Shown here: positions 1 through 64,000 of the stretch, in pieces
Numbering within the stretch: position 1 is the first letter of the stretch
Layout of the letters: the number at the start of each line of letters is the position of its first letter
Translations under genes and position numbers: made by a program
The notes under the pieces: model-generated
What the model saw: only the letters and a program-made list of their open reading frames with translations
Database searches by the model: none
Told to the model about the DNA's origin: nothing
DNA from: an uncultured bacterium
GTDB lineage: Bacteria; UBP4; UBA4092
Reading direction: 5' to 3'
NCBI GenBank assembly: GCA_964644695.1
Contig: CAZXWN010000008.1
Location: forward strand, 1-64,000
DNA length: 64,000 bases

Positions 1-743
1 TCACACTCCTTACACATAAATCCCGGTCGTGGAAGAAAAGACTCATTACAAATAGACTTGAAGACATCCCTGGTGAGATTTAAAAACCATTTATGATCTT
101 CCTTGGTCCGCTGAGTTTCAAAAACATTGAGCTTGGGTTTCTTGGTCTTCACGAAATTAATGATCTTCAAGGTTTTGGGTAATCTGCCATAGAGTTGCTC
201 ATAAGCATAACTGTAGGCGGTCAACTGCAAGTGATTATCCACGTCCTCCGAATTCATGTTTTGAGCAGAAGTTTTGAACTCAACAATCGCGTCTTCTTCT
301 TCGATAAGGTCAAAGAATCCCTCTAAACCAATACCCGAGGAGCTTCGAGTGTTAAGACCATACAGTGGAACTGTAAAAGGTACTTCTGCCCCTTTAACTT
401 TTCCCTGTGGATACTGGAGATACATTTCCAACATCTCTTTACCCAGCATAACAAGCCTTAACTCCTGCTCACCTTCTTTGTAGCGGATATCGGCTTCTAC
501 CGTTTGGCTGTACCAATCAGCTTCAAATATCTTCAAGATCATATCCAGGGGAATATCCTTACCATTGCCATTGGCCTTGAGTTGTTCCTCATGATACCAA
601 GACAAGGCTGAATGTAAGACACTCCCAAAGGCCAAACTGGAAGACTTGAAGGTTTTAGGAATCTTGTCTATATACTGGAACTGATATTTCTTCCCGCAGA
701 GAAGATACAAATTGATTTGGCTACTAGAAAGATGAGTAATCAT
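1..743 (-). CDS. PD-(D/E)XK nuclease, RecB/AddB/Cas4-like (3' end runs off the window); absent from the ORF track
   Basis: Manual translation from ATG at 743: MITHLSSSQINLYLLCGKKYQF...FGSVLH...GFFDLIEEEDAIVEFKTS...LQLTAYS...PRPGFMCKEC. It has D..ExK and QxxxY motifs plus N- and C-terminal Cys. ATGA overlap with the upstream gene; GGAGG RBS. Confidence 0.85.
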   Translation of the reverse strand, partial: MITHLSSSQINLYLLCGKKYQFQYIDKIPKTFKSSSLAFGSVLHSALSWYHEEQLKANGNGKDIPLDMILKIFEADWYSQTVEADIRYKEGEQELRLVMLGKEMLEMYLQYPQGKVKGAEVPFTVPLYGLNTRSSSGIGLEGFFDLIEEEDAIVEFKTSAQNMNSEDVDNHLQLTAYSYAYEQLYGRLPKTLKIINFVKTKKPKLNVFETQRTKEDHKWFLNLTRDVFKSICNESFLPRPGFMCKEC

Positions 744-1081
744 GATTTTGTCTCCTCCAATAATTCCTGGATCAAGTTACTGGCCTCCTGTTTGGTTGCC
801 TCTTTTAAAGACTGGATAGTCAGACGCTTCTTAATTTCCTGAGTAGCTGCATCTCCTTCGAATCCAGCTTGAGCCATGAGGCGAAAGAGTAATTTCTTCT
901 GGGCCTCGGTCATGAGATCCTCTTCTTTGCCATTGTTACTACCATTGACTTTGGTTGTCGGTTGCTGATAGCTGTGAGATTCCCCGTTAGCCGCCAGCTC
1001 TGTCATATAAAGATAGAACGGCGCCAATAGAGAAACTCCTTCCTTGTTTTTAATTTCGATTAACCAGCTTTTCTGTGGCAT
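740..1081 (-). CDS. Small phage/MGE-type hypothetical protein with a helical C-terminal domain (TEAQKKLLFRL)
   Basis: ATG at 1081 preceded by AAGGAG RBS; stop overlaps the nuclease start. Confidence 0.7.
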   Translation of the reverse strand: MPQKSWLIEIKNKEGVSLLAPFYLYMTELAANGESHSYQQPTTKVNGSNNGKEEDLMTEAQKKLLFRLMAQAGFEGDAATQEIKKRLTIQSLKEATKQEASNLIQELLEETKS

Positions 1082-1127
1082 AGTACAACTCTCCTTTTGG
1101 TGTGGATTTAATTGGCAACGAACCACC

Positions 1128-1192
1128 TTCAGTCTACCGAGATAGACTGAACCAACAAGGAGGGACAATTTGCCGTTCAAGGCAAACTATCC
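1128..1192. promoter_or_regulatory. Two inverted repeats in a divergent intergenic region (candidate operator or oriT-like site)
   Basis: TTCAGTCTA-N6-TAGACTGAA (1128-1151) and GGACAATTTGCC-N6-GGCAAACTATCC (1163-1192). Confidence 0.45.
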
Positions 1193-1231
1193 ATTCTTTT
1201 GTCACTTCATTTTTGGTTTTATGATTGTGTT

Positions 1232-2572
1232 ATGGATAATGTTCAAGAGGAAAACTCCATCACTAACATAGCGATCACCAACTGGAGAGATATTCGCAAG
1301 GTTTTTGGCATCAAACAAAAAAATCGGCGCGGGCATATGTATATTCTGGGTAAAACGGGAACGGGGAAATCCACGCTACTTCTCAATATGTTAGTTTCAG
1401 ATATTCGCCAAGGTTATGGAGTAGCTATCATAGATCCCCATGGGGATTTGGCTGAAGAGCTATTGAACCACATCCCCCAAGAAAGGATAGATGACGTTAT
1501 TTATTTTAATCCGGCAGATCTGAATTATCCCATCGCCTTCAATCCTATGGAGAATGTCTCCCCTAATTACCGGCATCTGGTAGTCTCGGGATTAATTTCT
1601 GTTTTCAAGAAAATCTGGGCAGACTTTTGGGGTCCCAGACTGGAACATATATTAAGACATTCATTGCTTACCCTCTTGGAATACCCCAATAGCACCCTAC
1701 TAGATTTACCCCGACTGTTAACAGATAAGTACTTCAGACATTTAGTAGTTGACCATATAACTAACCAGCAGGTTAAAGATTTCTGGCAATTTGAATTTGA
1801 GAAATATTCCGCCTGGCTCCGTTCTGAAGCGATTTCCCCAATTCTCAACAAGCTGGGACAATTCATGACCAACCTACCTATCCGCAATGTGGTGGGACAA
1901 AGTAAAAACACCTTCAATATCCGTAAGGTCATGGATGAGGGAAAGATTCTGATCGTCAATTTAGCTAAAGGAAAAATCGGAGAAGATAGCTGTTCTCTCT
2001 TGGGAGCCATGCTTATTACAAAAATTCAATTAGCAGCTTTAAGTCGGGCGGACATCCCAGAGAATAGGAGAAGAGGCTTTTATCTCTATGTTGATGAGAT
2101 ACAAAGTTTTCTTACCCTGTCTTTTGCCGATACATTATCTGAAGCTAGAAAATATGGTCTAAATTTAGTTTTAGCCCATCAGTACATCGCTCAATTGGAT
2201 AAAAAGATTCAAACCTCTATTTTTGGCAATATCGGCACCCTTATTTCCTTTCGGGTGGGTGTAGAAGATGCCGAATATCTAAAAAAGGAATTTTATCCTA
2301 TATTCAACATACCCGATTTAATCAGTCTCCCCAATCACCATATTTACCTTAAGCTTATGATTGACGGCGTTACATCCACTCCTTTTAGCGCTATAACTTT
2401 GCCATCGCCAGAAGTTACTACTTCACATATGGAAGAAATTATTAAACTGTCCCGAGCAAAATACGCAACGGGCAGATCCAAAGTGGAAGAACAAATTAAT
2501 TTCCACGCCCCTGAAGATACTACGCCAAAAGATGGCAATGACACATCTAAACAAACTAGATTGTTCATTTGA
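1232..2572 (+). CDS. VirD4/TraD/TrwB-like (type IV coupling protein/HerA family) ATPase with no obvious N-terminal TM anchor
   Basis: Walker A GKTGTGKS, IIDPHGD, Walker B YLYVDE, EARKYGLNLVLAHQY. Confidence 0.85.
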   Translation: MDNVQEENSITNIAITNWRDIRKVFGIKQKNRRGHMYILGKTGTGKSTLLLNMLVSDIRQGYGVAIIDPHGDLAEELLNHIPQERIDDVIYFNPADLNYPIAFNPMENVSPNYRHLVVSGLISVFKKIWADFWGPRLEHILRHSLLTLLEYPNSTLLDLPRLLTDKYFRHLVVDHITNQQVKDFWQFEFEKYSAWLRSEAISPILNKLGQFMTNLPIRNVVGQSKNTFNIRKVMDEGKILIVNLAKGKIGEDSCSLLGAMLITKIQLAALSRADIPENRRRGFYLYVDEIQSFLTLSFADTLSEARKYGLNLVLAHQYIAQLDKKIQTSIFGNIGTLISFRVGVEDAEYLKKEFYPIFNIPDLISLPNHHIYLKLMIDGVTSTPFSAITLPSPEVTTSHMEEIIKLSRAKYATGRSKVEEQINFHAPEDTTPKDGNDTSKQTRLFI

Positions 2573-2690
2573 TTGATATAAACTTTCAACCTTTGAAGCA
2601 ATTTGCCTACTTAGTCAATTTTGCCCACCTTTTCATATCTTTTCACCGTATTATCCTAGAGATATAAGTCTTATTTTTCATATATTCGTT

Positions 2691-2972
2691 ATGAAAAATA
2701 ACATCATAATAATTAAAACTAAAACAAATTGTCTCCGCAAATACCGGAAAACAAGAGGGTTAAACCAAAGAGAGGCGGCAAGTATTTTAGGGCTTCACAG
2801 CACTAGTGTGTTGTCGCGATGGGAACATGGTCAAAGTCTTCCCACCACCCTAAATATTTTAAAGCTTGCGGCTATGTATCGAACGATGGTGGAGGGCTTG
2901 TACATTGACCTAGCCCACGAGATCAAGGAAGAAGTTTTGGAGCAGGAAGAAAAAGTACTCCACCATCATTAA
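2691..2972 (+). CDS. XRE-family helix-turn-helix regulator
   Basis: LRKYRKTRGLNQREAASILG...LSRWEHG..P pattern. Confidence 0.85.
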   Translation: MKNNIIIIKTKTNCLRKYRKTRGLNQREAASILGLHSTSVLSRWEHGQSLPTTLNILKLAAMYRTMVEGLYIDLAHEIKEEVLEQEEKVLHHH

Positions 2973-3074
2973 AAAGCGAAGCTCAATTTATTTAATCAGT
3001 ATCCCCTATTGAACGATACGGATTATTCGATGTAACGATTATATATAAATATATAAACGATTAACGATATAGCG

Positions 3075-3344
3075 ATGACTATTTTTAAAGTTCGCCTAGA
3101 AAATTTCATTCCCCATACGCCCCAAGAATTGTTAGCTGTGGACTTGGCCCGTGATTTGAATGACTCACAAAATCTAGCTTTCTATCTGCACTGCACAAAA
3201 CACTACCCTGAGCCGATTCTGAGAAGTCTGTTTTCTAAAGTTAAAAATGTGCCGGCGGAGAAAATCAAAAAAAGTCGCGGTGCTTTATTTAATTATTTAA
3301 TCCAAAAATATGCCAAATCATCCTCAAATCATTATTTCCATTAA
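3075..3344 (+). CDS. Hypothetical MGE protein, small and helical
   Basis: 89-aa ORF in operon-like arrangement, overlapping the next gene. Confidence 0.65.
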   Translation: MTIFKVRLENFIPHTPQELLAVDLARDLNDSQNLAFYLHCTKHYPEPILRSLFSKVKNVPAEKIKKSRGALFNYLIQKYAKSSSNHYFH

Positions 3345-3819
3345 TCCCGGAACCCGTTATCTGGCATTTGCCATTTTCCATGGGTATGAGCTAAGGGACG
3401 CTCAAATTAAAGCTGTGCGGGGAAAATGGTCTAAAGAGAAATTATGCAAACTAAAAGACATCCTTACTCACCTTATTTATAACCACCAACCAGAGGCTCT
3501 AATCCTGAAGAAGCTTCATCCCTCCAGAAGCTCAAAGTGTCTTAATCAACTGGTGCAGACAATACAAAAGATTGCTCTAATCCAAAAGGTACCAATTTAC
3601 AGTTATTCTCTAAAAGAAGTAAAGTATTCCATCGGTTCAGGCAAGAAAATGAATAAATCTAGTTTATCCGAAATTATCACGACCAAATATCCAATCCTTT
3701 ACTATGAACTGAACCGCTTGAAACATTCTAAAAATAATTATTACATCCGGCTATTTGAAGCAGTAGCTCTCGGAACATTAGGAATATTTCATTATGAAAA
3801 ATCTTTATCCAAAGTTTAA
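3310..3819 (+). CDS. RuvC-like (RNase H fold) protein with degenerate catalytic residues
   Basis: ISINPGT (D>N), LILKK (E>K), FEAVALG; clearly paralogous to the next gene. Confidence 0.75.
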   Translation: MPNHPQIIISINPGTRYLAFAIFHGYELRDAQIKAVRGKWSKEKLCKLKDILTHLIYNHQPEALILKKLHPSRSSKCLNQLVQTIQKIALIQKVPIYSYSLKEVKYSIGSGKKMNKSSLSEIITTKYPILYYELNRLKHSKNNYYIRLFEAVALGTLGIFHYEKSLSKV

Positions 3820-3836
3820 TATTAATCATTAATCGC

Positions 3837-4334
3837 ATGAGCAAAAACAAAATCCAACGGGTCCTGGCAATTGATCCGGGAACTCACCACATGGGAGTGG
3901 CACTTTTTGAAGGAAAAGACCTGATTTACCATGGAGTCAAAAGTATCACCAAACGCACTTCTCCACACATAATTCTTAATGAGGGACGAAAGATCATCCT
4001 AAGCCTGATTAAGGATTATACGTCGAATGTCTTGGTAGTAGAAAAGACCTTCTTTGCTAATAACCGAAATTCCGGATTATTGAATGTCTTTGCCGATGAG
4101 ATTCAATCAATTGGCAAGAGAAAAGGACTCAAAGTATTGTGCTATGCGCCCAGCACTGTTAAAAAAGCTATTTGTGGCTATGGGCTAGCTTCCAAAGAAG
4201 AAGTAGCTAAAGCAGTAGTAGCAAAATATCCATTACTAAAAGTTTACCTAGATCAAGACAGGCAATGGAAGAACCTTTATCATCAGAATATGTTTGATGC
4301 AGTAGCGCTGGGGACAGCTTATTTGAATATGTAA
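3837..4334 (+). CDS. RuvC-like Holliday junction resolvase family nuclease
   Basis: LAIDPGT, VVEKTF, PSTVKKAICGYGLASKEEV, FDAVALG. Confidence 0.85.
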   Translation: MSKNKIQRVLAIDPGTHHMGVALFEGKDLIYHGVKSITKRTSPHIILNEGRKIILSLIKDYTSNVLVVEKTFFANNRNSGLLNVFADEIQSIGKRKGLKVLCYAPSTVKKAICGYGLASKEEVAKAVVAKYPLLKVYLDQDRQWKNLYHQNMFDAVALGTAYLNM

Positions 4335-4410
4335 TCATTATTGACATTNNNNNNNNNNNNNNNNNNNNNNNNNNNNNNNNNNNNNNNNTTAAAAGGAGGT
4401 GAATTAATAT

Positions 4411-4884
4411 ATGTTTGAATCAAAAGAAGAAAAATACACAGAAAAAGATGTATATAATGCTGCGGTTCAAATGAATGGTAAACTTCTGTCCGTAATTCCT
4501 AATGCATATCGTGATGATGAAAGTATTGTACTTAATGCAATAAGACAAAACCCAATATCAATTATGTATGTTTCAAAACGGCTTCGAGCAAGTAAAACCA
4601 TAATGAAGGAGGTAATAAATAGATTTCCCTATGGGTTAAGGTATGCATCAAAAAGGTTAAAAGATGATCCCGAATTGGTATTATTGGCAATTAGTAAAGA
4701 AGGAACTGCATTACGTTATGCTTCTACTAGTATTAGACACAATATAAAAATAGCCATGGTAGCAATATCTCTAGATATAATGTCGTATGAATACTTACCC
4801 AAAAAAATTAAACGCCGCTTATTGTTAAAGCAAACCAATTCTTCCTCTCAGACATTATATAAAAAACCAACTCACGACCTGTAA
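4411..4884 (+). CDS. DUF4116-like repeat protein
   Basis: About 25-aa repeats of the type D..IVL.AI....AL.YAS.RL; AAGGAGG RBS. Confidence 0.75.
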   Translation: MFESKEEKYTEKDVYNAAVQMNGKLLSVIPNAYRDDESIVLNAIRQNPISIMYVSKRLRASKTIMKEVINRFPYGLRYASKRLKDDPELVLLAISKEGTALRYASTSIRHNIKIAMVAISLDIMSYEYLPKKIKRRLLLKQTNSSSQTLYKKPTHDL

Positions 4885-4901
4885 TAACAGGTCGTTTTTT
4901 T
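4874..4901 (+). terminator. Intrinsic terminator
   Basis: ACGACCTGT-AATA-ACAGGTCGT followed by a T run. Confidence 0.75.
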
Positions 4902-5346
4902 ACACTATTATATATATCACCTTATACATTCATACAAAGAGTTTCAAAGCTTTTGAACAAGTTTTCTCAATAATTTGATTATGCAAATCAATGGTTTTCT
5001 CATAGAGAACTACTTTTATCAGTGACTACAAGTCAATAATGCTTTCACTGGCATCAAATATAAACTTCACTTACAACCGCAAACAGCAATGAACCTCCAG
5101 AGCCTCATCTTTCGCAAGTTAACAATTATTGAAGTTTTGCAAAACATTTCTCTTCTTTATACAATTTACCTCGAACTGCAATCTAGTTATTGCTACTTCA
5201 CATAATATTGATTTGATATTTTTAAGCTGCATTTATATTAAAATACCTTAAGTTGGTAACACATAGATATTAATAATTTATTGCATATCAGCTAATATGC
5301 TTTGTTTAATTAACATCATATTAATGGTTTTGAAAAGGAGTGCTTT

Positions 5347-7650
5347 ATGAAAAACAAAGATCCACTATGCTTTATTTCCTACTGTCATGCTGATATAGAA
5401 AGAGTTTTAGTGGAATATATTATATTTACAATTCGACAATCCATGAAAAGCAATATCACTATACTATATGATTCTGATTTAGCGCCTGGAGCTAACCTAT
5501 CTAAATTTATGGAGAAGACTCTTGATGTTGATGTAGCAATATTACTTTTAACTCCTTTATATAAACAAAAGGTCGATAAAAGAGATGGGGGCGTATATAA
5601 AGAATACACTCAAATAAGCAATCGTTATTGGCAGGAACAAGAAAATAAATGTGATTCCGAAATCGCTTTTCCATCCCATGATTTTTCACTAGTTCCAGTT
5701 ATTATTAGTGGAAATGTTTCAGATTCAGTACCAGAAACAATAAGGGATTTATACTGTGTTAATCTCTCAGGATTTACGGTATCGTATGATAAAGAGGGAA
5801 ATTACGTTGTAACTGACTTTATTAAAACGAAATACAATAAAGAAATACAGCGAATTATTGATTGTCTTGTTGCAACTGCAAGCCTAAAATCCAAAGCATT
5901 TGAAGTAGAGAGAGAAAAGCTATACGACACCTTATTTGTAAACACGAAAACCAACGAACAAATTCTTCAAAGATGTCCAGACTTTTTTAAATCAGTTTTT
6001 GTCTCTAATGCTGCTTTTCGTAATATACAGGCTGAACGTTCGTATTTTCTAATTGGACGAAAAGGCAGTGGGAAATCTACATTAGCCACTGCAATTAAAA
6101 TTACGGAGAAAGATCGTTATAATGGTGTTGTGGCTATTAGAGCTGATGACATAAATCTTAACATTTCTTATACAACTATCCGCGCATCAATACAAGCTGA
6201 TATTCAGTCAATATTGCCAGATTTCTCTTTTTATACTTACGTTTGGAAAGGATTTCTATGTTTATGCATTATTGAGTTGCTTGAGCAACTAGATAAAACT
6301 GATAATATTACAAATATCCAAAAAAAACACATGACAGCAATAAAACATTTTATTGACCTTTTTAGAAGAAACCATACTTCAGGAGATCTTAAACCCGTTT
6401 TCTTTACATATTCTGTCCAGAAACTGCAGGACTATTTTGAAAAATGTATTCGTCAGGCAAGAGAAAGTCAGTTTTGGGCTGATTTGTCTATTGCATTTAA
6501 TGAAAGAGAATCTCTCCTGTATTTATTAGGGGAGGATGTTATAGGTGCACTTACAGATATAGTGTCAAATTGTAAAAAAAGAGTTTTATTAACACTTGAT
6601 GATTTTGACACAATTTTTGATACGTTTAGAAGAAAAGCTATTACAAATGAAGATGCACAATTAAGAGCTACTTTTGAAATGGAATGGTTGCGTTCACTAC
6701 TATTATTAATATTAGATTTAAAAGACAGTAGATTAAGTAAACATCCATTATTTAGAACACTTGATTTTTGTGTAACAATTCCCAAGGATCGATATTTAGA
6801 GATTGAAAGAACCGAGCGAGATGCCTATCGATATTCACCAAGAACATCTAGTATTGATTGGTCTGGTATTGAGTTATGTGAAGTATTATTTAAACGATTA
6901 CAAAAAATTGGTGGCTATGAGGATAGTATTCCTGGAAAAATTCACGAAAAATTAAGATACATTCTAAAGATTGAATATCCTAGTCTTCCTGAAGAAATCA
7001 AATTTAACTTTGATGATCAAGAAATTCGCATTCCACTATTCTGTTATATTCTACGCCATACTTTTTGGAGACCTCGTGATATATTAACGTACTATACCGA
7101 TATCTTAGCAGCTGCCACGTCTGTACAAAGATGTGATTACACTCTTACTGATGCTGTTATAAGAAGGATTGTTTCTGAAACAACCTATAAAATAATTAAA
7201 ACAGAATTTTTAGATGAATATAAAACATCTATCAGCAACATTAGGCAAATTGTAAACTGTTTTATGAAAAAATCACAAGTACTTACCTATGATGATATTC
7301 AGAATTGTTTAAAAGATATGCCAATTATATTGAATATCTCTACCCAACCCATAACCACCTTCCAAGATAAAGTAGATTTTCTTTATGACATTGGATTCCT
7401 AGGTGTTATAGTCTCGAAAGAAATACGCGAATCATTAAACCTAGGAACGGATGAGGCTTTCTATTTTAATGAAGGTAGGACACCAATTCGTACTGCATGT
7501 AAATGCGACTTTCGTGATGTAAAGTTTGCAATACACCCAATATTCAGCGAAAACCTTCAATTAATTCATCGTAACAACACTTTTTTGCACCAATATACTT
7601 GGCAATATTTATATGATAATCATATAATTAAAACCTCAACGTTTATATAA
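5347..7650 (+). CDS. TIR/SEFIR domain fused to a P-loop ATPase (Sll1717/FunZ-like); candidate antiphage protein
   Basis: FISYCH, ILLLTPLY..K, GGVYKE (TIR); Walker A GRKGSGKS; Walker B LTLDDFD; RPRD motif; AAGGAG RBS. Confidence 0.8.
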   Translation: MKNKDPLCFISYCHADIERVLVEYIIFTIRQSMKSNITILYDSDLAPGANLSKFMEKTLDVDVAILLLTPLYKQKVDKRDGGVYKEYTQISNRYWQEQENKCDSEIAFPSHDFSLVPVIISGNVSDSVPETIRDLYCVNLSGFTVSYDKEGNYVVTDFIKTKYNKEIQRIIDCLVATASLKSKAFEVEREKLYDTLFVNTKTNEQILQRCPDFFKSVFVSNAAFRNIQAERSYFLIGRKGSGKSTLATAIKITEKDRYNGVVAIRADDINLNISYTTIRASIQADIQSILPDFSFYTYVWKGFLCLCIIELLEQLDKTDNITNIQKKHMTAIKHFIDLFRRNHTSGDLKPVFFTYSVQKLQDYFEKCIRQARESQFWADLSIAFNERESLLYLLGEDVIGALTDIVSNCKKRVLLTLDDFDTIFDTFRRKAITNEDAQLRATFEMEWLRSLLLLILDLKDSRLSKHPLFRTLDFCVTIPKDRYLEIERTERDAYRYSPRTSSIDWSGIELCEVLFKRLQKIGGYEDSIPGKIHEKLRYILKIEYPSLPEEIKFNFDDQEIRIPLFCYILRHTFWRPRDILTYYTDILAAATSVQRCDYTLTDAVIRRIVSETTYKIIKTEFLDEYKTSISNIRQIVNCFMKKSQVLTYDDIQNCLKDMPIILNISTQPITTFQDKVDFLYDIGFLGVIVSKEIRESLNLGTDEAFYFNEGRTPIRTACKCDFRDVKFAIHPIFSENLQLIHRNNTFLHQYTWQYLYDNHIIKTSTFI

Positions 7651-8862
7651 AAGTAAAAATTAATTTATACAGAGAAAATCTTACCTACCCTTGGTAAATC
7701 ATCTTTTATTTTTGTATGCATTAGTTTATTAGATAGTACATATTAAAACTTCACAACAGCGTAATTTATAAAGTGAACCAAAAAATTGATATAGAGCATT
7801 CTCCACGTTGGGCAGTTTTAAAATCGGTTATATTTCATTTAAATTGTCCTAAGAAAATTCTTTCAACATAATTAGAACGCAAAAGAATATGTGCGGTCAT
7901 CACAATCACTAATCAACTAAGCTATTTTACCGAGTTTTAGCTATTTGATTTTCATAGAGTTTATGCAATTAAAAATAACATTAATATTATCGAGACATCC
8001 AAAACTAGTTTTCCAGGTTCCTAAGATAAACAACTTTGTTCTTCTATCGTACTTAACTCAATGTTATTTATGACAATTGTATCCTTCTATTATGATTTTT
8101 CTTTTTTTAAACCCGATATTATATTGAGCAGAAATTCTTTATGATAAATAGTTCTCCCCTAGACTTCTGTGAAAGCGTAAAAAAATTCAACGAAAAGAAC
8201 GTGGCCGACGTTCACCTCACCCGAGTCGCTCACAAGGAAAGAGAACTACTTTATCCCAAAATTACTCATATTCGGCATCTGCGTTGCTCCCTTGGAAACT
8301 TATTCTCAGAATGCCCATATTAGTATAGTCATCTATATAACCTTCAAATCAGAAACATATTACAAGTTTAATGCCGCTTTAATGTTTCAATGCTTAGTCC
8401 AATCGGCACTCAGAAATGTGTGAATAATTTAACTAACACTAAGAGACTCTGACTAATAACCAAGTTCGAACGTAAACCCATTATGAGGCAAGCTTTTACA
8501 CACATAGATTGTAGATAAATTCCCGCAGACATCGCTGAAGAATTTTTGTTAAATCTCTGCTACTAAGAAAGATCTGGACAGAGCTGTCAGAAAACATAAC
8601 AATTAAATATTTCCTACTCTGTTATGAACCGAATAATTTTAGCTGAAGCCATTTTATAGCTGTAGCTTTGGGGACGGTAGAAATATTCCAGTATGATAAA
8701 TATTGCTCAAGATTCAAATAATAACCTATGCCAGAGAAAATTTTGATTGGATATTTTTAGGTTTATGAACTGAATGTATTTAACTCGCTCGTAATGTTCT
8801 AGCATTGTCTATGAGCATACTTGATACATAGAAATAAAGTAAGATAATGATAAATTTATAAT

Positions 8863-8925
8863 ACTTGCATAAATTCTTTAAATCAGATTATAAAACCGCT
8901 GTTCTACCAGCCGATCACTTCAGCA
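8863..8925 (-). repeat. Degenerate copy of the tRNA-Thr 5' half and att arm found at 15622-15685
   Basis: Manual alignment gives 52/64 identities to 15622-15685, same orientation. Confidence 0.8.
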
Positions 8926-9325
8926 GTATCAATTTCTTTAATTTCTTCTTATGTATTTTCCTTGGAAATATTTATTGACTACTGTTTGTATTTGGTCTAA
9001 TTATATGACCGCGTTTTGCACACATATAGTAGGTGGCAATTTGAATAACGCATAGTCATTTTTATACTCATTTGTTGTACAGTTCGCAGGACTTACTTCT
9101 TCCTAATTAAGTTTTAGCAAAACACTTGCCACGCACCAACATCCAATACTGGCAGGGATTGAAGCAGGTTGATCTAAATTAAAGTATTTAAGTCAAATAT
9201 ATAAGTTCCACGCATTCAAAGTAGGGCTTTTTTACTTGATTACTTTTCATAGTGTCTAGTTCAATAACTTTATTAAACCATGTTAAGATTAGAACGTTCA
9301 ATCTCTTTACATTGACATTCACTTT

Positions 9326-11908
9326 ATGACTTTCAATATGGATGACTTAAATTATCAAATACAAGAAACAGTAGAGATGGGCAAGAGAAATCTTGAAACA
9401 CTCAATCTTGCGAGGAATTTCTGTAAATATTTTACGGCTGAGAAAGCACCTTGGCGTGGTTCTGGGCTGGTTGAGCAAATAACAGGGCTACCAACTGGCT
9501 TTATGATTTGTAAGTGCAAATTTGCCCGCAACCCCGGCGGAATAAGTAGCACGATATTTGAGGACGTTGCATTAAATTTTTATGAGAATAACTGTATTGA
9601 CTGTGATAAGCGTGAACCATTGAATATTCCCAATTTGTTGATGCTGGTAGAAAAGAGGAAAAAAAGAGAAAAAGAGGCTCAAATAGAGAAAGATACCAAT
9701 GAAGTTATGAAATCCAATAAATTGGCTATTCGAAAAGATAAAAGAGCTAAGTTCAAAACTTCTGATCAGTCACATAATTCAATATTAGATTTAATAGATA
9801 AAGTAGATACGAATTCTCAGGAAAACAGAAATAATCTAATTGAGACAGCAAAGATAGCGCCGGAAAAGTTTGACTCAGGCATTCAGGAGGCCCTTTTTGA
9901 TTTAATAGATACGGCAGAGTTATTAAAGGCGGAATGCGCAATACAAGTTCTAACTTTAATTGCCAATAAGGGGCAGCTACTTGAATCTGAGGGGGTAATT
10001 CCTATTGTACCTTCTAATGAGTGTAAGTCTGTTGATTTAGATAGATTATTAACTGCATCACTAAAAGCATTAGATGATGGTTCTGGTTATAGTGAGGCGG
10101 CTACAGTTATTGAGTTTTGGTTCAATAAAAGATACTGTAATCTTTTATCCAATAATGCGATTAATACATTAATTTATATTTCTTATCCGGCAAGTCCAAT
10201 GTCTTTTGTGGAGACAGGAGTTTTTAAGCGGCCCGGGCCTTTACTAAAAGTCTATGATATTTGTCCAGATAAAGTCCTATCCACTATTCAAGATCAATTA
10301 CAAATTGATGAAAAATATACAAGAATATCTGCATGTGGTGCAGCAAAGACCATTATACTAATTGATAGCCAGTTCGGCATTAAAATTTCCGATTCATTAA
10401 TTAAGTCTCTACGCCTTCGAGATGATCATTACAATGGATCCTCTGCACGTACTATTGCTACAGACATATTAGCTATGGCCTTCATCCGTAAACATAGTGA
10501 GATAGATAGGATAATACAAGAAAGCATTGAAGTAGCTGATTCTAATTTAAAAGGAGAGATATTCTCAGTTTACGGTATGGTGCTGAGTCGTAAGGAAAAT
10601 GAGGATATTCCCGAAGAAATTGTGAATTTAGCTATTAAAAGAGTTTTAGACACTCTGATTATCAGTCCCAATGATAAACGAATGGAGAAGGCTTCAAAGA
10701 TTTTGCGTTTTTTAGAACATAAAAATCTTACATGTCTAATTGGACATGAAAAGCTTTTATTGGGTGCAGCAGCACAGCTTTCTCAAGAACTAGAGTCCCC
10801 CAACAATACAATTATCGAGCCAGGACTTGATAGTGTCGCTAAGTTTTTTGAAATACAATCTAAACATATGCATCTCAACTCTGCATTAGATTCAATTAGT
10901 AGAATTATAGGAGATTTAGGCGCTTTATATCCCCTATCCATAGGTAACGAGGTTGTACAACATATCAATAATCTTAAAGATAGAAATTTTCGATTTAAGA
11001 GTATGCTTATAACCTCTCTTGGGCGTATTGGATCCACAAACGAAGGCTTGCCATTAGTTTTACCAATTCTTTATTCTGGATTTGTTGACAATAATGTATT
11101 GGTTAGGCATTCAGCAATTAAAGCCTATGGAAAATTAATGGTAAACAATTCGGACAGCCTACCTACAATATTACACGAGTTGTTTTGCGCTTCATTAAGT
11201 GATCCATATGTAATAGTTCATAAGCAGGCTGTTTATACATTAATGGAATTGTATCATTTTAAAGAAGACTATGTTTCTATAATAAAAAATAATTTACTAT
11301 TATTAATACTTACCTATTATCAAAACCGTAGCGACTTAAGTTTTCTTTCAGAATGTATTAAGGAATTACTTAGATTCCAACCAATTAATTTAAAACTTGC
11401 GAAATTTGTCTTAGGTAAAGTTCATATTCTAGATCCTTATGATAGAGTTAGTGTATTACGCTGTTACAGTGGAAAATTAAGAGAAATTGAGGGTTTCTCT
11501 TTCGAAATAGCAAAGTTGTTAAGTGAAGAGTATTTATATGATCTAAATTTGGATGAAGTTGTGGAAATGATTAAAGATTTACCTGAAGTTGAAATATCTA
11601 AAATCGGTGATGTCTTAGAATCAGGTATTAAAAAGTTAATTAACCATAGACTTTACTATATTTCATTAGAAATAATTGAATTTTTGTCATTAGCCTCATG
11701 CTGGGATACGGTTTTAAGAGTAATCGATTTCTTTGTTAATTCAATTGAAGACACAATTCCAAACAAAGATTTAAAACTGAGGGTACAATCTTATCAAATA
11801 GCCTGTAGATTAGAATCAGCTATTTTTCTAAAAAACAGCAACGAAATTGAGAGATACTGTCACGAATGGAATTTTATTTTAGATAGGATAGAAAAAATTC
11901 AACAATGA
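9326..11908 (+). CDS. Large alpha-solenoid (HEAT/ARM-like) protein with a Cys-rich N-terminus
   Basis: FCKYF..CKCKF..CIDC near the N-terminus; HEAT-like units EKYTRISACGA, NVLVRHSAIKAYG, DPYVIVHKQAV. Confidence 0.75.
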   Translation: MTFNMDDLNYQIQETVEMGKRNLETLNLARNFCKYFTAEKAPWRGSGLVEQITGLPTGFMICKCKFARNPGGISSTIFEDVALNFYENNCIDCDKREPLNIPNLLMLVEKRKKREKEAQIEKDTNEVMKSNKLAIRKDKRAKFKTSDQSHNSILDLIDKVDTNSQENRNNLIETAKIAPEKFDSGIQEALFDLIDTAELLKAECAIQVLTLIANKGQLLESEGVIPIVPSNECKSVDLDRLLTASLKALDDGSGYSEAATVIEFWFNKRYCNLLSNNAINTLIYISYPASPMSFVETGVFKRPGPLLKVYDICPDKVLSTIQDQLQIDEKYTRISACGAAKTIILIDSQFGIKISDSLIKSLRLRDDHYNGSSARTIATDILAMAFIRKHSEIDRIIQESIEVADSNLKGEIFSVYGMVLSRKENEDIPEEIVNLAIKRVLDTLIISPNDKRMEKASKILRFLEHKNLTCLIGHEKLLLGAAAQLSQELESPNNTIIEPGLDSVAKFFEIQSKHMHLNSALDSISRIIGDLGALYPLSIGNEVVQHINNLKDRNFRFKSMLITSLGRIGSTNEGLPLVLPILYSGFVDNNVLVRHSAIKAYGKLMVNNSDSLPTILHELFCASLSDPYVIVHKQAVYTLMELYHFKEDYVSIIKNNLLLLILTYYQNRSDLSFLSECIKELLRFQPINLKLAKFVLGKVHILDPYDRVSVLRCYSGKLREIEGFSFEIAKLLSEEYLYDLNLDEVVEMIKDLPEVEISKIGDVLESGIKKLINHRLYYISLEIIEFLSLASCWDTVLRVIDFFVNSIEDTIPNKDLKLRVQSYQIACRLESAIFLKNSNEIERYCHEWNFILDRIEKIQQ

Positions 11909-13359
11909 GAATACAGAGTGATGATATTTTTTTAGAGGCATATAATTCCCGGGTTAATATTGTTAGATCCCTATCTAAAATAAAGGATGAATCCGATTCA
12001 GAGTCCTTAGTTAATAGTATCCTTAATGACATTGATAGAATAATTGAATTGTTAGGCAAGAATCCTATTAGCAGAGTATATCTCGCTTATAAAGACTTAG
12101 TGGTCGCTTACCAATGCTTGGCACAATGGAAAAAGGCAATAAGAAATGCAACAGTGGATGCCGATCGTTTTCATAGGGCATACATGGAAAATGTTAAAGA
12201 TGCAAGAAAAAAGATTAAAGAATTAAGATATGCCAAGGAGTTATTTAATATTCTTTCCTTGATGGAGACGATCAATACTACTGATGATATTAATATGGCA
12301 TTAGAATCTTTGTCGTCTTTATCGCTTCCATTACCCATTTATCGAGAACTAAAACCAGAATTGAAGAATAACCACCATTCAGGATTGAATGGAAGTGAAG
12401 AAAAAGAGATTGTTGCCTTTTTGGAGTTCAAAGTTAACAATGAAAACCTCCAATTTCCACATATTATAGAACCAAATAAGTTATATGACTTAAATATTAA
12501 AATTCGTATTAATAAATGGGCAAATAACGCAGAAAAGATAATAATCCAGCCGTTATCAAGTATTTCACCAGAGAACTATGAGATGCCAACTTTTGAGTTT
12601 CCTAAAGATGAGTCAATAAACACTTATCAGCAAACAAAAAAAATGTGCTTAAAGGTTGAGCAGTCGCTTGAATCTCAACCATTAGAATTTGTATATCAAG
12701 CATATTTACTTCCTATGAACCTTACTGTTTCTATTACTGGCATGAATAGAATAAATATTAGAAGTGAATCGGATGGAAAACTTTTAATATCAGGATATGA
12801 GATTGCAGATAGATCCTTATCCTCAATACGGAGAACCCTATACAAAGAACCAAGTCTTTCGCAAAAGCAAAAAAGGAATTTTTTACTAATAATGAAACAT
12901 CTGGCCAATATCGCAGGTCAAGCATTGGCTTCTAACGACTTTCCTAATGACTGGGAGGAGAAAAACTTTCAACATGAAATTAGAAAAAGGTTACGTCAAA
13001 TACCTGAAATAGGAAGTGATTTGCTTGAACATCCTCATGCTGCCGGAGGCATTACCGATCTTTTCTTTAACAAGTTGCACCTTGAATTGAAAGTTGTCAA
13101 AGATTATTTGGTTACTTTAGATAATGCTGTTTCATTTTCACAACAAGCAGCTCAATATACGACAGGTTGTGATAATCAATTAGGAGTTATATGTATTTTG
13201 GATTGTTCTGAAAAAAAAGAAGCACCTGGTTCGTTAGCAAATGATATTGGTTTAAAATATATACCTGCACCAGGTGTTACAACAAGTGGTTTTCCTTTGA
13301 TATTGGGTGTGATCATAATTAGAGGCAATTTACCCCCTCCCAGTTCATTCAGTAAATAA
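11905..13359 (+). CDS. Protein with a C-terminal restriction-endonuclease-like PD-(D/E)XK domain
   Basis: EKNFQ...GGITDL...LELK...QAAQY...GVICILD; ATGA overlap with the upstream gene. Confidence 0.7.
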   Translation: MRIQSDDIFLEAYNSRVNIVRSLSKIKDESDSESLVNSILNDIDRIIELLGKNPISRVYLAYKDLVVAYQCLAQWKKAIRNATVDADRFHRAYMENVKDARKKIKELRYAKELFNILSLMETINTTDDINMALESLSSLSLPLPIYRELKPELKNNHHSGLNGSEEKEIVAFLEFKVNNENLQFPHIIEPNKLYDLNIKIRINKWANNAEKIIIQPLSSISPENYEMPTFEFPKDESINTYQQTKKMCLKVEQSLESQPLEFVYQAYLLPMNLTVSITGMNRINIRSESDGKLLISGYEIADRSLSSIRRTLYKEPSLSQKQKRNFLLIMKHLANIAGQALASNDFPNDWEEKNFQHEIRKRLRQIPEIGSDLLEHPHAAGGITDLFFNKLHLELKVVKDYLVTLDNAVSFSQQAAQYTTGCDNQLGVICILDCSEKKEAPGSLANDIGLKYIPAPGVTTSGFPLILGVIIIRGNLPPPSSFSK

Positions 13360-13373
13360 ATATCATTCTTAAA

Positions 13374-15479
13374 TTAATTCGAACATTTCCCAAGATTGGT
13401 TCTTAATAATGAACTTCTATTTGTCCAAAACGGCCCGAGTACCGACGACTCAATTACTTTCTGACTTACACTAGGATTAGTATATTTCGAGCAAGGACAA
13501 GATTCATACTCAGCACCGCAGTTAGAACATTGAGAGCTTTTGATAATATTAGCAATCGCAGCGGATAATTCTCCAGATTGGATTTTTGCACATAGGCTCA
13601 CATTATCTTCCGGTATGAGATAATCCATTAGTAGTTGCTTTTCACTTGGCTTAAAACAATATTCATCTGGATTCAAAAAACACCTTTTAAATTCTAGAAT
13701 ACCTGTATCTTGCATGATATTTTGAAGTTTGGGTTTATCCATTGAATTTGGATAGATAATTGCCAAAATTTTTGCAGCATTTTCACACCATTCCCCCAAT
13801 TGTTGAACATTCGATGGCAATGTGGAATAAGGAGATTGGTACCACATTGCTAAATCTTGAATATGTCCCGCAAAAGATAATACAACATCTCTATCTTCAT
13901 ATTGTATTTCCAAGGTGTATGATAGGATTCTATCTATTCCTTTATGGTTCCATGTAGAACATAATTGTTTTACAGCATCTTGTGTTTTTATTGCAAGCTT
14001 TACGGCATTTAAACCAGTATGATGTACTGTTGGGAAATTAGTTACTGCATCTTCGAATGCAATTTCGGTTAAATATTCGGGCATTTCAATTGACTCATGC
14101 ATATGATGAAGGATTTTTATTAGTTCAAAGGTATCCGCCTCTACATAAGGAATAATCTGAGCATTTCTTCGTATTTGACTATGAGATTTAATAAAGCGTT
14201 CGCTGGAAGAACCTTTAATCTGTGGAGAATACGAGACAGCAATACGAATTCCCTCATCTTTATTTAAATTACAAGGTATGTATTCTTCTAGTGGAAAATT
14301 ATTTTTTGAATCACTTAATTGAGGTTCTACGTGGTCAGTTACCTCAACACCTTTAAAGTATTCACCCACCAGATGGTTGTCTCTATAGTAATGAGTAATG
14401 AGTTCTTTCCAAAAAGGAATGCTTATAACACCATCAATCCTCCATAGTTTTGTATATTCTGATTTGCGTTCTACATGGTCTATAGTTTTATCTAATCGTT
14501 GAATCATTGTCGCTTCAGTATACATTCTTATCGCACCATCTAAATGGGTTGGAGCTAATGTAGTTGTGTCCAACATGGAGTGGACAAATCGACACCCAAA
14601 TCTGTCGTTTCCTATCCCTATACTTGGGAGATCGCGAATTTCTTCACATTCAAAAGTCCTCTTTGAATCCTGAATATACCAGCCAAATTCGGTCCTGGAA
14701 ATACCATGATAAAATTTCATTTCTTCTGATGCATTATGAACCGTTACTCCAGTAGGAATAGACTCCAAATCAGATGTAAACCTCGGACCCCACCAATACT
14801 CCAATTCTATTGATGGACGAAAAGTAGTAGCTAATCCAATCATATCTTCATCTAATGCAATTCGGATATTTAAGCCCTTTTCATCCTCAATGCTCAATAG
14901 TGTTTTAAAAAAAGGAACATTTAATGTATTGTGACGAGAAAGTGAACGTCGAAAAAACGGATGCGCAAATAACAATAATCCATTCTTTTCAAATACGCCT
15001 GGGTATTTTTGGTTCAATAACCGAATTGGAATAAGACCATCATCATCCTTTTGGGAAAAAATCTCAGGAAATGCCTTTTTTGCTAATCCTTCACTGCATA
15101 TCGAAGCACTATCAGCACAAAACGCATCTTCATTACCCGTCAGATGAGGACTTAATAACTTTTCAAACTCATTCATGTGCGGTGCAACTGTTTCTTTAAT
15201 ATGCTTTTTAAAACGTTTACTTGCAACGCTATCTATAAATACTCTCTCATTTTCGTTATCTGGAATTAGACATCTACCTACCAAACGAACAAGTCCTGGT
15301 TCGATATACAGAGATCTTCCATGCGTCCAACCCATACAACGGTGATAATCATGACTTAGATATAAAGGAATACCATATTCCCATGATTGATCTAAACAGG
15401 ACGCTAGGCAACTTACAGTAAACTCACTACCATATCGATTAACTTGGTTACTGTTAAAAACTGCAAGAAAATTTTTCAT
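13374..15479 (-). CDS. 701-aa hypothetical protein with a C-terminal CxxC...CxC motif; ends resemble phage prohead protease segments
   Basis: Long AT-rich ORF; N-terminal NRYG..F...PLYLSHD...G; C-terminal KIQSGEL...CSNCG...CPC. Confidence 0.7.
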   Translation of the reverse strand: MKNFLAVFNSNQVNRYGSEFTVSCLASCLDQSWEYGIPLYLSHDYHRCMGWTHGRSLYIEPGLVRLVGRCLIPDNENERVFIDSVASKRFKKHIKETVAPHMNEFEKLLSPHLTGNEDAFCADSASICSEGLAKKAFPEIFSQKDDDGLIPIRLLNQKYPGVFEKNGLLLFAHPFFRRSLSRHNTLNVPFFKTLLSIEDEKGLNIRIALDEDMIGLATTFRPSIELEYWWGPRFTSDLESIPTGVTVHNASEEMKFYHGISRTEFGWYIQDSKRTFECEEIRDLPSIGIGNDRFGCRFVHSMLDTTTLAPTHLDGAIRMYTEATMIQRLDKTIDHVERKSEYTKLWRIDGVISIPFWKELITHYYRDNHLVGEYFKGVEVTDHVEPQLSDSKNNFPLEEYIPCNLNKDEGIRIAVSYSPQIKGSSSERFIKSHSQIRRNAQIIPYVEADTFELIKILHHMHESIEMPEYLTEIAFEDAVTNFPTVHHTGLNAVKLAIKTQDAVKQLCSTWNHKGIDRILSYTLEIQYEDRDVVLSFAGHIQDLAMWYQSPYSTLPSNVQQLGEWCENAAKILAIIYPNSMDKPKLQNIMQDTGILEFKRCFLNPDEYCFKPSEKQLLMDYLIPEDNVSLCAKIQSGELSAAIANIIKSSQCSNCGAEYESCPCSKYTNPSVSQKVIESSVLGPFWTNRSSLLRTNLGKCSN

Positions 15480-15508
15480 ATTATATTCTTAGGATAATAT
15501 CATTCTGG

Positions 15509-15646
15509 TGTCCAAATAGTGTCCATAAGAAAGCTAAAATAAGTATAATTGAGATAACAGAAACATATCAAGAAACAAAGGTAAGATATTAATAAAAAAA
15601 GACTTATGCTGATTTCATTACACTTGCATAAGTCTTCTAAATCGGA
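15509..15646. mobile_element. att-arm-like region next to the tRNA fragment
   Basis: Direct repeat GTGTCCA-AATA-GTGTCCA (about 15509-15526), resembling tyrosine-integrase arm sites; inverted repeat AAGACTTATGC..GCATAAGTCTT (15599-15636) followed by a T run on the minus strand. Confidence 0.6.
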
Positions 15647-15684
15647 TTACGAAACCGTTGCTCTACCAGCTGAGCTACTTCAGC
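15647..15684 (-). pseudogene. 5' half of tRNA-Thr(CGT), truncated after the anticodon loop (att remnant)
   Basis: Minus strand reads GCTGAAGTAGCTCAGCTGGTAGAGCAACGGT-TTCGTAA: acceptor 5' strand, D arm and CGT anticodon. No T arm (GTTC) and no 3' acceptor strand follow. Confidence 0.85.
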
Positions 15685-15804
15685 ACCAATCGTGGACTTT
15701 ATATTTTAACCGAAATAGGCGTCTTGGGAAAGATAACAATATACTTCAATGGATAAATTTATGTAGCAATTTATGATTATTACTCCACTTTATGAACACT
15801 CTAG

Positions 15805-18039
15805 TTATTTCACATACTTGAGGATTTTATCTAAGACACAATATGTTTCAGGAACATCAAGTTTTGTTGTGATAAAGTTTAGTTCTCTCAGTGGTTCATT
15901 AAGAAATTTGTCGTGCTTTTCAAATACCTTTTGTTCTATTTTTAAGGCCATTTCATGAGAATCTATCAACTTTTCTTTTATGACACGACTTAAATAATCT
16001 GCGATCATCTCCACTTCAACATCATGAATAGTAAGTGAGATGCTATCATATTCAACCTTAAATTTTTTCGTTATTAAAAAAAGAGCTAGTGTATACATAA
16101 CCTTATCCCCACACCAGGGAAAGATCATTGTAGCATTTGATAATTGAACAAAATATTTATCAAATAAACCATATTTATTGAAAGAAGAGACCCCTTCATC
16201 AAATAGTTTTAATGCATCAACATTCAGGTATTTAGGTGCTAAATTAGACCGATATATTTGGTACATTCCCTCTCGAATTTTACTATCAATATTTATTCCG
16301 GCCCCATAGAATACTGGAGGCTTTCCACCTTTTGCTGGAATCATATAGACAATCATTTTCTCTGAATCGACAGAGGTCACTTTCCAATATTTACCAGCAA
16401 ATATTAGGAACATATCTGCTACCGGTGGAAAGAATATTGGCATGGTACCTAAAAAATTATTATCTGCATAAAGTTTGTATTCATCAGGAGTTGTAAAAGC
16501 ACTGTAAAAATCATAGTCATTTACCAAACGTTCACCAGCCCAACCAAGTACAATTTCGCCACTTGTTGTTTGATTGATTAAACTATACTCTCCCATAGAG
16601 CGTAAAACAGCAGAAAACATTTCTGAAGAAACTTGATCAAAGGGCCCTGTTTCGCATAAAGTTTTCCAGGTTATATAAGCATTTACAGCTCCATATTGGC
16701 AAATCATAGACAGTATCTGTTGGATTAATGTTGAAAAATGGTAATTATTACTATTGGGAGATTCAACCCAACCTTCTAACAAAAGATTGACAACAGCAAT
16801 AGTCTGAAATAATTCAGCCCTAAGACTATCTTGAGGCCTTACTTTTTCACTCATTTTTTCTTCTGTTATGTAAATACGCAAAATTGAAGGTTCCCCACGT
16901 CGACCAGAACGGCCTAAGCGTTGCCGTAAACTAGATACTGATGGGGGTGTCCCAATTTGGGCAATACTTTTTACTGTTCCAATATCAATACCCATCTCCA
17001 AAGTAGCTGTACAAATAGCTGTTGCTGGTCTTGATTTATCTTTTAGAAAAGTTTCAGTCTCTTCTCGTATTGCCTTTGAAAGGTTTCCATGGTGCGGATA
17101 AAATTCGCGAGGCATATTGTGTAAATCACAAAGAGAGGTAAGCTTTGCCGTATAAATTTCAGTAACTGCCTTTTGGTTAGTGAAAATTAAATTTGTATTA
17201 CCCCGAAGTGTGGAAAACAAGTGTTCTGTTATTCGGTTAACTGCATTATTATATTCATCAACAGGAGGGGGTGACACAGATATTCCGGCTGAAACCAATA
17301 AGTTAGGTGATTCATAACCACGAACTTGAAGATGAATGTCTTGCTTTCCCAGCGATGACTTAATTGGAATGAATGGATAAACTACATTGGGTCTTAAAAA
17401 TTCCTTAGCATAATCCATATTTCCCAATGTAGCGCTTAAACCAATTCGGGGGATGCGTTTTTTTGTCACAGTTTCAACCCTATGGAGCAAAGACTGTAAT
17501 TGCCGCCCTCTCTCAGTTCCAATAAATGAATGTAACTCATCAATCACTACATATTGAAGATTTCTAAATAATAAAGGTATTATTGTTCCATGTATCATGA
17601 AAATTGCTTCCAATGACTCTGGAGTAATAATAAGTATTTTTGACGGTTTTTTTAGAAACTTTTTTTTCCGGTCTGATGATACATCTCCATGCCATTTAAA
17701 AACAGCTATATCAAGAGTCTCTCCAAATTTACTAAGTCGATCATACTGATCATTTATAAGTGCTTTCAGAGGACTTACATAAAGACATTGAATTCCTTGT
17801 GCATCGTCACCGATTAATTTAGAAAATATCGGCAGGAAAGCTGCCTCAGTTTTACCTGCTGCAGTAGAGGCAGAAATAATAACATCAGTATTAGCAGACA
17901 ATATTGGAGATACTGCTGCTTCCTGTGCATCTCTTAATTCTGTCCAATTTTGTTCCCACAACCAGCGTTGTACTTTTTCATGCAGTTTGTAGAAAGCAAC
18001 CGATTCTTGATCTTTAGAGCTTGAATGTGGTGAGGTCAT
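15805..18039 (-). CDS. sngC: Lhr-like DEAD/DEAH helicase (Shango SngC-like)
   Basis: TAAGKT, DELH, SAT, HHGNLS, TATLEMGIDIG, QRLGRSGRR. Confidence 0.85.
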   Translation of the reverse strand: MTSPHSSSKDQESVAFYKLHEKVQRWLWEQNWTELRDAQEAAVSPILSANTDVIISASTAAGKTEAAFLPIFSKLIGDDAQGIQCLYVSPLKALINDQYDRLSKFGETLDIAVFKWHGDVSSDRKKKFLKKPSKILIITPESLEAIFMIHGTIIPLLFRNLQYVVIDELHSFIGTERGRQLQSLLHRVETVTKKRIPRIGLSATLGNMDYAKEFLRPNVVYPFIPIKSSLGKQDIHLQVRGYESPNLLVSAGISVSPPPVDEYNNAVNRITEHLFSTLRGNTNLIFTNQKAVTEIYTAKLTSLCDLHNMPREFYPHHGNLSKAIREETETFLKDKSRPATAICTATLEMGIDIGTVKSIAQIGTPPSVSSLRQRLGRSGRRGEPSILRIYITEEKMSEKVRPQDSLRAELFQTIAVVNLLLEGWVESPNSNNYHFSTLIQQILSMICQYGAVNAYITWKTLCETGPFDQVSSEMFSAVLRSMGEYSLINQTTSGEIVLGWAGERLVNDYDFYSAFTTPDEYKLYADNNFLGTMPIFFPPVADMFLIFAGKYWKVTSVDSEKMIVYMIPAKGGKPPVFYGAGINIDSKIREGMYQIYRSNLAPKYLNVDALKLFDEGVSSFNKYGLFDKYFVQLSNATMIFPWCGDKVMYTLALFLITKKFKVEYDSISLTIHDVEVEMIADYLSRVIKEKLIDSHEMALKIEQKVFEKHDKFLNEPLRELNFITTKLDVPETYCVLDKILKYVK

Positions 18040-19369
18040 TATCTGTACTAATTTTACTTACTCCATTTGATGTTTCATTTAGAGATAACTCATCGACAAA
18101 CACGTCATCTTGTACAGTCTCAACATCCTGCTCAACTTGAATATCCTTAAGCATGTTTTCCCATGACAAAAAGGTGTTTTTCTCTAAAACACTAAGAAGA
18201 TCAATAAAAGAACGGGTAGTACTTCGTGGAGTACGAAAATAGGCGTCTCCAATTCTCTTGGAACAATGAGACATAAATGCTGTAAGAGCTTCATCTGGAA
18301 CCAAATATTTAGAAGAATCTCCCACAGCATAAACATGTCTTAATTTTGTCAGTAATATATATAAATCTTCCTTGGTTAAGTTAGCTAAACGAACAACGGG
18401 CCCACTTTGATCTATGATTCCAGCCGTTTTTGCAAAAGTATTTTCTGCCAATCTTGTTTGAAGTGCTTGATAACTATAAAGACCTCTTCGGGTATCCATT
18501 AAGAATTCCGGGGTTCCACAGAAAATAAACCCAATATTAGTAGTTGCTCCCTGCAAGCAGTCATTTAAGATTCTAAGAATCTGTTCATAGTTAGCGTTTC
18601 TTGCTTGTGTATTAGCAAGTTTATATAGGTTTACCATTTCATCTAAGCCAATTAACAACCCACTGTAACCAGCCAATTTAATAAATATTGCCATTAATTT
18701 TAAATAATCATATATATTTGCATCATCAATGATAGTTCTAACTCCTAAAGCGGCTTTTGCATCCGTCTTAGTTGTATACTCCGCTCTAAGCCAACGTATA
18801 GCATCACTTTTTAACTGTTCATTTCCCATATCGTAAGCTTTCCAATATGACGAAATAACATGTGCAAAATCATATCCACCAGACATCTCACTAAGAATAG
18901 ACAAACGTTCGTATATTACAGATTCTACAGGCTGTTGTTTTTCTTTGGATTCGGTCAAAGCAGAACATATAAAACGTTCAACAATACTTGGCAATGCGCC
19001 ACCATCAGGCTTCGTACGGGTAGATAAGTTTTTCATCAGCTCTACAAATAAATTTCTAGCTTGCCCACCAGTAGCATGTATACGACGATCTGGAGTTAAA
19101 TCAGCATGTGCAGTGACTACATTTTTTTCAATTGCTATAGAACGTACAAGATGAAGAAAAAATGTCTTACCTGATCCATATTCACCAATAATAAACCTTA
19201 TAGAAGAACCCCCATCCGAAATTCTGTTTATGTCCATGAGAAGACTCTCTATTTCAAGGACTCTACCAACCTGGATATGCTGCAAACCAATGCGCGGAAC
19301 AACACCTGCTCGCAAGGATTGAATAATAGTATCTCTTTCCTTTTGTCGTATTTTTATATTTGTCATCAT
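18014..19369 (-). CDS. sngB: DUF2791/BrxD-like P-loop ATPase (Shango SngB-like)
   Basis: SLRAGVVP, GEYGSGKT, LLIGLDE, SYQALQTRL. Confidence 0.85.
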   Translation of the reverse strand: MMTNIKIRQKERDTIIQSLRAGVVPRIGLQHIQVGRVLEIESLLMDINRISDGGSSIRFIIGEYGSGKTFFLHLVRSIAIEKNVVTAHADLTPDRRIHATGGQARNLFVELMKNLSTRTKPDGGALPSIVERFICSALTESKEKQQPVESVIYERLSILSEMSGGYDFAHVISSYWKAYDMGNEQLKSDAIRWLRAEYTTKTDAKAALGVRTIIDDANIYDYLKLMAIFIKLAGYSGLLIGLDEMVNLYKLANTQARNANYEQILRILNDCLQGATTNIGFIFCGTPEFLMDTRRGLYSYQALQTRLAENTFAKTAGIIDQSGPVVRLANLTKEDLYILLTKLRHVYAVGDSSKYLVPDEALTAFMSHCSKRIGDAYFRTPRSTTRSFIDLLSVLEKNTFLSWENMLKDIQVEQDVETVQDDVFVDELSLNETSNGVSKISTDNDLTTFKL

Positions 19370-21717
19370 GCTAAAATCTCCTGTACTATATCATTGTTAA
19401 CAAGTAACAGATCTTCTTCTGGCTCGATAAATATCTCTGATACACTATCAAAAGACATATTATTCAATGTTTCAATAGCTCCCATCGGAAGTAAAGATAA
19501 CTCCCTGCATATATCTTCAAATTCATCCATTGGTAGGCTATTAACTTTACATATACGTTCAAACAATTGGGAATGTGCTTTATCCAGCCCATCTATTAAC
19601 ATAGCGTCATTATCATCTTTTGTTTGTGATGATATTGTGTTTATTTCCTCCTGTTCAACAAAGATACTTGCTAACAGTGACTGCACTTGCTGTGTTTGGT
19701 GAAGTGTTCTATCTAGAACAGCAGAATCGAGAATTACCTCATGTTTATCTTTGGCAACAGGGGGAGATGGTATGGAAAAATTTTTTACTGATGCTGGAGT
19801 GTCTCCAGTTGTTAATACAACAGGATCATCGAACTTTGATGCTTGTATATTATGGATGTTGGAATAAATGAAACTATCATCCAGTCCCAAAAGGTTGTAT
19901 ATCTTCTTAAGGGCCTTTATTTCTTCAGGATCCACATTTCCGTCACATGCACTTATAAAAGCCAAATACTTGGCAATCTCGTTTTTTGCATGGACATCTA
20001 GGCTCCCAATTTTTTTCTTGATTCCAGTAAATTGTGGCGGTGTTAAACATAAATAGTGTATGTGAGCAGTTAGTCGATGTTTTTCAGGTTCATCTAATTG
20101 GGTAAGCGATTCAACATAACTTTTTAATTTGTCTTTTTCTTCCATCGAAAACACACCATCTGCATGACATACCAATGAAGCTAACCTCAATAACAATAAA
20201 GCTGCCATATATTCATCTGAAGGTGCATGCATAGACTTCTCGTCTAAATGATAGAGAAGTGCCATTTCCTGAGGATTAAGTTTTGCCCCTCCAAAACGAA
20301 TGTCAGGCTCAATACCTATCCCGTTCCTTTCCAAGAATTGACATATTAAAACCGAATCAGATTGTGAAAGGTTTTTAGTGAAGACAATCTCTAGGGTTTT
20401 TAAAAGCTCAGATATTTTGACGGTATATAGATTCCCATCTTGTTGGATATTATCTAACAAAGCAAACAAAGAGTCTTTTATTGGGTGCTTTATTTCCTTT
20501 AATAACGAATCTGGCAACAATGAGAGTGCATAAATTGAATTTATATCATCTGGTCTCCGACCTAAAAAACGACTATAACTATCCAATTCACTCATACATA
20601 TATCACCAATTTTTTTTAGAGAATCTATGGGTGATTTTAGTTTTGTTATGTCAGGTAAACCAATACTATGTTCAGTAAACATCTTTCCGGATAAAGATCC
20701 ATTAGCCGGATGATAAGTTGCAGATACATTGGTTTTATTAGGTTTTATAATCATTCCCGCATCAAATGTATCGGTATATTTTAATTGAAATAACTTACTA
20801 AATTCTTTTGCACACCTAGTCGCGGGTATTTTAAGATATGCATCGGGACAGTGCAAAAACCATTCACATGCTAAATCACCCGGAATCGGTAATCCCTTTA
20901 TTGAGTAATTGGCTAGTTTTAATTTCAACCAATATGGGTAATCAAAAGTATAACTATCTCCATTTAGTAGTTCTGGTCGTGGCAGTAAATCTGGATATTT
21001 AGCTTCCATAAAACCAACAAAAGAACTTGCATAGCTATAAAATGATTTATTTCCACCATAAATTGAAATCAAACGATATATCTCATTATGTAGATATTCT
21101 TTTTCCTCATAAGATAATATTTCTCTTTCCCCATCAACTAATATTCTTCGTTCTAAACCATAATAGAAAAGGAACACATATCCGATTTCAATTTTTGTAT
21201 CGGATCTTCCTGAACTAAGCCATATTAAATATATATTACGCGCTTCAGGGGATATTGACTTATATTCTGGATAGTAATCGACTAAATTTCTGTTATATGA
21301 ATCATCAAAATTAAATGGTTTAATGGGTAATGAAGGATCAATAACTGATGAATCGTGTTTTTGATTTCCATAGGATGTTGATGGATAAGTTTTACCAACA
21401 TAGATCATCCCATCGTTAATAATATAGTTATTGATTCTTACTGCCTGTCCATAACCGTACCACTTAAATGAAACTTCCGTTGATTTTTTTTCAGCTTTAC
21501 GAACATTGCAAGTATCAGGTTTTGTTTGTTTACCTTCATTTTTCTTTGATAAAAGCGTAATAGCTCTTTTCAAACAAAAGATTGTAAACCCCAGCATGAT
21601 AGTAATAAAGGATAATTCTGGAAATCCATTTATTCCCAATATTATGGCTAAACAAAGAACACATATTATTTTAATAATTGTTTTGATTATTTTACTTTTA
21701 TTCATGGTTATTAACAT
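19366..21717 (-). CDS. sngA: TerB-N/TerB/TerB-C protein with N-terminal TM helices (Shango SngA-like)
   Basis: YLIWLSSGR...IGYVFLFYYGLERR (TerB-N); ADGVFS..E and CDGNVD..E (TerB); GAIETLN (TerB-C). Confidence 0.85.
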   Translation of the reverse strand: MLITMNKSKIIKTIIKIICVLCLAIILGINGFPELSFITIMLGFTIFCLKRAITLLSKKNEGKQTKPDTCNVRKAEKKSTEVSFKWYGYGQAVRINNYIINDGMIYVGKTYPSTSYGNQKHDSSVIDPSLPIKPFNFDDSYNRNLVDYYPEYKSISPEARNIYLIWLSSGRSDTKIEIGYVFLFYYGLERRILVDGEREILSYEEKEYLHNEIYRLISIYGGNKSFYSYASSFVGFMEAKYPDLLPRPELLNGDSYTFDYPYWLKLKLANYSIKGLPIPGDLACEWFLHCPDAYLKIPATRCAKEFSKLFQLKYTDTFDAGMIIKPNKTNVSATYHPANGSLSGKMFTEHSIGLPDITKLKSPIDSLKKIGDICMSELDSYSRFLGRRPDDINSIYALSLLPDSLLKEIKHPIKDSLFALLDNIQQDGNLYTVKISELLKTLEIVFTKNLSQSDSVLICQFLERNGIGIEPDIRFGGAKLNPQEMALLYHLDEKSMHAPSDEYMAALLLLRLASLVCHADGVFSMEEKDKLKSYVESLTQLDEPEKHRLTAHIHYLCLTPPQFTGIKKKIGSLDVHAKNEIAKYLAFISACDGNVDPEEIKALKKIYNLLGLDDSFIYSNIHNIQASKFDDPVVLTTGDTPASVKNFSIPSPPVAKDKHEVILDSAVLDRTLHQTQQVQSLLASIFVEQEEINTISSQTKDDNDAMLIDGLDKAHSQLFERICKVNSLPMDEFEDICRELSLLPMGAIETLNNMSFDSVSEIFIEPEEDLLLVNNDIVQEILA

Positions 21718-21753
21718 ACCATATTCAATTTACTTATTGATTTTTATTACACT

Positions 21754-22596
21754 TTATATTTTTCTATTCTCTCCGACAGATTTATGGATGAAGTGTTTCA
21801 TTTGTTCCAGGACCTTTTTGTTATCAATATAGAGGGCATCTTCATGGGACCCTTTAAGAGTCACAAATTCTTTAGGTGAGTTCGCAGCATTATAGAGGTC
21901 CTGTCCATGATGGAAGGGGATAATATCATCCTGAGGACTGTGTCCAATCAGAACAGGGCAATGGATGGTTTTCATTTTGGAGAGGGAATCATATTTCGTT
22001 CGGAGTAACCACCGAATCGGCAGGAACGGATAGATATCCTGACTGGCCCGATAAACCGAAGTAAAAGAATCAATGACAATCAGGCCGGCAGGTTTGATGC
22101 GTGATGCCAGGTCAACAGCCACCGCACCTCCCAATGATTCACCGTAACAGATGAGTTTATTCGGGTCCACATCCTTACGGGTCTTCAGGTAATCCACCGC
22201 CGCCAGTGCATCCCGGTATGTCCCCTCTTCGGAAGGTTCCCCTTCACTTTTCCCGAATCCCCGATAATCGAAAATAAAGATATTGATTCCCAAATCATGC
22301 AGATGTTTCAGTCCAGATACCCGGTCTCCGATATTTCCGGCATTCCCATGACAAAATATCAAAGTCGCCGCTGGTTTATCCGCTGGAATAAACCAACCAT
22401 TGATTTTGACTTTGTCTTGAGTCACCAAAGTCACCTCATCGAATTGCATGGAGAGCATCCCCGGCGTCATAGAGACATGTTTCTCCGGATAGAAAATCTG
22501 CTTCTTTTCGAAATGACCGGCAAATATAACCAGCGCGATAAATAATACAAGCAGGACACTTAATTCAATAAGGATACGCTTCGTTGTTTTATTCAT
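21754..22596 (-). CDS. Membrane-anchored alpha/beta hydrolase (ABHD13/BEM46-like)
   Basis: HGNAGN, DYRGFG, GESLGG nucleophile elbow, DDIIP, GSH. Confidence 0.9.
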   Translation of the reverse strand: MNKTTKRILIELSVLLVLFIALVIFAGHFEKKQIFYPEKHVSMTPGMLSMQFDEVTLVTQDKVKINGWFIPADKPAATLIFCHGNAGNIGDRVSGLKHLHDLGINIFIFDYRGFGKSEGEPSEEGTYRDALAAVDYLKTRKDVDPNKLICYGESLGGAVAVDLASRIKPAGLIVIDSFTSVYRASQDIYPFLPIRWLLRTKYDSLSKMKTIHCPVLIGHSPQDDIIPFHHGQDLYNAANSPKEFVTLKGSHEDALYIDNKKVLEQMKHFIHKSVGENRKI

Positions 22597-22690
22597 GCTT
22601 GCATTATGTTAAATAGTAGATGTTTTGTCAATCAGTGTCAGTGCCTTCCGTTTCATCGTATGGAGACATACTCCCTCAATCCTCCCCAAT

Positions 22691-22728
22691 AAAAAAGGAT
22701 GCCTGAGTTCAGCACTCAGACATCCTTT
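22691..22728 (-). terminator. Intrinsic terminator
   Basis: AAAGGATG.CTGAG / CTCAG.CATCCTTT hairpin with A tract on the + strand. Confidence 0.65.
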
Positions 22729-22744
22729 ATATAACGAGGGTATA

Positions 22745-24229
22745 TTATTCAGTTACCATAAACTCACTCAACTCAACCGGAACAAGAGATTCACTGGCAA
22801 TCTTGGTAATAAAGAAACCTATTCCGGCATCCTTGGTTTCAGAATAAGCACCGGCAGTAACTGGGAAATTGGTAGAAGTTGTATAACCGACAATATAGGC
22901 ATTCTTCGCCGGGTCTGCCGCAACATCAACACAGCAGTTAGTCAGATCCCCACCCAGGTAGGTAGAAAACACCAATCCCGTTCCAGTATCATTTAATTTA
23001 TAAAGGGTTCCACACCAGGTACCTTTATATGCTTGATATGAATTAGCCAAGGGGAATGAAGTGGAGGAATTGGTATATCCGGCGACATAGGCACATCCAT
23101 TGTCATCAACAGCAATTCCATTTGCATAATCAGTGGCATTTCCACCCACATAGGTCGAATAAACCAGGGCACTTCCTTCAGGATTAAGTTTCGTTACAAA
23201 AGTATCCTGGCCACTAGAAGTACTGGCTTGATAGGCACCCGCAGATACGGGGAAATTAGCAGAATAGGTATAGCCTGTAATATATGCATTCCCCGCAGAA
23301 TCAAGAGCAATACCATTAGAAACATCCATAGAAGCGCCACCAACATAGGTAGAATATACCAGGCCTGTACCTGCAGCGTTTAATTTGGTCACCACAACAT
23401 CATAGTCTAGATTCTTCACTCTAGAATACGCTCCCGCGGTAGTAGGATAAGATGTAGAGTTACTATATCCAGTGACGTAGGCACATCCGCTATCATCAAC
23501 AGCAATTCGAGTAAAACTATCCTGTTTCTCACCGCCGAGATAGGTGGAATATACCAAGCCTGTACCGGCAGGATTTACTTTACTCACAAACCCATCCAGA
23601 TAAATGCCACCACCCGAAATTTGAGAATAAGCATTTACTGTTGTTGGGAAGTTGCCTGAATAAGTATATCCAGTTATATAGGCATTCCCCTCAGGATCTA
23701 CTGCGACTCCAAATGGCTGATCATTTTTAGAGCCTCCTATATAGGTGGAATATACCAGGCCTGTACCCGTGGGATTTAATTTAAACAAAAAGGCATCATA
23801 TCCACCCGATGATTTTGTTGAATAAGCACCCGCAGTCACAGGAAAGGCAGAGGATGATGTATATCCCGTAACATAACAATTCCCCTGCGCATCAACCGCA
23901 ATACCAAAGGGTTCGTCCACACTCTCCCCACCCATATATACCGAAAATTCTAAACCCGATCCATTAGGGTTGATTTTCGCTACAAAAACATCCTGACTGA
24001 CCTGAGTTGTTGTATATGCAGTCATAGTTACAGGAAGGTTTTTTGATTGTGAATATCCCGCCATATAAACATTTCCGGCAGAGTCAACAGCTATTGCTGT
24101 GGGAATATCTGACAATGAACCACCCAAAAAAGTTGAATACGCTAATTCATAACCATAACCCATTGAATAACCAAGGAATACTAATACAAATAACCAGGAA
24201 TAAAAAACCTTTCTCATTTTAATCTCCAT
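22745..24229 (-). CDS. Secreted SBBP beta-propeller repeat protein with a PVELSxF tail
   Basis: Signal peptide; 7 repeats of YSTYLGG...IAVD..GNAYxTGYT.S.NFP. Confidence 0.9.
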   Translation of the reverse strand: MEIKMRKVFYSWLFVLVFLGYSMGYGYELAYSTFLGGSLSDIPTAIAVDSAGNVYMAGYSQSKNLPVTMTAYTTTQVSQDVFVAKINPNGSGLEFSVYMGGESVDEPFGIAVDAQGNCYVTGYTSSSAFPVTAGAYSTKSSGGYDAFLFKLNPTGTGLVYSTYIGGSKNDQPFGVAVDPEGNAYITGYTYSGNFPTTVNAYSQISGGGIYLDGFVSKVNPAGTGLVYSTYLGGEKQDSFTRIAVDDSGCAYVTGYSNSTSYPTTAGAYSRVKNLDYDVVVTKLNAAGTGLVYSTYVGGASMDVSNGIALDSAGNAYITGYTYSANFPVSAGAYQASTSSGQDTFVTKLNPEGSALVYSTYVGGNATDYANGIAVDDNGCAYVAGYTNSSTSFPLANSYQAYKGTWCGTLYKLNDTGTGLVFSTYLGGDLTNCCVDVAADPAKNAYIVGYTTSTNFPVTAGAYSETKDAGIGFFITKIASESLVPVELSEFMVTE

Positions 24230-24691
24230 AAAACCGACAGTTTAAGTATTTTTGTGTTTATTTAATTACCCTTTTTATTTTGTTGAAGATTTCAACCCTC
24301 ACTTTCTTCTAAAGGACCTGTTCAGTATTTGTTTTAACTTAATAAGAAGATGATTGTATTGAGACTTTCTGCAAGTCGTTATCTGCCGTATATTCATGGA
24401 ACCATGCAACAAAACGGAACATATTTAGGCGCTGACAAACCCTGAAAAACACACTTTTATATACATAAAACAATCGCCCCTGCAATTATGATGCTGTGAA
24501 TATTTTAATAATACAAATCACTCCTGAAATCTTCAGTGCATTCTATATAAAGAGGATAGCCCTGTCAATGATAAAAGATAACTTTTAGCAATAATGCAAT
24601 AAAGATGGTCACACAGACATATTATATGTTGACGTGTATAACTCTCTGGAATATAGTGAGGTTATAGAAGTACTTTGTATCCTCCGGGGTT

Positions 24692-27355
24692 ATGTTTCAA
24701 ATCGTAAGAAGATATAAGATGTCAGGACAAGACAAGTTATCCTCAAAAACGGACATTAAAACCAAGTCCAACTGGCTACCCATTGCGGCCGGATTATTTA
24801 TCTGTGCCCTGACATTGATATTATGGAAGACCGTTGATATCCAGGAAAAGAAGAATTTACAGGATAAGGTCCATGCCCAAACCGAATATATCAGAACCTT
24901 GATTGAGGATGATATCGAGAATCGGTTTCCCGGCTTTCAACGCATGGCTAACCTCTGGGCCAATCAAAACGGGATTTCCAAGGATGTATTTACAAAAAAC
25001 GCTACATCCTATATGAGTCATTTTCCAGGGTTTCAAGGTATCAACTGGGCAGATAAAGAGGGTACTGTCCGGTGGGTTGTTCCACTGCAAGGAAACGAGC
25101 AGGTTCAAAATCTCAATATTGCTTTAGATAAGAACCGTTATCCGGCCCTGGAAAAGGCCAGACGCACCCAATCTCCCACAGTGACTCGGCCTCTTGCTCT
25201 TATAAAAGGGGCTAAAGGGTTTCTGGCTTATTTCCCCGTTTATTCGTATGGGAAACTGGATGGGTATATTATTGGCGTTGTCCGCATCCAGGACTGGCTG
25301 GATTATGTTTTAAGCGCCAAAAGCAATTACTTTTCCCCAAAAGATTACCGAGTACAGGTTTTCTTTGACGAAGAGATGATTTATGAACAAGAGGGATGGG
25401 AGTCGTTAAAGAAATATGATTATCCCATTCACCCTACCATTCCCTTGATGGATCGCAGTCTATATATCCATGTACGGCCCACCGATGCTTATATAAAGGA
25501 AAATATATCGTTTTTGCCAAATGCCATATTGATATTCGGTTTTTTGTTTTCTATTCTGACTTCTCTCATTGTGTATTTATACCAGAAGGCTGATTGGGAA
25601 AAACAAAGGCTGGCTGACTCCAACCAAGCACTGGAAAATGAAGTTAAAGAACGACAAAAAATAGAACAGGAACTCCAGGATGCATTGATGCATATAGACC
25701 TTGCCGTCAAATCCGCGAAAATGGGAATCTGGTCGTATGATTTAACCAAAAACCAATTATCCTGGAACGAGAGGATGTATGCACTATACGACATCCCGAT
25801 CGACACCACACCCAGTTATGATGTATGGGCCAAGGCCGTCCATCCCGATGACCTTCCGCGTATAGAACCCCTGCTCAAAGATACACTTGAAGGAAAGGCT
25901 ATCTATGATGCAGAATTTCGCATCATACTTTCTGACGGGTCTATCCGACATATCCATACTGCGGCCAGCTTGGAGCGAGACAATCAAGGCAACCCACATA
26001 GTATGATTGGCCTTAACTGGGATATCTCTGAGACCAAGCAAAAAGAGAAGGCTCTCAGGGAAAGTGACGAGCAAGTACGCCTGCTGCTCAATTCTACCGG
26101 TGAAGGTATTTATGGAATCAATCTTTCGGGTGAATGTACTTTTGCCAATCCAGCCTGCATAAAGATGCTGGGATATTCAAGTATGGATGAATTACTCGGA
26201 AAGAATATGCATAAGTTGATACACCATTCTTATCCAGATGGAACTCCCATGCCCGTGGATATCTGCAAAATATTCAGAGCATTCCGTAAAGGCGAGGGAA
26301 TGCATATTGATGATGAAGTTTTCTGGAGAAAAGATGGTTCTTGTTTCCCAGTGGATTGCTGGTCTTATCCTCAGCAAACAAATAACACCGTAACTGGCGC
26401 GGTAGTGACATTCACAGATAGCACTGAACGAAAACAAGCAGAAAAACAACTGGCTGATGAACAACGCCGGCTTTTTGCTATTTTAGAAGGCACTAATGTT
26501 GGAACTTGGGAATGGAATATTCAGACTGGCGAAACAATTGTAAATGAGCGCTGGGCCGAAATTGTTGGATATCGGTTAGACGAGCTGGCGCCACTATCTA
26601 TAGAAATGTGGACAAAGCTTGTTCACCCTGATGACTTAGAGGAATCAAAGACCCGACTCACAAAGCATTTTAATGGAGAACTTGATTATTATGAACTGGA
26701 AACTCGGATGCTCCATAAAAACGGTAATTGGGTATGGGTTCTTGCAAGGGGGAAGATAAATACATGGACTCCTGATGGGAAACCTTTATTGATGTCTGGT
26801 ACCCATCAAGACATCACCACCCGAAAAGAAGATGAAGAGAAGATACAACATCTGGCAACTCATGATGGATTAACGGATCTTCCAAGCTTAAAGTTATTGA
26901 GAGACCGTCTTTCCATGGCTCTACATAATGCAGACCGATATCAAAAGATGGTTGCCGTGATGTTCATTGATCTTGATGGCTTCAAACTGGTTAATGATAC
27001 TTATGGGCATGATGTTGGTGATAATGTCCTGAAAGAAGTAGCAAAACATTTCAGAGACAGTGTACGCAAAACAGACACAGTTGCTCGAGTGGGTGGAGAC
27101 GAGTTTATGATAGTACTAACGGATATTCAGACTCTGGAGAGCGTCAAAGAGATTACCATAAAGGTCCTACGGCTTATAGAAGAATCAATCATCATAAATG
27201 GTCTTAAGATAACCATCAGTGCAAGCATTGGAATATCGCTGTATCCGTCAGATAGTGCGGATATGGATGAGTTAATCAAACTGGCTGATGCAGCAATGTA
27301 CAAGGTAAAAGCGGCAGGAAAAAATAGCTATGGCTTTGCAACACCTGCAAATTGA
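24692..27355 (+). CDS. Diguanylate cyclase, CHASE-PAS-PAS-PAS-GGDEF
   Basis: Two TM segments flanking a sensor domain; three PAS/PAC units; DLDGFK..ND.YGH..GD; RVGGDEF. Confidence 0.92.
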   Translation: MFQIVRRYKMSGQDKLSSKTDIKTKSNWLPIAAGLFICALTLILWKTVDIQEKKNLQDKVHAQTEYIRTLIEDDIENRFPGFQRMANLWANQNGISKDVFTKNATSYMSHFPGFQGINWADKEGTVRWVVPLQGNEQVQNLNIALDKNRYPALEKARRTQSPTVTRPLALIKGAKGFLAYFPVYSYGKLDGYIIGVVRIQDWLDYVLSAKSNYFSPKDYRVQVFFDEEMIYEQEGWESLKKYDYPIHPTIPLMDRSLYIHVRPTDAYIKENISFLPNAILIFGFLFSILTSLIVYLYQKADWEKQRLADSNQALENEVKERQKIEQELQDALMHIDLAVKSAKMGIWSYDLTKNQLSWNERMYALYDIPIDTTPSYDVWAKAVHPDDLPRIEPLLKDTLEGKAIYDAEFRIILSDGSIRHIHTAASLERDNQGNPHSMIGLNWDISETKQKEKALRESDEQVRLLLNSTGEGIYGINLSGECTFANPACIKMLGYSSMDELLGKNMHKLIHHSYPDGTPMPVDICKIFRAFRKGEGMHIDDEVFWRKDGSCFPVDCWSYPQQTNNTVTGAVVTFTDSTERKQAEKQLADEQRRLFAILEGTNVGTWEWNIQTGETIVNERWAEIVGYRLDELAPLSIEMWTKLVHPDDLEESKTRLTKHFNGELDYYELETRMLHKNGNWVWVLARGKINTWTPDGKPLLMSGTHQDITTRKEDEEKIQHLATHDGLTDLPSLKLLRDRLSMALHNADRYQKMVAVMFIDLDGFKLVNDTYGHDVGDNVLKEVAKHFRDSVRKTDTVARVGGDEFMIVLTDIQTLESVKEITIKVLRLIEESIIINGLKITISASIGISLYPSDSADMDELIKLADAAMYKVKAAGKNSYGFATPAN

Positions 27356-27439
27356 CAGTAATTTTTCCTAAACATCCCGAATCCTCTATACTAGATATCA
27401 GTGTTTAAATCTCATATATTTTTGTACAGGTGAGCACCT

Positions 27440-29521
27440 ATGTCGGAATTATTACTCTCTTTGGTTTTTTGTTGTTACCCCAGTAATGATTTATACCAGG
27501 CTTTGATACAGTCGGGGTATCATTATCCCCGATATGACACAATCGACCAGACTCTTGAAGCGGCCCCGGAAGGGTCCTGTGTATTTTTGTTGGCGGATGA
27601 ATATCCGTCCAAGACTAACACCCTTACCTCTGAGCAGCTAAAGAAAGCTCAGTCTAAGAAACTGAAACTGTATTTAGAATATTTCTCTGAAGTGCCGGAA
27701 TACTCCATCGGCTCCGTCAAACATACTCAATGGGAACGCTGTGTCGTAAACAGTGACCTGTTTGGCCCTGCTCTGCCAAAGATGCAGATTCTAATGGCCC
27801 ATGACTGTCATTTTCTTCCTGTGGAGACGACAGTAGAACCTTTAGTCGTGGTGGCCAAGGTGGCAGGATATGACTCAGCGATTCTGGGACTCCCTGAAGT
27901 AACTTATCCAATATTGATGAAGTCTGCAGACGGACAGATAATACTGGCAACAACAGGTTTAAGCCGATTCAAGACCGGACGGTATGCCCCCAAGAATGAA
28001 TGGAAGACCCTCTGGAAATCCATATTGAACCAGTTTGAAACAACAGACCATTTCCCACAATTCGACTGGGAATCCGATGTACATCCCACATGGGGAAAAG
28101 GTGAGACACTCCCCAGTGATTTCGAAAATCAGACCTTTTCACGAGCCGTCAACTGGATCCACCATTCCCAATTATTTCCAGATGCTGACCAGGTAGAATC
28201 CATTCATGAACTACTGAAGAACGGACAGGAAACCCGTCCGACTCTCCCGAATGGGAAACCCGATGGAGATGGAACTCTGGGATTTATGGAAGGGTATGCC
28301 TCTACAATCAAAACGGATGGGAACCAGCTCCAACGGTTGCCTCTGCGCGCAGACTGTATGGCTGAAGTTGCGATGGTACTGGCTCTGGACTGGGAAATCA
28401 ATCAAAACGCTCAAAGCCGGGACCGTGCCCGTAATTTGATGGACTATATCTATTACAGCGGGAAACTGACTGGCGGTGCTCGGTCCAATCCTGACCATTC
28501 AGCGTATGGGATGATTGCCTGGGGCGCTATTTCATGGGTTTGGGAAAAAGCCAACTACACCGATGATAATGCACGGGTACTGTTGGCAAGTCTTGCCGCT
28601 CGAAAAGCTCTGGAAACAGACGAATGGGATCTGCCTATTATGAAAGCCGTCCTGGCCAATCTCAGAACCACAGGCCCTTCTGGATACCGCTCAGACCGGA
28701 TGGATGTGGATGGGATGGACCATAAGGACTGGAAATATTTTCAAAACAAAGACCGGGTGAATTATTCAACCCATCATGAATCCTATATGTGGGCCTGTTA
28801 TCTATGGGGTTACCACCAGACCGGGTATCCAGTGTTTCTGGAAAAAGCAAAGAACGGGATTCGTTTGATGATGAAAGCCTATCCTGATGAATGGCGATGG
28901 GGTGACAATATCGAACGCGCCCGATTCCTATTATGCCTGGCATGGTTAGTAAGAGTCGATGATACACCGGAGCACCGGGAGTGGCTCAAACGAATATCTG
29001 ATGATTTACTGAAGTATCAGGATGCGTGTGGCGCTCTCCGAGAAAAACCTATTATCCATAAAGCGGATGGTGCTTACCAAGCCCAAACGAATGAAACATA
29101 CGGCCAAGGGGAAACAGCAGTCGTCCAAAAAGATGGAGACCCCGCCACCGACCAACTCTATACAACTGGATTTGCACTCCTGGGCCTGCATGAAGCGGCA
29201 CTGGCGACAGGCGATACGACCTATCGAGATGCAGGCGACAAACTGGCGGAATACCTCTGCCGAATCCAAATCAAATCCGAGAAATATCCTTATCTGGATG
29301 GAGCATGGTACCGTGCTTTTGATTTCAACAAGTGGGAGTATTGGGCCAGCTCCGGTGATGCGGGATGGGGCGCATGGTCTGTGGAAAGTGGATGGGGGCA
29401 GGCCTGGATTTCGGCTTTACTAGGTCTTCGCCGAAAAGATATCTCTCTGTGGGATTACAGCCATCGCCAAGATATGGCTTATGTCTTTGATGAGGCATTG
29501 AAACAAATCCCTCAGAAATAA
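27440..29521 (+). CDS. Hypothetical protein, probable (alpha/alpha)-barrel glycosidase-like fold
   Basis: 693-aa ORF rich in Trp/Tyr helices; YTDDNAR motif; terminator follows. Confidence 0.6.
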   Translation: MSELLLSLVFCCYPSNDLYQALIQSGYHYPRYDTIDQTLEAAPEGSCVFLLADEYPSKTNTLTSEQLKKAQSKKLKLYLEYFSEVPEYSIGSVKHTQWERCVVNSDLFGPALPKMQILMAHDCHFLPVETTVEPLVVVAKVAGYDSAILGLPEVTYPILMKSADGQIILATTGLSRFKTGRYAPKNEWKTLWKSILNQFETTDHFPQFDWESDVHPTWGKGETLPSDFENQTFSRAVNWIHHSQLFPDADQVESIHELLKNGQETRPTLPNGKPDGDGTLGFMEGYASTIKTDGNQLQRLPLRADCMAEVAMVLALDWEINQNAQSRDRARNLMDYIYYSGKLTGGARSNPDHSAYGMIAWGAISWVWEKANYTDDNARVLLASLAARKALETDEWDLPIMKAVLANLRTTGPSGYRSDRMDVDGMDHKDWKYFQNKDRVNYSTHHESYMWACYLWGYHQTGYPVFLEKAKNGIRLMMKAYPDEWRWGDNIERARFLLCLAWLVRVDDTPEHREWLKRISDDLLKYQDACGALREKPIIHKADGAYQAQTNETYGQGETAVVQKDGDPATDQLYTTGFALLGLHEAALATGDTTYRDAGDKLAEYLCRIQIKSEKYPYLDGAWYRAFDFNKWEYWASSGDAGWGAWSVESGWGQAWISALLGLRRKDISLWDYSHRQDMAYVFDEALKQIPQK

Positions 29522-29534
29522 TTCAGTATCAGAC

Positions 29535-29574
29535 AAAACACCCCGGCAGAGTTGTTCAGACCGGGGTGTTTTTT
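29535..29574 (+). terminator. Intrinsic terminator
   Basis: AAAACACCCCGG...CCGGGGTGTTTTTT. Confidence 0.8.
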
Positions 29575-29716
29575 ATATTTACTCACGATGTAACCTATTA
29601 ATATTATTATTCATACCACTCAAAATATTGATTTACATTATCTATTGACTATGTAATAATTCCCGTTATCAAAGAATCTCTACCATATGTCAGGGCATAG
29701 AAAAGAGGTGTAAATT

Positions 29717-30454
29717 ATGCGTAAATTTGTGTTATCTATTATTTTATTCAGCATGTTGAGTTACTGTATCGGTGCACAGATCAGTTTTCAAACTCTTCCT
29801 TATCAACAAAACTGGTCCAGCGCCACAGCGACATTGGGAACCAATAACTACTGGCCTCCAAGTATGGGTGTAATGGGTTTTGCCAGTAACAAAGAGCTTA
29901 CGATTGGAACCGACCCACAAACTCTTTTGACTGAAGATGGTTCTGCTAACTTACTAGCAAACCAAACAGATCCCGCCACTACGGACCCCTCTATTAATAC
30001 AACGTTTGGTGTAGCAGAGTTCCAAATCGCTGATCCGGTAATTGCTCTCTGTCCCAATCCGGATCGAGATACACCCAGTTTGGTGTTTTATTTGAACTCA
30101 ACCACTATTTCCAGCACCAGTCTCATTAAACTCAGTTATACCCTTCGAGATATTGATGACTCTGCTCGAAACACAGTTCAGCCTATTGCTGTACAGTATA
30201 GAGTAGGAAGCGTCGGTTCATTTACCAATATTCCGGAAGCCTTTGTCGCTGATGCGACCGTGGGTCCAAACCTGACTCAGAGCGTTGATTATAATGTAGT
30301 CCTGCCAGCAGAATGTTCCAATCAGGCTAAACTCTATATTCGGTTCATCACTGCTTATGTATCCGACCATGCAGACGAATGGGTAGGTATTGATAATGTT
30401 AAGCTGGAAGAATATTTAACCCCAGTCGAATTAAGCGGTTTTGACGCTGAATAA
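29717..30454 (+). CDS. Secreted beta-rich protein (paralogue family A) with a PVELSxF tail
   Basis: Signal peptide; YTLRDID..., QPIAVQYR, DEWVGID shared with 31003 and 39171. Confidence 0.8.
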   Translation: MRKFVLSIILFSMLSYCIGAQISFQTLPYQQNWSSATATLGTNNYWPPSMGVMGFASNKELTIGTDPQTLLTEDGSANLLANQTDPATTDPSINTTFGVAEFQIADPVIALCPNPDRDTPSLVFYLNSTTISSTSLIKLSYTLRDIDDSARNTVQPIAVQYRVGSVGSFTNIPEAFVADATVGPNLTQSVDYNVVLPAECSNQAKLYIRFITAYVSDHADEWVGIDNVKLEEYLTPVELSGFDAE

Positions 30455-30516
30455 TTGTATAATCGCTTATAACAGGCTTAGAGATTTCTCTGAGCCTGTT
30501 GTTTTTTAGAGCCGTT

Positions 30517-30822
30517 TTACAGTTTTGCCTTCACCTCATCATCAAGAACAACTGCTCTCAACTTTGTGGAGGATTCCCGTAGTGGTGCCAATTTCTGGTA
30601 TTCGTCACACCCAAAACAACCTTGCAAACACGACATATCGGGAAACTCAATCAATACCATCCGCAAAGGATTCCAGTCGCCCACCAAAGGAGTAATATTT
30701 CCACCTCGAGACAGGTATTTCCCTCCATGGCTTTCCACCAGAGACTTCACCTGCGCAACATATTCACCGTATCGTTCCCGATCCTTAACCTCAATTGCCT
30801 CGATAATCATATAAACCGACAT
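30517..30822 (-). CDS. DUF1330 family protein
   Basis: Y..Y...V...V..HGGKYLSRGG....GDW.P.RMVLIEFP; AGGAG RBS before ATG 30822. Confidence 0.85.
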   Translation of the reverse strand: MSVYMIIEAIEVKDRERYGEYVAQVKSLVESHGGKYLSRGGNITPLVGDWNPLRMVLIEFPDMSCLQGCFGCDEYQKLAPLRESSTKLRAVVLDDEVKAKL

Positions 30823-31002
30823 CAGATTACTCCTTCTGTGTATGAGAACCATTTGCTCATGTACTCGTAAGAATATATCATACGCTTCTGATGTTTAAGT
30901 ATTTATATATCAACATAATATGTATTTACATTTGGAGTATTTTATGTAAGATTATAAGCCGCACGGTAATTGATGTCAGGTCATTGAGGGGAGGTGTCAT
31001 TT

Positions 31003-31767
31003 ATGAAAAAAGTTTTTTTAGCAGTAACATGCTTTTGCTTTATGAGTGCTTTGTGTTTTGGTGTTACCATCACTCATAACACATTACGCGGGGGTCCAAC
31101 CTACAATACCTTGCCTTTTGAGTCTAACTGGAGTGATACAACTAAAATCAGTTCTGTGGATAATTGGAGTGCTGTAGCAGGCATCATCGGTCTCAGGGGA
31201 ACACTTCTCACTGATACCGTATCTCAAAGCACGCCAGTTCTGGGAATTGACCCTCAAACAATAGTCAAAACAACCCAGGCATATCCGGATGTCACACCCA
31301 ATTTAACTAATCTTGAAGATGGATCTTCTGGTGTGGGTGAATTTGAACTATCAGATCCTGTAGTCGCACTTCGGAGTGACAGTAATCATGACGCTCCCTA
31401 CCTGGTGTTTTACTTAAATACCTCAGGTGCCAGCTGGGTAAAACTCAGCTACACACTTCGAGATATCGACGATTCAGGTCGCGATACGATACAACCCATC
31501 GCCGTTCAATATAGAACCAGTACCACAAGTGATTTTATCAATATTCCGGCGGGTTACATCGCCGATATCACTACTGGTCCATATCTGACTCAAGATTACA
31601 ATACTTCTTTTGTGCTTCCTGCTGCATGCGCTAACCAGCCAAATCTTGAGATTCGCTTTATCACAGCCTATACCACCGAAAGTGATGATGAATGGGTAGG
31701 TATTGATAATTTCAAGATAGAGACAGTTTTAACGCCCGTAGAATTAAGCGATTTTAGTACGTTATAA
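31003..31767 (+). CDS. Secreted beta-rich protein (paralogue family A) with a PVELSxF tail
   Basis: GGAGG RBS, signal peptide, paralogous to 29717; similar terminator AACAGGC...GCCTGTT follows both genes. Confidence 0.8.
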   Translation: MKKVFLAVTCFCFMSALCFGVTITHNTLRGGPTYNTLPFESNWSDTTKISSVDNWSAVAGIIGLRGTLLTDTVSQSTPVLGIDPQTIVKTTQAYPDVTPNLTNLEDGSSGVGEFELSDPVVALRSDSNHDAPYLVFYLNTSGASWVKLSYTLRDIDDSGRDTIQPIAVQYRTSTTSDFINIPAGYIADITTGPYLTQDYNTSFVLPAACANQPNLEIRFITAYTTESDDEWVGIDNFKIETVLTPVELSDFSTL

Positions 31768-31861
31768 ACAATCATCCGCATCCAACAGGCTTAGGGATTT
31801 CCCCTGGCCTGTTGTTTTATTGAGTACAACCGCGACCTTTTCGCTATAATTTACCCATATC

Positions 31862-32452
31862 ATGAAAACAAAAACGGATACTCTCATACGACTTGTGTTT
31901 ACGGACCGGGATGGTGTCTTGAACCGAAATGTCCCCGGTGAATACAATAAATCCATCAAGGAATTCCGGTTATTGCCAGGCGTCAAAGAGGCACTCGGAC
32001 GACTCACTAAGGCGGGATATGAAATTCATGTCATTTCCAATCAGCAGGGTATTCCCAAAGGCCTGATGACCCTGGATGATTTAGAAGAAATGACTCGGGC
32101 ACTTCGAGACCGGATTGCTCCCTTCGGCGGAAAACTCAACTCCGTCAATTATTGTCTTCATCTGGAGGCAGACAAGTGTGGTTGTCGAAAACCACAGTCA
32201 GGACTGTTTCATCAAGCCATGAACGGACGGAAGATCGATTTCAGCCGAACATGGATGGTGGGAGATTCGTGGCGGGATATCCATGCTGGGCAGGTGGTGG
32301 GGTGCCGTACCATCTTTGTGAATAATCCCAAAGTCCCAACCGTTCCCGGCAAACCCACGACATTTACTGATGGAAAACGGGAATGGACTCCTGATTTTGT
32401 CGTCCGGAATTTTCCTCAGGCTGTTGATTTGATTTTGAAGTTGACCGTTTAA
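31862..32452 (+). CDS. gmhB: D-glycero-D-manno-heptose 1,7-bisphosphate phosphatase (HAD-IIIA)
   Basis: DRDGVLN, SNQQG, CLH...CGCRKP, MVGDS..D. Confidence 0.8.
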   Translation: MKTKTDTLIRLVFTDRDGVLNRNVPGEYNKSIKEFRLLPGVKEALGRLTKAGYEIHVISNQQGIPKGLMTLDDLEEMTRALRDRIAPFGGKLNSVNYCLHLEADKCGCRKPQSGLFHQAMNGRKIDFSRTWMVGDSWRDIHAGQVVGCRTIFVNNPKVPTVPGKPTTFTDGKREWTPDFVVRNFPQAVDLILKLTV

Positions 32453-32647
32453 CGCTTCTTTGAACAAAGAATATTAATAATCTAACTCAGTATTTTCAAT
32501 TAAATAAACATAAATCCATAACAGCGCTATTCTGCCACCTTCTTATTGCCTTGTATTTTAAGGATTATCCGTTTATTTCTGCTGATAAAACAATGTAACC
32601 AATATTTAACATAACAAGCTTGACACCATTTGCTATTATTGGATATA

Positions 32648-32740
32648 TTTGTTGAAAAGAACAGGCGGCTCCGAACTTTCGGAGTGCAGCTGGGCCAGAA
32701 TCATCAGGCAGCAGGTAAAAGCCCTGTGGGACTTACAAAA
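32648..32740 (+). ncRNA. NiCo (czcD) metal-sensing riboswitch
   Basis: GAACAGGC-[CTCCGAA/TTCGGAG stem]-TGCAGCTGGGCC...GGCAGCAG...CTGTGGGAC matches the conserved NiCo blocks as I recall them; lies upstream of a P-type ATPase. Confidence 0.85.
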
Positions 32741-32758
32741 AGCCCCATAGGGCTTTTT
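32717..32758 (+). terminator. Riboswitch expression-platform terminator
   Basis: AAAAGCCCTGTGGG pairs with CCCATAGGGCTTTT plus a T tract and overlaps the aptamer 3' strand. Confidence 0.75.
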
Positions 32759-32823
32759 ATATGCCGCACACAAGGTGTCTTTGGATTGTTTTCTCCAAGG
32801 AAGACCAATAGAGGAGATGACCC

Positions 32824-35406
32824 ATGAGAAATCTTTTTAATGTCCAAGAACTGAAAGGCCTGACACAGGCCGAAGCCACTCAGAAGCTCCAGGAGGATGG
32901 TCCGAACGAGCTTCCCTCTGCAAAACCTCGAAGTATCTTTGCCATTGCATTTGAAGTGATCCGTGAACCCATGTTTTTATTGCTGATTGCCGGCGGTGGG
33001 ATCTATCTTCTTCTGGGGGATATTCAGGAAGCCATTCTGCTTTTAGCTTTTGTATTCGTTGTCATCGGAATCACACTTCAACAGGAACGCAAAACTGAAA
33101 ATGCACTCCAGGCCTTGAGGGATTTATCCAGTCCTCGCGCTCATGTTATCCGAGACGGTGAAGAGACCGTGATACCTGGTCGGGATGTTGTCCGTGGAGA
33201 TTTGGTGATTATTGCTGAAGGTGACAGAATCCCGGCAGATGGCGTCATCTTGTCCTCAGTCAACATTTCTGTGGATGAGTCACTGTTGACAGGTGAATCT
33301 GTCCCTGTCCGAAAAAGCAACTGGAACGGTAAAACGATAAATCACCGCCCGGGGGGTGATGACGAACCCTCCGTATATTCGGGGTCCATGGTTGTCCAGG
33401 GACAAGGGGTCATGTTGGTTCAAAAAACAGGTTCTTTTACCGAAATAGGTAAGATTGGGACTTCTCTCCGAATCATTGAGACCGAGAAAACCTCTTTGGA
33501 AAAACAAACAGCACGCCTGGTTAAAAATATTGCAATTGCCGGAGGCATCCTCAGTGGATTGGTTGTTTTGGCTTATGGCCTCACCCGCGGAAACTGGCTG
33601 GATGGCATTCTGGCTGGAATCGCGTTAGCAATGGCCATGTTACCGGAGGAATTCCCTGTTGTTTTGACCATCTTTCTGGCTCTGGGTGCGTGGCGTATTT
33701 CCCAAAAGAGAGTCCTGGCACGGAGAATGCCTGCCGTAGAGATACTCGGTTCGGCGACAGTCTTATGTGTCGACAAAACAGGAACACTGACTCAAAATCA
33801 AATGACGGTAGTCGAGCTGGATGCCCAAGACAAACCATACTCCATATCCTCAAATAAAGACAAACCTCTCCCGGAAGATTATCATGCACTGGTGGAATAC
33901 AGTATCCTGGCCAGTCAACGCGATCCTTTTGACCCAATGGAAAAAGCCTTTCACAATCTGGGATTGACCTATCTGGCAAACACTGAACATCTGCACGGAG
34001 ACTGGACTCTCGTACATCAATATCCTTTGTCTCGCGAACTATTAGCCATGTCTCATGTCTGGAAATCCCCTTCTGGAGAAAATTATGTCATTGCCGCCAA
34101 AGGGGCACCCGAGGCTATTGCAGATTTATGCCACTTTAATGAAACACAGTTGGAAGACCTGTCCAAAAATATTATCGTTATGGCACAAAAAGGATTACGC
34201 GTTCTGGGTATTGCACGGGCCGTCTTTACGAAAAACCAAAACCTGCCAGCCGGCCATCATGATTTCAACTTTGAATTTATCGGCCTGGTCGGATTAGAGG
34301 ATCCGATTCGCCCCACGGTCCCGGCGGCCGTCAAGGAATGCCATGACGCTGGAATCCGAGTTGTCATGATTACGGGAGATTATCCGGTTACGGCTCAGAA
34401 TATTGGACGACAAATTAGTATCAGACATCCAGAAAATGTGATTACCGGAGATGAACTTAATAATATGACGGATGGTGAGCTGGCCAAGCAAATCAATTCC
34501 GTGAATATTTTCGCCCGGGTCGTTCCTGAACAAAAGTTACGACTGGTGCAGGCTTTTAAAGCCAATGGCGAGATTGCCGCTATGACTGGAGATGGTGTAA
34601 ACGACGCCCCCGCCCTTAAAGCATCTGATATTGGTGTGGCTATGGGAGGACGTGGAACGGATGTCGCCCGTGAAGCAGCAGGACTTGTTTTATTAGATGA
34701 TGACTTTTCATCCATTGTCAGTTCCGTCCGACTCGGGAGACGCATCTTCGATAATCTCCAGAAAGCCATGTCTTATATTTTTGCCATTCATGTACCCATT
34801 GCCGGCTTGTCACTTATCCCGGTTGCTTTGGGTTGGCCCTTGTTATTAATGCCAGTTCATATTGTTTTTATGGAACTCATTATCGACCCTGCCTGCTCTA
34901 CGGTGTTTGAGGCTGAGCCCGCTGAGGCCGATGTCATGCAACGCCCTCCACGAGATCCAAAAGAATCCATTTTCAATTGGAAAGCAATTACTTTAAGCAT
35001 GTTCCAGGGATTAGGTATTCTCCTGATGTGTTTAGGGGTATTCCTGACAGCAGACAGGTTGGGATTGTCTGTAAAAGAAGCCCGAACGATGGCATTTACT
35101 ACCCTAATCATCGCCAATGTCTCCCTGATTCTAACCAATGTTTCCTGGACACGGAGTCTTCTGGCAACCCTCTGTTCAAAAAATACAGCACAATGGTGGG
35201 TCGTCAGTGGCGCGCTTCTCTTCTTAGGATTGGTCCTGTATGTTCCATTTCTAAGTAACCTCTTCCAGTTCCAGCATCTGAGTCTGCTGGATTTGGGGAT
35301 ATGTTTGTTGGCGGGCCTGTCCAGTGTTGCCTGGTTTGAAATTATCAAACTTTTCAAAAAAAACAAACAATTCATAAATAACCCACCAACAAATATTGAA
35401 CAGTAA
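32824..35406 (+). CDS. Cation-translocating P-type ATPase (P2-like, PEEFP variant)
   Basis: TGES, PEEFP, DKTGT, KGAPE, MITGD, GDGVNDAPAL. Confidence 0.95.
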   Translation: MRNLFNVQELKGLTQAEATQKLQEDGPNELPSAKPRSIFAIAFEVIREPMFLLLIAGGGIYLLLGDIQEAILLLAFVFVVIGITLQQERKTENALQALRDLSSPRAHVIRDGEETVIPGRDVVRGDLVIIAEGDRIPADGVILSSVNISVDESLLTGESVPVRKSNWNGKTINHRPGGDDEPSVYSGSMVVQGQGVMLVQKTGSFTEIGKIGTSLRIIETEKTSLEKQTARLVKNIAIAGGILSGLVVLAYGLTRGNWLDGILAGIALAMAMLPEEFPVVLTIFLALGAWRISQKRVLARRMPAVEILGSATVLCVDKTGTLTQNQMTVVELDAQDKPYSISSNKDKPLPEDYHALVEYSILASQRDPFDPMEKAFHNLGLTYLANTEHLHGDWTLVHQYPLSRELLAMSHVWKSPSGENYVIAAKGAPEAIADLCHFNETQLEDLSKNIIVMAQKGLRVLGIARAVFTKNQNLPAGHHDFNFEFIGLVGLEDPIRPTVPAAVKECHDAGIRVVMITGDYPVTAQNIGRQISIRHPENVITGDELNNMTDGELAKQINSVNIFARVVPEQKLRLVQAFKANGEIAAMTGDGVNDAPALKASDIGVAMGGRGTDVAREAAGLVLLDDDFSSIVSSVRLGRRIFDNLQKAMSYIFAIHVPIAGLSLIPVALGWPLLLMPVHIVFMELIIDPACSTVFEAEPAEADVMQRPPRDPKESIFNWKAITLSMFQGLGILLMCLGVFLTADRLGLSVKEARTMAFTTLIIANVSLILTNVSWTRSLLATLCSKNTAQWWVVSGALLFLGLVLYVPFLSNLFQFQHLSLLDLGICLLAGLSSVAWFEIIKLFKKNKQFINNPPTNIEQ

Positions 35407-35427
35407 AAATCAAACAGGATATTTTTT

Positions 35428-36372
35428 ATGCATTTGCCGAAACATATAAAGAAGATTTTAAAATGGGGGGGCTTGGGTTGTGCCCTTATTACAGGGCTCT
35501 TTCTGTTAATAACAGGATTCTTGTTTCTCAAATCAGTTCCCAATACTTATCAATGGGTCAACCGGACAACACAAGACCTGTGGGCTATGCTTCCAAAAGA
35601 TATAATCTCTGCACAACTTCCTGGAAATTTGACTATTCCACCTATCCTTCAAGGATTCTTGAAACTTCCACCTAAAGATCAAATTGCACTGGGGAAAGAA
35701 ATCTCAGCCCAGGAAGGACTGGATGCTAATACCTATACTGCAACCCATTTAAAAACCATTTCAGTTAAGATGATCAAATCACTCCCTGAGAAATATAAAG
35801 GACCTGTAGAACTGGGTGGGTGGGACTGGCAAGTCAATGCTACAAAGAGTAAATCTGGAGAAATTAATGCCATTGCCCTTCCGGGTGGAAGAATCTATGT
35901 CTATGATGGACTTCTAAAACTGACCAACAACAATCCTGATCAATTGGCAGCTATTATTGGACATGAAATGGCTCATGTTGTCGAAGAACACTCTGCTAAA
36001 CAAATGCGAAATTCTGGATTATTACAAAAAACCGTAGAATCACTTTTGCAAAGTTCAAATGCTGAAGGTGAAGGTGAAGTACCCCAGCAGACTATCCTCA
36101 AAACAGCAGCAGCTCAGATGGGAAAACAAATCACTGAGATGCAACTGTCTCAATCGGCTGAATACCAGGCTGATGAATTGGGTTTTCAATTCATGCAAGC
36201 AGCAGGATACAACCCTGCTAAAGGATTGGAAGTATTAGAAAAACTGGCAAAAATGGACTCGCAAAAAAATAGTTTATTAACGGGTGTGTTCAGCACTCAT
36301 CCGCCGACAATAAATAGAATTGAACGATTAAGGAAACATTTTGATACTCAGTCTCGTCTAAATCTGAAATAG
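35428..36372 (+). CDS. M48 family metallopeptidase
   Basis: NAIALPGG, HEMAH, EYQADE, STHP. Confidence 0.9.
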   Translation: MHLPKHIKKILKWGGLGCALITGLFLLITGFLFLKSVPNTYQWVNRTTQDLWAMLPKDIISAQLPGNLTIPPILQGFLKLPPKDQIALGKEISAQEGLDANTYTATHLKTISVKMIKSLPEKYKGPVELGGWDWQVNATKSKSGEINAIALPGGRIYVYDGLLKLTNNNPDQLAAIIGHEMAHVVEEHSAKQMRNSGLLQKTVESLLQSSNAEGEGEVPQQTILKTAAAQMGKQITEMQLSQSAEYQADELGFQFMQAAGYNPAKGLEVLEKLAKMDSQKNSLLTGVFSTHPPTINRIERLRKHFDTQSRLNLK

Positions 36373-36396
36373 GATTGTTATAGGAGAGAATATATC

Positions 36397-36879
36397 ATGA
36401 ACAAAAAGAAGATTAATCAGATTGTAGATTACTGCGGAATTATTACAAGCTCACTGGTCATTGGAACGGGGATTGTTCTGGGTCTGAAAAAGACGTTTGG
36501 TATTTCCATATTCCCATCGGCCAACTTCAGAGACATTAAAGAAGCTCATGAACTGGGAATGGTACTGTTTATATTAACGGTTATCATACACCTTGGCTTC
36601 CACTGGGCTCAGATAAAAGCTCTCTTCAAACAATACCTGGCATATCCCGTGAAACTGTTAAGTGATTACAGTTTATTAATTGCGGCGATTATTCTGGTCT
36701 TTGTCGGATTGAGCATGATACCGGAGGGCGGACCTAGAAGAGAAGTGCAGGAAATGGTGCAGGCCGTCAGAAAATCAGACGGTATTGGATTGTATATCCA
36801 TTATGCAGGCGGTCTGTTACTGTTGTCCGGTCTGCTCTATCATGTGATCCACCGGCGAAAACTTTTATTTAATAAGTAA
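36397..36879 (+). CDS. 4-TM membrane protein with paired His residues (DUF4405/cytochrome b-like)
   Basis: Two repeats of TM-H...H-TM. Confidence 0.6.
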   Translation: MNKKKINQIVDYCGIITSSLVIGTGIVLGLKKTFGISIFPSANFRDIKEAHELGMVLFILTVIIHLGFHWAQIKALFKQYLAYPVKLLSDYSLLIAAIILVFVGLSMIPEGGPRREVQEMVQAVRKSDGIGLYIHYAGGLLLLSGLLYHVIHRRKLLFNK

Positions 36880-36914
36880 TATTCATGTAACTATTTTATT
36901 AGGAGGATGACAAA

Positions 36915-37253
36915 ATGAAATGCCCAGTATGTGATGGACAGCTTCGTGCTGTCGATAAGTATGGAGTCGAAATTGATATATGCCCGGATTGTAAAGGAGT
37001 ATGGCTGGATCGGGGTGAATTAGAAAAGATTCTGTCAATGGCTGAGAAACAGGATACTGGTTATAGTACCCACCCTGCAGCTCCACAACAGACTAAAGAT
37101 GACTTCCGGGTAAAGACTCCCCAGCATTATGACCATGATGATGACCATGATCGGCATGGTTACAATAAAGATTACAAACACGACCATGACCATGATGACA
37201 GATATGGACACAAAAAACGAAAAGGTTCATGGTTATCGGATTTGTTTGATTAG
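36915..37253 (+). CDS. zf-TFIIB-type zinc ribbon protein with a His/Asp-rich tail
   Basis: MKCPVC...IDICPDCKGVWLDRGELEK; HYDHDDDHDRH...HDHDHDD. Confidence 0.85.
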   Translation: MKCPVCDGQLRAVDKYGVEIDICPDCKGVWLDRGELEKILSMAEKQDTGYSTHPAAPQQTKDDFRVKTPQHYDHDDDHDRHGYNKDYKHDHDHDDRYGHKKRKGSWLSDLFD

Positions 37254-37278
37254 TCCAGAAAAAACATCTTTCAGTAAT

Positions 37279-37313
37279 AAAAAAACCACACTTCAAATGA
37301 GTGTGGTTTTTTT
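37279..37313. terminator. Bidirectional terminator between convergent genes
   Basis: A7-CCACACT...AGTGTGG-T7. Confidence 0.8.
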
Positions 37314-37317
37314 ATAT

Positions 37318-38352
37318 TCAGGGTTTGGAGGGTGGGGGCATCGGATGCCCTGTGATAATGTTCAGGGGTTCACTCTGAATTTCATCAAGATATACCGGGG
37401 GATGATTAAATACTGGATGGGATTTCTCCAAAGGTGTCCCCGTGATCATCCCATGAATAAACCCATTCTTCGGGCCTACCAATACCGTGTGTAAGATTTT
37501 CAAATCGGGATTATGCAGGAGTATCAAATCAACCTGACCCCTAGAATCCTGATACTGATTCATTACGGTGGAAGTCGTAAGTGATAATGCCATTGGTCCC
37601 TGAAGATACCGGGCCAGATTCTCTGTCTTTCGCCAGGTTCCACCCGTGGGAGACACAATATTTTTGCCGTCTAACTTAACATCCCGGTCATCATAAGAAA
37701 TCACACTCAGAGTATGTTTTGGATTTGATTTCAACCATTGGACCAGACGAGTCCCATGACCTTCATCGGTGTAATTATAAATAGCATCCAGAAAAATGAG
37801 CCGGGAGATTTTAGAAGGAATTTCAGGAAAAGATTCCAGGTAACGAAGGATAGCACCTCCCCCGCCGGAGTGAGCTGCAAGCACCCATTCTTTTGTGGGA
37901 CAGGGGACCGCCGCCGCGGTCTCATCCAATATCCGGGGAAGAATCTTAATATAATCAGGATGGTTGGCAGCCCAGGTCGGCCAGGACCGTTTATTGGCTT
38001 CCATATAAGCAATCACCAGATTTTCTCTGGGAAACATCTTTCGAACCACTCGGGTCTGTGCTGCAATATGTTGAATATCATAATGCCAGTCCAGGCCGGT
38101 GGTCATTCTCGAACCTGCGGTCATTTCGATGGAGTTTCCATTCGGCAGGAAAAAGAACACCAATCGGGTCGGTTTAACTTTGGAGACTTTCGGGGGCAGG
38201 ACAATGACCGAACGGACTTCCGGTTCCAACCGGATGACCCGGACTTTTTCCTGGGTCCCGGGAAATTCCTGATAACCCTCTGGCAATTTACCAGATACTG
38301 TCGTCCACATACAGGCAATCATACCAGACAAGATAAGTATTTGTTTCAACAT
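37318..38352 (-). CDS. Secreted alpha/beta hydrolase-like protein
   Basis: Signal peptide; AHSGGG nucleophile motif; FLDA. Confidence 0.65.
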   Translation of the reverse strand: MLKQILILSGMIACMWTTVSGKLPEGYQEFPGTQEKVRVIRLEPEVRSVIVLPPKVSKVKPTRLVFFFLPNGNSIEMTAGSRMTTGLDWHYDIQHIAAQTRVVRKMFPRENLVIAYMEANKRSWPTWAANHPDYIKILPRILDETAAAVPCPTKEWVLAAHSGGGGAILRYLESFPEIPSKISRLIFLDAIYNYTDEGHGTRLVQWLKSNPKHTLSVISYDDRDVKLDGKNIVSPTGGTWRKTENLARYLQGPMALSLTTSTVMNQYQDSRGQVDLILLHNPDLKILHTVLVGPKNGFIHGMITGTPLEKSHPVFNHPPVYLDEIQSEPLNIITGHPMPPPSKP

Positions 38353-38943
38353 TTAAGGGATTTCCACCTTTTGATTTCCTTGAACAACCTTCCAGAATAA
38401 CAAACCCATAACGACCTTAACTACGATGCCCGTCCCAGAGGATAAATACATAAATATCTTCCCGGACAATATCGGTTCCAATAAGCCTGACACCCCGAAA
38501 ACCATCAGCACCACCCCAAATATCTTGCGGTATCCATACAAATCAGAAGAGATAGTGATGGTCTGATATCCCAGTACATAATATCCCATCGCGGCAGTAA
38601 AAAAAAGAAGTTCCATAATACGGTCAATATTGATTCCAAATATCATTCCCGGCCGGGGTAAAACCTGAACAAAACTCATCAGGACCAAGACAAAGAGCAA
38701 CACCGTAATGGTAGGATTCATTTGTTTAACGGAAGCACGGGAAACCAGAAGTTCTCTGTATTTCGAAAGAGGATAATAGGTAAGCACCAGTTGCAGAATA
38801 GAAAGACCTGCCGTCAAAGGCAACACCTGCCAGACATCCTGTTTCCCCAACCATAACTGGGCCCAGATAAAGACAGGTGTTAAAAAGGCAGATAACAGAC
38901 ATAAAAGTCCTGCCAGTTTGAATTGTCTTCGTTGCGTCAACAT
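38353..38943 (-). CDS. Multi-pass membrane protein
   Basis: About 6 hydrophobic segments; abuts the downstream gene. Confidence 0.7.
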   Translation of the reverse strand: MLTQRRQFKLAGLLCLLSAFLTPVFIWAQLWLGKQDVWQVLPLTAGLSILQLVLTYYPLSKYRELLVSRASVKQMNPTITVLLFVLVLMSFVQVLPRPGMIFGINIDRIMELLFFTAAMGYYVLGYQTITISSDLYGYRKIFGVVLMVFGVSGLLEPILSGKIFMYLSSGTGIVVKVVMGLLFWKVVQGNQKVEIP

Positions 38944-39170
38944 ATCACCTGGATCTCTACTCCCTTACCAATATCTCACAAACCCAATTTTGTGGTTTTC
39001 CTGATATATCCAATTATTCTGGACTCTCTACATCGGACTTCCATTATACCCATTTAGATTTACCGCTTGATTATAACAAACACTGGATGGATTTCTCATC
39101 CTGCCTAAATTAAATAAAAACCGGTCAGGCAGAAAACTGCCCGACCGGTTGTAATAACTTTATTTAAAGA

Positions 39171-39887
39171 TTATTTAGTGTAAATTTCCCATTCACGGAC
39201 AGCGCTTGTCACGGCAGTAACACTAATGTCATCAACACCAACCCATTCATCACTACCAGTAACATTGGTTGTCATGATTCTTAACTGGACTTGTGCTTGA
39301 TTACAACAGGCAGCCGGTAAATATACGGAAACGGTGGTGCTCATGGTCAGGCTCGGACCGGCAGAGGCATCGGCAATATAGGCTTCCGGAATATTGGTAA
39401 AATCACCGGTTTCACCAACGCGATATTGTAATGCTACCCACTGGGCGGCATTGTCAGCAGTATCATCAATGTCTCTTAATGTATAGTCCACTTTCACGGA
39501 AGAAATACCGGTCGTATTCAGGTGAATCAGCAGGAATGGAGAATCTGCCGTTCCAGAACCTTGAAATGCTACGACAGGGTCAGTAAGTTCAAATTCAGCG
39601 ACGCCGCCAGAAGTAAAAGCAGTGCTTACTTGTGGAAAGTTCGCATATACCTGTACAGATGTTTCTAATGAAAGAAGACATGACACTGGACTGTAATTTG
39701 TTGCTTGTGCACCATTATCACCTCTGTGTCCAATAATACCCGGAACAGCTGACCAGTCATTGGCTGTTGTAATCAAACTAACATCAGACCAGTTCTGTGA
39801 AAATGGCAGGGTTTGATAGGTGGAATTTGCAAACACTGATGTGGTAAGAACTAAAAGTGCCAGAACAGATACTATCATCTTTTTCAC
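39171..39887 (-). CDS. Secreted beta-rich protein (paralogue family A) with a WxxY tail
   Basis: GTG start at 39887 after GGAG; signal peptide nearly identical to 40876; ends SAVREWEIYTK. Confidence 0.8.
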   Translation of the reverse strand: MKKMIVSVLALLVLTTSVFANSTYQTLPFSQNWSDVSLITTANDWSAVPGIIGHRGDNGAQATNYSPVSCLLSLETSVQVYANFPQVSTAFTSGGVAEFELTDPVVAFQGSGTADSPFLLIHLNTTGISSVKVDYTLRDIDDTADNAAQWVALQYRVGETGDFTNIPEAYIADASAGPSLTMSTTVSVYLPAACCNQAQVQLRIMTTNVTGSDEWVGVDDISVTAVTSAVREWEIYTK

Positions 39888-40108
39888 GATATGTTTCTCC
39901 TTTTTTTTATTTACTGTGATTATAGATGAATTCCAGATTTTCGCAAGGAAAAAATATTGGGCTTTTAATATAGCTGTTTGGCAAGGGGTAACCCATTTAG
40001 AATGAGGCATGTACGATAACACACTTAAGATAAGTGTCGGAATATAAAAACCGGTCAGGCAGTTTCCTACCTGACCGGTTGTAATATCTTCAACTAACGA
40101 ATAATTAA

Positions 40109-40876
40109 TTATTCGCTGTAAATTTCCCAATTATTTAAGGCAGCGGGGAAATCATCTGTTGAACGGGGCATAATCTGATAACCCGTGTTGTACGGTGAAG
40201 AACTGTCATACTGTGTGACAATACCAATCACATCAAAAGTACCTACTGGAGCAGTTGTCCCATCAATATTTGATTCTTTATCTATACGCATGACCATGGT
40301 ATTTGTACCATCAGTAATGGTAATGTTGGCATCTTTGTTAATTAATGGCCAGGCGGCACTGGTGGAATCAATACTCACATTGTTGATTCTGACTAAAGAA
40401 CCTTCATATCTTTCACCACCAGAGGCTAAGGTCTGGTCAAAAGCGGTCAACTGAGAAATAGTAACCACCGTTGTTTGAAAACCAAAGCTTCCGGGAGTTC
40501 CAACAAAGTTACTGGCCACATTGGTGGTGTCAATAACCAGTTCGGCTAAACCATTGTAATTTAACATGGTCCCTCTGACGGTCAGTTTTCCACCCACAGC
40601 AGGAATCTGAGTAGAGGCCTGAGACATTAATTTGGCTCCATCAATACAAATACCATAATTGGTATTTGGATCAACGATATAGACTGTAATACGGCCGGTA
40701 TCAAAACTAAAACTTGTCAGACACACACCTTCAATAGTCACAGTGGAAGTTCCAAAAGTTAAAGCACCGTTGGCATCAACGGCCTTCAGAGTGGCATCAA
40801 TCGGGGTAACACTCCCAGCAAAAGCAGCTGAGGCAAGAACAATAAGTGCCAGAACAGATACTATCATTTTTTTCAC
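40109..40876 (-). CDS. Secreted protein with probable tandem OB-folds (extracellular-nuclease accessory type) and a WxxY tail
   Basis: VTIEGV...G..LTVRG...YNGLAEL; YEGSLVRINNV...DVIGIVTQY...YQIMPRS..D. Confidence 0.7.
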   Translation of the reverse strand: MKKMIVSVLALIVLASAAFAGSVTPIDATLKAVDANGALTFGTSTVTIEGVCLTSFSFDTGRITVYIVDPNTNYGICIDGAKLMSQASTQIPAVGGKLTVRGTMLNYNGLAELVIDTTNVASNFVGTPGSFGFQTTVVTISQLTAFDQTLASGGERYEGSLVRINNVSIDSTSAAWPLINKDANITITDGTNTMVMRIDKESNIDGTTAPVGTFDVIGIVTQYDSSSPYNTGYQIMPRSTDDFPAALNNWEIYSE

Positions 40877-41053
40877 GATCTATATCTCCTTTTATATTTT
40901 TAATAAATTTTAGTACAAAACCATTTTAACTGACGGAAAAAACATCCTTATTACAGATAGCTTTCCAATCCGTTAAAAGTGTTTGGAAGAGAAAGACCCG
41001 CATTGGGTCTCTCTCGTCCCACACTAAACTTAATTTACAAAGAAATATTCGGT

Positions 41054-41701
41054 TTAATTAGATGCTCCGAAACCATCAGAACCTCTCCAAATATTCCCGT
41101 TGGAAACGGTTCCATTTGTCGGGTCATAACAATTGCTTAAACCAAAATTATACATTCCCATTAGATTACCTTTGGGTCCAACAGAAGCCACATACCAATA
41201 AAGATTAGGATTTGCTCCATTTCCTGACTGATTGGGCCCATAGAATGCTGCCCAAGTACCATTATCACCAGGATAATTTGATGGAACACTGATATACCAC
41301 CAATCATCAACTCCATTATTCTTGATGTATCCTGGCTTGATATACATCAATGGAGCCCAACCTACAGACCCTCCATAAGTCTGGAAGGGATCCTGCGGCC
41401 AACTGGTCAGGTAGGCAATCGGTGTCGTTAATGAATTAGGAATATGCCAATTTAATTTTCCTAATGCTTCACCAGATGCGGTCGTCGTATATCGAGTGGC
41501 AATGGGATATTCATTATTATCCACATAATAAGATTCCAACCCTGTCACTGTAGTACGAAGTCCAGCTTTAACACGGGCAACCTTTGCTCTCACCTGAGCG
41601 GCCAGGAAGTTCGGAATAGCGATAGCCGCCAGAATTGCAATAATAGCCACAACGATCAATAATTCAATTAAAGTAAAACCTTTACGCTGAGTTTTTAACA
41701 T
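41054..41701 (-). CDS. Prepilin/pseudopilin (GspG-like) with N-terminal methylation motif
   Basis: KGFTLIELLIVVAIIAILAAIAIPNF; YYVDNNEYP; YDPTNGTVSNG. Confidence 0.9.
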   Translation of the reverse strand: MLKTQRKGFTLIELLIVVAIIAILAAIAIPNFLAAQVRAKVARVKAGLRTTVTGLESYYVDNNEYPIATRYTTTASGEALGKLNWHIPNSLTTPIAYLTSWPQDPFQTYGGSVGWAPLMYIKPGYIKNNGVDDWWYISVPSNYPGDNGTWAAFYGPNQSGNGANPNLYWYVASVGPKGNLMGMYNFGLSNCYDPTNGTVSNGNIWRGSDGFGASN

Positions 41702-41882
41702 AAAGTTGTGTCACCTCCCTTTCATCAACCCAAACAATTTTTCAAATTCTAGGTGTACTATACATTCTTGTCAAGATACATTTTCATAAAAACGAAACAT
41801 TTATATTATACCATTGACTAATCCCAGAAATGTGAATGTTTAGTTAATAAAGATTAGCCATACAAAACCGGGGGAACCTCCC

Positions 41883-43013
41883 ATGGAATGTGCTAAAATT
41901 CCCTCAACGGGTGTAAACATCTCCCGACTCAAAATCATGCCACTAAATCCAGACCAAATCACTGCCCATAAAGCACTTAAAACGGCTGAATTACGGGAAA
42001 TGACCGAGATATCCAAGACCCGGCCAACAACATTATTTATTGAGACGACCAGCCGGTGTAACATCGACTGTATCATGTGTTGGCGGCAGGGAGATAACCC
42101 CAATGCCATGGGAGATATGTCCCTGGAAACCTTCCATAAACTCCTTCCTTTACTGGATTATGCCCAGACTGTTGTCATGCAGGGATCCGGTGAACCTTTT
42201 GTGAATCCCCATTTCCCGGAAATGTTGAAGCTGGCTGGACAGCGTTGTGACGGGATATGTTTTGCGACCAATGGCACCATCATGCCCCAGAAATATGCGG
42301 ATTTACTGGTAGATTGCCGGGTCAATACCGTGATGGTGTCCATGGATGCCGGTTCTGCGCCGGTGTATGAGAAAATCCGGCGAAAATCCAAATGGTCTCA
42401 CATCATGGAAAACCTCGAGAGACTGGTAGAAACCCGAAGGAAAAAGGGTTCTGACCGGCCCAACATGACCTTTGAGTTCGTTCTCATGCGGTCAAATATT
42501 GAAGATTTAGAGAATTTCCTTCATACTGCTCACCGATTAGAGGTAAAACATGTCGGGATCCGTCATCTCTGGATATTTGATGAGACGAACCGGGAAGAAA
42601 CCATGTTTCTTTATCCGGACCTGATGGAAGAATGGTTCCAACGGGCAGAATCTCTGGGAAAAGAGTTAGGTATCCATGTTGATTTACCCTCCCGAACCCC
42701 GATTAAGTTTGCTGAAGATTATCTTTTAGAACGGTTCGGAGACCCCAGGTTACTGGAACTGGCCAAACAGGCCCGATTTATTCCCGGCCCCGGTAAGGTC
42801 TGTTATGAACCCTGGAACAATTTCTGGGTCACCTGGCAGGGAACAGTATATCCCTGTTGCCAGTCAAACAGGGTCATGGGGAATGTGAATGATGCCGACT
42901 TTATGGAAATCTGGAACGGCCTGGTTTATCGGTGGTTCCGCCGTAAACTCAAAGCCCATGATTATCCCAGCGAATGTTCAGGATGCCGAATGTTACGAGA
43001 CCCGCTCCCGTGA
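41883..43013 (+). CDS. Radical SAM/SPASM domain protein
   Basis: CNIDCIMC, GSGEP, CYEPW...VYPCC...CSGC; start may be 41937. Confidence 0.9.
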   Translation: MECAKIPSTGVNISRLKIMPLNPDQITAHKALKTAELREMTEISKTRPTTLFIETTSRCNIDCIMCWRQGDNPNAMGDMSLETFHKLLPLLDYAQTVVMQGSGEPFVNPHFPEMLKLAGQRCDGICFATNGTIMPQKYADLLVDCRVNTVMVSMDAGSAPVYEKIRRKSKWSHIMENLERLVETRRKKGSDRPNMTFEFVLMRSNIEDLENFLHTAHRLEVKHVGIRHLWIFDETNREETMFLYPDLMEEWFQRAESLGKELGIHVDLPSRTPIKFAEDYLLERFGDPRLLELAKQARFIPGPGKVCYEPWNNFWVTWQGTVYPCCQSNRVMGNVNDADFMEIWNGLVYRWFRRKLKAHDYPSECSGCRMLRDPLP

Positions 43014-43759
43014 ATGATCCAAACGATATTCGAGTCGCCGGTCACCGGGGATATCGAAAAGCCTTCCCTGAAAACACCCTCCTGTCTTTCCAGAAAGCCC
43101 TTGAAATCGGCGTGGACATGATAGAGTTCGACCTTCACCTGTCGAAGGACGGACATCTGGTCATTATCCATGATGACCTTCTGGACCGGACCACCAATGG
43201 ATCGGGCCCGGTGAAAGACTTGACTCTGTCTGAACTGCAATCCCTGGATGCCGGGTCATGGATGGGACCGGAATTCAAAGGCCTGACCATCCCCACTCTG
43301 GACGAATTACTGGAGACCGTTCACAGTCAACCCGATTTATTGTTTAATGTCGAAATCAAATCCAAAACTCATGAGACTGTGGACAAGACCATCCATACCC
43401 TGAAACACTTTAATGTCATTGACCGGTGTGTTATTGCCTGTTTCGATGCCCGTATCCTTCATTATGTCCATGACCATTGGGGGTTACGGTGTCAGGGATT
43501 CCCGGAGACTCATCTCCAAAACTATATCGAGGGACCGGAAGGGACTTTTTCTAAACTATATAGTGTCGGTATTGAAAAAAGCATCCTGACTCCCGAACGG
43601 GTGAAACACTTCCAAACCCTGAATATCCTCCCCTGGGGTTATGTCATCGACACCACTCTGGATGCCCAGAAATGTCTGGACCTCGGAGTGACCCTCGTCA
43701 CCTGTGATGACCCTGTCCCTGCCCTGAATCTCTACCGGTCCCTCGGTGTCCACCCCTGA
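43010..43759 (+). CDS. Glycerophosphodiester phosphodiesterase
   Basis: GHRG...PENT, IEFDLH.SKDG...IHD..L.RTT, NVEIK; GTGA overlap with the upstream stop. Confidence 0.9.
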   Translation: MNDPNDIRVAGHRGYRKAFPENTLLSFQKALEIGVDMIEFDLHLSKDGHLVIIHDDLLDRTTNGSGPVKDLTLSELQSLDAGSWMGPEFKGLTIPTLDELLETVHSQPDLLFNVEIKSKTHETVDKTIHTLKHFNVIDRCVIACFDARILHYVHDHWGLRCQGFPETHLQNYIEGPEGTFSKLYSVGIEKSILTPERVKHFQTLNILPWGYVIDTTLDAQKCLDLGVTLVTCDDPVPALNLYRSLGVHP

Positions 43760-44035
43760 AAAGTCTATCGTCTGATTTAATGATCAAAAAAACATGCTCT
43801 CCGGATGCCAGCCGTAAAATCATCCTCTCATATTTCCATGATCCTAAGTGTCCACCGAATTGCCCCAGAAACAACACCCCTGANNNNNNNNNNTCTACCG
43901 GTCCCTCGGTGTCCACCCCTGAAAAGTCTATCGTCTGATTTAATCATTCTCTCCGGATGCCAGCCGTAAAATCATCCTCTCATATCTCCATGATCCTGAG
44001 TGTCCACCGAATTGCCCCAAAAACAACACCCTTGA
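43731..44035. repeat. About 150-bp near-duplicate flanking an N gap (likely assembly or haplotype artefact)
   Basis: 43731-43883 resembles 43894-44035 with a few SNPs and one indel. Confidence 0.8.
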
Positions 44036-44423
44036 ATATTTCTTTAACTAATAGGATTGATATCTCCGCTATTGAACTGGTATCTTGACTTTTCCTTTAT
44101 TCCCGAGTTTTAGAACTTATTTCATATTTAGACCCTCCTGCAGAACATAAACCATACCGTCACAATTAACCACCAATACTATATTTATACACTTACTATA
44201 TATTTACAGCATTAACAATATAAATATTGTATTTTACTCTATTGACAACACCTTATACCAGATATAAACTTTACTGGTTGATTGGGATACCACAATATTC
44301 GCACTATTATTAAAGCTGCAAATTACCATAAAGGTATCTACCAACAAGAGGAGGAGGTGTAAATTAACCCTGATTTATCTGGCTTTCCAGAATATTGTGC
44401 AAATCAAACTAAAGGAAAGGAAT

Positions 44424-46355
44424 ATGAAAATGAAAACAAATAAAATAATTACATTCGTTATGACCACATTACTGGGTCTGGTGATGATGTCCAGTGTTTT
44501 TGCATTTCAAGAGCTGTGGTCTGTAAGTTATGTTACAACGCGTAGCGCCTGCCGCTCCATGACCTTCAATCCTGCTGCCGGACATCTGATTATTGGAAAT
44601 ACAACAGATACCACCATGCTTGTTTACGATACAACCGGACAGTATGTAAAAAATATGAGCATGGGTACTACCGTCTTCACCGGAGCACAGATGCCCTACG
44701 ATGTCGATGCGACACCGGATGGCGCAATTTGGGCTCTCCATTATCCTACAGGTCAGATTTACCGGTGGGATAATGAAAACGCAGAACCAACTTTGGCCTG
44801 CAGTGTCGGGACAACTAATATTCGTGGATTTAAGGCTCTTGGTTCAGGCGCCAACACTCTCATCTATGCCGTATATGCTGGCAACAGCACACGCAGCTTC
44901 ATTCCCGTTTCTGCATCAAACTATACAACCTTCCAGCTGTTTGAGCAGTTTGGTGATTCAGCCGCGGGTAACTGGTCTGTCTTAGCTTCCGGTGATACCA
45001 CCAATGGTGTCGTCTATCAGGTTTATCCCACGGGAACACAGATACAGTTTGCCCGGTATGTGAAAACAGCGGGTGTCTGGTCCAGAGACAGTGCCTTCTT
45101 CCCTCCCTTCAAAAAATATGCCTATAAAGGTGAGATCTGCCCAAGCAACGGCGATGTTTACCTGATGGAATATTACATGAATGCACAGGGAACTTATGGT
45201 GGCATTCAAACTCGTAAAGATAAAATCATTACCCGGATTGACGGTGTTACAGGGGTTCAGAAGGAAGTCTATGAAATCCAGACTCCGACTAATGCCTATG
45301 TTTCCAATATGAGTGATATAGCTTTTGACACGACCAATCATATCCTCTATTGGATGCATTCCCTTGGCGTGGCAACCACCATAGCCTCTGGTAATTTACA
45401 GTTAGGTGCTCTCAGATATACCGATATTCCATCAACTCCAAAAGTTATGGAGATCCCGGCGATAACTGTTGACGGGAATACGACGGACTGGCCCTCCTCC
45501 GTCAACAGTTTATCTGCCAACTGGCTCACCTATCCTTATACCACCACTTACTCCGGTGCAGCTGATTATACTGGATCCTTCAAGGTCGCCTGGAATCACA
45601 AGCAAAATCGCTTGTATGTCCTGGGTGAAATTACAGATGAAGCAACCGTCAGCATGGATACCTGGTCCAACAACTGGTATGCTGAAGATTTAGTAGAAAT
45701 GTACTTCAATCCAACCAACTATTACCTGGCTTCCGCTCAGAAAATCTCACAAATCGTCGTCAAATTGAACGGTGCGCAGAGAGCTGGTGGATTCGGTAAT
45801 TTCTCCACGTTCCAAAATTATCCATACAGTGGCGCTCTGGTGGCCATCAATTCCACTGCCGTCGCAGGTAAGTTGTTCTATGAAGTCTCAGTGCCTCTGT
45901 TTGACTCCTATGACACTACCGGTAATGGAGCACTCCATGTCCTGGCACCAAATGAATTTATCGGTTTTGATGCGGACTATGTTGATCAGGATGGTCTCCC
46001 CAATTCAGCGGCAGATTATTCTGTTCAGTTCACCTCTCCCGGTACAGGAAAATACTCCGCCCCCATTCGAATCAGTTCCGTTTGGGTCAAAGGTATTGTC
46101 CTTGCTCCTTATGATGATTTCAGTTTGACGGTCGGTCTGACTCAGCAGTTCTCCCAGACCGGAGCCACTGGAACCGTCACTTGGAACAGCAGTAATCCAA
46201 CAGTGGGTTCTATCACCAATGCAGGATTATTCTCTGCTTCTACTCCGGGGACAACTTACATCACCGCTTCGGATGCGGATGGTTTAGTCAGTTTACCGAT
46301 CAAGGTTACTGTTGTTTCTACCAGCGCTCCGTTAGCGTCTGAAATGTTTGAATAA
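44424..46355 (+). CDS. Secreted multidomain protein: beta-propeller-like region, CBM9/DOMON-like sugar-binding domain, Big_2 Ig domain
   Basis: Signal peptide; ITVDG..DW...KVAWN...LYV..ITDE...YEVS.P; TWNSSNPTVGSI...G.F.A...G. Confidence 0.75.
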   Translation: MKMKTNKIITFVMTTLLGLVMMSSVFAFQELWSVSYVTTRSACRSMTFNPAAGHLIIGNTTDTTMLVYDTTGQYVKNMSMGTTVFTGAQMPYDVDATPDGAIWALHYPTGQIYRWDNENAEPTLACSVGTTNIRGFKALGSGANTLIYAVYAGNSTRSFIPVSASNYTTFQLFEQFGDSAAGNWSVLASGDTTNGVVYQVYPTGTQIQFARYVKTAGVWSRDSAFFPPFKKYAYKGEICPSNGDVYLMEYYMNAQGTYGGIQTRKDKIITRIDGVTGVQKEVYEIQTPTNAYVSNMSDIAFDTTNHILYWMHSLGVATTIASGNLQLGALRYTDIPSTPKVMEIPAITVDGNTTDWPSSVNSLSANWLTYPYTTTYSGAADYTGSFKVAWNHKQNRLYVLGEITDEATVSMDTWSNNWYAEDLVEMYFNPTNYYLASAQKISQIVVKLNGAQRAGGFGNFSTFQNYPYSGALVAINSTAVAGKLFYEVSVPLFDSYDTTGNGALHVLAPNEFIGFDADYVDQDGLPNSAADYSVQFTSPGTGKYSAPIRISSVWVKGIVLAPYDDFSLTVGLTQQFSQTGATGTVTWNSSNPTVGSITNAGLFSASTPGTTYITASDADGLVSLPIKVTVVSTSAPLASEMFE

Positions 46356-46512
46356 TCACTTTCGAAACAATATCAGGTGGAGGACTCCGGTCCTCCACCT
46401 TTTTTTATATTAAGTCCCGTATGAATTACAAATCCCTACTCATCTACGCCATAGAAAAAAGGGCTGATGCCCTTAACGAGCACCAGCCCCGAATTTTTAT
46501 AGTCACTACTTG

Positions 46513-47568
46513 TTAGTAATTTGCATATTTCAATTGAACATTATCAATATAGACTGTGACTGGAGAATTCGTATTACTCTTAATGTAGAACTGAGGTAAT
46601 CTGACATTAGTCACATAGTCCTGTGAAGAGAGAGACACATAAACCGTATAATTCTGATTAACTGGAATAACACCACACAACACATTATTTCCAACGTCAT
46701 ACGGCCAGGTCAACCCATCTGCATATAAAAATGAAGAGCAATCCACAGCACTTGGAGAACTGGCAGCAATATTAATGTCATAAGACATGACGGCATTCCG
46801 CCCACTGACAATACTGAAAGTCCCCATACTGGTAACCTTCACTCCTTGTGATGAATTTGAGAAGGTTAAGGCTAATCGTTGATTTAAAAAGTCCAAATCA
46901 TAACTGGGGGAATTATTGATATCAGTCGGTGCGAAGCTCCATCCTGACATATCAGAGAAGGTATTAAAATCTCCCTGCTCTATGGTGACATTGGTATAGC
47001 TGATCAAAGCCGGAGGTGTCGCCGGAGTGAGTTCGATGGAATCAATATAGAAATTCCCCGGAGTTCCATTATTTTTGACCGCCAACTGGATATGCCCATT
47101 GGAGGTTTTACATTTCACGTAATTATCAAACTGTATCCAGTTTCCAGGGAGTATCTTGGATTCAGCCGTAATGGTTCCGTCTATCTGTTTAATGTCATAA
47201 GTGGACGCATTGTCATACAACAACACATAAGGCAGGAAATGGGCCATATTTAAGCTGGTATCCCGATAATAAACAACTCTTAAGAGATACCATTGATCAT
47301 TTGCACCGGTAGTAAAACGGCTGAAGGGAGTGATTTTTACACCCTGGTTAGTTGTTGAATAAGAGAGTTTCAAGCAACCTCTACCTTGAAAAGATGCTAC
47401 ATAAGAGGTGGTGGGAACCGGGAGGGAGGCATAAGACTCGTATGCAAACCCCGTATAATCACTGTATGTACTAAAATCCCCCAGTGTATTATCCCAATAT
47501 CCAAAAGCTGTTCCTAACATACAACACATCGCAACCAACAATAATAGTGTGGTCTTAAATCTATTCAT
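46513..47568 (-). CDS. Secreted protein with two repeated jelly-roll/CBM-like domains
   Basis: Signal peptide; GDF.T.SD..G..., L..S...QGVK.T and YID.. each occur twice. Confidence 0.7.
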   Translation of the reverse strand: MNRFKTTLLLLVAMCCMLGTAFGYWDNTLGDFSTYSDYTGFAYESYASLPVPTTSYVASFQGRGCLKLSYSTTNQGVKITPFSRFTTGANDQWYLLRVVYYRDTSLNMAHFLPYVLLYDNASTYDIKQIDGTITAESKILPGNWIQFDNYVKCKTSNGHIQLAVKNNGTPGNFYIDSIELTPATPPALISYTNVTIEQGDFNTFSDMSGWSFAPTDINNSPSYDLDFLNQRLALTFSNSSQGVKVTSMGTFSIVSGRNAVMSYDINIAASSPSAVDCSSFLYADGLTWPYDVGNNVLCGVIPVNQNYTVYVSLSSQDYVTNVRLPQFYIKSNTNSPVTVYIDNVQLKYANY

Positions 47569-48118
47569 GAAACAGTTCCTTTCTCGTTTTTAATTCGTTG
47601 GGGTTTGTCTTAAAGTGCTATTTTGGTTTTATTACCAAAAGACGAGGAGCTTTTCAGAGACACTCAGAGGTGGGGAAAGACCCGAAAAACAATACGGAAT
47701 AGTAAGAAATAATGATGAATTCGATAGTTTAGATAATTTGTAATTTGGACCATTCTTTACTATTAGTTTCAAGATAACCTCATTCCAGTATCCCGCTAGA
47801 ATCAATATCTGTAAAACAATAATAGTTCTGGTTCTTTTTATTACATCTTCTTATTCATCAGTTATTTAGAACATTCATCCTTTTATTAATGATAGTTATT
47901 ATTCTTTTATATAAACCATAGTAATTGTGTTCGTCATCTTTGTACCATAACTTATTAAATAAAGTAAAGTTATAAATGTAAATATTTATTTATTGGCAAA
48001 AACCAATAAACAGACTATGACAGTACCAGAAGTTTTATATATCAGGATAATGTTTGTGAATCCGTCAGGCTGGGTTATAATAACGAAAAATACATGGTTA
48101 TGAGGTAAAACACTGATT

Positions 48119-48217
48119 ATGGCATCCGTTGCATGGAAAATGTTTTTTATAATTCTGGTACCTGTCGCTGCCGTTCTACTTTATCTGGCCTGGAACGACA
48201 AAAAGTTCTGGAAATAA
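48119..48217 (+). CDS. Small (32-aa) single-TM protein; absent from the ORF track
   Basis: MASVAWKMFFIILVPVAAVLLYLAWNDKKFWK; TTGTGA-N16-TATAAT promoter, GAGGT RBS, downstream hairpin at about 48282-48307. Confidence 0.55.
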   Translation: MASVAWKMFFIILVPVAAVLLYLAWNDKKFWK

Positions 48218-48530
48218 TCTCGTTGGATTTTGCGTTATAAGTTGAGCTGATTCCAAAACTGATTTGATTTGTTATACATCCAAACCCTGTCCTGGTGACA
48301 GGGTTTGTTTATTTTTAGAGAGTCTCCCCATCGAACGAAATTGATGTCCACACCGTTCGATTTATTTCCCGGTCAGAATCACACCGTAAACGAAGCAGAT
48401 ACGAACCTGGTCCGAGCAGCTCCGTGAATGATTCCTCTCAGAAATATTATTTTGACAGGTTCAGGGTGTTGCACCGTTCGACCCGACAGCGGGGAAAACA
48501 AGAATCGTTTGGAAGATAGAAGAGGGGGGA

Positions 48531-49109
48531 TTAGAAGGCGGGCCAGGCCATCCGTTCCATCAGTTCCAACATACATCGGGTATCCTGACGGGAGGAAAGT
48601 TTCAATCCCTGAATATACCAGTCCACGATGCCTTGCCGGATAGTTTCATATTCATCAGGATGAGACAAAGTCTCCGCTTCAATGAAATACAGGTATCCGT
48701 CGGGGATCTCCATTGTATCAAGAGCAACACTGTAATTTCGGTTATGATAAACGCCGCTGTAATTTTGCCGTTTCTTGATTGTGGAAAGGTAATTACTGGA
48801 TTCGTGAAATTTCAGTTCAAATTCATCGGGAGTGAGGGGAGATTCATCTTCAGCCCGGACCCATTGGCCCTTCGTATTCTGAATCCAATATTTTCGGGAA
48901 AGGACATGTCGGGCTTCATCTATCTTGCGTAATCGGACAAAGTCTTTTCCACCCTGCGGAGATTCTGTCCATTGAATATAAAAATCTTCAATCCATTCTT
49001 CACGGGCAGGAGTAAACCCCTGGTCCGTTAACCGGGCCGACACTTTATCCATTTCGCCGCGAGTCAATTCCCACTTGATCTCGGTGGCAATGAGTTCTTG
49101 TGGAGACAT
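48531..49109 (-). CDS. CYTH domain protein
   Basis: TEIKW, D.Y, VRLRK, KKRQNY, VALD, FIEAE. Confidence 0.75.
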   Translation of the reverse strand: MSPQELIATEIKWELTRGEMDKVSARLTDQGFTPAREEWIEDFYIQWTESPQGGKDFVRLRKIDEARHVLSRKYWIQNTKGQWVRAEDESPLTPDEFELKFHESSNYLSTIKKRQNYSGVYHNRNYSVALDTMEIPDGYLYFIEAETLSHPDEYETIRQGIVDWYIQGLKLSSRQDTRCMLELMERMAWPAF

Positions 49110-49220
49110 ATCCCGTAACCTTTCCTCTATTTTTCAGGATACCGCTTTTATGGTCTCTTTGCAAGATACTAAAGACACTTGTATCATCTTTGGGTAAAAT
49201 GAGATTAAGATAATAGATAA

Positions 49221-50642
49221 ATGACACGCACCCTTTTACGAAATGCTCTGATGGTCTGTACCTTAGACAACCAGAACCGGGAGTATCCCGGGGGTTCGGT
49301 TTTGTTGGAAAATAACCACATTTCCGCCGTGGGGGATTTGGTCGATGTCCACTTCGATAAAGTAGTTGATGTGTCCGGGTGTATCGTCATCCCCGGACTG
49401 GTCAATACCCATCATCACTTGTTCCAGGTCCTCACCCGCTGCCTTCCCGCCACCCAGAACGCCAAACTCTTTGACTGGCTGGTTACGAATTATCAGGTCT
49501 GGCGGTATCTGACTCCGGAAGGTGTCCGTTGGTCGGCTCTCGCCGGACTGGGTGAACTTCTTCTATCCGGCTGCACCACCTCCTCCGACCATCTTTATTT
49601 ATTTCCCAGAGATTTACCCAAAGGTCTTACAGAGGCCGAACTGGAAGCCGCTCTTGAACTGGGTATCCGATTCCATCCTACCCGGGGTTCCATGTCTCTC
49701 GGAGAATCTCATGGAGGACTTCCTCCTGATGACCTGTGCCAGGATGAAGACGTCATTCTGAAAGACTGCCAGCGCGTCATTGAACTGTATCATGACACAT
49801 CGCCTTTTGCCATGACCCGGATTGCTCTGGCCCCCTGTGCCCCCTTTAATGTCAGTGCTGATTTATTGCGCGAGTCTGCGGCCCTTGCCCGTCAATATGG
49901 AGTCCGTCTTCATACGCATCTGGCGGAGACTCTGGATGAAGAAACATATTGTCTGGAAAAATACGGAGTCCGTCCCCTGGATTATCTGGAGAAACTCGGC
50001 TGGCTGGGTCCCGATGTCTGGTATGCTCATGGTATCCATTTCTTGGACACGGAACTCGACCGTATGGCGCAGGCCGGTACGGGAGTCAGTCATTGCCCTT
50101 CCTCGAATCTCCGGTTAGGCAGCGGGTTCTGTCCCGTTCCTAAAATGCTGCAAAAAGGTGTTCCCGTCGGACTGGCGGTGGATGGGTCTTCTTCGAATGA
50201 TACTTCCGACATGTTGGGTGAAGTACGAATGGCTATGATGGTCCAACGCGGCGCCTGGGGCCCCGATGCCCTCACCGCACGCCAGGCACTTAAACTGGCC
50301 ACCGGCGGAGGAGCCCAAATCCTGGGTCGTGAAAATGAAATTGGTTCTCTGGAAGTGGGGAAAGCTGCCGACATTGCAGTCTTTGATTTGAATCATATCA
50401 GCTACTCCGGCGCCCTCCATGACCCGGTGGCCGCCCTCGTCATGACCGGAATGAATCATACCGCCCGGTTCGTTTTTGTTGATGGGAAACCGGTCGTGAA
50501 TGAATATAAATTAGTGAATATCGCCGAACATACGATCCGGGAACATACGAATCATATTGCGGAAAAAATAGTCCGAACTGCGGAAGCCAGTTCCTGTTCC
50601 CGATTCGGATTCCCCCGCACCCCCGAGGATAAACATGCCTAA
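49221..50642 (+). CDS. 8-oxoguanine deaminase-like amidohydrolase
   Basis: PGLVNTHHHLFQ, DHLY, RGSMS, APCAPF, HTHLAET, HCPSSN.RL.SG, VDGSSSND. Confidence 0.85.
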   Translation: MTRTLLRNALMVCTLDNQNREYPGGSVLLENNHISAVGDLVDVHFDKVVDVSGCIVIPGLVNTHHHLFQVLTRCLPATQNAKLFDWLVTNYQVWRYLTPEGVRWSALAGLGELLLSGCTTSSDHLYLFPRDLPKGLTEAELEAALELGIRFHPTRGSMSLGESHGGLPPDDLCQDEDVILKDCQRVIELYHDTSPFAMTRIALAPCAPFNVSADLLRESAALARQYGVRLHTHLAETLDEETYCLEKYGVRPLDYLEKLGWLGPDVWYAHGIHFLDTELDRMAQAGTGVSHCPSSNLRLGSGFCPVPKMLQKGVPVGLAVDGSSSNDTSDMLGEVRMAMMVQRGAWGPDALTARQALKLATGGGAQILGRENEIGSLEVGKAADIAVFDLNHISYSGALHDPVAALVMTGMNHTARFVFVDGKPVVNEYKLVNIAEHTIREHTNHIAEKIVRTAEASSCSRFGFPRTPEDKHA

Positions 50643-51144
50643 AACTGATGATTACCTCCCCGAATTAAATGAACTTCTGGATACCCTGAAACGGATAGAC
50701 CTGAAACTGGCCAACACTGTCCCCTACCTGTTAGATTTTCAGGCCCTGTGTGACCAAATCAAGGGACCCAGAAAACCTCTGGCCGAATGTCCCAATATCC
50801 TGGTGCATCTCAACCAGACGATTCAATTACCCGACATCCGCCGGGAATACCGGGCCACCGGAGTCACCCGGGTGTGGCTGGATAATGAACAATATCTGGA
50901 TTGTACCGATGAAACCCTGGGTGAATATCTGGAACTCGCTTTCCGGGATTTAGGCGAGAGATTACTGGTTCTCACACCGGCAGAAATCCAGCAAACCATT
51001 CAAGTCCCCTCCGATTCAAACACCATCATCAGAATCATCGGAGAAAGGATCCTGCTGCAAATGAGGGAACGGGATTTAGTGAATGCTCGGGCTGAAGCCC
51101 AAACCCGGCTGGATGACATCCGCCAGGAGATGGAACTCAGTTAA
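50635..51144 (+). CDS. Hypothetical protein coupled to the deaminase gene
   Basis: Overlaps the upstream stop; GAGG RBS; terminator-like hairpin after it. Confidence 0.6.
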   Translation: MPKTDDYLPELNELLDTLKRIDLKLANTVPYLLDFQALCDQIKGPRKPLAECPNILVHLNQTIQLPDIRREYRATGVTRVWLDNEQYLDCTDETLGEYLELAFRDLGERLLVLTPAEIQQTIQVPSDSNTIIRIIGERILLQMRERDLVNARAEAQTRLDDIRQEMELS

Positions 51145-51365
51145 GACTCCCCGGTATCTCCCCTTTTTTTAATTTTATCTTTCTGTCATCGCAGATATTC
51201 TTTCCCTGATATTATCCTGTAAGCGAGTAGGTTTCCTGTTTATATTCTGTTTCATTATTTTTATTTTGTGACTGGATATTTTTTACAGATTGGGTACAAT
51301 ACATGACAGCCGATGGATTATATCTGACTGAGGGATAAACTTGTTTTAAACAGGGGGATATCACC

Positions 51366-52712
51366 ATTCATATAAAATTGATTCAACCAAGAATGAGTCT
51401 CCGGCCCATGGACACAGAGTTCAAACGCCGGATGTCACCCTCACTGGCATTGATGACTCTGGCCGCACTCACACCCCGGGACCATACGGTCACTCTGGCA
51501 GATGAGAATATCAAACCCGTTCACACGGACGATTCTCCCGACATGGTCGGTATTACCGTGAATGTGGATACTTCTCTGAGAGCTTACCAGATTGCCGCCC
51601 AATACCGGGCCCGGAAGATTCCCGTTGTTCTCGGAGGGATCCATGTCAGTGCCAACCCACAGGAAGCACAACCCCATGCGGATGCGCTTTGTATCGGGGA
51701 AGCGGATGAGTTGTGGCCGTCAATTTGTCAGGACACTCTTAATCATTGTTTGAAACCGGTTTACCAGGGAACACAGGCCGCCAACCCTGTCTCCATCCCC
51801 ATTCCCAAATGGGAAGTGATTGATTCCTCCCAATACCTTTACACCAACATTATTTGTTCCAGCCGGGGATGTCCTTTCCGGTGTGAATTTTGTTACAACA
51901 GTTGTGACTATGTTCATTCTGGAGTCCGAAACCGGCCCGTATCGGAAATCCTGAGAGAGATAGAAAAACTCGGGACTCGTCATGTCATGTTCATTGACGA
52001 TAATTTTATTGGGAATCTGGACTGGACCCGGGAATTTATGAGAGCTATCCAGTCCATGAATCTCACCTGGAATGCCGCGGTCAGTTCCAACATCATTCAT
52101 CATCCTGATGTGATGGATCAGATGCAACAGACAGGATGTCGGAGTTTGTTTATTGGATTTGAGTCTATCAATTCACAATCCATCGCCAGTGTCCAGAAAC
52201 ATCAAAACCATATCCAGAATTATGAGACCTTGATTCGTGAATTACATCAGCGGGATATCATGATCAATGCCAGTTTAGTTTTCGGATTTGATTATGATTA
52301 TCCGGATGTCTTCAAAAATACTCTGAACTGGCTGGTATCCAATAAAATCGAAACGGTCACAGCTCACATCCTGACACCCTACCCCGGAACAGCTTTGTAT
52401 AAAAAGTTTACCCATGAAGGCCGTATCGTTGACCATGACCCTACTCACTACAATACCGCCCATGTCGTTTATGAACCCAAAAACATGAGCCGGGAGGAAT
52501 TATATCGTGGGTATCTGTGGGTCTATAACCAGTTCTATTCCCTGAAAAATATCTATCGAAGATTACCGGACAGCCGTTCGCAGCGGATGCCCTACCTGAT
52601 GTTTAATCTGATGTATCGGAAGTTTGGACGGCTGACATCGCGTATCATGTCAGGAAGTTTAATGCAGAAGGCAGGAAGACTCGGCCGCCGGTTATCCTAC
52701 GGGATTGATTAA
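51366..52712 (+). CDS. Cobalamin-binding radical SAM protein (start ATT 51366 or TTG 51378)
   Basis: VVLGGIH, IGEA, SRGCPFRCEFC, FIDDNF, IGFES, TPYPGT. Confidence 0.9.
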   Translation: MHIKLIQPRMSLRPMDTEFKRRMSPSLALMTLAALTPRDHTVTLADENIKPVHTDDSPDMVGITVNVDTSLRAYQIAAQYRARKIPVVLGGIHVSANPQEAQPHADALCIGEADELWPSICQDTLNHCLKPVYQGTQAANPVSIPIPKWEVIDSSQYLYTNIICSSRGCPFRCEFCYNSCDYVHSGVRNRPVSEILREIEKLGTRHVMFIDDNFIGNLDWTREFMRAIQSMNLTWNAAVSSNIIHHPDVMDQMQQTGCRSLFIGFESINSQSIASVQKHQNHIQNYETLIRELHQRDIMINASLVFGFDYDYPDVFKNTLNWLVSNKIETVTAHILTPYPGTALYKKFTHEGRIVDHDPTHYNTAHVVYEPKNMSREELYRGYLWVYNQFYSLKNIYRRLPDSRSQRMPYLMFNLMYRKFGRLTSRIMSGSLMQKAGRLGRRLSYGID

Positions 52713-52778
52713 GTCTCTGAATAAAAATAAGAGGTCCCATGAGGATGGAACCTTTTATTTAATGTTTACTTTTGAAAA

Positions 52779-53957
52779 TCAGAACTTCGGTAATCCTGGA
52801 TTTACCGCCGGGACAATGGCAATCGTTTCCATTTCAATCAACCATCCCGGACGGCACACCGGAGCCACGATCGTTTCCAGAGGGATGTCTCCGAATCGTT
52901 GTTTAAGTTCCTGCCGCACTAATCCAAAATCACTCAAGTCCCGGACATAGACAATCAGGACTCCCATATCCTGAAGAGTTCCCCCGGCTTCCGTCAACAG
53001 GGCTTCCACATTCTCAAGAGTTCGGGCAAGTTGTTTCTGAATATCCCCGGGATACAGGATATTTCCCTTGGAATCAATACTGGCCGTTCCGGAGATAAAG
53101 ATATGTTTTCGGTCCTGGTATGATACAGCGGTTCCCCGTTCAAAGGTCACGCCATAGATATGGGTCGGACTTAAATAATCTGTTGCCGCCAGATACTGTA
53201 TCTGGTTGGGTTGAACACCAGAGATGGCATAGGCATCCATAATGACTTTGGCATTCACATCTGAATAAGTCCCCTCAATACCGGTACTGGCAATGAAATG
53301 CGTCTGAGGTGTCAGTCTCTGCTGGGCAAACAATTCTCTCCGAGCCACCACCAATCCCTGATAATTGGCGTCAATGTTCTGGACAAAAAACCAGGTCCGA
53401 ATAACATTCTCCGCCAGTGTCATGTCTCTGTATTGAAGTTGTTTCAGATAGTTTTCCAGGATACCCTGAGTCTGGTCATAAGACGTTTGACCGGACACAC
53501 AAGTCATTCCGGTTCTCCAGTAATGGGAATGAGAATCCCGTTTCAGAATAAGGGCTGTGTCTTCTTTGGTTTTCTCCAGTTGGGATTGCGGGTCATTGAT
53601 ATGATAAGCCCAGAGTGCCACTTTCACCGGAGGGACTGAGGGCTGACATATCCAGGAGACGGCACACAGTTCACCAATATTGTGAGGGTCGGAAAACGAA
53701 TGAGATTGCAGGATGCCGGCCTGGTTCATCAAGTCACTGCAGAAAAACCGCCGCAGGACTGCCGTTTCCTTCTGAAGACCCAATATCTCCAGAGTCTTCT
53801 GGTAAGCCTGATACACCCATTCCAGCTGGTCTTCCATTGAACCATATTCCACAGGCCGGATAATCAAGTGATATTCCTCTACCCCACTATCTCCACAAAA
53901 TCGGGAGATGTTCACCGTAGCAGGAATAGTCCCGCAATCTATTGTTTTGAAATCCAA
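52779..53957 (-). CDS. Rid/YjgF-like (endoribonuclease L-PSP/chorismatase-type) family protein
   Basis: RTWFFV, ASTGIEG, TFERG, FISGTASID..G, APVCRPGWLIEME. Confidence 0.8.
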   Translation of the reverse strand: MDFKTIDCGTIPATVNISRFCGDSGVEEYHLIIRPVEYGSMEDQLEWVYQAYQKTLEILGLQKETAVLRRFFCSDLMNQAGILQSHSFSDPHNIGELCAVSWICQPSVPPVKVALWAYHINDPQSQLEKTKEDTALILKRDSHSHYWRTGMTCVSGQTSYDQTQGILENYLKQLQYRDMTLAENVIRTWFFVQNIDANYQGLVVARRELFAQQRLTPQTHFIASTGIEGTYSDVNAKVIMDAYAISGVQPNQIQYLAATDYLSPTHIYGVTFERGTAVSYQDRKHIFISGTASIDSKGNILYPGDIQKQLARTLENVEALLTEAGGTLQDMGVLIVYVRDLSDFGLVRQELKQRFGDIPLETIVAPVCRPGWLIEMETIAIVPAVNPGLPKF

Positions 53958-53975
53958 TTCATAACTCCTGTTGAT

Positions 53976-56312
53976 TTACTTTTTATTGAGGGGCTGGATG
54001 ATTTCCATCGGGATTGCCGGTAACACACCCAAAGATACGGATTGTTTAGCCGCCGCTTTGGGGGCATTAGGTCGATTGACCGTTACCTCAGAAAACACAT
54101 CAATAATCAAATTATCCTGATATCCGGGTTTGAGTATCTTGGCATCTGAACCAATCGTGAAAGATAATTTACCCGGTACGACTTTGACATTTTTCAGTGA
54201 AATACCTTTAGGGGGTTCATTTAATTTCAATTGGAGATTTGGGGTCCGGGCTCTTGGAGGTAAAACAACTTCCACGGGAACAGCTCCTCCAGCCGGTATG
54301 TTTATCTTCCCAATGTCAGGAACAGGAAGATTCATCCACCGGCGGACATCTTTCAATGATACTGCCAGTTCTCTGGAGGGTACCAGATGATGATAGGCAA
54401 AAGCCTGCATCATGTCGTCTGAAGGAACTACCGGACGGATCACCTTCTGGCCATTGACCGAGGCACTCCCTTCCAATAGAAGATGCGTTACCGCCATATC
54501 CATCTGCCAGGGCGCTGTCATCGTCATTCGTATCTCATCCATCCCCGCAGGTATTTTGTTTCCACTCAGACGAAATCCCGAAGGCGCTCCCTTTAATCCA
54601 ATAGAGATATCCCCAGTGAACCCTTCTTTACGGATAGCATACACTTTAACGGGAATCGTTCTTCCCGGTGACAGATTGAGAGTGGAGGGTGTCATCCGCA
54701 GGGCAAAATCCGGACGGGGTGGACCAAATCGTAATCGGTACGCATACGCATCACCGCCCTGATTCTGAGCATCCCTCAAAGTAAGGTAATAAATTCCTTC
54801 GGCGGGTATTTTATACATCAGGAAAGAATCCGCATGATGCGTCAACATTCCATATTCCTTGTCCGGCCGGTCATCATTCCATTGCAGAACACTCCCGACA
54901 GAATTGGTTATCTGGACCCATGAGTCCAGAGGTGACTGGAGCCGCCGGGCCTGAACATCCACAACCAGGGTTTCCCCCGTTTTCCCGTCATATCGGAATA
55001 CATCAATATCCCCAGGTTGTGAGATTTTGCCATTCACAATCTGGGAGGAATAAACACGCTGTGCATTTTGAATCGTATTATTCGGTTCGGTTTCCAGGAA
55101 TTCCGGAAGGGTATCTACGGCATAACTGACGGGATTTGTTTTCAGCCCAGATTGCGTCAATGTCAGTTCCCGAATATTATCGGATCCCGGTTGAGTGTCT
55201 AGTTCAATTTGTCGTTGATTCAAATTCCATCCAGTAACCCAACTATAAGAGGATTTACCGGACCTGCCGCCCAGAGGAAACAGGCCAGTGACAAAAGGAG
55301 TCTTCCCCAAGGTGACCCGGTAAACGAAATCATCCCGCCCCCGATAAATCGCATCGCGAATTTCTAATTCATACTCTCCATCTTCAGGAACCCGATAAGA
55401 CAATATCGGGTCTGGATTAAATCGGAAATCATCCACATACGCCACTTCATCACCATTGGCATTAAACAGTGTCAGAGTCGCCTGGAACCAGCCGGGAACC
55501 GCATCCGCCAGATAAGGAATCAAGGTTCGGGCTTTTGTCTCCGCAACCAGGATATCCCCCTGTTTTGCTTCAAACCGGTATCGGTCCACATCACTATCTC
55601 GAATCTGTCCGTTAATCACAACAGGGAGAGTTAGAAAATCCATACGAGGTGCATTGGGGTCATTGGGTTCTTCTTCTCGTATTTCCGGAAAGGGTCCTAC
55701 CTCAAACCGTAGTGGATTGGTCATTCCTGTTTTTGTGGACAATCGAATTTCACGAGGTCCAGTATCGGCGTTCTTATCAATCGTTATTTCGAGAACAATT
55801 GTTTCTGCAATCGCTTCATTGGGTTGCAGCTGTCGTTTCGGATTCAAATATTCATCGGCGATTTGTTTAAGTTCCCGGGGAGATTTATTTTCCAAGTCCC
55901 GGAACATTGGATAATCCGGCAATTCCACCTTAAATTCTTTCTTGTTTGGATTATCATTCTTTGTCGTATCAACAGCTCTTAATGGTTGTTCCCGTTGAAT
56001 CGGAGCATTGGGAAACCGTCGTCCGCGTATCTCCTGCAGTTGTTTTGCCAGTTCCTGCCGCTGCATATTTGAGAGGGGCCGCAGATAAAGAAGGACTCTT
56101 CCTGTTACTCCCTCACCGGTCACATAGACTTCATCCACATCTTTTAAGGCTTGCCCGCCCACAGAAATAATCGAGACAGTGCCTTTCTGTCCACCGGCAG
56201 GAAAAACATATCCAATATGAGCTTGTTTCTGTTGCGCCTGTCCCCAGGCAAAAGGCAGAATCAGCAGTGTTACTGTCGCAATGAATAATTGTTTAAAAAA
56301 TGACATAATCAT
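53976..56312 (-). CDS. Secreted PPC-domain protein (Planctomycete-type)
   Basis: YVFPAGGQKG, two E.EPND/N motifs, DVDRYRF, YRLR. Confidence 0.8.
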   Translation of the reverse strand: MIMSFFKQLFIATVTLLILPFAWGQAQQKQAHIGYVFPAGGQKGTVSIISVGGQALKDVDEVYVTGEGVTGRVLLYLRPLSNMQRQELAKQLQEIRGRRFPNAPIQREQPLRAVDTTKNDNPNKKEFKVELPDYPMFRDLENKSPRELKQIADEYLNPKRQLQPNEAIAETIVLEITIDKNADTGPREIRLSTKTGMTNPLRFEVGPFPEIREEEPNDPNAPRMDFLTLPVVINGQIRDSDVDRYRFEAKQGDILVAETKARTLIPYLADAVPGWFQATLTLFNANGDEVAYVDDFRFNPDPILSYRVPEDGEYELEIRDAIYRGRDDFVYRVTLGKTPFVTGLFPLGGRSGKSSYSWVTGWNLNQRQIELDTQPGSDNIRELTLTQSGLKTNPVSYAVDTLPEFLETEPNNTIQNAQRVYSSQIVNGKISQPGDIDVFRYDGKTGETLVVDVQARRLQSPLDSWVQITNSVGSVLQWNDDRPDKEYGMLTHHADSFLMYKIPAEGIYYLTLRDAQNQGGDAYAYRLRFGPPRPDFALRMTPSTLNLSPGRTIPVKVYAIRKEGFTGDISIGLKGAPSGFRLSGNKIPAGMDEIRMTMTAPWQMDMAVTHLLLEGSASVNGQKVIRPVVPSDDMMQAFAYHHLVPSRELAVSLKDVRRWMNLPVPDIGKINIPAGGAVPVEVVLPPRARTPNLQLKLNEPPKGISLKNVKVVPGKLSFTIGSDAKILKPGYQDNLIIDVFSEVTVNRPNAPKAAAKQSVSLGVLPAIPMEIIQPLNKK

Positions 56313-56320
56313 CCATCCCC

Positions 56321-57679
56321 TTAGAGTGACATAATTTCTTTTAACCGGCCGCCGGACTTTATATCACTTCCCGGAAGAGGCAGGACCGTCACATCAAGTC
56401 CCTTATTGTTTGGTAATGGCCCGGCAGGATTAATCCCAAGAAGTTCATAGATACTACCTATCAAATCTACCGGATACACCGGCCGCTTCAATACTTCTTC
56501 ACCGCGGGCATCACTCTCTCCTACCACCAGACCACCCTTGAATCCACCGCCGGCCAACACCACGGAGAAACAATTCCCATAATGGCTACGGCCACCATTC
56601 CAGGGTTCTTCCCACAACACCTTGGGAGTCCGTCCAAACTCTCCACCGCACCAGACAATCGTACTGTCCAATAATCCATGGCTTTTCAAATCTTCCAGTA
56701 ATGTTGCCATTCCCTTATCCAGCTCAGGCAGCATTCTCCGCATGGTCTCGAAGTGCCGTTTGTGGGTGTCCCATCCGTTGTAGTTGATGGTGACATAAGG
56801 CACACCCAGTTCCACCAACCGCCGCGCCACCAGACAGGACTGTCCGAACTTGTTCCGTCCATACCGGTCTCTCAATTCATCTTTCTCTACGGACAGGTCA
56901 AACACCTTGGCACCATCACCCAGAATCAGGTTATAGGCATTTTCTTCCGCCCGGTCGAGTTGACCAAACCCGGGATTCCCTTTCAATAAACCACCGAGGG
57001 TATCCAGGTTATGAAGCAATTCTCTTCGGCTTTGCTGGCGCTCATCAGAGACACCTTCGGCTACGATACCGGATACTGCAAACCGTTTCTGATTCGGGTC
57101 TCCCCCTGTTGCAAACGGTTTATATTTCTGTCCCAGAAAACCCGATTCCGAGAATCGGCCCTGAGGTTGTGTTAACACGATATAGGGAGGAATGACTCCT
57201 TTGTAACCCTGGTCATACCCCTTAAAAACAGACACGACTGCACCTGCGGATGGATAGACTATCCTGTCCCCCGGTTTACGCCCTGTCTGCATGGCATAGG
57301 CGGCAGTTTCGTGCGCATTAATACCATGAGTCATACTTCGGATGATGGAATAGTCATTGGCATGCTGAGCCAGTTGTGGAAGGAGTTCCCCGATTTGGAT
57401 TCCGGGGATATTTGTTTCGATGGGATGATTGAGAGGTCCGCAATAATCGTATCCTGCAGACGGTTTAGGGTCAAAGGTATCCAGATAACTGGGACCACCC
57501 CATAACCAGATTTGAATCACGGATTTTGCTTTTGCATTTTTATTCAGTACGCCGGGAGAAGGGTCGGCTGCCCACACCTGAATCCCATAACGATTCAACA
57601 GGGTCATTGCCAGTGTCCCTGCACCCAGTTTCAAGATATCTCGCCGGGATAAGGCATTCAATAGATGTCTTTTTTTCAT
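56321..57679 (-). CDS. DUF1501 family protein with a Tat signal
   Basis: SRRDILK; GGPS.LDTFDPK; ARRLVE.GV; WDTH; GEFGRTP. Confidence 0.9.
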   Translation of the reverse strand: MKKRHLLNALSRRDILKLGAGTLAMTLLNRYGIQVWAADPSPGVLNKNAKAKSVIQIWLWGGPSYLDTFDPKPSAGYDYCGPLNHPIETNIPGIQIGELLPQLAQHANDYSIIRSMTHGINAHETAAYAMQTGRKPGDRIVYPSAGAVVSVFKGYDQGYKGVIPPYIVLTQPQGRFSESGFLGQKYKPFATGGDPNQKRFAVSGIVAEGVSDERQQSRRELLHNLDTLGGLLKGNPGFGQLDRAEENAYNLILGDGAKVFDLSVEKDELRDRYGRNKFGQSCLVARRLVELGVPYVTINYNGWDTHKRHFETMRRMLPELDKGMATLLEDLKSHGLLDSTIVWCGGEFGRTPKVLWEEPWNGGRSHYGNCFSVVLAGGGFKGGLVVGESDARGEEVLKRPVYPVDLIGSIYELLGINPAGPLPNNKGLDVTVLPLPGSDIKSGGRLKEIMSL

Positions 57680-57733
57680 ATCGTCCTCTTCTCCTGACAA
57701 TACAGAGTTCTTATCCGTGAAAATACTTCTTTA

Positions 57734-59299
57734 TTAATGTCGATACAGAAATTCCTTGGAGTTTATCAATACCCACACCAGGTCATCCGTTGCCTGTTTC
57801 TGGCCTAACCCTTTCGTTTTGTAATATGCCAGGACCGTCTTTAATTCTGAATCCGTAGGATATCGGGATAACAGGGTCAGATAAATCATTCGAATCAGTT
57901 CTTGATTATTGTTTTTATAAGTATTGAATAGTTTTCGGAGCGGGGGACTTTGCTCTATCTTCCTTTGAATCTCATTGGAGTTCAGAAGATAGAGCCGCTG
58001 TGAATCACTGGAATCGTTATTGCGTTCCGATTCAAGTCCACTGTCCCGCGGAGGCCGTCCAAACATTTCCAAAAACTGGCTGGTAATACTTCCATCTGAC
58101 AGGGAAATCGTACGCTGATAGGGGGGAGTATTGGTAAAAGGTTCCGGGACAGGACTACTGTACCCCTCACCGGTTCCTCCAATCGTGTTCAATGCATCCA
58201 CCAGAACTTCCGCTTCTAATCGACGCACCCCATAATTCCCAAACAGTTTCTCAGACTTGGTACTTTGTGTTTTGGGGATAGAAGAGGCCTGGTAGGTTCG
58301 TGAATTCAGGATGATCCGGTAGATATGTTTTAAGTCGTAGTTGGATTTCACAAACTCTTTCTCAAGGTAGGACAACAATGCCGGATTTACCGGGGGATTA
58401 TCCTTACGGATATCATCCGGGTCATGGATTATTCCCCGCCCCATAAGCCAATACCAAATCCGGTTCACAATGTTTTTACTGAACCAGGGATTATTAGGAG
58501 TAATCAACCAGTCGGCAAAGACTTTCCGGGGGTCCTGTTCAGGGAGTATCTTCACCTTTGTCCCATCAGGATAGCGAGTCTGTATGACACTGGCTGAAGA
58601 AAGGTCATGATAAACAATCTCTTCCTTCCATTCCGCTGTCCCCTTGTATCCGACCCGCGTAAAAAAGGATGCCATCTCCGATTGCTGAGCGGCCGGCATT
58701 TTTTCATATCGTGTTCCCATAAAAGTCAGAGCCACTGCCGCAGCAATGGCGGTTGAATCATGACTTTGAATGGCTCGATAAAAGTTCACCGGCGGAACTC
58801 GGAAGTTACTCCCACTGGAAGTCAGCATTTCCCGTACAAACACATCATAGTGTTTATTATTCCGCAGGGAGTCTCGTATCCATCTATGATAGGTTTGGAC
58901 TGCATTCGGCCAAAGATTGATGGGGAACTCCGCCTTTACTCGCAGCAAGTCACACCATTTCATTGACCAATATTCGGCATACTCTTTCCGGTTTAGGAGT
59001 TGGTCAATCAGAATAGACCGTTTGTCCGGTCTGCTGTCTTTCAAGAAAGAAACAACTTCCTCTGAAGTCGGGAGAGTCCCAATAACATCAATATAGACTC
59101 GTCGGATAAACACTTCGTCAGAACAAAGGTTGGCTTGTTGAACCCCTTCCCGTTTCAGTTGCCCATTAACGAGAATATCTATCAAGGTGGTTGAAGCAGT
59201 AATCCCTGACTTTTCATACGGTTTATTGACAGGAGATTCTGAAGCTATTCCATAACTTAGTGTGAGAACCAGTAATCCAATCAGTATCAGATACTTCAT
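57734..59299 (-). CDS. DUF1549/DUF1553 family protein
   Basis: FIRRVYIDVIGTLPT, W.DLLR, NRIW..LMGRGI, RRLEAEVL.D, W.LINSKEF. Confidence 0.9.
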   Translation of the reverse strand: MKYLILIGLLVLTLSYGIASESPVNKPYEKSGITASTTLIDILVNGQLKREGVQQANLCSDEVFIRRVYIDVIGTLPTSEEVVSFLKDSRPDKRSILIDQLLNRKEYAEYWSMKWCDLLRVKAEFPINLWPNAVQTYHRWIRDSLRNNKHYDVFVREMLTSSGSNFRVPPVNFYRAIQSHDSTAIAAAVALTFMGTRYEKMPAAQQSEMASFFTRVGYKGTAEWKEEIVYHDLSSASVIQTRYPDGTKVKILPEQDPRKVFADWLITPNNPWFSKNIVNRIWYWLMGRGIIHDPDDIRKDNPPVNPALLSYLEKEFVKSNYDLKHIYRIILNSRTYQASSIPKTQSTKSEKLFGNYGVRRLEAEVLVDALNTIGGTGEGYSSPVPEPFTNTPPYQRTISLSDGSITSQFLEMFGRPPRDSGLESERNNDSSDSQRLYLLNSNEIQRKIEQSPPLRKLFNTYKNNNQELIRMIYLTLLSRYPTDSELKTVLAYYKTKGLGQKQATDDLVWVLINSKEFLYRH

Positions 59300-59550
59300 A
59301 AAGGATTCCACCTTTGTTTTTCCGGTAATCCGTTCAGGAAACAATTTGTTACAGAACCACTCTCAAAACAGACCTGTTATTCATATACAATACTCAAAAA
59401 TTAAACCATCATCAGGTTCATCTATCCGGTTTGACGGATAGATTACCAAACTTGTTCCCTGACAATGTTCAATGATTCTCATTTCAACAATTTCAATAGA
59501 AACAAAAAAAGGGGCTTTATCTTCTAAAGCCCCTCGTAAACAATCTTTGT

Positions 59551-62001
59551 TTAATACAACATCCAGTCATTCAGATTCGTAAAGTTGTAAGTACCATACA
59601 CTTGAAGTTCATCCAGGAATATCCAGGCTGAGTTTCTTATCAGTTTGACCCGGACATACCGGCCATTCGTGGGAGTGAACTTTACGACCATATCTCCGGA
59701 AGACTCTGCTGTTGTGGAATCCGCTGGATGCAGGGTACTGGAACCTACGGACTGCCAATTAACACCATCCGTGGATACTTCAACACTCATTTGTTTAGGA
59801 AACGCTATTCCCCAGTCTGTGATACTGACAAAATGCCCGTACACTTTTTCCACCCTGCAAACCGAAGCCAAATCATACGTCACATTAGTAGTATCCACAT
59901 TAAAACCAACACTTCGGATCATCCATTCTGAATCCGGATAGTAGAGGTAATCGTTCAGCTCATGGCCGCTGTCCGGGTAGGTAGTCCCCGGGGTAGGACT
60001 GATAGTATAGTTTTTGCTCATTGAGATGGGCAGTGGATAATCTTCCTTCAGGAACCGATACAAACTGTCATAGGCATCACGGGCCCAGGGTCTTGAAGTT
60101 AATGGTGAATAGGACAGACTGTACATTGCATGGACATCCTGATAAAGACCCAGGAAACAATCCTTCATATAGTTTTCTTTCATGGGTGAACCATAATCCA
60201 GATAGGTCCGGAAATTCATTCCATCATATAAAGGACGACCATCAAACTCTAACTCCACACCCAGGTTATAAGTCCGGGACCGCGACGCAGAAGAAGAAAT
60301 CCGGGCCGGATCTGAATCACCACTTTGAGGCATCCAGGCATAGTTGGGTTGGAGCTGGGCATTGTCAAACCGATAGGAAGTCCAGTTGGCATAATCCGCT
60401 GAATAGTAAGGTATCCACTCAAACTTATATCCCCGGGCATGAACATTATCGGCCACCTGGCGAACCAGTGAAGACTGGGTACCGACATACTCATCCAGCC
60501 AGTACATGGCGACCAGGTCCGTATGTTTTAGATTGGCTGTAGACCATCGGGAGAAAAACTCATTCAGATACCAGTTCACGACCTTGTACCGGTTAGCTGA
60601 AGTGGACAGGTTTTCGGATATACCATCCCCATCAACATCCCCAAAATTAGTCACAGTAGATACCGGGGTGGGAATCATTACGGCAATCTTCACTCTGTAA
60701 TCGGGCTGGTTCAAAGTTGATTTGACTGAACCCACCGTCTCGTCAAATTTGGCCAGCTGGCGATGTGCTGCAAACAGGGAATCCAGATAGGTTAGGAAAT
60801 CATCTTTATTATTATTTCCAACATCATAACGGACCTGTGATGATGAACCAGAAAGTGCCAGGAACAGGAAACTGTCGAACATGAAATCACGCGGCTGGCC
60901 CGTAGTGGCATCCACATAAGCAATATATGGCAGGAAATCTTCTGTCTTCCGCCAAATCAGATTATTCACATTTCTTCCGGCATTTATACCACGGCTCCAA
61001 GTCCCACCGGAATATTTGGAATAGAACAGTGAGTATCCATCACCATACCATTTGAATGGACCATCATCGGAATAATACAGTGTCGTCCCATCGGGTGCAA
61101 TGCAGGGCCAGCTGACCCCCCAGCCTGCCGTCGTAGAATTTCCACTGGCCGGAGAGATACCGCCAATCTGGAAAACACTGGAGGTACTCCATGCTTGAGT
61201 GGTGCTGCTTCGAACGGCACAGTAAATGTTGTAGGTTTCAATACCGTATATCCTCTTATCCGTTCGGTCGGAACAAACATACATCTTCAAATTGTCGGAA
61301 GTAACAGACACACCGGAAACTTCTGTGCTGGAAGTGTTTATCGGGGACCCGACATTGACGGGAGCCTGCCATTTTCCCTGGGAATTTTTGACGGAGTACC
61401 AGACATCATACCCCCCCAGACTTCCGGTTCGTGATGAATTGAAATACAAAGTGTTTCCATCTCGGGATAAGGAAACACCAAAATCATGTCCATCGGTAAG
61501 AGTTGAAACATTTACCCCGGTAACGGCATCCTGATTCAGAAAATACGGAGTGCCCCATGACCCGTCCGGTTGACGAACTGCTGTCCATAGTCTCCACCGG
61601 CCACCCGCCAGATTATAGGGAGCGCCCACTGGCCGACTACTGGAAAAATAGATTCTTTGCTTATCAGGAGTGAGTGTTGGAGATTTGGTGGAATACCCCT
61701 TAATGTTAAGCTCATCGAGTGCCTTTCCACCCTGCCATTTCCCCGCAGACCAAACACTGTAAAAGAGTTCTTCATAACCATAATTGCCTGTTGCATAATA
61801 TAATTCACTATTGTCCCCCGTAATCCAGGGCATCCGAGAACCAGTCCCATACTCTGTCGGATTTAAGGTGTACAGCAGCACCTGTTTCTTCATTCCACCC
61901 GTACGGGCATCATTGTAGGATAAATACCCTGCCCAAGCCAAACTGCCACAGAATAATACTGTTATCATTAACGCGACTATCTGCAATAAACGTAATTTCA
62001 T
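59551..62001 (-). CDS. Secreted protein: PD40-type beta-propeller, DUF4855 and discoidin/F5-8C domain, with a WxxY tail
   Basis: P.L.PD..R.YF.S.R repeats; DFLPYIAY...FDSFLFL; WIPYY; LQPNY; GRYVRV; ends NLNDWMLY. Confidence 0.8.
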   Translation of the reverse strand: MKLRLLQIVALMITVLFCGSLAWAGYLSYNDARTGGMKKQVLLYTLNPTEYGTGSRMPWITGDNSELYYATGNYGYEELFYSVWSAGKWQGGKALDELNIKGYSTKSPTLTPDKQRIYFSSSRPVGAPYNLAGGRWRLWTAVRQPDGSWGTPYFLNQDAVTGVNVSTLTDGHDFGVSLSRDGNTLYFNSSRTGSLGGYDVWYSVKNSQGKWQAPVNVGSPINTSSTEVSGVSVTSDNLKMYVCSDRTDKRIYGIETYNIYCAVRSSTTQAWSTSSVFQIGGISPASGNSTTAGWGVSWPCIAPDGTTLYYSDDGPFKWYGDGYSLFYSKYSGGTWSRGINAGRNVNNLIWRKTEDFLPYIAYVDATTGQPRDFMFDSFLFLALSGSSSQVRYDVGNNNKDDFLTYLDSLFAAHRQLAKFDETVGSVKSTLNQPDYRVKIAVMIPTPVSTVTNFGDVDGDGISENLSTSANRYKVVNWYLNEFFSRWSTANLKHTDLVAMYWLDEYVGTQSSLVRQVADNVHARGYKFEWIPYYSADYANWTSYRFDNAQLQPNYAWMPQSGDSDPARISSSASRSRTYNLGVELEFDGRPLYDGMNFRTYLDYGSPMKENYMKDCFLGLYQDVHAMYSLSYSPLTSRPWARDAYDSLYRFLKEDYPLPISMSKNYTISPTPGTTYPDSGHELNDYLYYPDSEWMIRSVGFNVDTTNVTYDLASVCRVEKVYGHFVSITDWGIAFPKQMSVEVSTDGVNWQSVGSSTLHPADSTTAESSGDMVVKFTPTNGRYVRVKLIRNSAWIFLDELQVYGTYNFTNLNDWMLY

Positions 62002-62135
62002 AAAACCCTGATTCCTGTATTTGAATGTAATAATTTTAGATATTTTACCACCTTCATACTCATTTGATAGTATTGATAACTGCTATTAAAATAATCCCTA
62101 TTTTATAAATACATTCACTAAGAAGGAGTTTTGCT

Positions 62136-63227
62136 GTGCAACGATATCTTATTCGATTTATATTATGGAACACCCTGATTTTGCTGCCGTTAATGGGTAT
62201 GTGCCGTGAATTACGAGGTGTGTGGGTAGAGTTTACCCCCCGGAGCTGGGGCAAGGCTTCTGATACACAGGTCAGGGAAATAATCCGTGACTTGGATAAA
62301 AACAATTTCAATGCCATATTTCCGTTAGCTCGAGATTACAGCGGCGGAATGTTATATACCAGTGCTTACTCCTCAACCGCTCATGCAACAGTTCTTCCAG
62401 TCATGATTAATGAAGCACATAAACGAGGAATTGAGGTCCATGCCTGGATGCCCTCTTTGATTGGTGGATTTATAACCCCAGACCCGGTGTTAAAGCAACA
62501 TCCGGACTGGGCCGTTGTTTATAAGGATGGGAAAAACTGTCTGGAGCGGCCAATAGACAAGTGTTATTGGTGGCTGGATCCCTCTAACCCTGGAGTTCGT
62601 GAACACTTAAAGAATCTGGCGAAAGAAATGGCCAGACAAGGCGTTGATGGTATCAATCTTGACTGGTTAAGAATCAGTCCAGCACACACCTGGTCCACTA
62701 CTTTCAGAGATGGATTCCGTAATAAGTATGGGGTTGACCCACTCACCATTAATACTCCGGAGATGGAGGCTAAATGGACTCAGTATCGTATCGAAATAGT
62801 GACTTCTCTGGCCAGTGAAATCCGGAGCGCAGCCAAATCTGTGAATCCGAAGATTAAAATCTCAGCGGCAGTGGCCCCCGATCCCGAAGAATGCAAATCA
62901 GCTCGGTTACAGGACTGGTTAGCCTGGACAGACTTTCTGGATTTCATTTTCCCCATGTTATACCAACCTCCCACGCCAGAACTGACAGCTAAGGCAAAGG
63001 AACTCATGGCAAAAGCAAAATGTCCCGTCTATATTGGCCTGGGGGGCGATGAAACCCGCTTTTCAGAAGCATCCACCTATGGTCAGCTTATCCAATATGT
63101 CCGGGAGAGTGGAAGTAAAGGATACTCCTTCTACCGGTTGGACCTTCCAGATAAGACCCATTATCTTAACCGTGCGGATTTAGAAGCTCTCAAAAAGACC
63201 GTGAATAAGAAACGGACTAGACCCTGA
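62136..63227 (+). CDS. Glycoside hydrolase-like family 10 (GHL10/DUF187)
   Basis: ELRGVWV, AHKRGIEVHAW, LDPSNP.V, VDGINLD, QDW..W, PMLY. Confidence 0.85.
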   Translation: MQRYLIRFILWNTLILLPLMGMCRELRGVWVEFTPRSWGKASDTQVREIIRDLDKNNFNAIFPLARDYSGGMLYTSAYSSTAHATVLPVMINEAHKRGIEVHAWMPSLIGGFITPDPVLKQHPDWAVVYKDGKNCLERPIDKCYWWLDPSNPGVREHLKNLAKEMARQGVDGINLDWLRISPAHTWSTTFRDGFRNKYGVDPLTINTPEMEAKWTQYRIEIVTSLASEIRSAAKSVNPKIKISAAVAPDPEECKSARLQDWLAWTDFLDFIFPMLYQPPTPELTAKAKELMAKAKCPVYIGLGGDETRFSEASTYGQLIQYVRESGSKGYSFYRLDLPDKTHYLNRADLEALKKTVNKKRTRP

Positions 63228-63295
63228 GGTGCATTATTAAGAGATAAAACAAAAGGCCTTCCAGTTTTCTGGAAGGCCTTATTTATTTTGGTTGA

Positions 63296-64000
63296 TTATC
63301 TAACGACTTTGATTTGTTTAGGTGGAGCTGGCGGTGGGGGCTTCGGAGGACCATATACATAACCATTGGCCACGACCCCGTCTTTACCCAAAGTGGGTGG
63401 GGTTTCGGACTCAATGGCTTTACCATCCGGAGCCTTGAGGGCGTGTTTTATACGCTTTTCGATTTCATAGTGGCTCAAAACCGGGGCAGCATCAGCGTTT
63501 GCCAATTCAGAAACTAAAAGACCTTTCCCATAAACATCCCAACCTTCACCAATCATCCCGTTCTGAGCTTCAATCAATTTCCAATCCTTAAGCCCCAACA
63601 ACATCATTTTGCTGTTATTGTTTTCAGTCGGAAGCACTGTCACAGCAGCCTGCTGGAAAGAAGCACTGATTTTCATCAGACCGACAGGTTCATTAAAGGA
63701 GTGAACCTTGGCATATTGTCCTGAACCAGGATTGATTTGATATACATCCGTGGGGGCGCCTTCACTGCGAACAAGGAAATAAACCCGGGAATTATCCACC
63801 CAGTTGAAATTATCAACGATGGCATCATCGGGAATATTCAGGGTTTTCCAGGAGAAAGGACGAACTCCATTTGTGTTCAAATCAATGACGGCCACAACCT
63901 TCTCAGAGGGATTACTGCCTATCAACTGACGACCATTGGGGCTAAACACTGCATGATTCAATCCCCGCACAAACTGTTCCTGATTAGTCGTTTTATTCCA
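63296..64000 (-). CDS. TolB/WD-like beta-propeller protein with a Pro-rich C-terminus (5' partial)
   Basis: Frame open to the window edge; FSPNG; PPKPPPPAPP. Confidence 0.65.
   Translation of the reverse strand, partial: WNKTTNQEQFVRGLNHAVFSPNGRQLIGSNPSEKVVAVIDLNTNGVRPFSWKTLNIPDDAIVDNFNWVDNSRVYFLVRSEGAPTDVYQINPGSGQYAKVHSFNEPVGLMKISASFQQAAVTVLPTENNNSKMMLLGLKDWKLIEAQNGMIGEGWDVYGKGLLVSELANADAAPVLSHYEIEKRIKHALKAPDGKAIESETPPTLGKDGVVANGYVYGPPKPPPPAPPKQIKVVR

Follow-up and report, generated by a model that had tools for sequence, protein, structure and literature searches.

A probable Olokun anti-phage system, divergent in sequence, in the genome of an uncultured bacterium

We analysed a stretch of 64,000 nt on contig CAZXWN010000008.1 of an uncultured bacterium (hereafter the window) and found two coupled genes that very probably belong, as a divergent form, to the Olokun anti-phage system; the oloA-like gene comes first and the oloB-like gene second. 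Compared at the level of sequence, both encoded proteins are homologous to Olokun proteins. The first matched the PADLOC OloA model PDLC03925 (E = 2.7e-15; residues 77–639 on profile positions 22–409 of 596) and the second the OloB model PDLC03926 (E = 1.1e-14; residues 168–440 on profile positions 122–455 of 556), both matches coming from scans with the individual PADLOC HMMs. An earlier note on this DNA had put the pair forward as a candidate new, nameless system and had itself held that a match to a named system would speak against that idea; since the two proteins, like every relative tested, match OloA or OloB, the claim of novelty is withdrawn. The pair carries little weight as a discovery, the system being already named and its first biochemistry described. 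Its value lies in annotation: where sources give proteins of this long-branch clade a name, it is 'hypothetical protein', and both proteins escape Pfam and NCBIfam (the latter gave no match for either). Olokun is still poorly understood, and the by-products of the analysis are a four-cysteine module in OloA, natural fusions and a residue-level prediction of the interface.

The gene pair and its genomic setting

The earlier note had described two translationally coupled ORFs of 860 and 484 aa, and these are present, both on the + strand and joined by an overlapping ATGA. The features of the pair are as follows.

9326..11908, + strand: oloA-like gene (ORF; 860 aa, 97.8 kDa; HEAT/adaptin-like solenoid)
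9326..9640, + strand: conserved N-terminal module of the OloA-like protein, ~residues 1–105 (invariant C33, C64, C90 and C93)
10934..11293, + strand: most distinct HEAT repeats in the OloA-like protein, ~residues 537–656 (Pfam and PDB profile matches)
11582..11890, + strand: C-terminal helices of the OloA-like protein, residues 753–855, predicted to hold the N-terminal domain of the OloB-like protein (predicted interface)
11905..11908, + strand: ATGA stop/start overlap of the oloA-like and oloB-like genes (sequence)
11905..13359, + strand: oloB-like gene (ORF; 484 aa, 55.1 kDa)
11920..12318, + strand: helical bundle at the N-terminus of the OloB-like protein, residues 6–138, predicted docking domain (AF2 model, interface)
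12412..12765, + strand: beta-sandwich domain in the middle of the OloB-like protein, residues 170–287 (structure model)
12799..13356, + strand: C-terminal alpha/beta domain of the OloB-like protein, residues 299–484, with a PD-(D/E)XK-type motif (invariant residues, AF2 model)

At the junction, caacaATGAgaata, the stop codon of the oloA-like gene overlaps the start of the oloB-like gene by 4 nt. The two ORFs did not arise by chance, because homologues reach E values of 2.2e-270 for the OloA-like protein and 4.4e-208 for the OloB-like protein; the gene pair is real and intact. A promoter scan was uninformative (19 sites against 22.7 expected).

The pair lies within an AT-rich defence island. 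GC content is 0.30–0.355 over positions 9001–13000 compared with 0.42–0.50 in the flanking core, and the genes stand between a TIR-ATPase gene upstream and a complete Shango operon downstream, in agreement with the earlier description. The upstream gene (5347–7650) carries TIR_2 (E = 5.1e-5, below the Pfam cut-off) and AAA_16 and matched PADLOC bSEFIR (E = 9.4e-15), and the downstream operon matched SngC (9.3e-255), SngB (5.3e-182) and SngA (6.1e-75). Two tRNA-Thr att-like remnants had also been said to bound the segment; one remnant was found and the second was not. ARAGORN returned 0 tRNAs within the window and Rfam no tRNA there at gathering score. One match fell below threshold (15625–15684, - strand; 27.2 bits where 29 are needed); it is a 5' fragment of 46 nt, includes the anticodon loop TTCGTAA and is 96% identical to the intact tRNA-Thr(CGT) gene on contig C7. 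The window held no second copy of the D-arm of this fragment, and no direct repeats of at least 18 nt bracketed the pair. The remnant sits between a 701-aa ORF and the Shango operon and therefore does not bound the pair.

Relationship to Olokun and to other defence systems

The HMM matches of the pair were moderate (~52–55 bits, covering ~56–65% of protein and profile), which places it on a long branch. The OloB model matched this gene alone in the genome and none of the 14 control genomes. The OloA model also matched 2 of the 14 controls at E ≤ 0.001, so weak OloA matches by themselves are unspecific; the genome-level OloA match here, at window positions 9557–10807, covers residues 78–494 and is not a generic HEAT match, because this region lies upstream of the HEAT repeats. 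All 9 aligned relatives of the OloA-like protein matched OloA (best E 2.4e-19), as did all 43 sampled A-family representatives among the 150 listed, with E values from 8.9e-7 down to 6.8e-52, and in representatives of ~850 aa the OloA profile was covered nearly end to end. On the OloB side, every one of the 35 relatives aligned and scanned, out of 62 hits, matched OloB (best E 3.8e-41).

A B profile of 16 sequences was used to search genomes, and an A-like gene was found directly upstream of or fused to the B gene at 8 of the 9 loci, two of which held fused single ORFs of 1308 and 1358 aa. Among the best 150 representatives matched by the A profile, 14 had the fused length (1286–1360 aa) and 136 did not, and all 6 fused-length representatives scanned had both OloA and OloB matches. 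Whether homologues are fused or split had been suggested as a check, and the answer is that both forms occur, the split form being commoner. Among eight full-length related loci, six show the division between A and B at the position seen here, the A ORF running ~47–56 nt into B. Records of the pair's clade come from Planctomycetota, Acidobacteriota and Myxococcota. As a raw count, 6 of 8 related loci had one or more PADLOC-family neighbours, type I restriction and a CBASS cluster among them, and the other 2 had none at E ≤ 1e-8. The OloB-like protein was present in 1 of 41 genomes searched, namely the window's own, and tblastn against plasmids gave one partial match (27% coverage) in an unannotated Rhizobium record.

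PMC10121019 attributes the Olokun name to its reference 7, presumably Millman et al. 2022. The present pair resembles Olokun in the order of partner and then nuclease, in matching both PADLOC models and in lying in a defence island; its partner is adaptin/HEAT-like without a Walker A motif, its second protein starts with a helical domain and ends in a D...ExK domain, and the contact is predicted to run through the helical domain of the putative nuclease. The published domain layout, in the accessible portion of preprint 10.1101/2025.07.10.664194, is the one seen here. The pair differs from the studied systems in its clade (Planctomycetota, Acidobacteriota and Myxococcota, compared with Pseudomonas and E. 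coli hosts), in an OloA C-terminus ~16 residues shorter than in close relatives, and in mass: one heterodimer would weigh 152.9 kDa and a 2:2 complex 306 kDa, against ~278 kDa measured for the studied complex and read as 2:2 in the same portion of the preprint (10.1101/2025.07.10.664194). That portion also states that the studied system degrades T7, SECphi17 and SPO1 DNA, not E. coli genomic or plasmid DNA, and that it nicks plasmid (10.1101/2025.07.10.664194).

Two other systems share parts of this architecture. The last 182 residues of the OloB-like protein matched the last 195 positions of the Lamassu LmuA model PDLC03853 (E = 2e-8), and this model matched 33 of 35 B relatives (best E 7.2e-20). 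However, the LmuA match is limited to the C-terminal domain, the partner here is a HEAT solenoid, and no SMC-like LmuB was matched at E ≤ 0.001 among the 12 neighbouring ORFs scanned; with no LmuB partner and with only this domain matching one LmuA model, membership in Lamassu was rejected. Avs/AVAST systems, the analogy drawn in the earlier note, likewise join a repeat-rich putative sensor to an effector of restriction-endonuclease type, and single-chain forms exist. In contrast to these, the pair has no STAND NTPase. A Walker A motif is absent from both proteins, which agrees with the absence of a visible NTPase in the earlier note, and a Walker A-like pattern matched 1 of 135 family representatives. 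Avs models in PADLOC did not match the pair, and membership in Avs/STAND was rejected on these two grounds.

Domain organization and predicted contact of the two proteins

The OloA-like protein had been described as a helical-repeat protein with a Cys-rich N-terminus, and both traits were seen. Cysteines occupy positions 33, 62, 64, 90 and 93. All 84 aligned family members share four of them, C33, C64, C90 and C93, which occur in 129, 132, 135 and 135 of 136 aligned sequences, respectively, the rest being gaps; C62 is not conserved. In the AF2 model this N-terminus forms a small alpha/beta unit (helix 5–32, strands 37–40 and 60–63, helix 78–90), and the module is the best-conserved part of the OloA family, in which N22, P56, R136, R140 and D161 are also invariant. 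The protein as a whole is modelled as a HEAT solenoid. Pfam HEAT, HEAT_2 and Cnd1 matched below threshold (HEAT at residues 549–656), and in profile searches of the PDB alphaRep HEAT proteins matched profile positions 537–604 of 872 with a best E of 6.4e-15, an alphaRep HEAT match at 5.6e-13 being accompanied by weak matches to AP-1/2/3 beta adaptins (0.004–0.1). One relative has Pfam Adaptin_N (PF01602). The AF2 model (pLDDT 94.0, pTM 0.86) is almost wholly helical, and its best Foldseek matches were SF3B1, CAND1 and the importin-beta family (E ~1e-6). These eukaryotic HEAT solenoids, with AP adaptin beta, share the overall fold, a likeness of fold only (TM-scores 0.15–0.32, 10–14% identity), and they are without the N-terminal four-cysteine module.

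The AF2 model of the OloB-like protein (pLDDT 84.2) has three parts, first a helical bundle, then a beta-sandwich and lastly an alpha/beta domain. The bundle comprises helices 6–26, 32–50, 54–80, 87–105, 111–121 and 126–138, and conservation is complete or almost complete at R16, L141 and P142. At the C-terminus, the ending noted earlier as E...TD...ELK...QxxQY corresponds to E352, ITD385, E394-L-K396 and Q414-x-x-Q417-Y418. All 35 aligned homologues share the motif residues (E352, D385, E394-x-K396, Q414-x3-Y418, D433 and K437), and Q417 is conserved in at least 90%. The C-terminal elements, helix 352–364, strands 373–375, 386–388 and 391–398, helix 407–422 and strand 426–433, follow the order alpha-beta-beta-beta-alpha-beta, which fits the PD-(D/E)XK fold, with D385 at a strand start, E394-x-K396 in the next strand and then the helix with Q414 and Y418. 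We take the pattern 'GxhD / hhExK / QxxxY' to resemble the motifs of the RecB/Cas4-like family. OloB is named a PD-(D/E)XK nuclease in the accessible part of preprint 10.1101/2025.07.10.664194.

Database comparisons of this putative nuclease domain gave little. Pfam found a nuclease family in none of the 35 B relatives, with chance-level matches only, and profiles of the OloB-like protein and of its C-terminal domain had no match in a PDB sequence search. An hhalign comparison of the domain with a PDDEXK_1 alignment of 28 sequences from genome hits gave a probability of 0.15–0.44% with the catalytic motif unaligned, and so offers no sequence-level grounds for assigning the domain to the RecB/Cas4-like family. 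Foldseek with the whole chain returned Integrator subunits and STATs (TM 0.11–0.26), matches driven by the helical bundle and the beta-sandwich. VIA-align with the whole chain listed no nuclease, its rows being helical bundles matching model residues 3–149 and one row at 167–288. The whole-chain searches were thus filled by these two domains, leaving the nuclease fold without an independent structural match. ESM Atlas gave unnamed clusters only, and one lead there (0.79; 15% of cluster members with PDDEXK_9) was too weak to use.

The two proteins are predicted to bind each other. Three runs gave interface ipSAE values of 0.70, 0.70 and 0.71 compared with 0.00 for the best control, agreed in at least 84% of contacts and had partner pLDDT of at least 79. 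Of 157 solved complexes 116 attain the mark applied, as do 2 of 215 mismatched pairs; these counts are rough here given the custom alignments used. No Olokun relative was found in the PDB by sequence, so a pass through memory of a solved complex is unlikely. In the model, residues 753–855 of the OloA-like protein contact residues 7–24, 54–58, 108–112 and 137–146 of the OloB-like protein. E830, within this predicted interface, is invariant in 84 of 84 family members, and natural A-B fusions join at the same ends. The in silico interface has the C-terminus of A touching B's N-terminal helical domain, the contact reported for Olokun in the accessible portion of the preprint (10.1101/2025.07.10.664194).

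Proposed mechanism and alternative readings

By analogy with the studied system, we propose that a 98-kDa OloA-like HEAT solenoid with its strictly conserved four-cysteine N-terminal module would use its last helices (~753–855) to hold the 55-kDa OloB-like protein by its N-terminal helical bundle. Two such heterodimers may then pair, giving a 2:2 complex with the C-terminal PD-(D/E)XK-type nuclease domains side by side, and these would cut the DNA of an invading phage and so protect the host. OloA would serve as scaffold, regulator or sensor without NTP hydrolysis. The sensor-effector reading of the earlier note survives in its architecture, that is, a two-gene module without an NTPase, with a helical-repeat partner and a D...ExK...QxxxY protein in a defence island, and falls away in its novelty. 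The four cysteines may bind metal. Tentatively, they could form a zinc or iron-sulfur centre that is the real sensor or switch of Olokun, the HEAT solenoid being a scaffold only, a reading we regard as possible but doubtful. The portion of the mechanistic Olokun text searched makes no mention of zinc, cysteine or iron-sulfur.

Membership in Olokun has to be weighed against a sister family of the same architecture that serves, for example, DNA repair, maintenance of plasmids or mobile elements, or another target such as RNA. The moderate HMM scores, a clade outside Pseudomonas and E. coli, which host the studied systems, and the 2 of 8 related loci without a PADLOC neighbour would suit such a family. 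However, the scores form a gapless continuum up to 6.8e-52 for OloA and 3.8e-41 for OloB, a defence island surrounds the pair, one or more PADLOC-family neighbours occur at 6 of 8 related loci, and the sporadic occurrence of the gene (1 of 41 genomes) does not fit a housekeeping role; we consider a sister family quite improbable. The pair could also descend from Olokun and work by abortive infection, with OloA inhibiting a toxic OloB until a phage cue releases it and both host and phage DNA are destroyed, much like a toxin-antitoxin system and unlike restriction that singles out phage DNA. The tight coupling of the genes with the partner first and the wrapping of the nuclease's N-terminal domain by the partner in the model accord with this, as do two statements in the accessible text of the preprint, that the cleavage patterns seen in vitro agree with defence in vivo only in part and that high protein concentration is required for activity (10.1101/2025.07.10.664194). 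On the other hand, natural OloA-OloB fusions argue against release of the nuclease from its partner, which cannot be how those single chains work, and active-site mutations are described there as losing the complex, with no stable nuclease freed (10.1101/2025.07.10.664194). Abortive infection by release is therefore an unlikely account.

That the pair is one gene of ~1340 aa, split by a frameshift or sequencing error at the ATGA, is extremely improbable. Fused forms of 1286–1360 aa do exist, but most full-length related loci show the same division with overlaps of their own, most of the best 150 representatives are not of fused length, and the oloB-like ORF begins with the conserved MR... N-terminus of its family.

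Assignment of the gene pair to Olokun

Both open reading frames of the coupled pair claimed in the earlier note were read in the window:

9326..11908, + strand: gene A (oloA-like), 860 aa
11905..13359, + strand: gene B (oloB-like), 484 aa

Because the junction reads caacaATGAgaata, the stop codon of A overlaps the start codon of B by four bases (ATGA). The cysteine-rich N-terminus of protein A (residues 33, 62, 64, 90 and 93), the lack of a visible NTPase (no Walker A motif in A or B) and the AT-richness of the pair were likewise recovered, GC being 0.30-0.355 over 9001-13000 versus 0.42-0.50 beyond a low-GC block that extends from ~4000 to 22000.

The claim that the pair belonged to no named system did not hold. 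Protein A matched the PADLOC model of OloA, the helical-repeat partner of the anti-phage system Olokun, with an E value of 2.7e-15 (its residues 77-639 align to positions 22-409 of the 596-position profile), and protein B matched that of the nuclease OloB with an E value of 1.1e-14 (its residues 168-440 align to positions 122-455 of 556). The name Olokun reportedly goes back to Millman et al. 2022. The last 182 residues of B also matched the end of one LmuA model in PADLOC (E 2e-8). Pfam gave only a sub-threshold HEAT match for A and none for B, and NCBIfam had no match for either.

Relatives of B found by a word-indexed search formed 62 clusters including the query; wherever a source supplied a name, it was 'hypothetical protein'. 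The B alignment was built from 35 of the 62 clusters; the OloB model matched all 35 (best 3.8e-41) and the LmuA model 33. The OloB model matched only gene B in the window's own genome and nothing in the control genomes (0/14). The OloA model was less clean, with matches in 2 of the 14 control genomes at E <= 0.001. Its genome-level match in the window spans residues 78-494 of A, upstream of the HEAT repeats, and is therefore not a generic repeat match. All nine A clusters, query included, matched OloA (best 2.4e-19). A full HMMER scan with the A-family profile returned 1647 representatives at E <= 0.001, of which 804 reached 1e-10 or better and 442 reached 1e-30 or better; 43 among the best 150 of the 1647 were scanned, and all 43 matched the OloA model, with E values from 8.9e-7 to 6.8e-52. 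The 596-position profile was covered from ~10 to ~545 in these representatives of ~850 aa, so that a length of ~850 aa is normal for the family and its scores run as a continuum. The A/B pair is a real, apparently intact, predicted two-gene defence module and a divergent member of the already named Olokun system.

The only mechanistic account of Olokun that we found is a preprint that places the system in the PD-(D/E)XK class (bioRxiv 10.1101/2025.07.10.664194). According to this preprint, the studied complex is ~278 kDa, read as 2:2 OloA-OloB; its two nuclease domains are predicted to be next to each other, and the complex is lost on active-site mutation. The studied Olokun degraded DNA of T7, SECphi17 and SPO1 and did not degrade E. 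coli genomic or plasmid DNA; the complex nicked plasmid, and its activity was seen only at 1 uM (10.1101/2025.07.10.664194). PMC10121019 attributes the name Olokun to an earlier study (its reference 7).

Pairing, fusion and predicted contact of the two proteins

Scanning genomes with a B alignment of 16 rows identified nine loci, hosted by Planctomycetota, Acidobacteriota and Thermoanaerobaculia MAGs and an Enhygromyxa salina isolate. Eight of the nine carried a full-length B relative, and in all eight an A relative was either immediately upstream of it or fused to it; the ninth held only a 113-residue C-terminal B match. The homologues are both fused and split: A and B form a single ORF of 1308 and 1358 aa in two related loci (L004 and L008), and they are split in six, where A and the start of B overlap by ~47-56 nt. 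In L006, gene A is found in two ORFs. The overlap in the window is merely ATGA because its A is ~16 residues shorter at the end than close relatives. The conserved tail of those relatives (...RRxFFRGIRLPR) is encoded over the oloB start in another frame (window 11860-11960).

A length of 1286-1360 aa was found for 14 of the best 150 A-profile representatives, and the six fused-length representatives scanned all matched both OloA and OloB. A frameshift artefact at the A/B junction, which would make the pair a single gene, is unlikely in view of these loci and representatives, which also indicate that the two proteins are functionally linked.

Structure prediction on the pair (residues 20-860 of A with 1-150 of B, from alignments that we supplied) gave an interface with ipSAE 0.70, 0.70 and 0.71, versus 0.00 for the best control. 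Among 157 solved complexes 116 attain the mark for a complex, as do 2 among 215 mismatched pairs, counts that apply only roughly when alignments are supplied by the user. At least 84% of contacts were common to the runs, and partner pLDDT was at least 79. The predicted interface joins A 753-855 with B 7-24, 54-58, 108-112 and 137-146, and takes in E830 of A (invariant in 84/84) and R16, L141 and P142 of B; no similar complex was found in the PDB by sequence. The C-terminal region of A is thus predicted to contact the N-terminal part of B, as a matter of model confidence rather than measurement.

Folds and conserved residues

The AF2 model of A, from an 84-row alignment, had pLDDT 94.0 and pTM 0.86 and consists of a small alpha/beta unit followed by an all-helical solenoid. 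Foldseek matched it to SF3B1, CAND1 and importin-beta relatives (E ~1e-6, TM just 0.15-0.32), and the family profile matched HEAT-type alphaRep proteins at 5.6e-13 and, weakly, AP-1/2/3 beta adaptins (0.004-0.1), bearing out the description of A as a helical-repeat protein. The best-conserved stretch of the family is its N-terminal 100 residues. In a 136-sequence alignment of members of at least 780 aa, C33, C64, C90 and C93 were present in 129, 132, 135 and 135 sequences, the rest being gaps, and C62 was not conserved. The same four cysteines were invariant in the 84-row alignment, as were N22, P56, R136, R140, D161, R594, P613, D626 and E830. The obvious reading of this conservation is a putative four-cysteine metal site. 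The accessible text of the Olokun preprint makes no mention of zinc, cysteine or iron-sulfur, and its figures or supplements may show the site (10.1101/2025.07.10.664194).

The AF2 model of B (35 rows; pLDDT 84.2, pTM 0.59) begins with a helical bundle (residues 6-138), from which a disordered linker (149-166) leads to a beta-sandwich (170-287), and ends in an alpha/beta domain (299-484). Within the last domain run a helix (352-364), three strands (373-375, 386-388 and 391-398), a helix (407-422) and a strand (426-433), which we take to be the typical layout of a PD-(D/E)XK core. Mapped on this model, the invariant E352 opens the first helix, D385 immediately precedes the second strand, E394 and K396 lie in the third, and Q414 and Y418 lie in the next helix. 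No nuclease family was matched in Pfam by any of the 35 B relatives, B had no PDB sequence match, and hhalign of its C-terminal domain against a 28-sequence PDDEXK_1 alignment gave a probability under 1%; in whole-chain fold searches the matches were taken up by the helical bundle and beta-sandwich, not the alpha/beta domain. For these reasons the predicted PD-(D/E)XK nuclease fold of B is graded as consistent with the model, not independently confirmed.

Genomic setting in the window and elsewhere

The other features located in the window were as follows:

3-734, - strand: PDDEXK_1-family match in a 258-aa open frame at the window's very start (E 2.9e-26)
1199-4884, + strand: HerA/TrwB-like ATPase (PADLOC mad8, 8.5e-19), then two tandem small RuvC-like ORFs, then a DUF4116 protein
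3310-3819 and 3837-4334, + strand: the tandem RuvC-like ORFs (E 6e-4 and 7e-12)
5347-7650, + strand: TIR-ATPase gene, 767 aa, with N-terminal TIR (E 5.1e-5, under the Pfam cut-off) and AAA_16; PADLOC bSEFIR 9.4e-15
15805-21717, - strand: complete Shango operon (SngC 9.3e-255, SngB 5.3e-182, SngA 6.1e-75)
32647-32736, + strand: NiCo (nickel/cobalt) riboswitch (43.3 bits versus a gathering score of 37)

The pair therefore has the TIR-ATPase upstream and Shango downstream, as had been reported from sequence; SngA of this operon carries TerB_N/TerB/TerB_C domains. The AT-rich 1.7-kb stretch upstream of A (7651-9325) contains no ORF >60 aa on either strand.

Two tRNA-Thr att-like remnants had been thought to bound the pair, and one was found. 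ARAGORN reported no tRNA gene in the window and Rfam none at gathering score; a permissive Rfam scan gave one sub-threshold match at 15625-15684 (-), scoring 27.2 bits where the cut-off is 29. The sequence is that of a tRNA 5' portion truncated past the anticodon arm, with the anticodon loop TTCGTAA of Thr(CGT), and its 46-nt fragment (15640-15684, -) shares 96% identity with the intact tRNA-Thr(CGT) gene of contig C7. Neither a second remnant nor a bracketing direct repeat was found in the window, and the one located has a 701-aa ORF on one side and Shango on the other, so that it does not bound the pair. A 5' rather than 3' fragment is also unusual for an integration scar.

The 701-aa ORF (13374-15479, -) is convergent with gene B, 14 nt separating the two stop codons. 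It had no match in Pfam, PADLOC or Atlas. Its family numbers 478 clusters at E <= 0.001; among the matches listed, which come from several phyla, relatives are mostly ~690-700 aa, and all are unnamed or 'hypothetical' and without a precomputed Pfam domain. This ORF may be an uncharacterised cargo of the island that consists of a single gene.

A search of 41 genomes found protein B in that of the window and in 0 of 40 relatives, which fits accessory, transferred DNA. We also scanned 84 flanking ORFs of the eight related loci against PADLOC at E <= 1e-8. Six of the eight had a matching neighbour and L003 and L005 had none:

L001: weak DRT-type match
L002: type I restriction subunit and PDC-M45
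L004: CBASS set (two cyclases, SAVED nuclease effector, two HORMA, TRIP13) and a mad8-like ATPase
L006: RecD-like and mad8-like proteins
L007: NsnB/AriA-like ATPase
L008: capP and capH

The CBASS-type cluster of L004, a Thermoanaerobaculia MAG locus, lies at 16386-21247 (-), ~5 kb downstream of the fused Olokun-like gene. Since this is an eight-locus count without a background control, the neighbours are read as compatible with defence-island residence, not as enrichment. Like the mad8 match in the window, the mad8-like ATPases of L004 and L006 are found upstream of Olokun-like genes, at a distance of <=10 kb, and this recurrence may be a coincidence or reflect a common mobile backbone.
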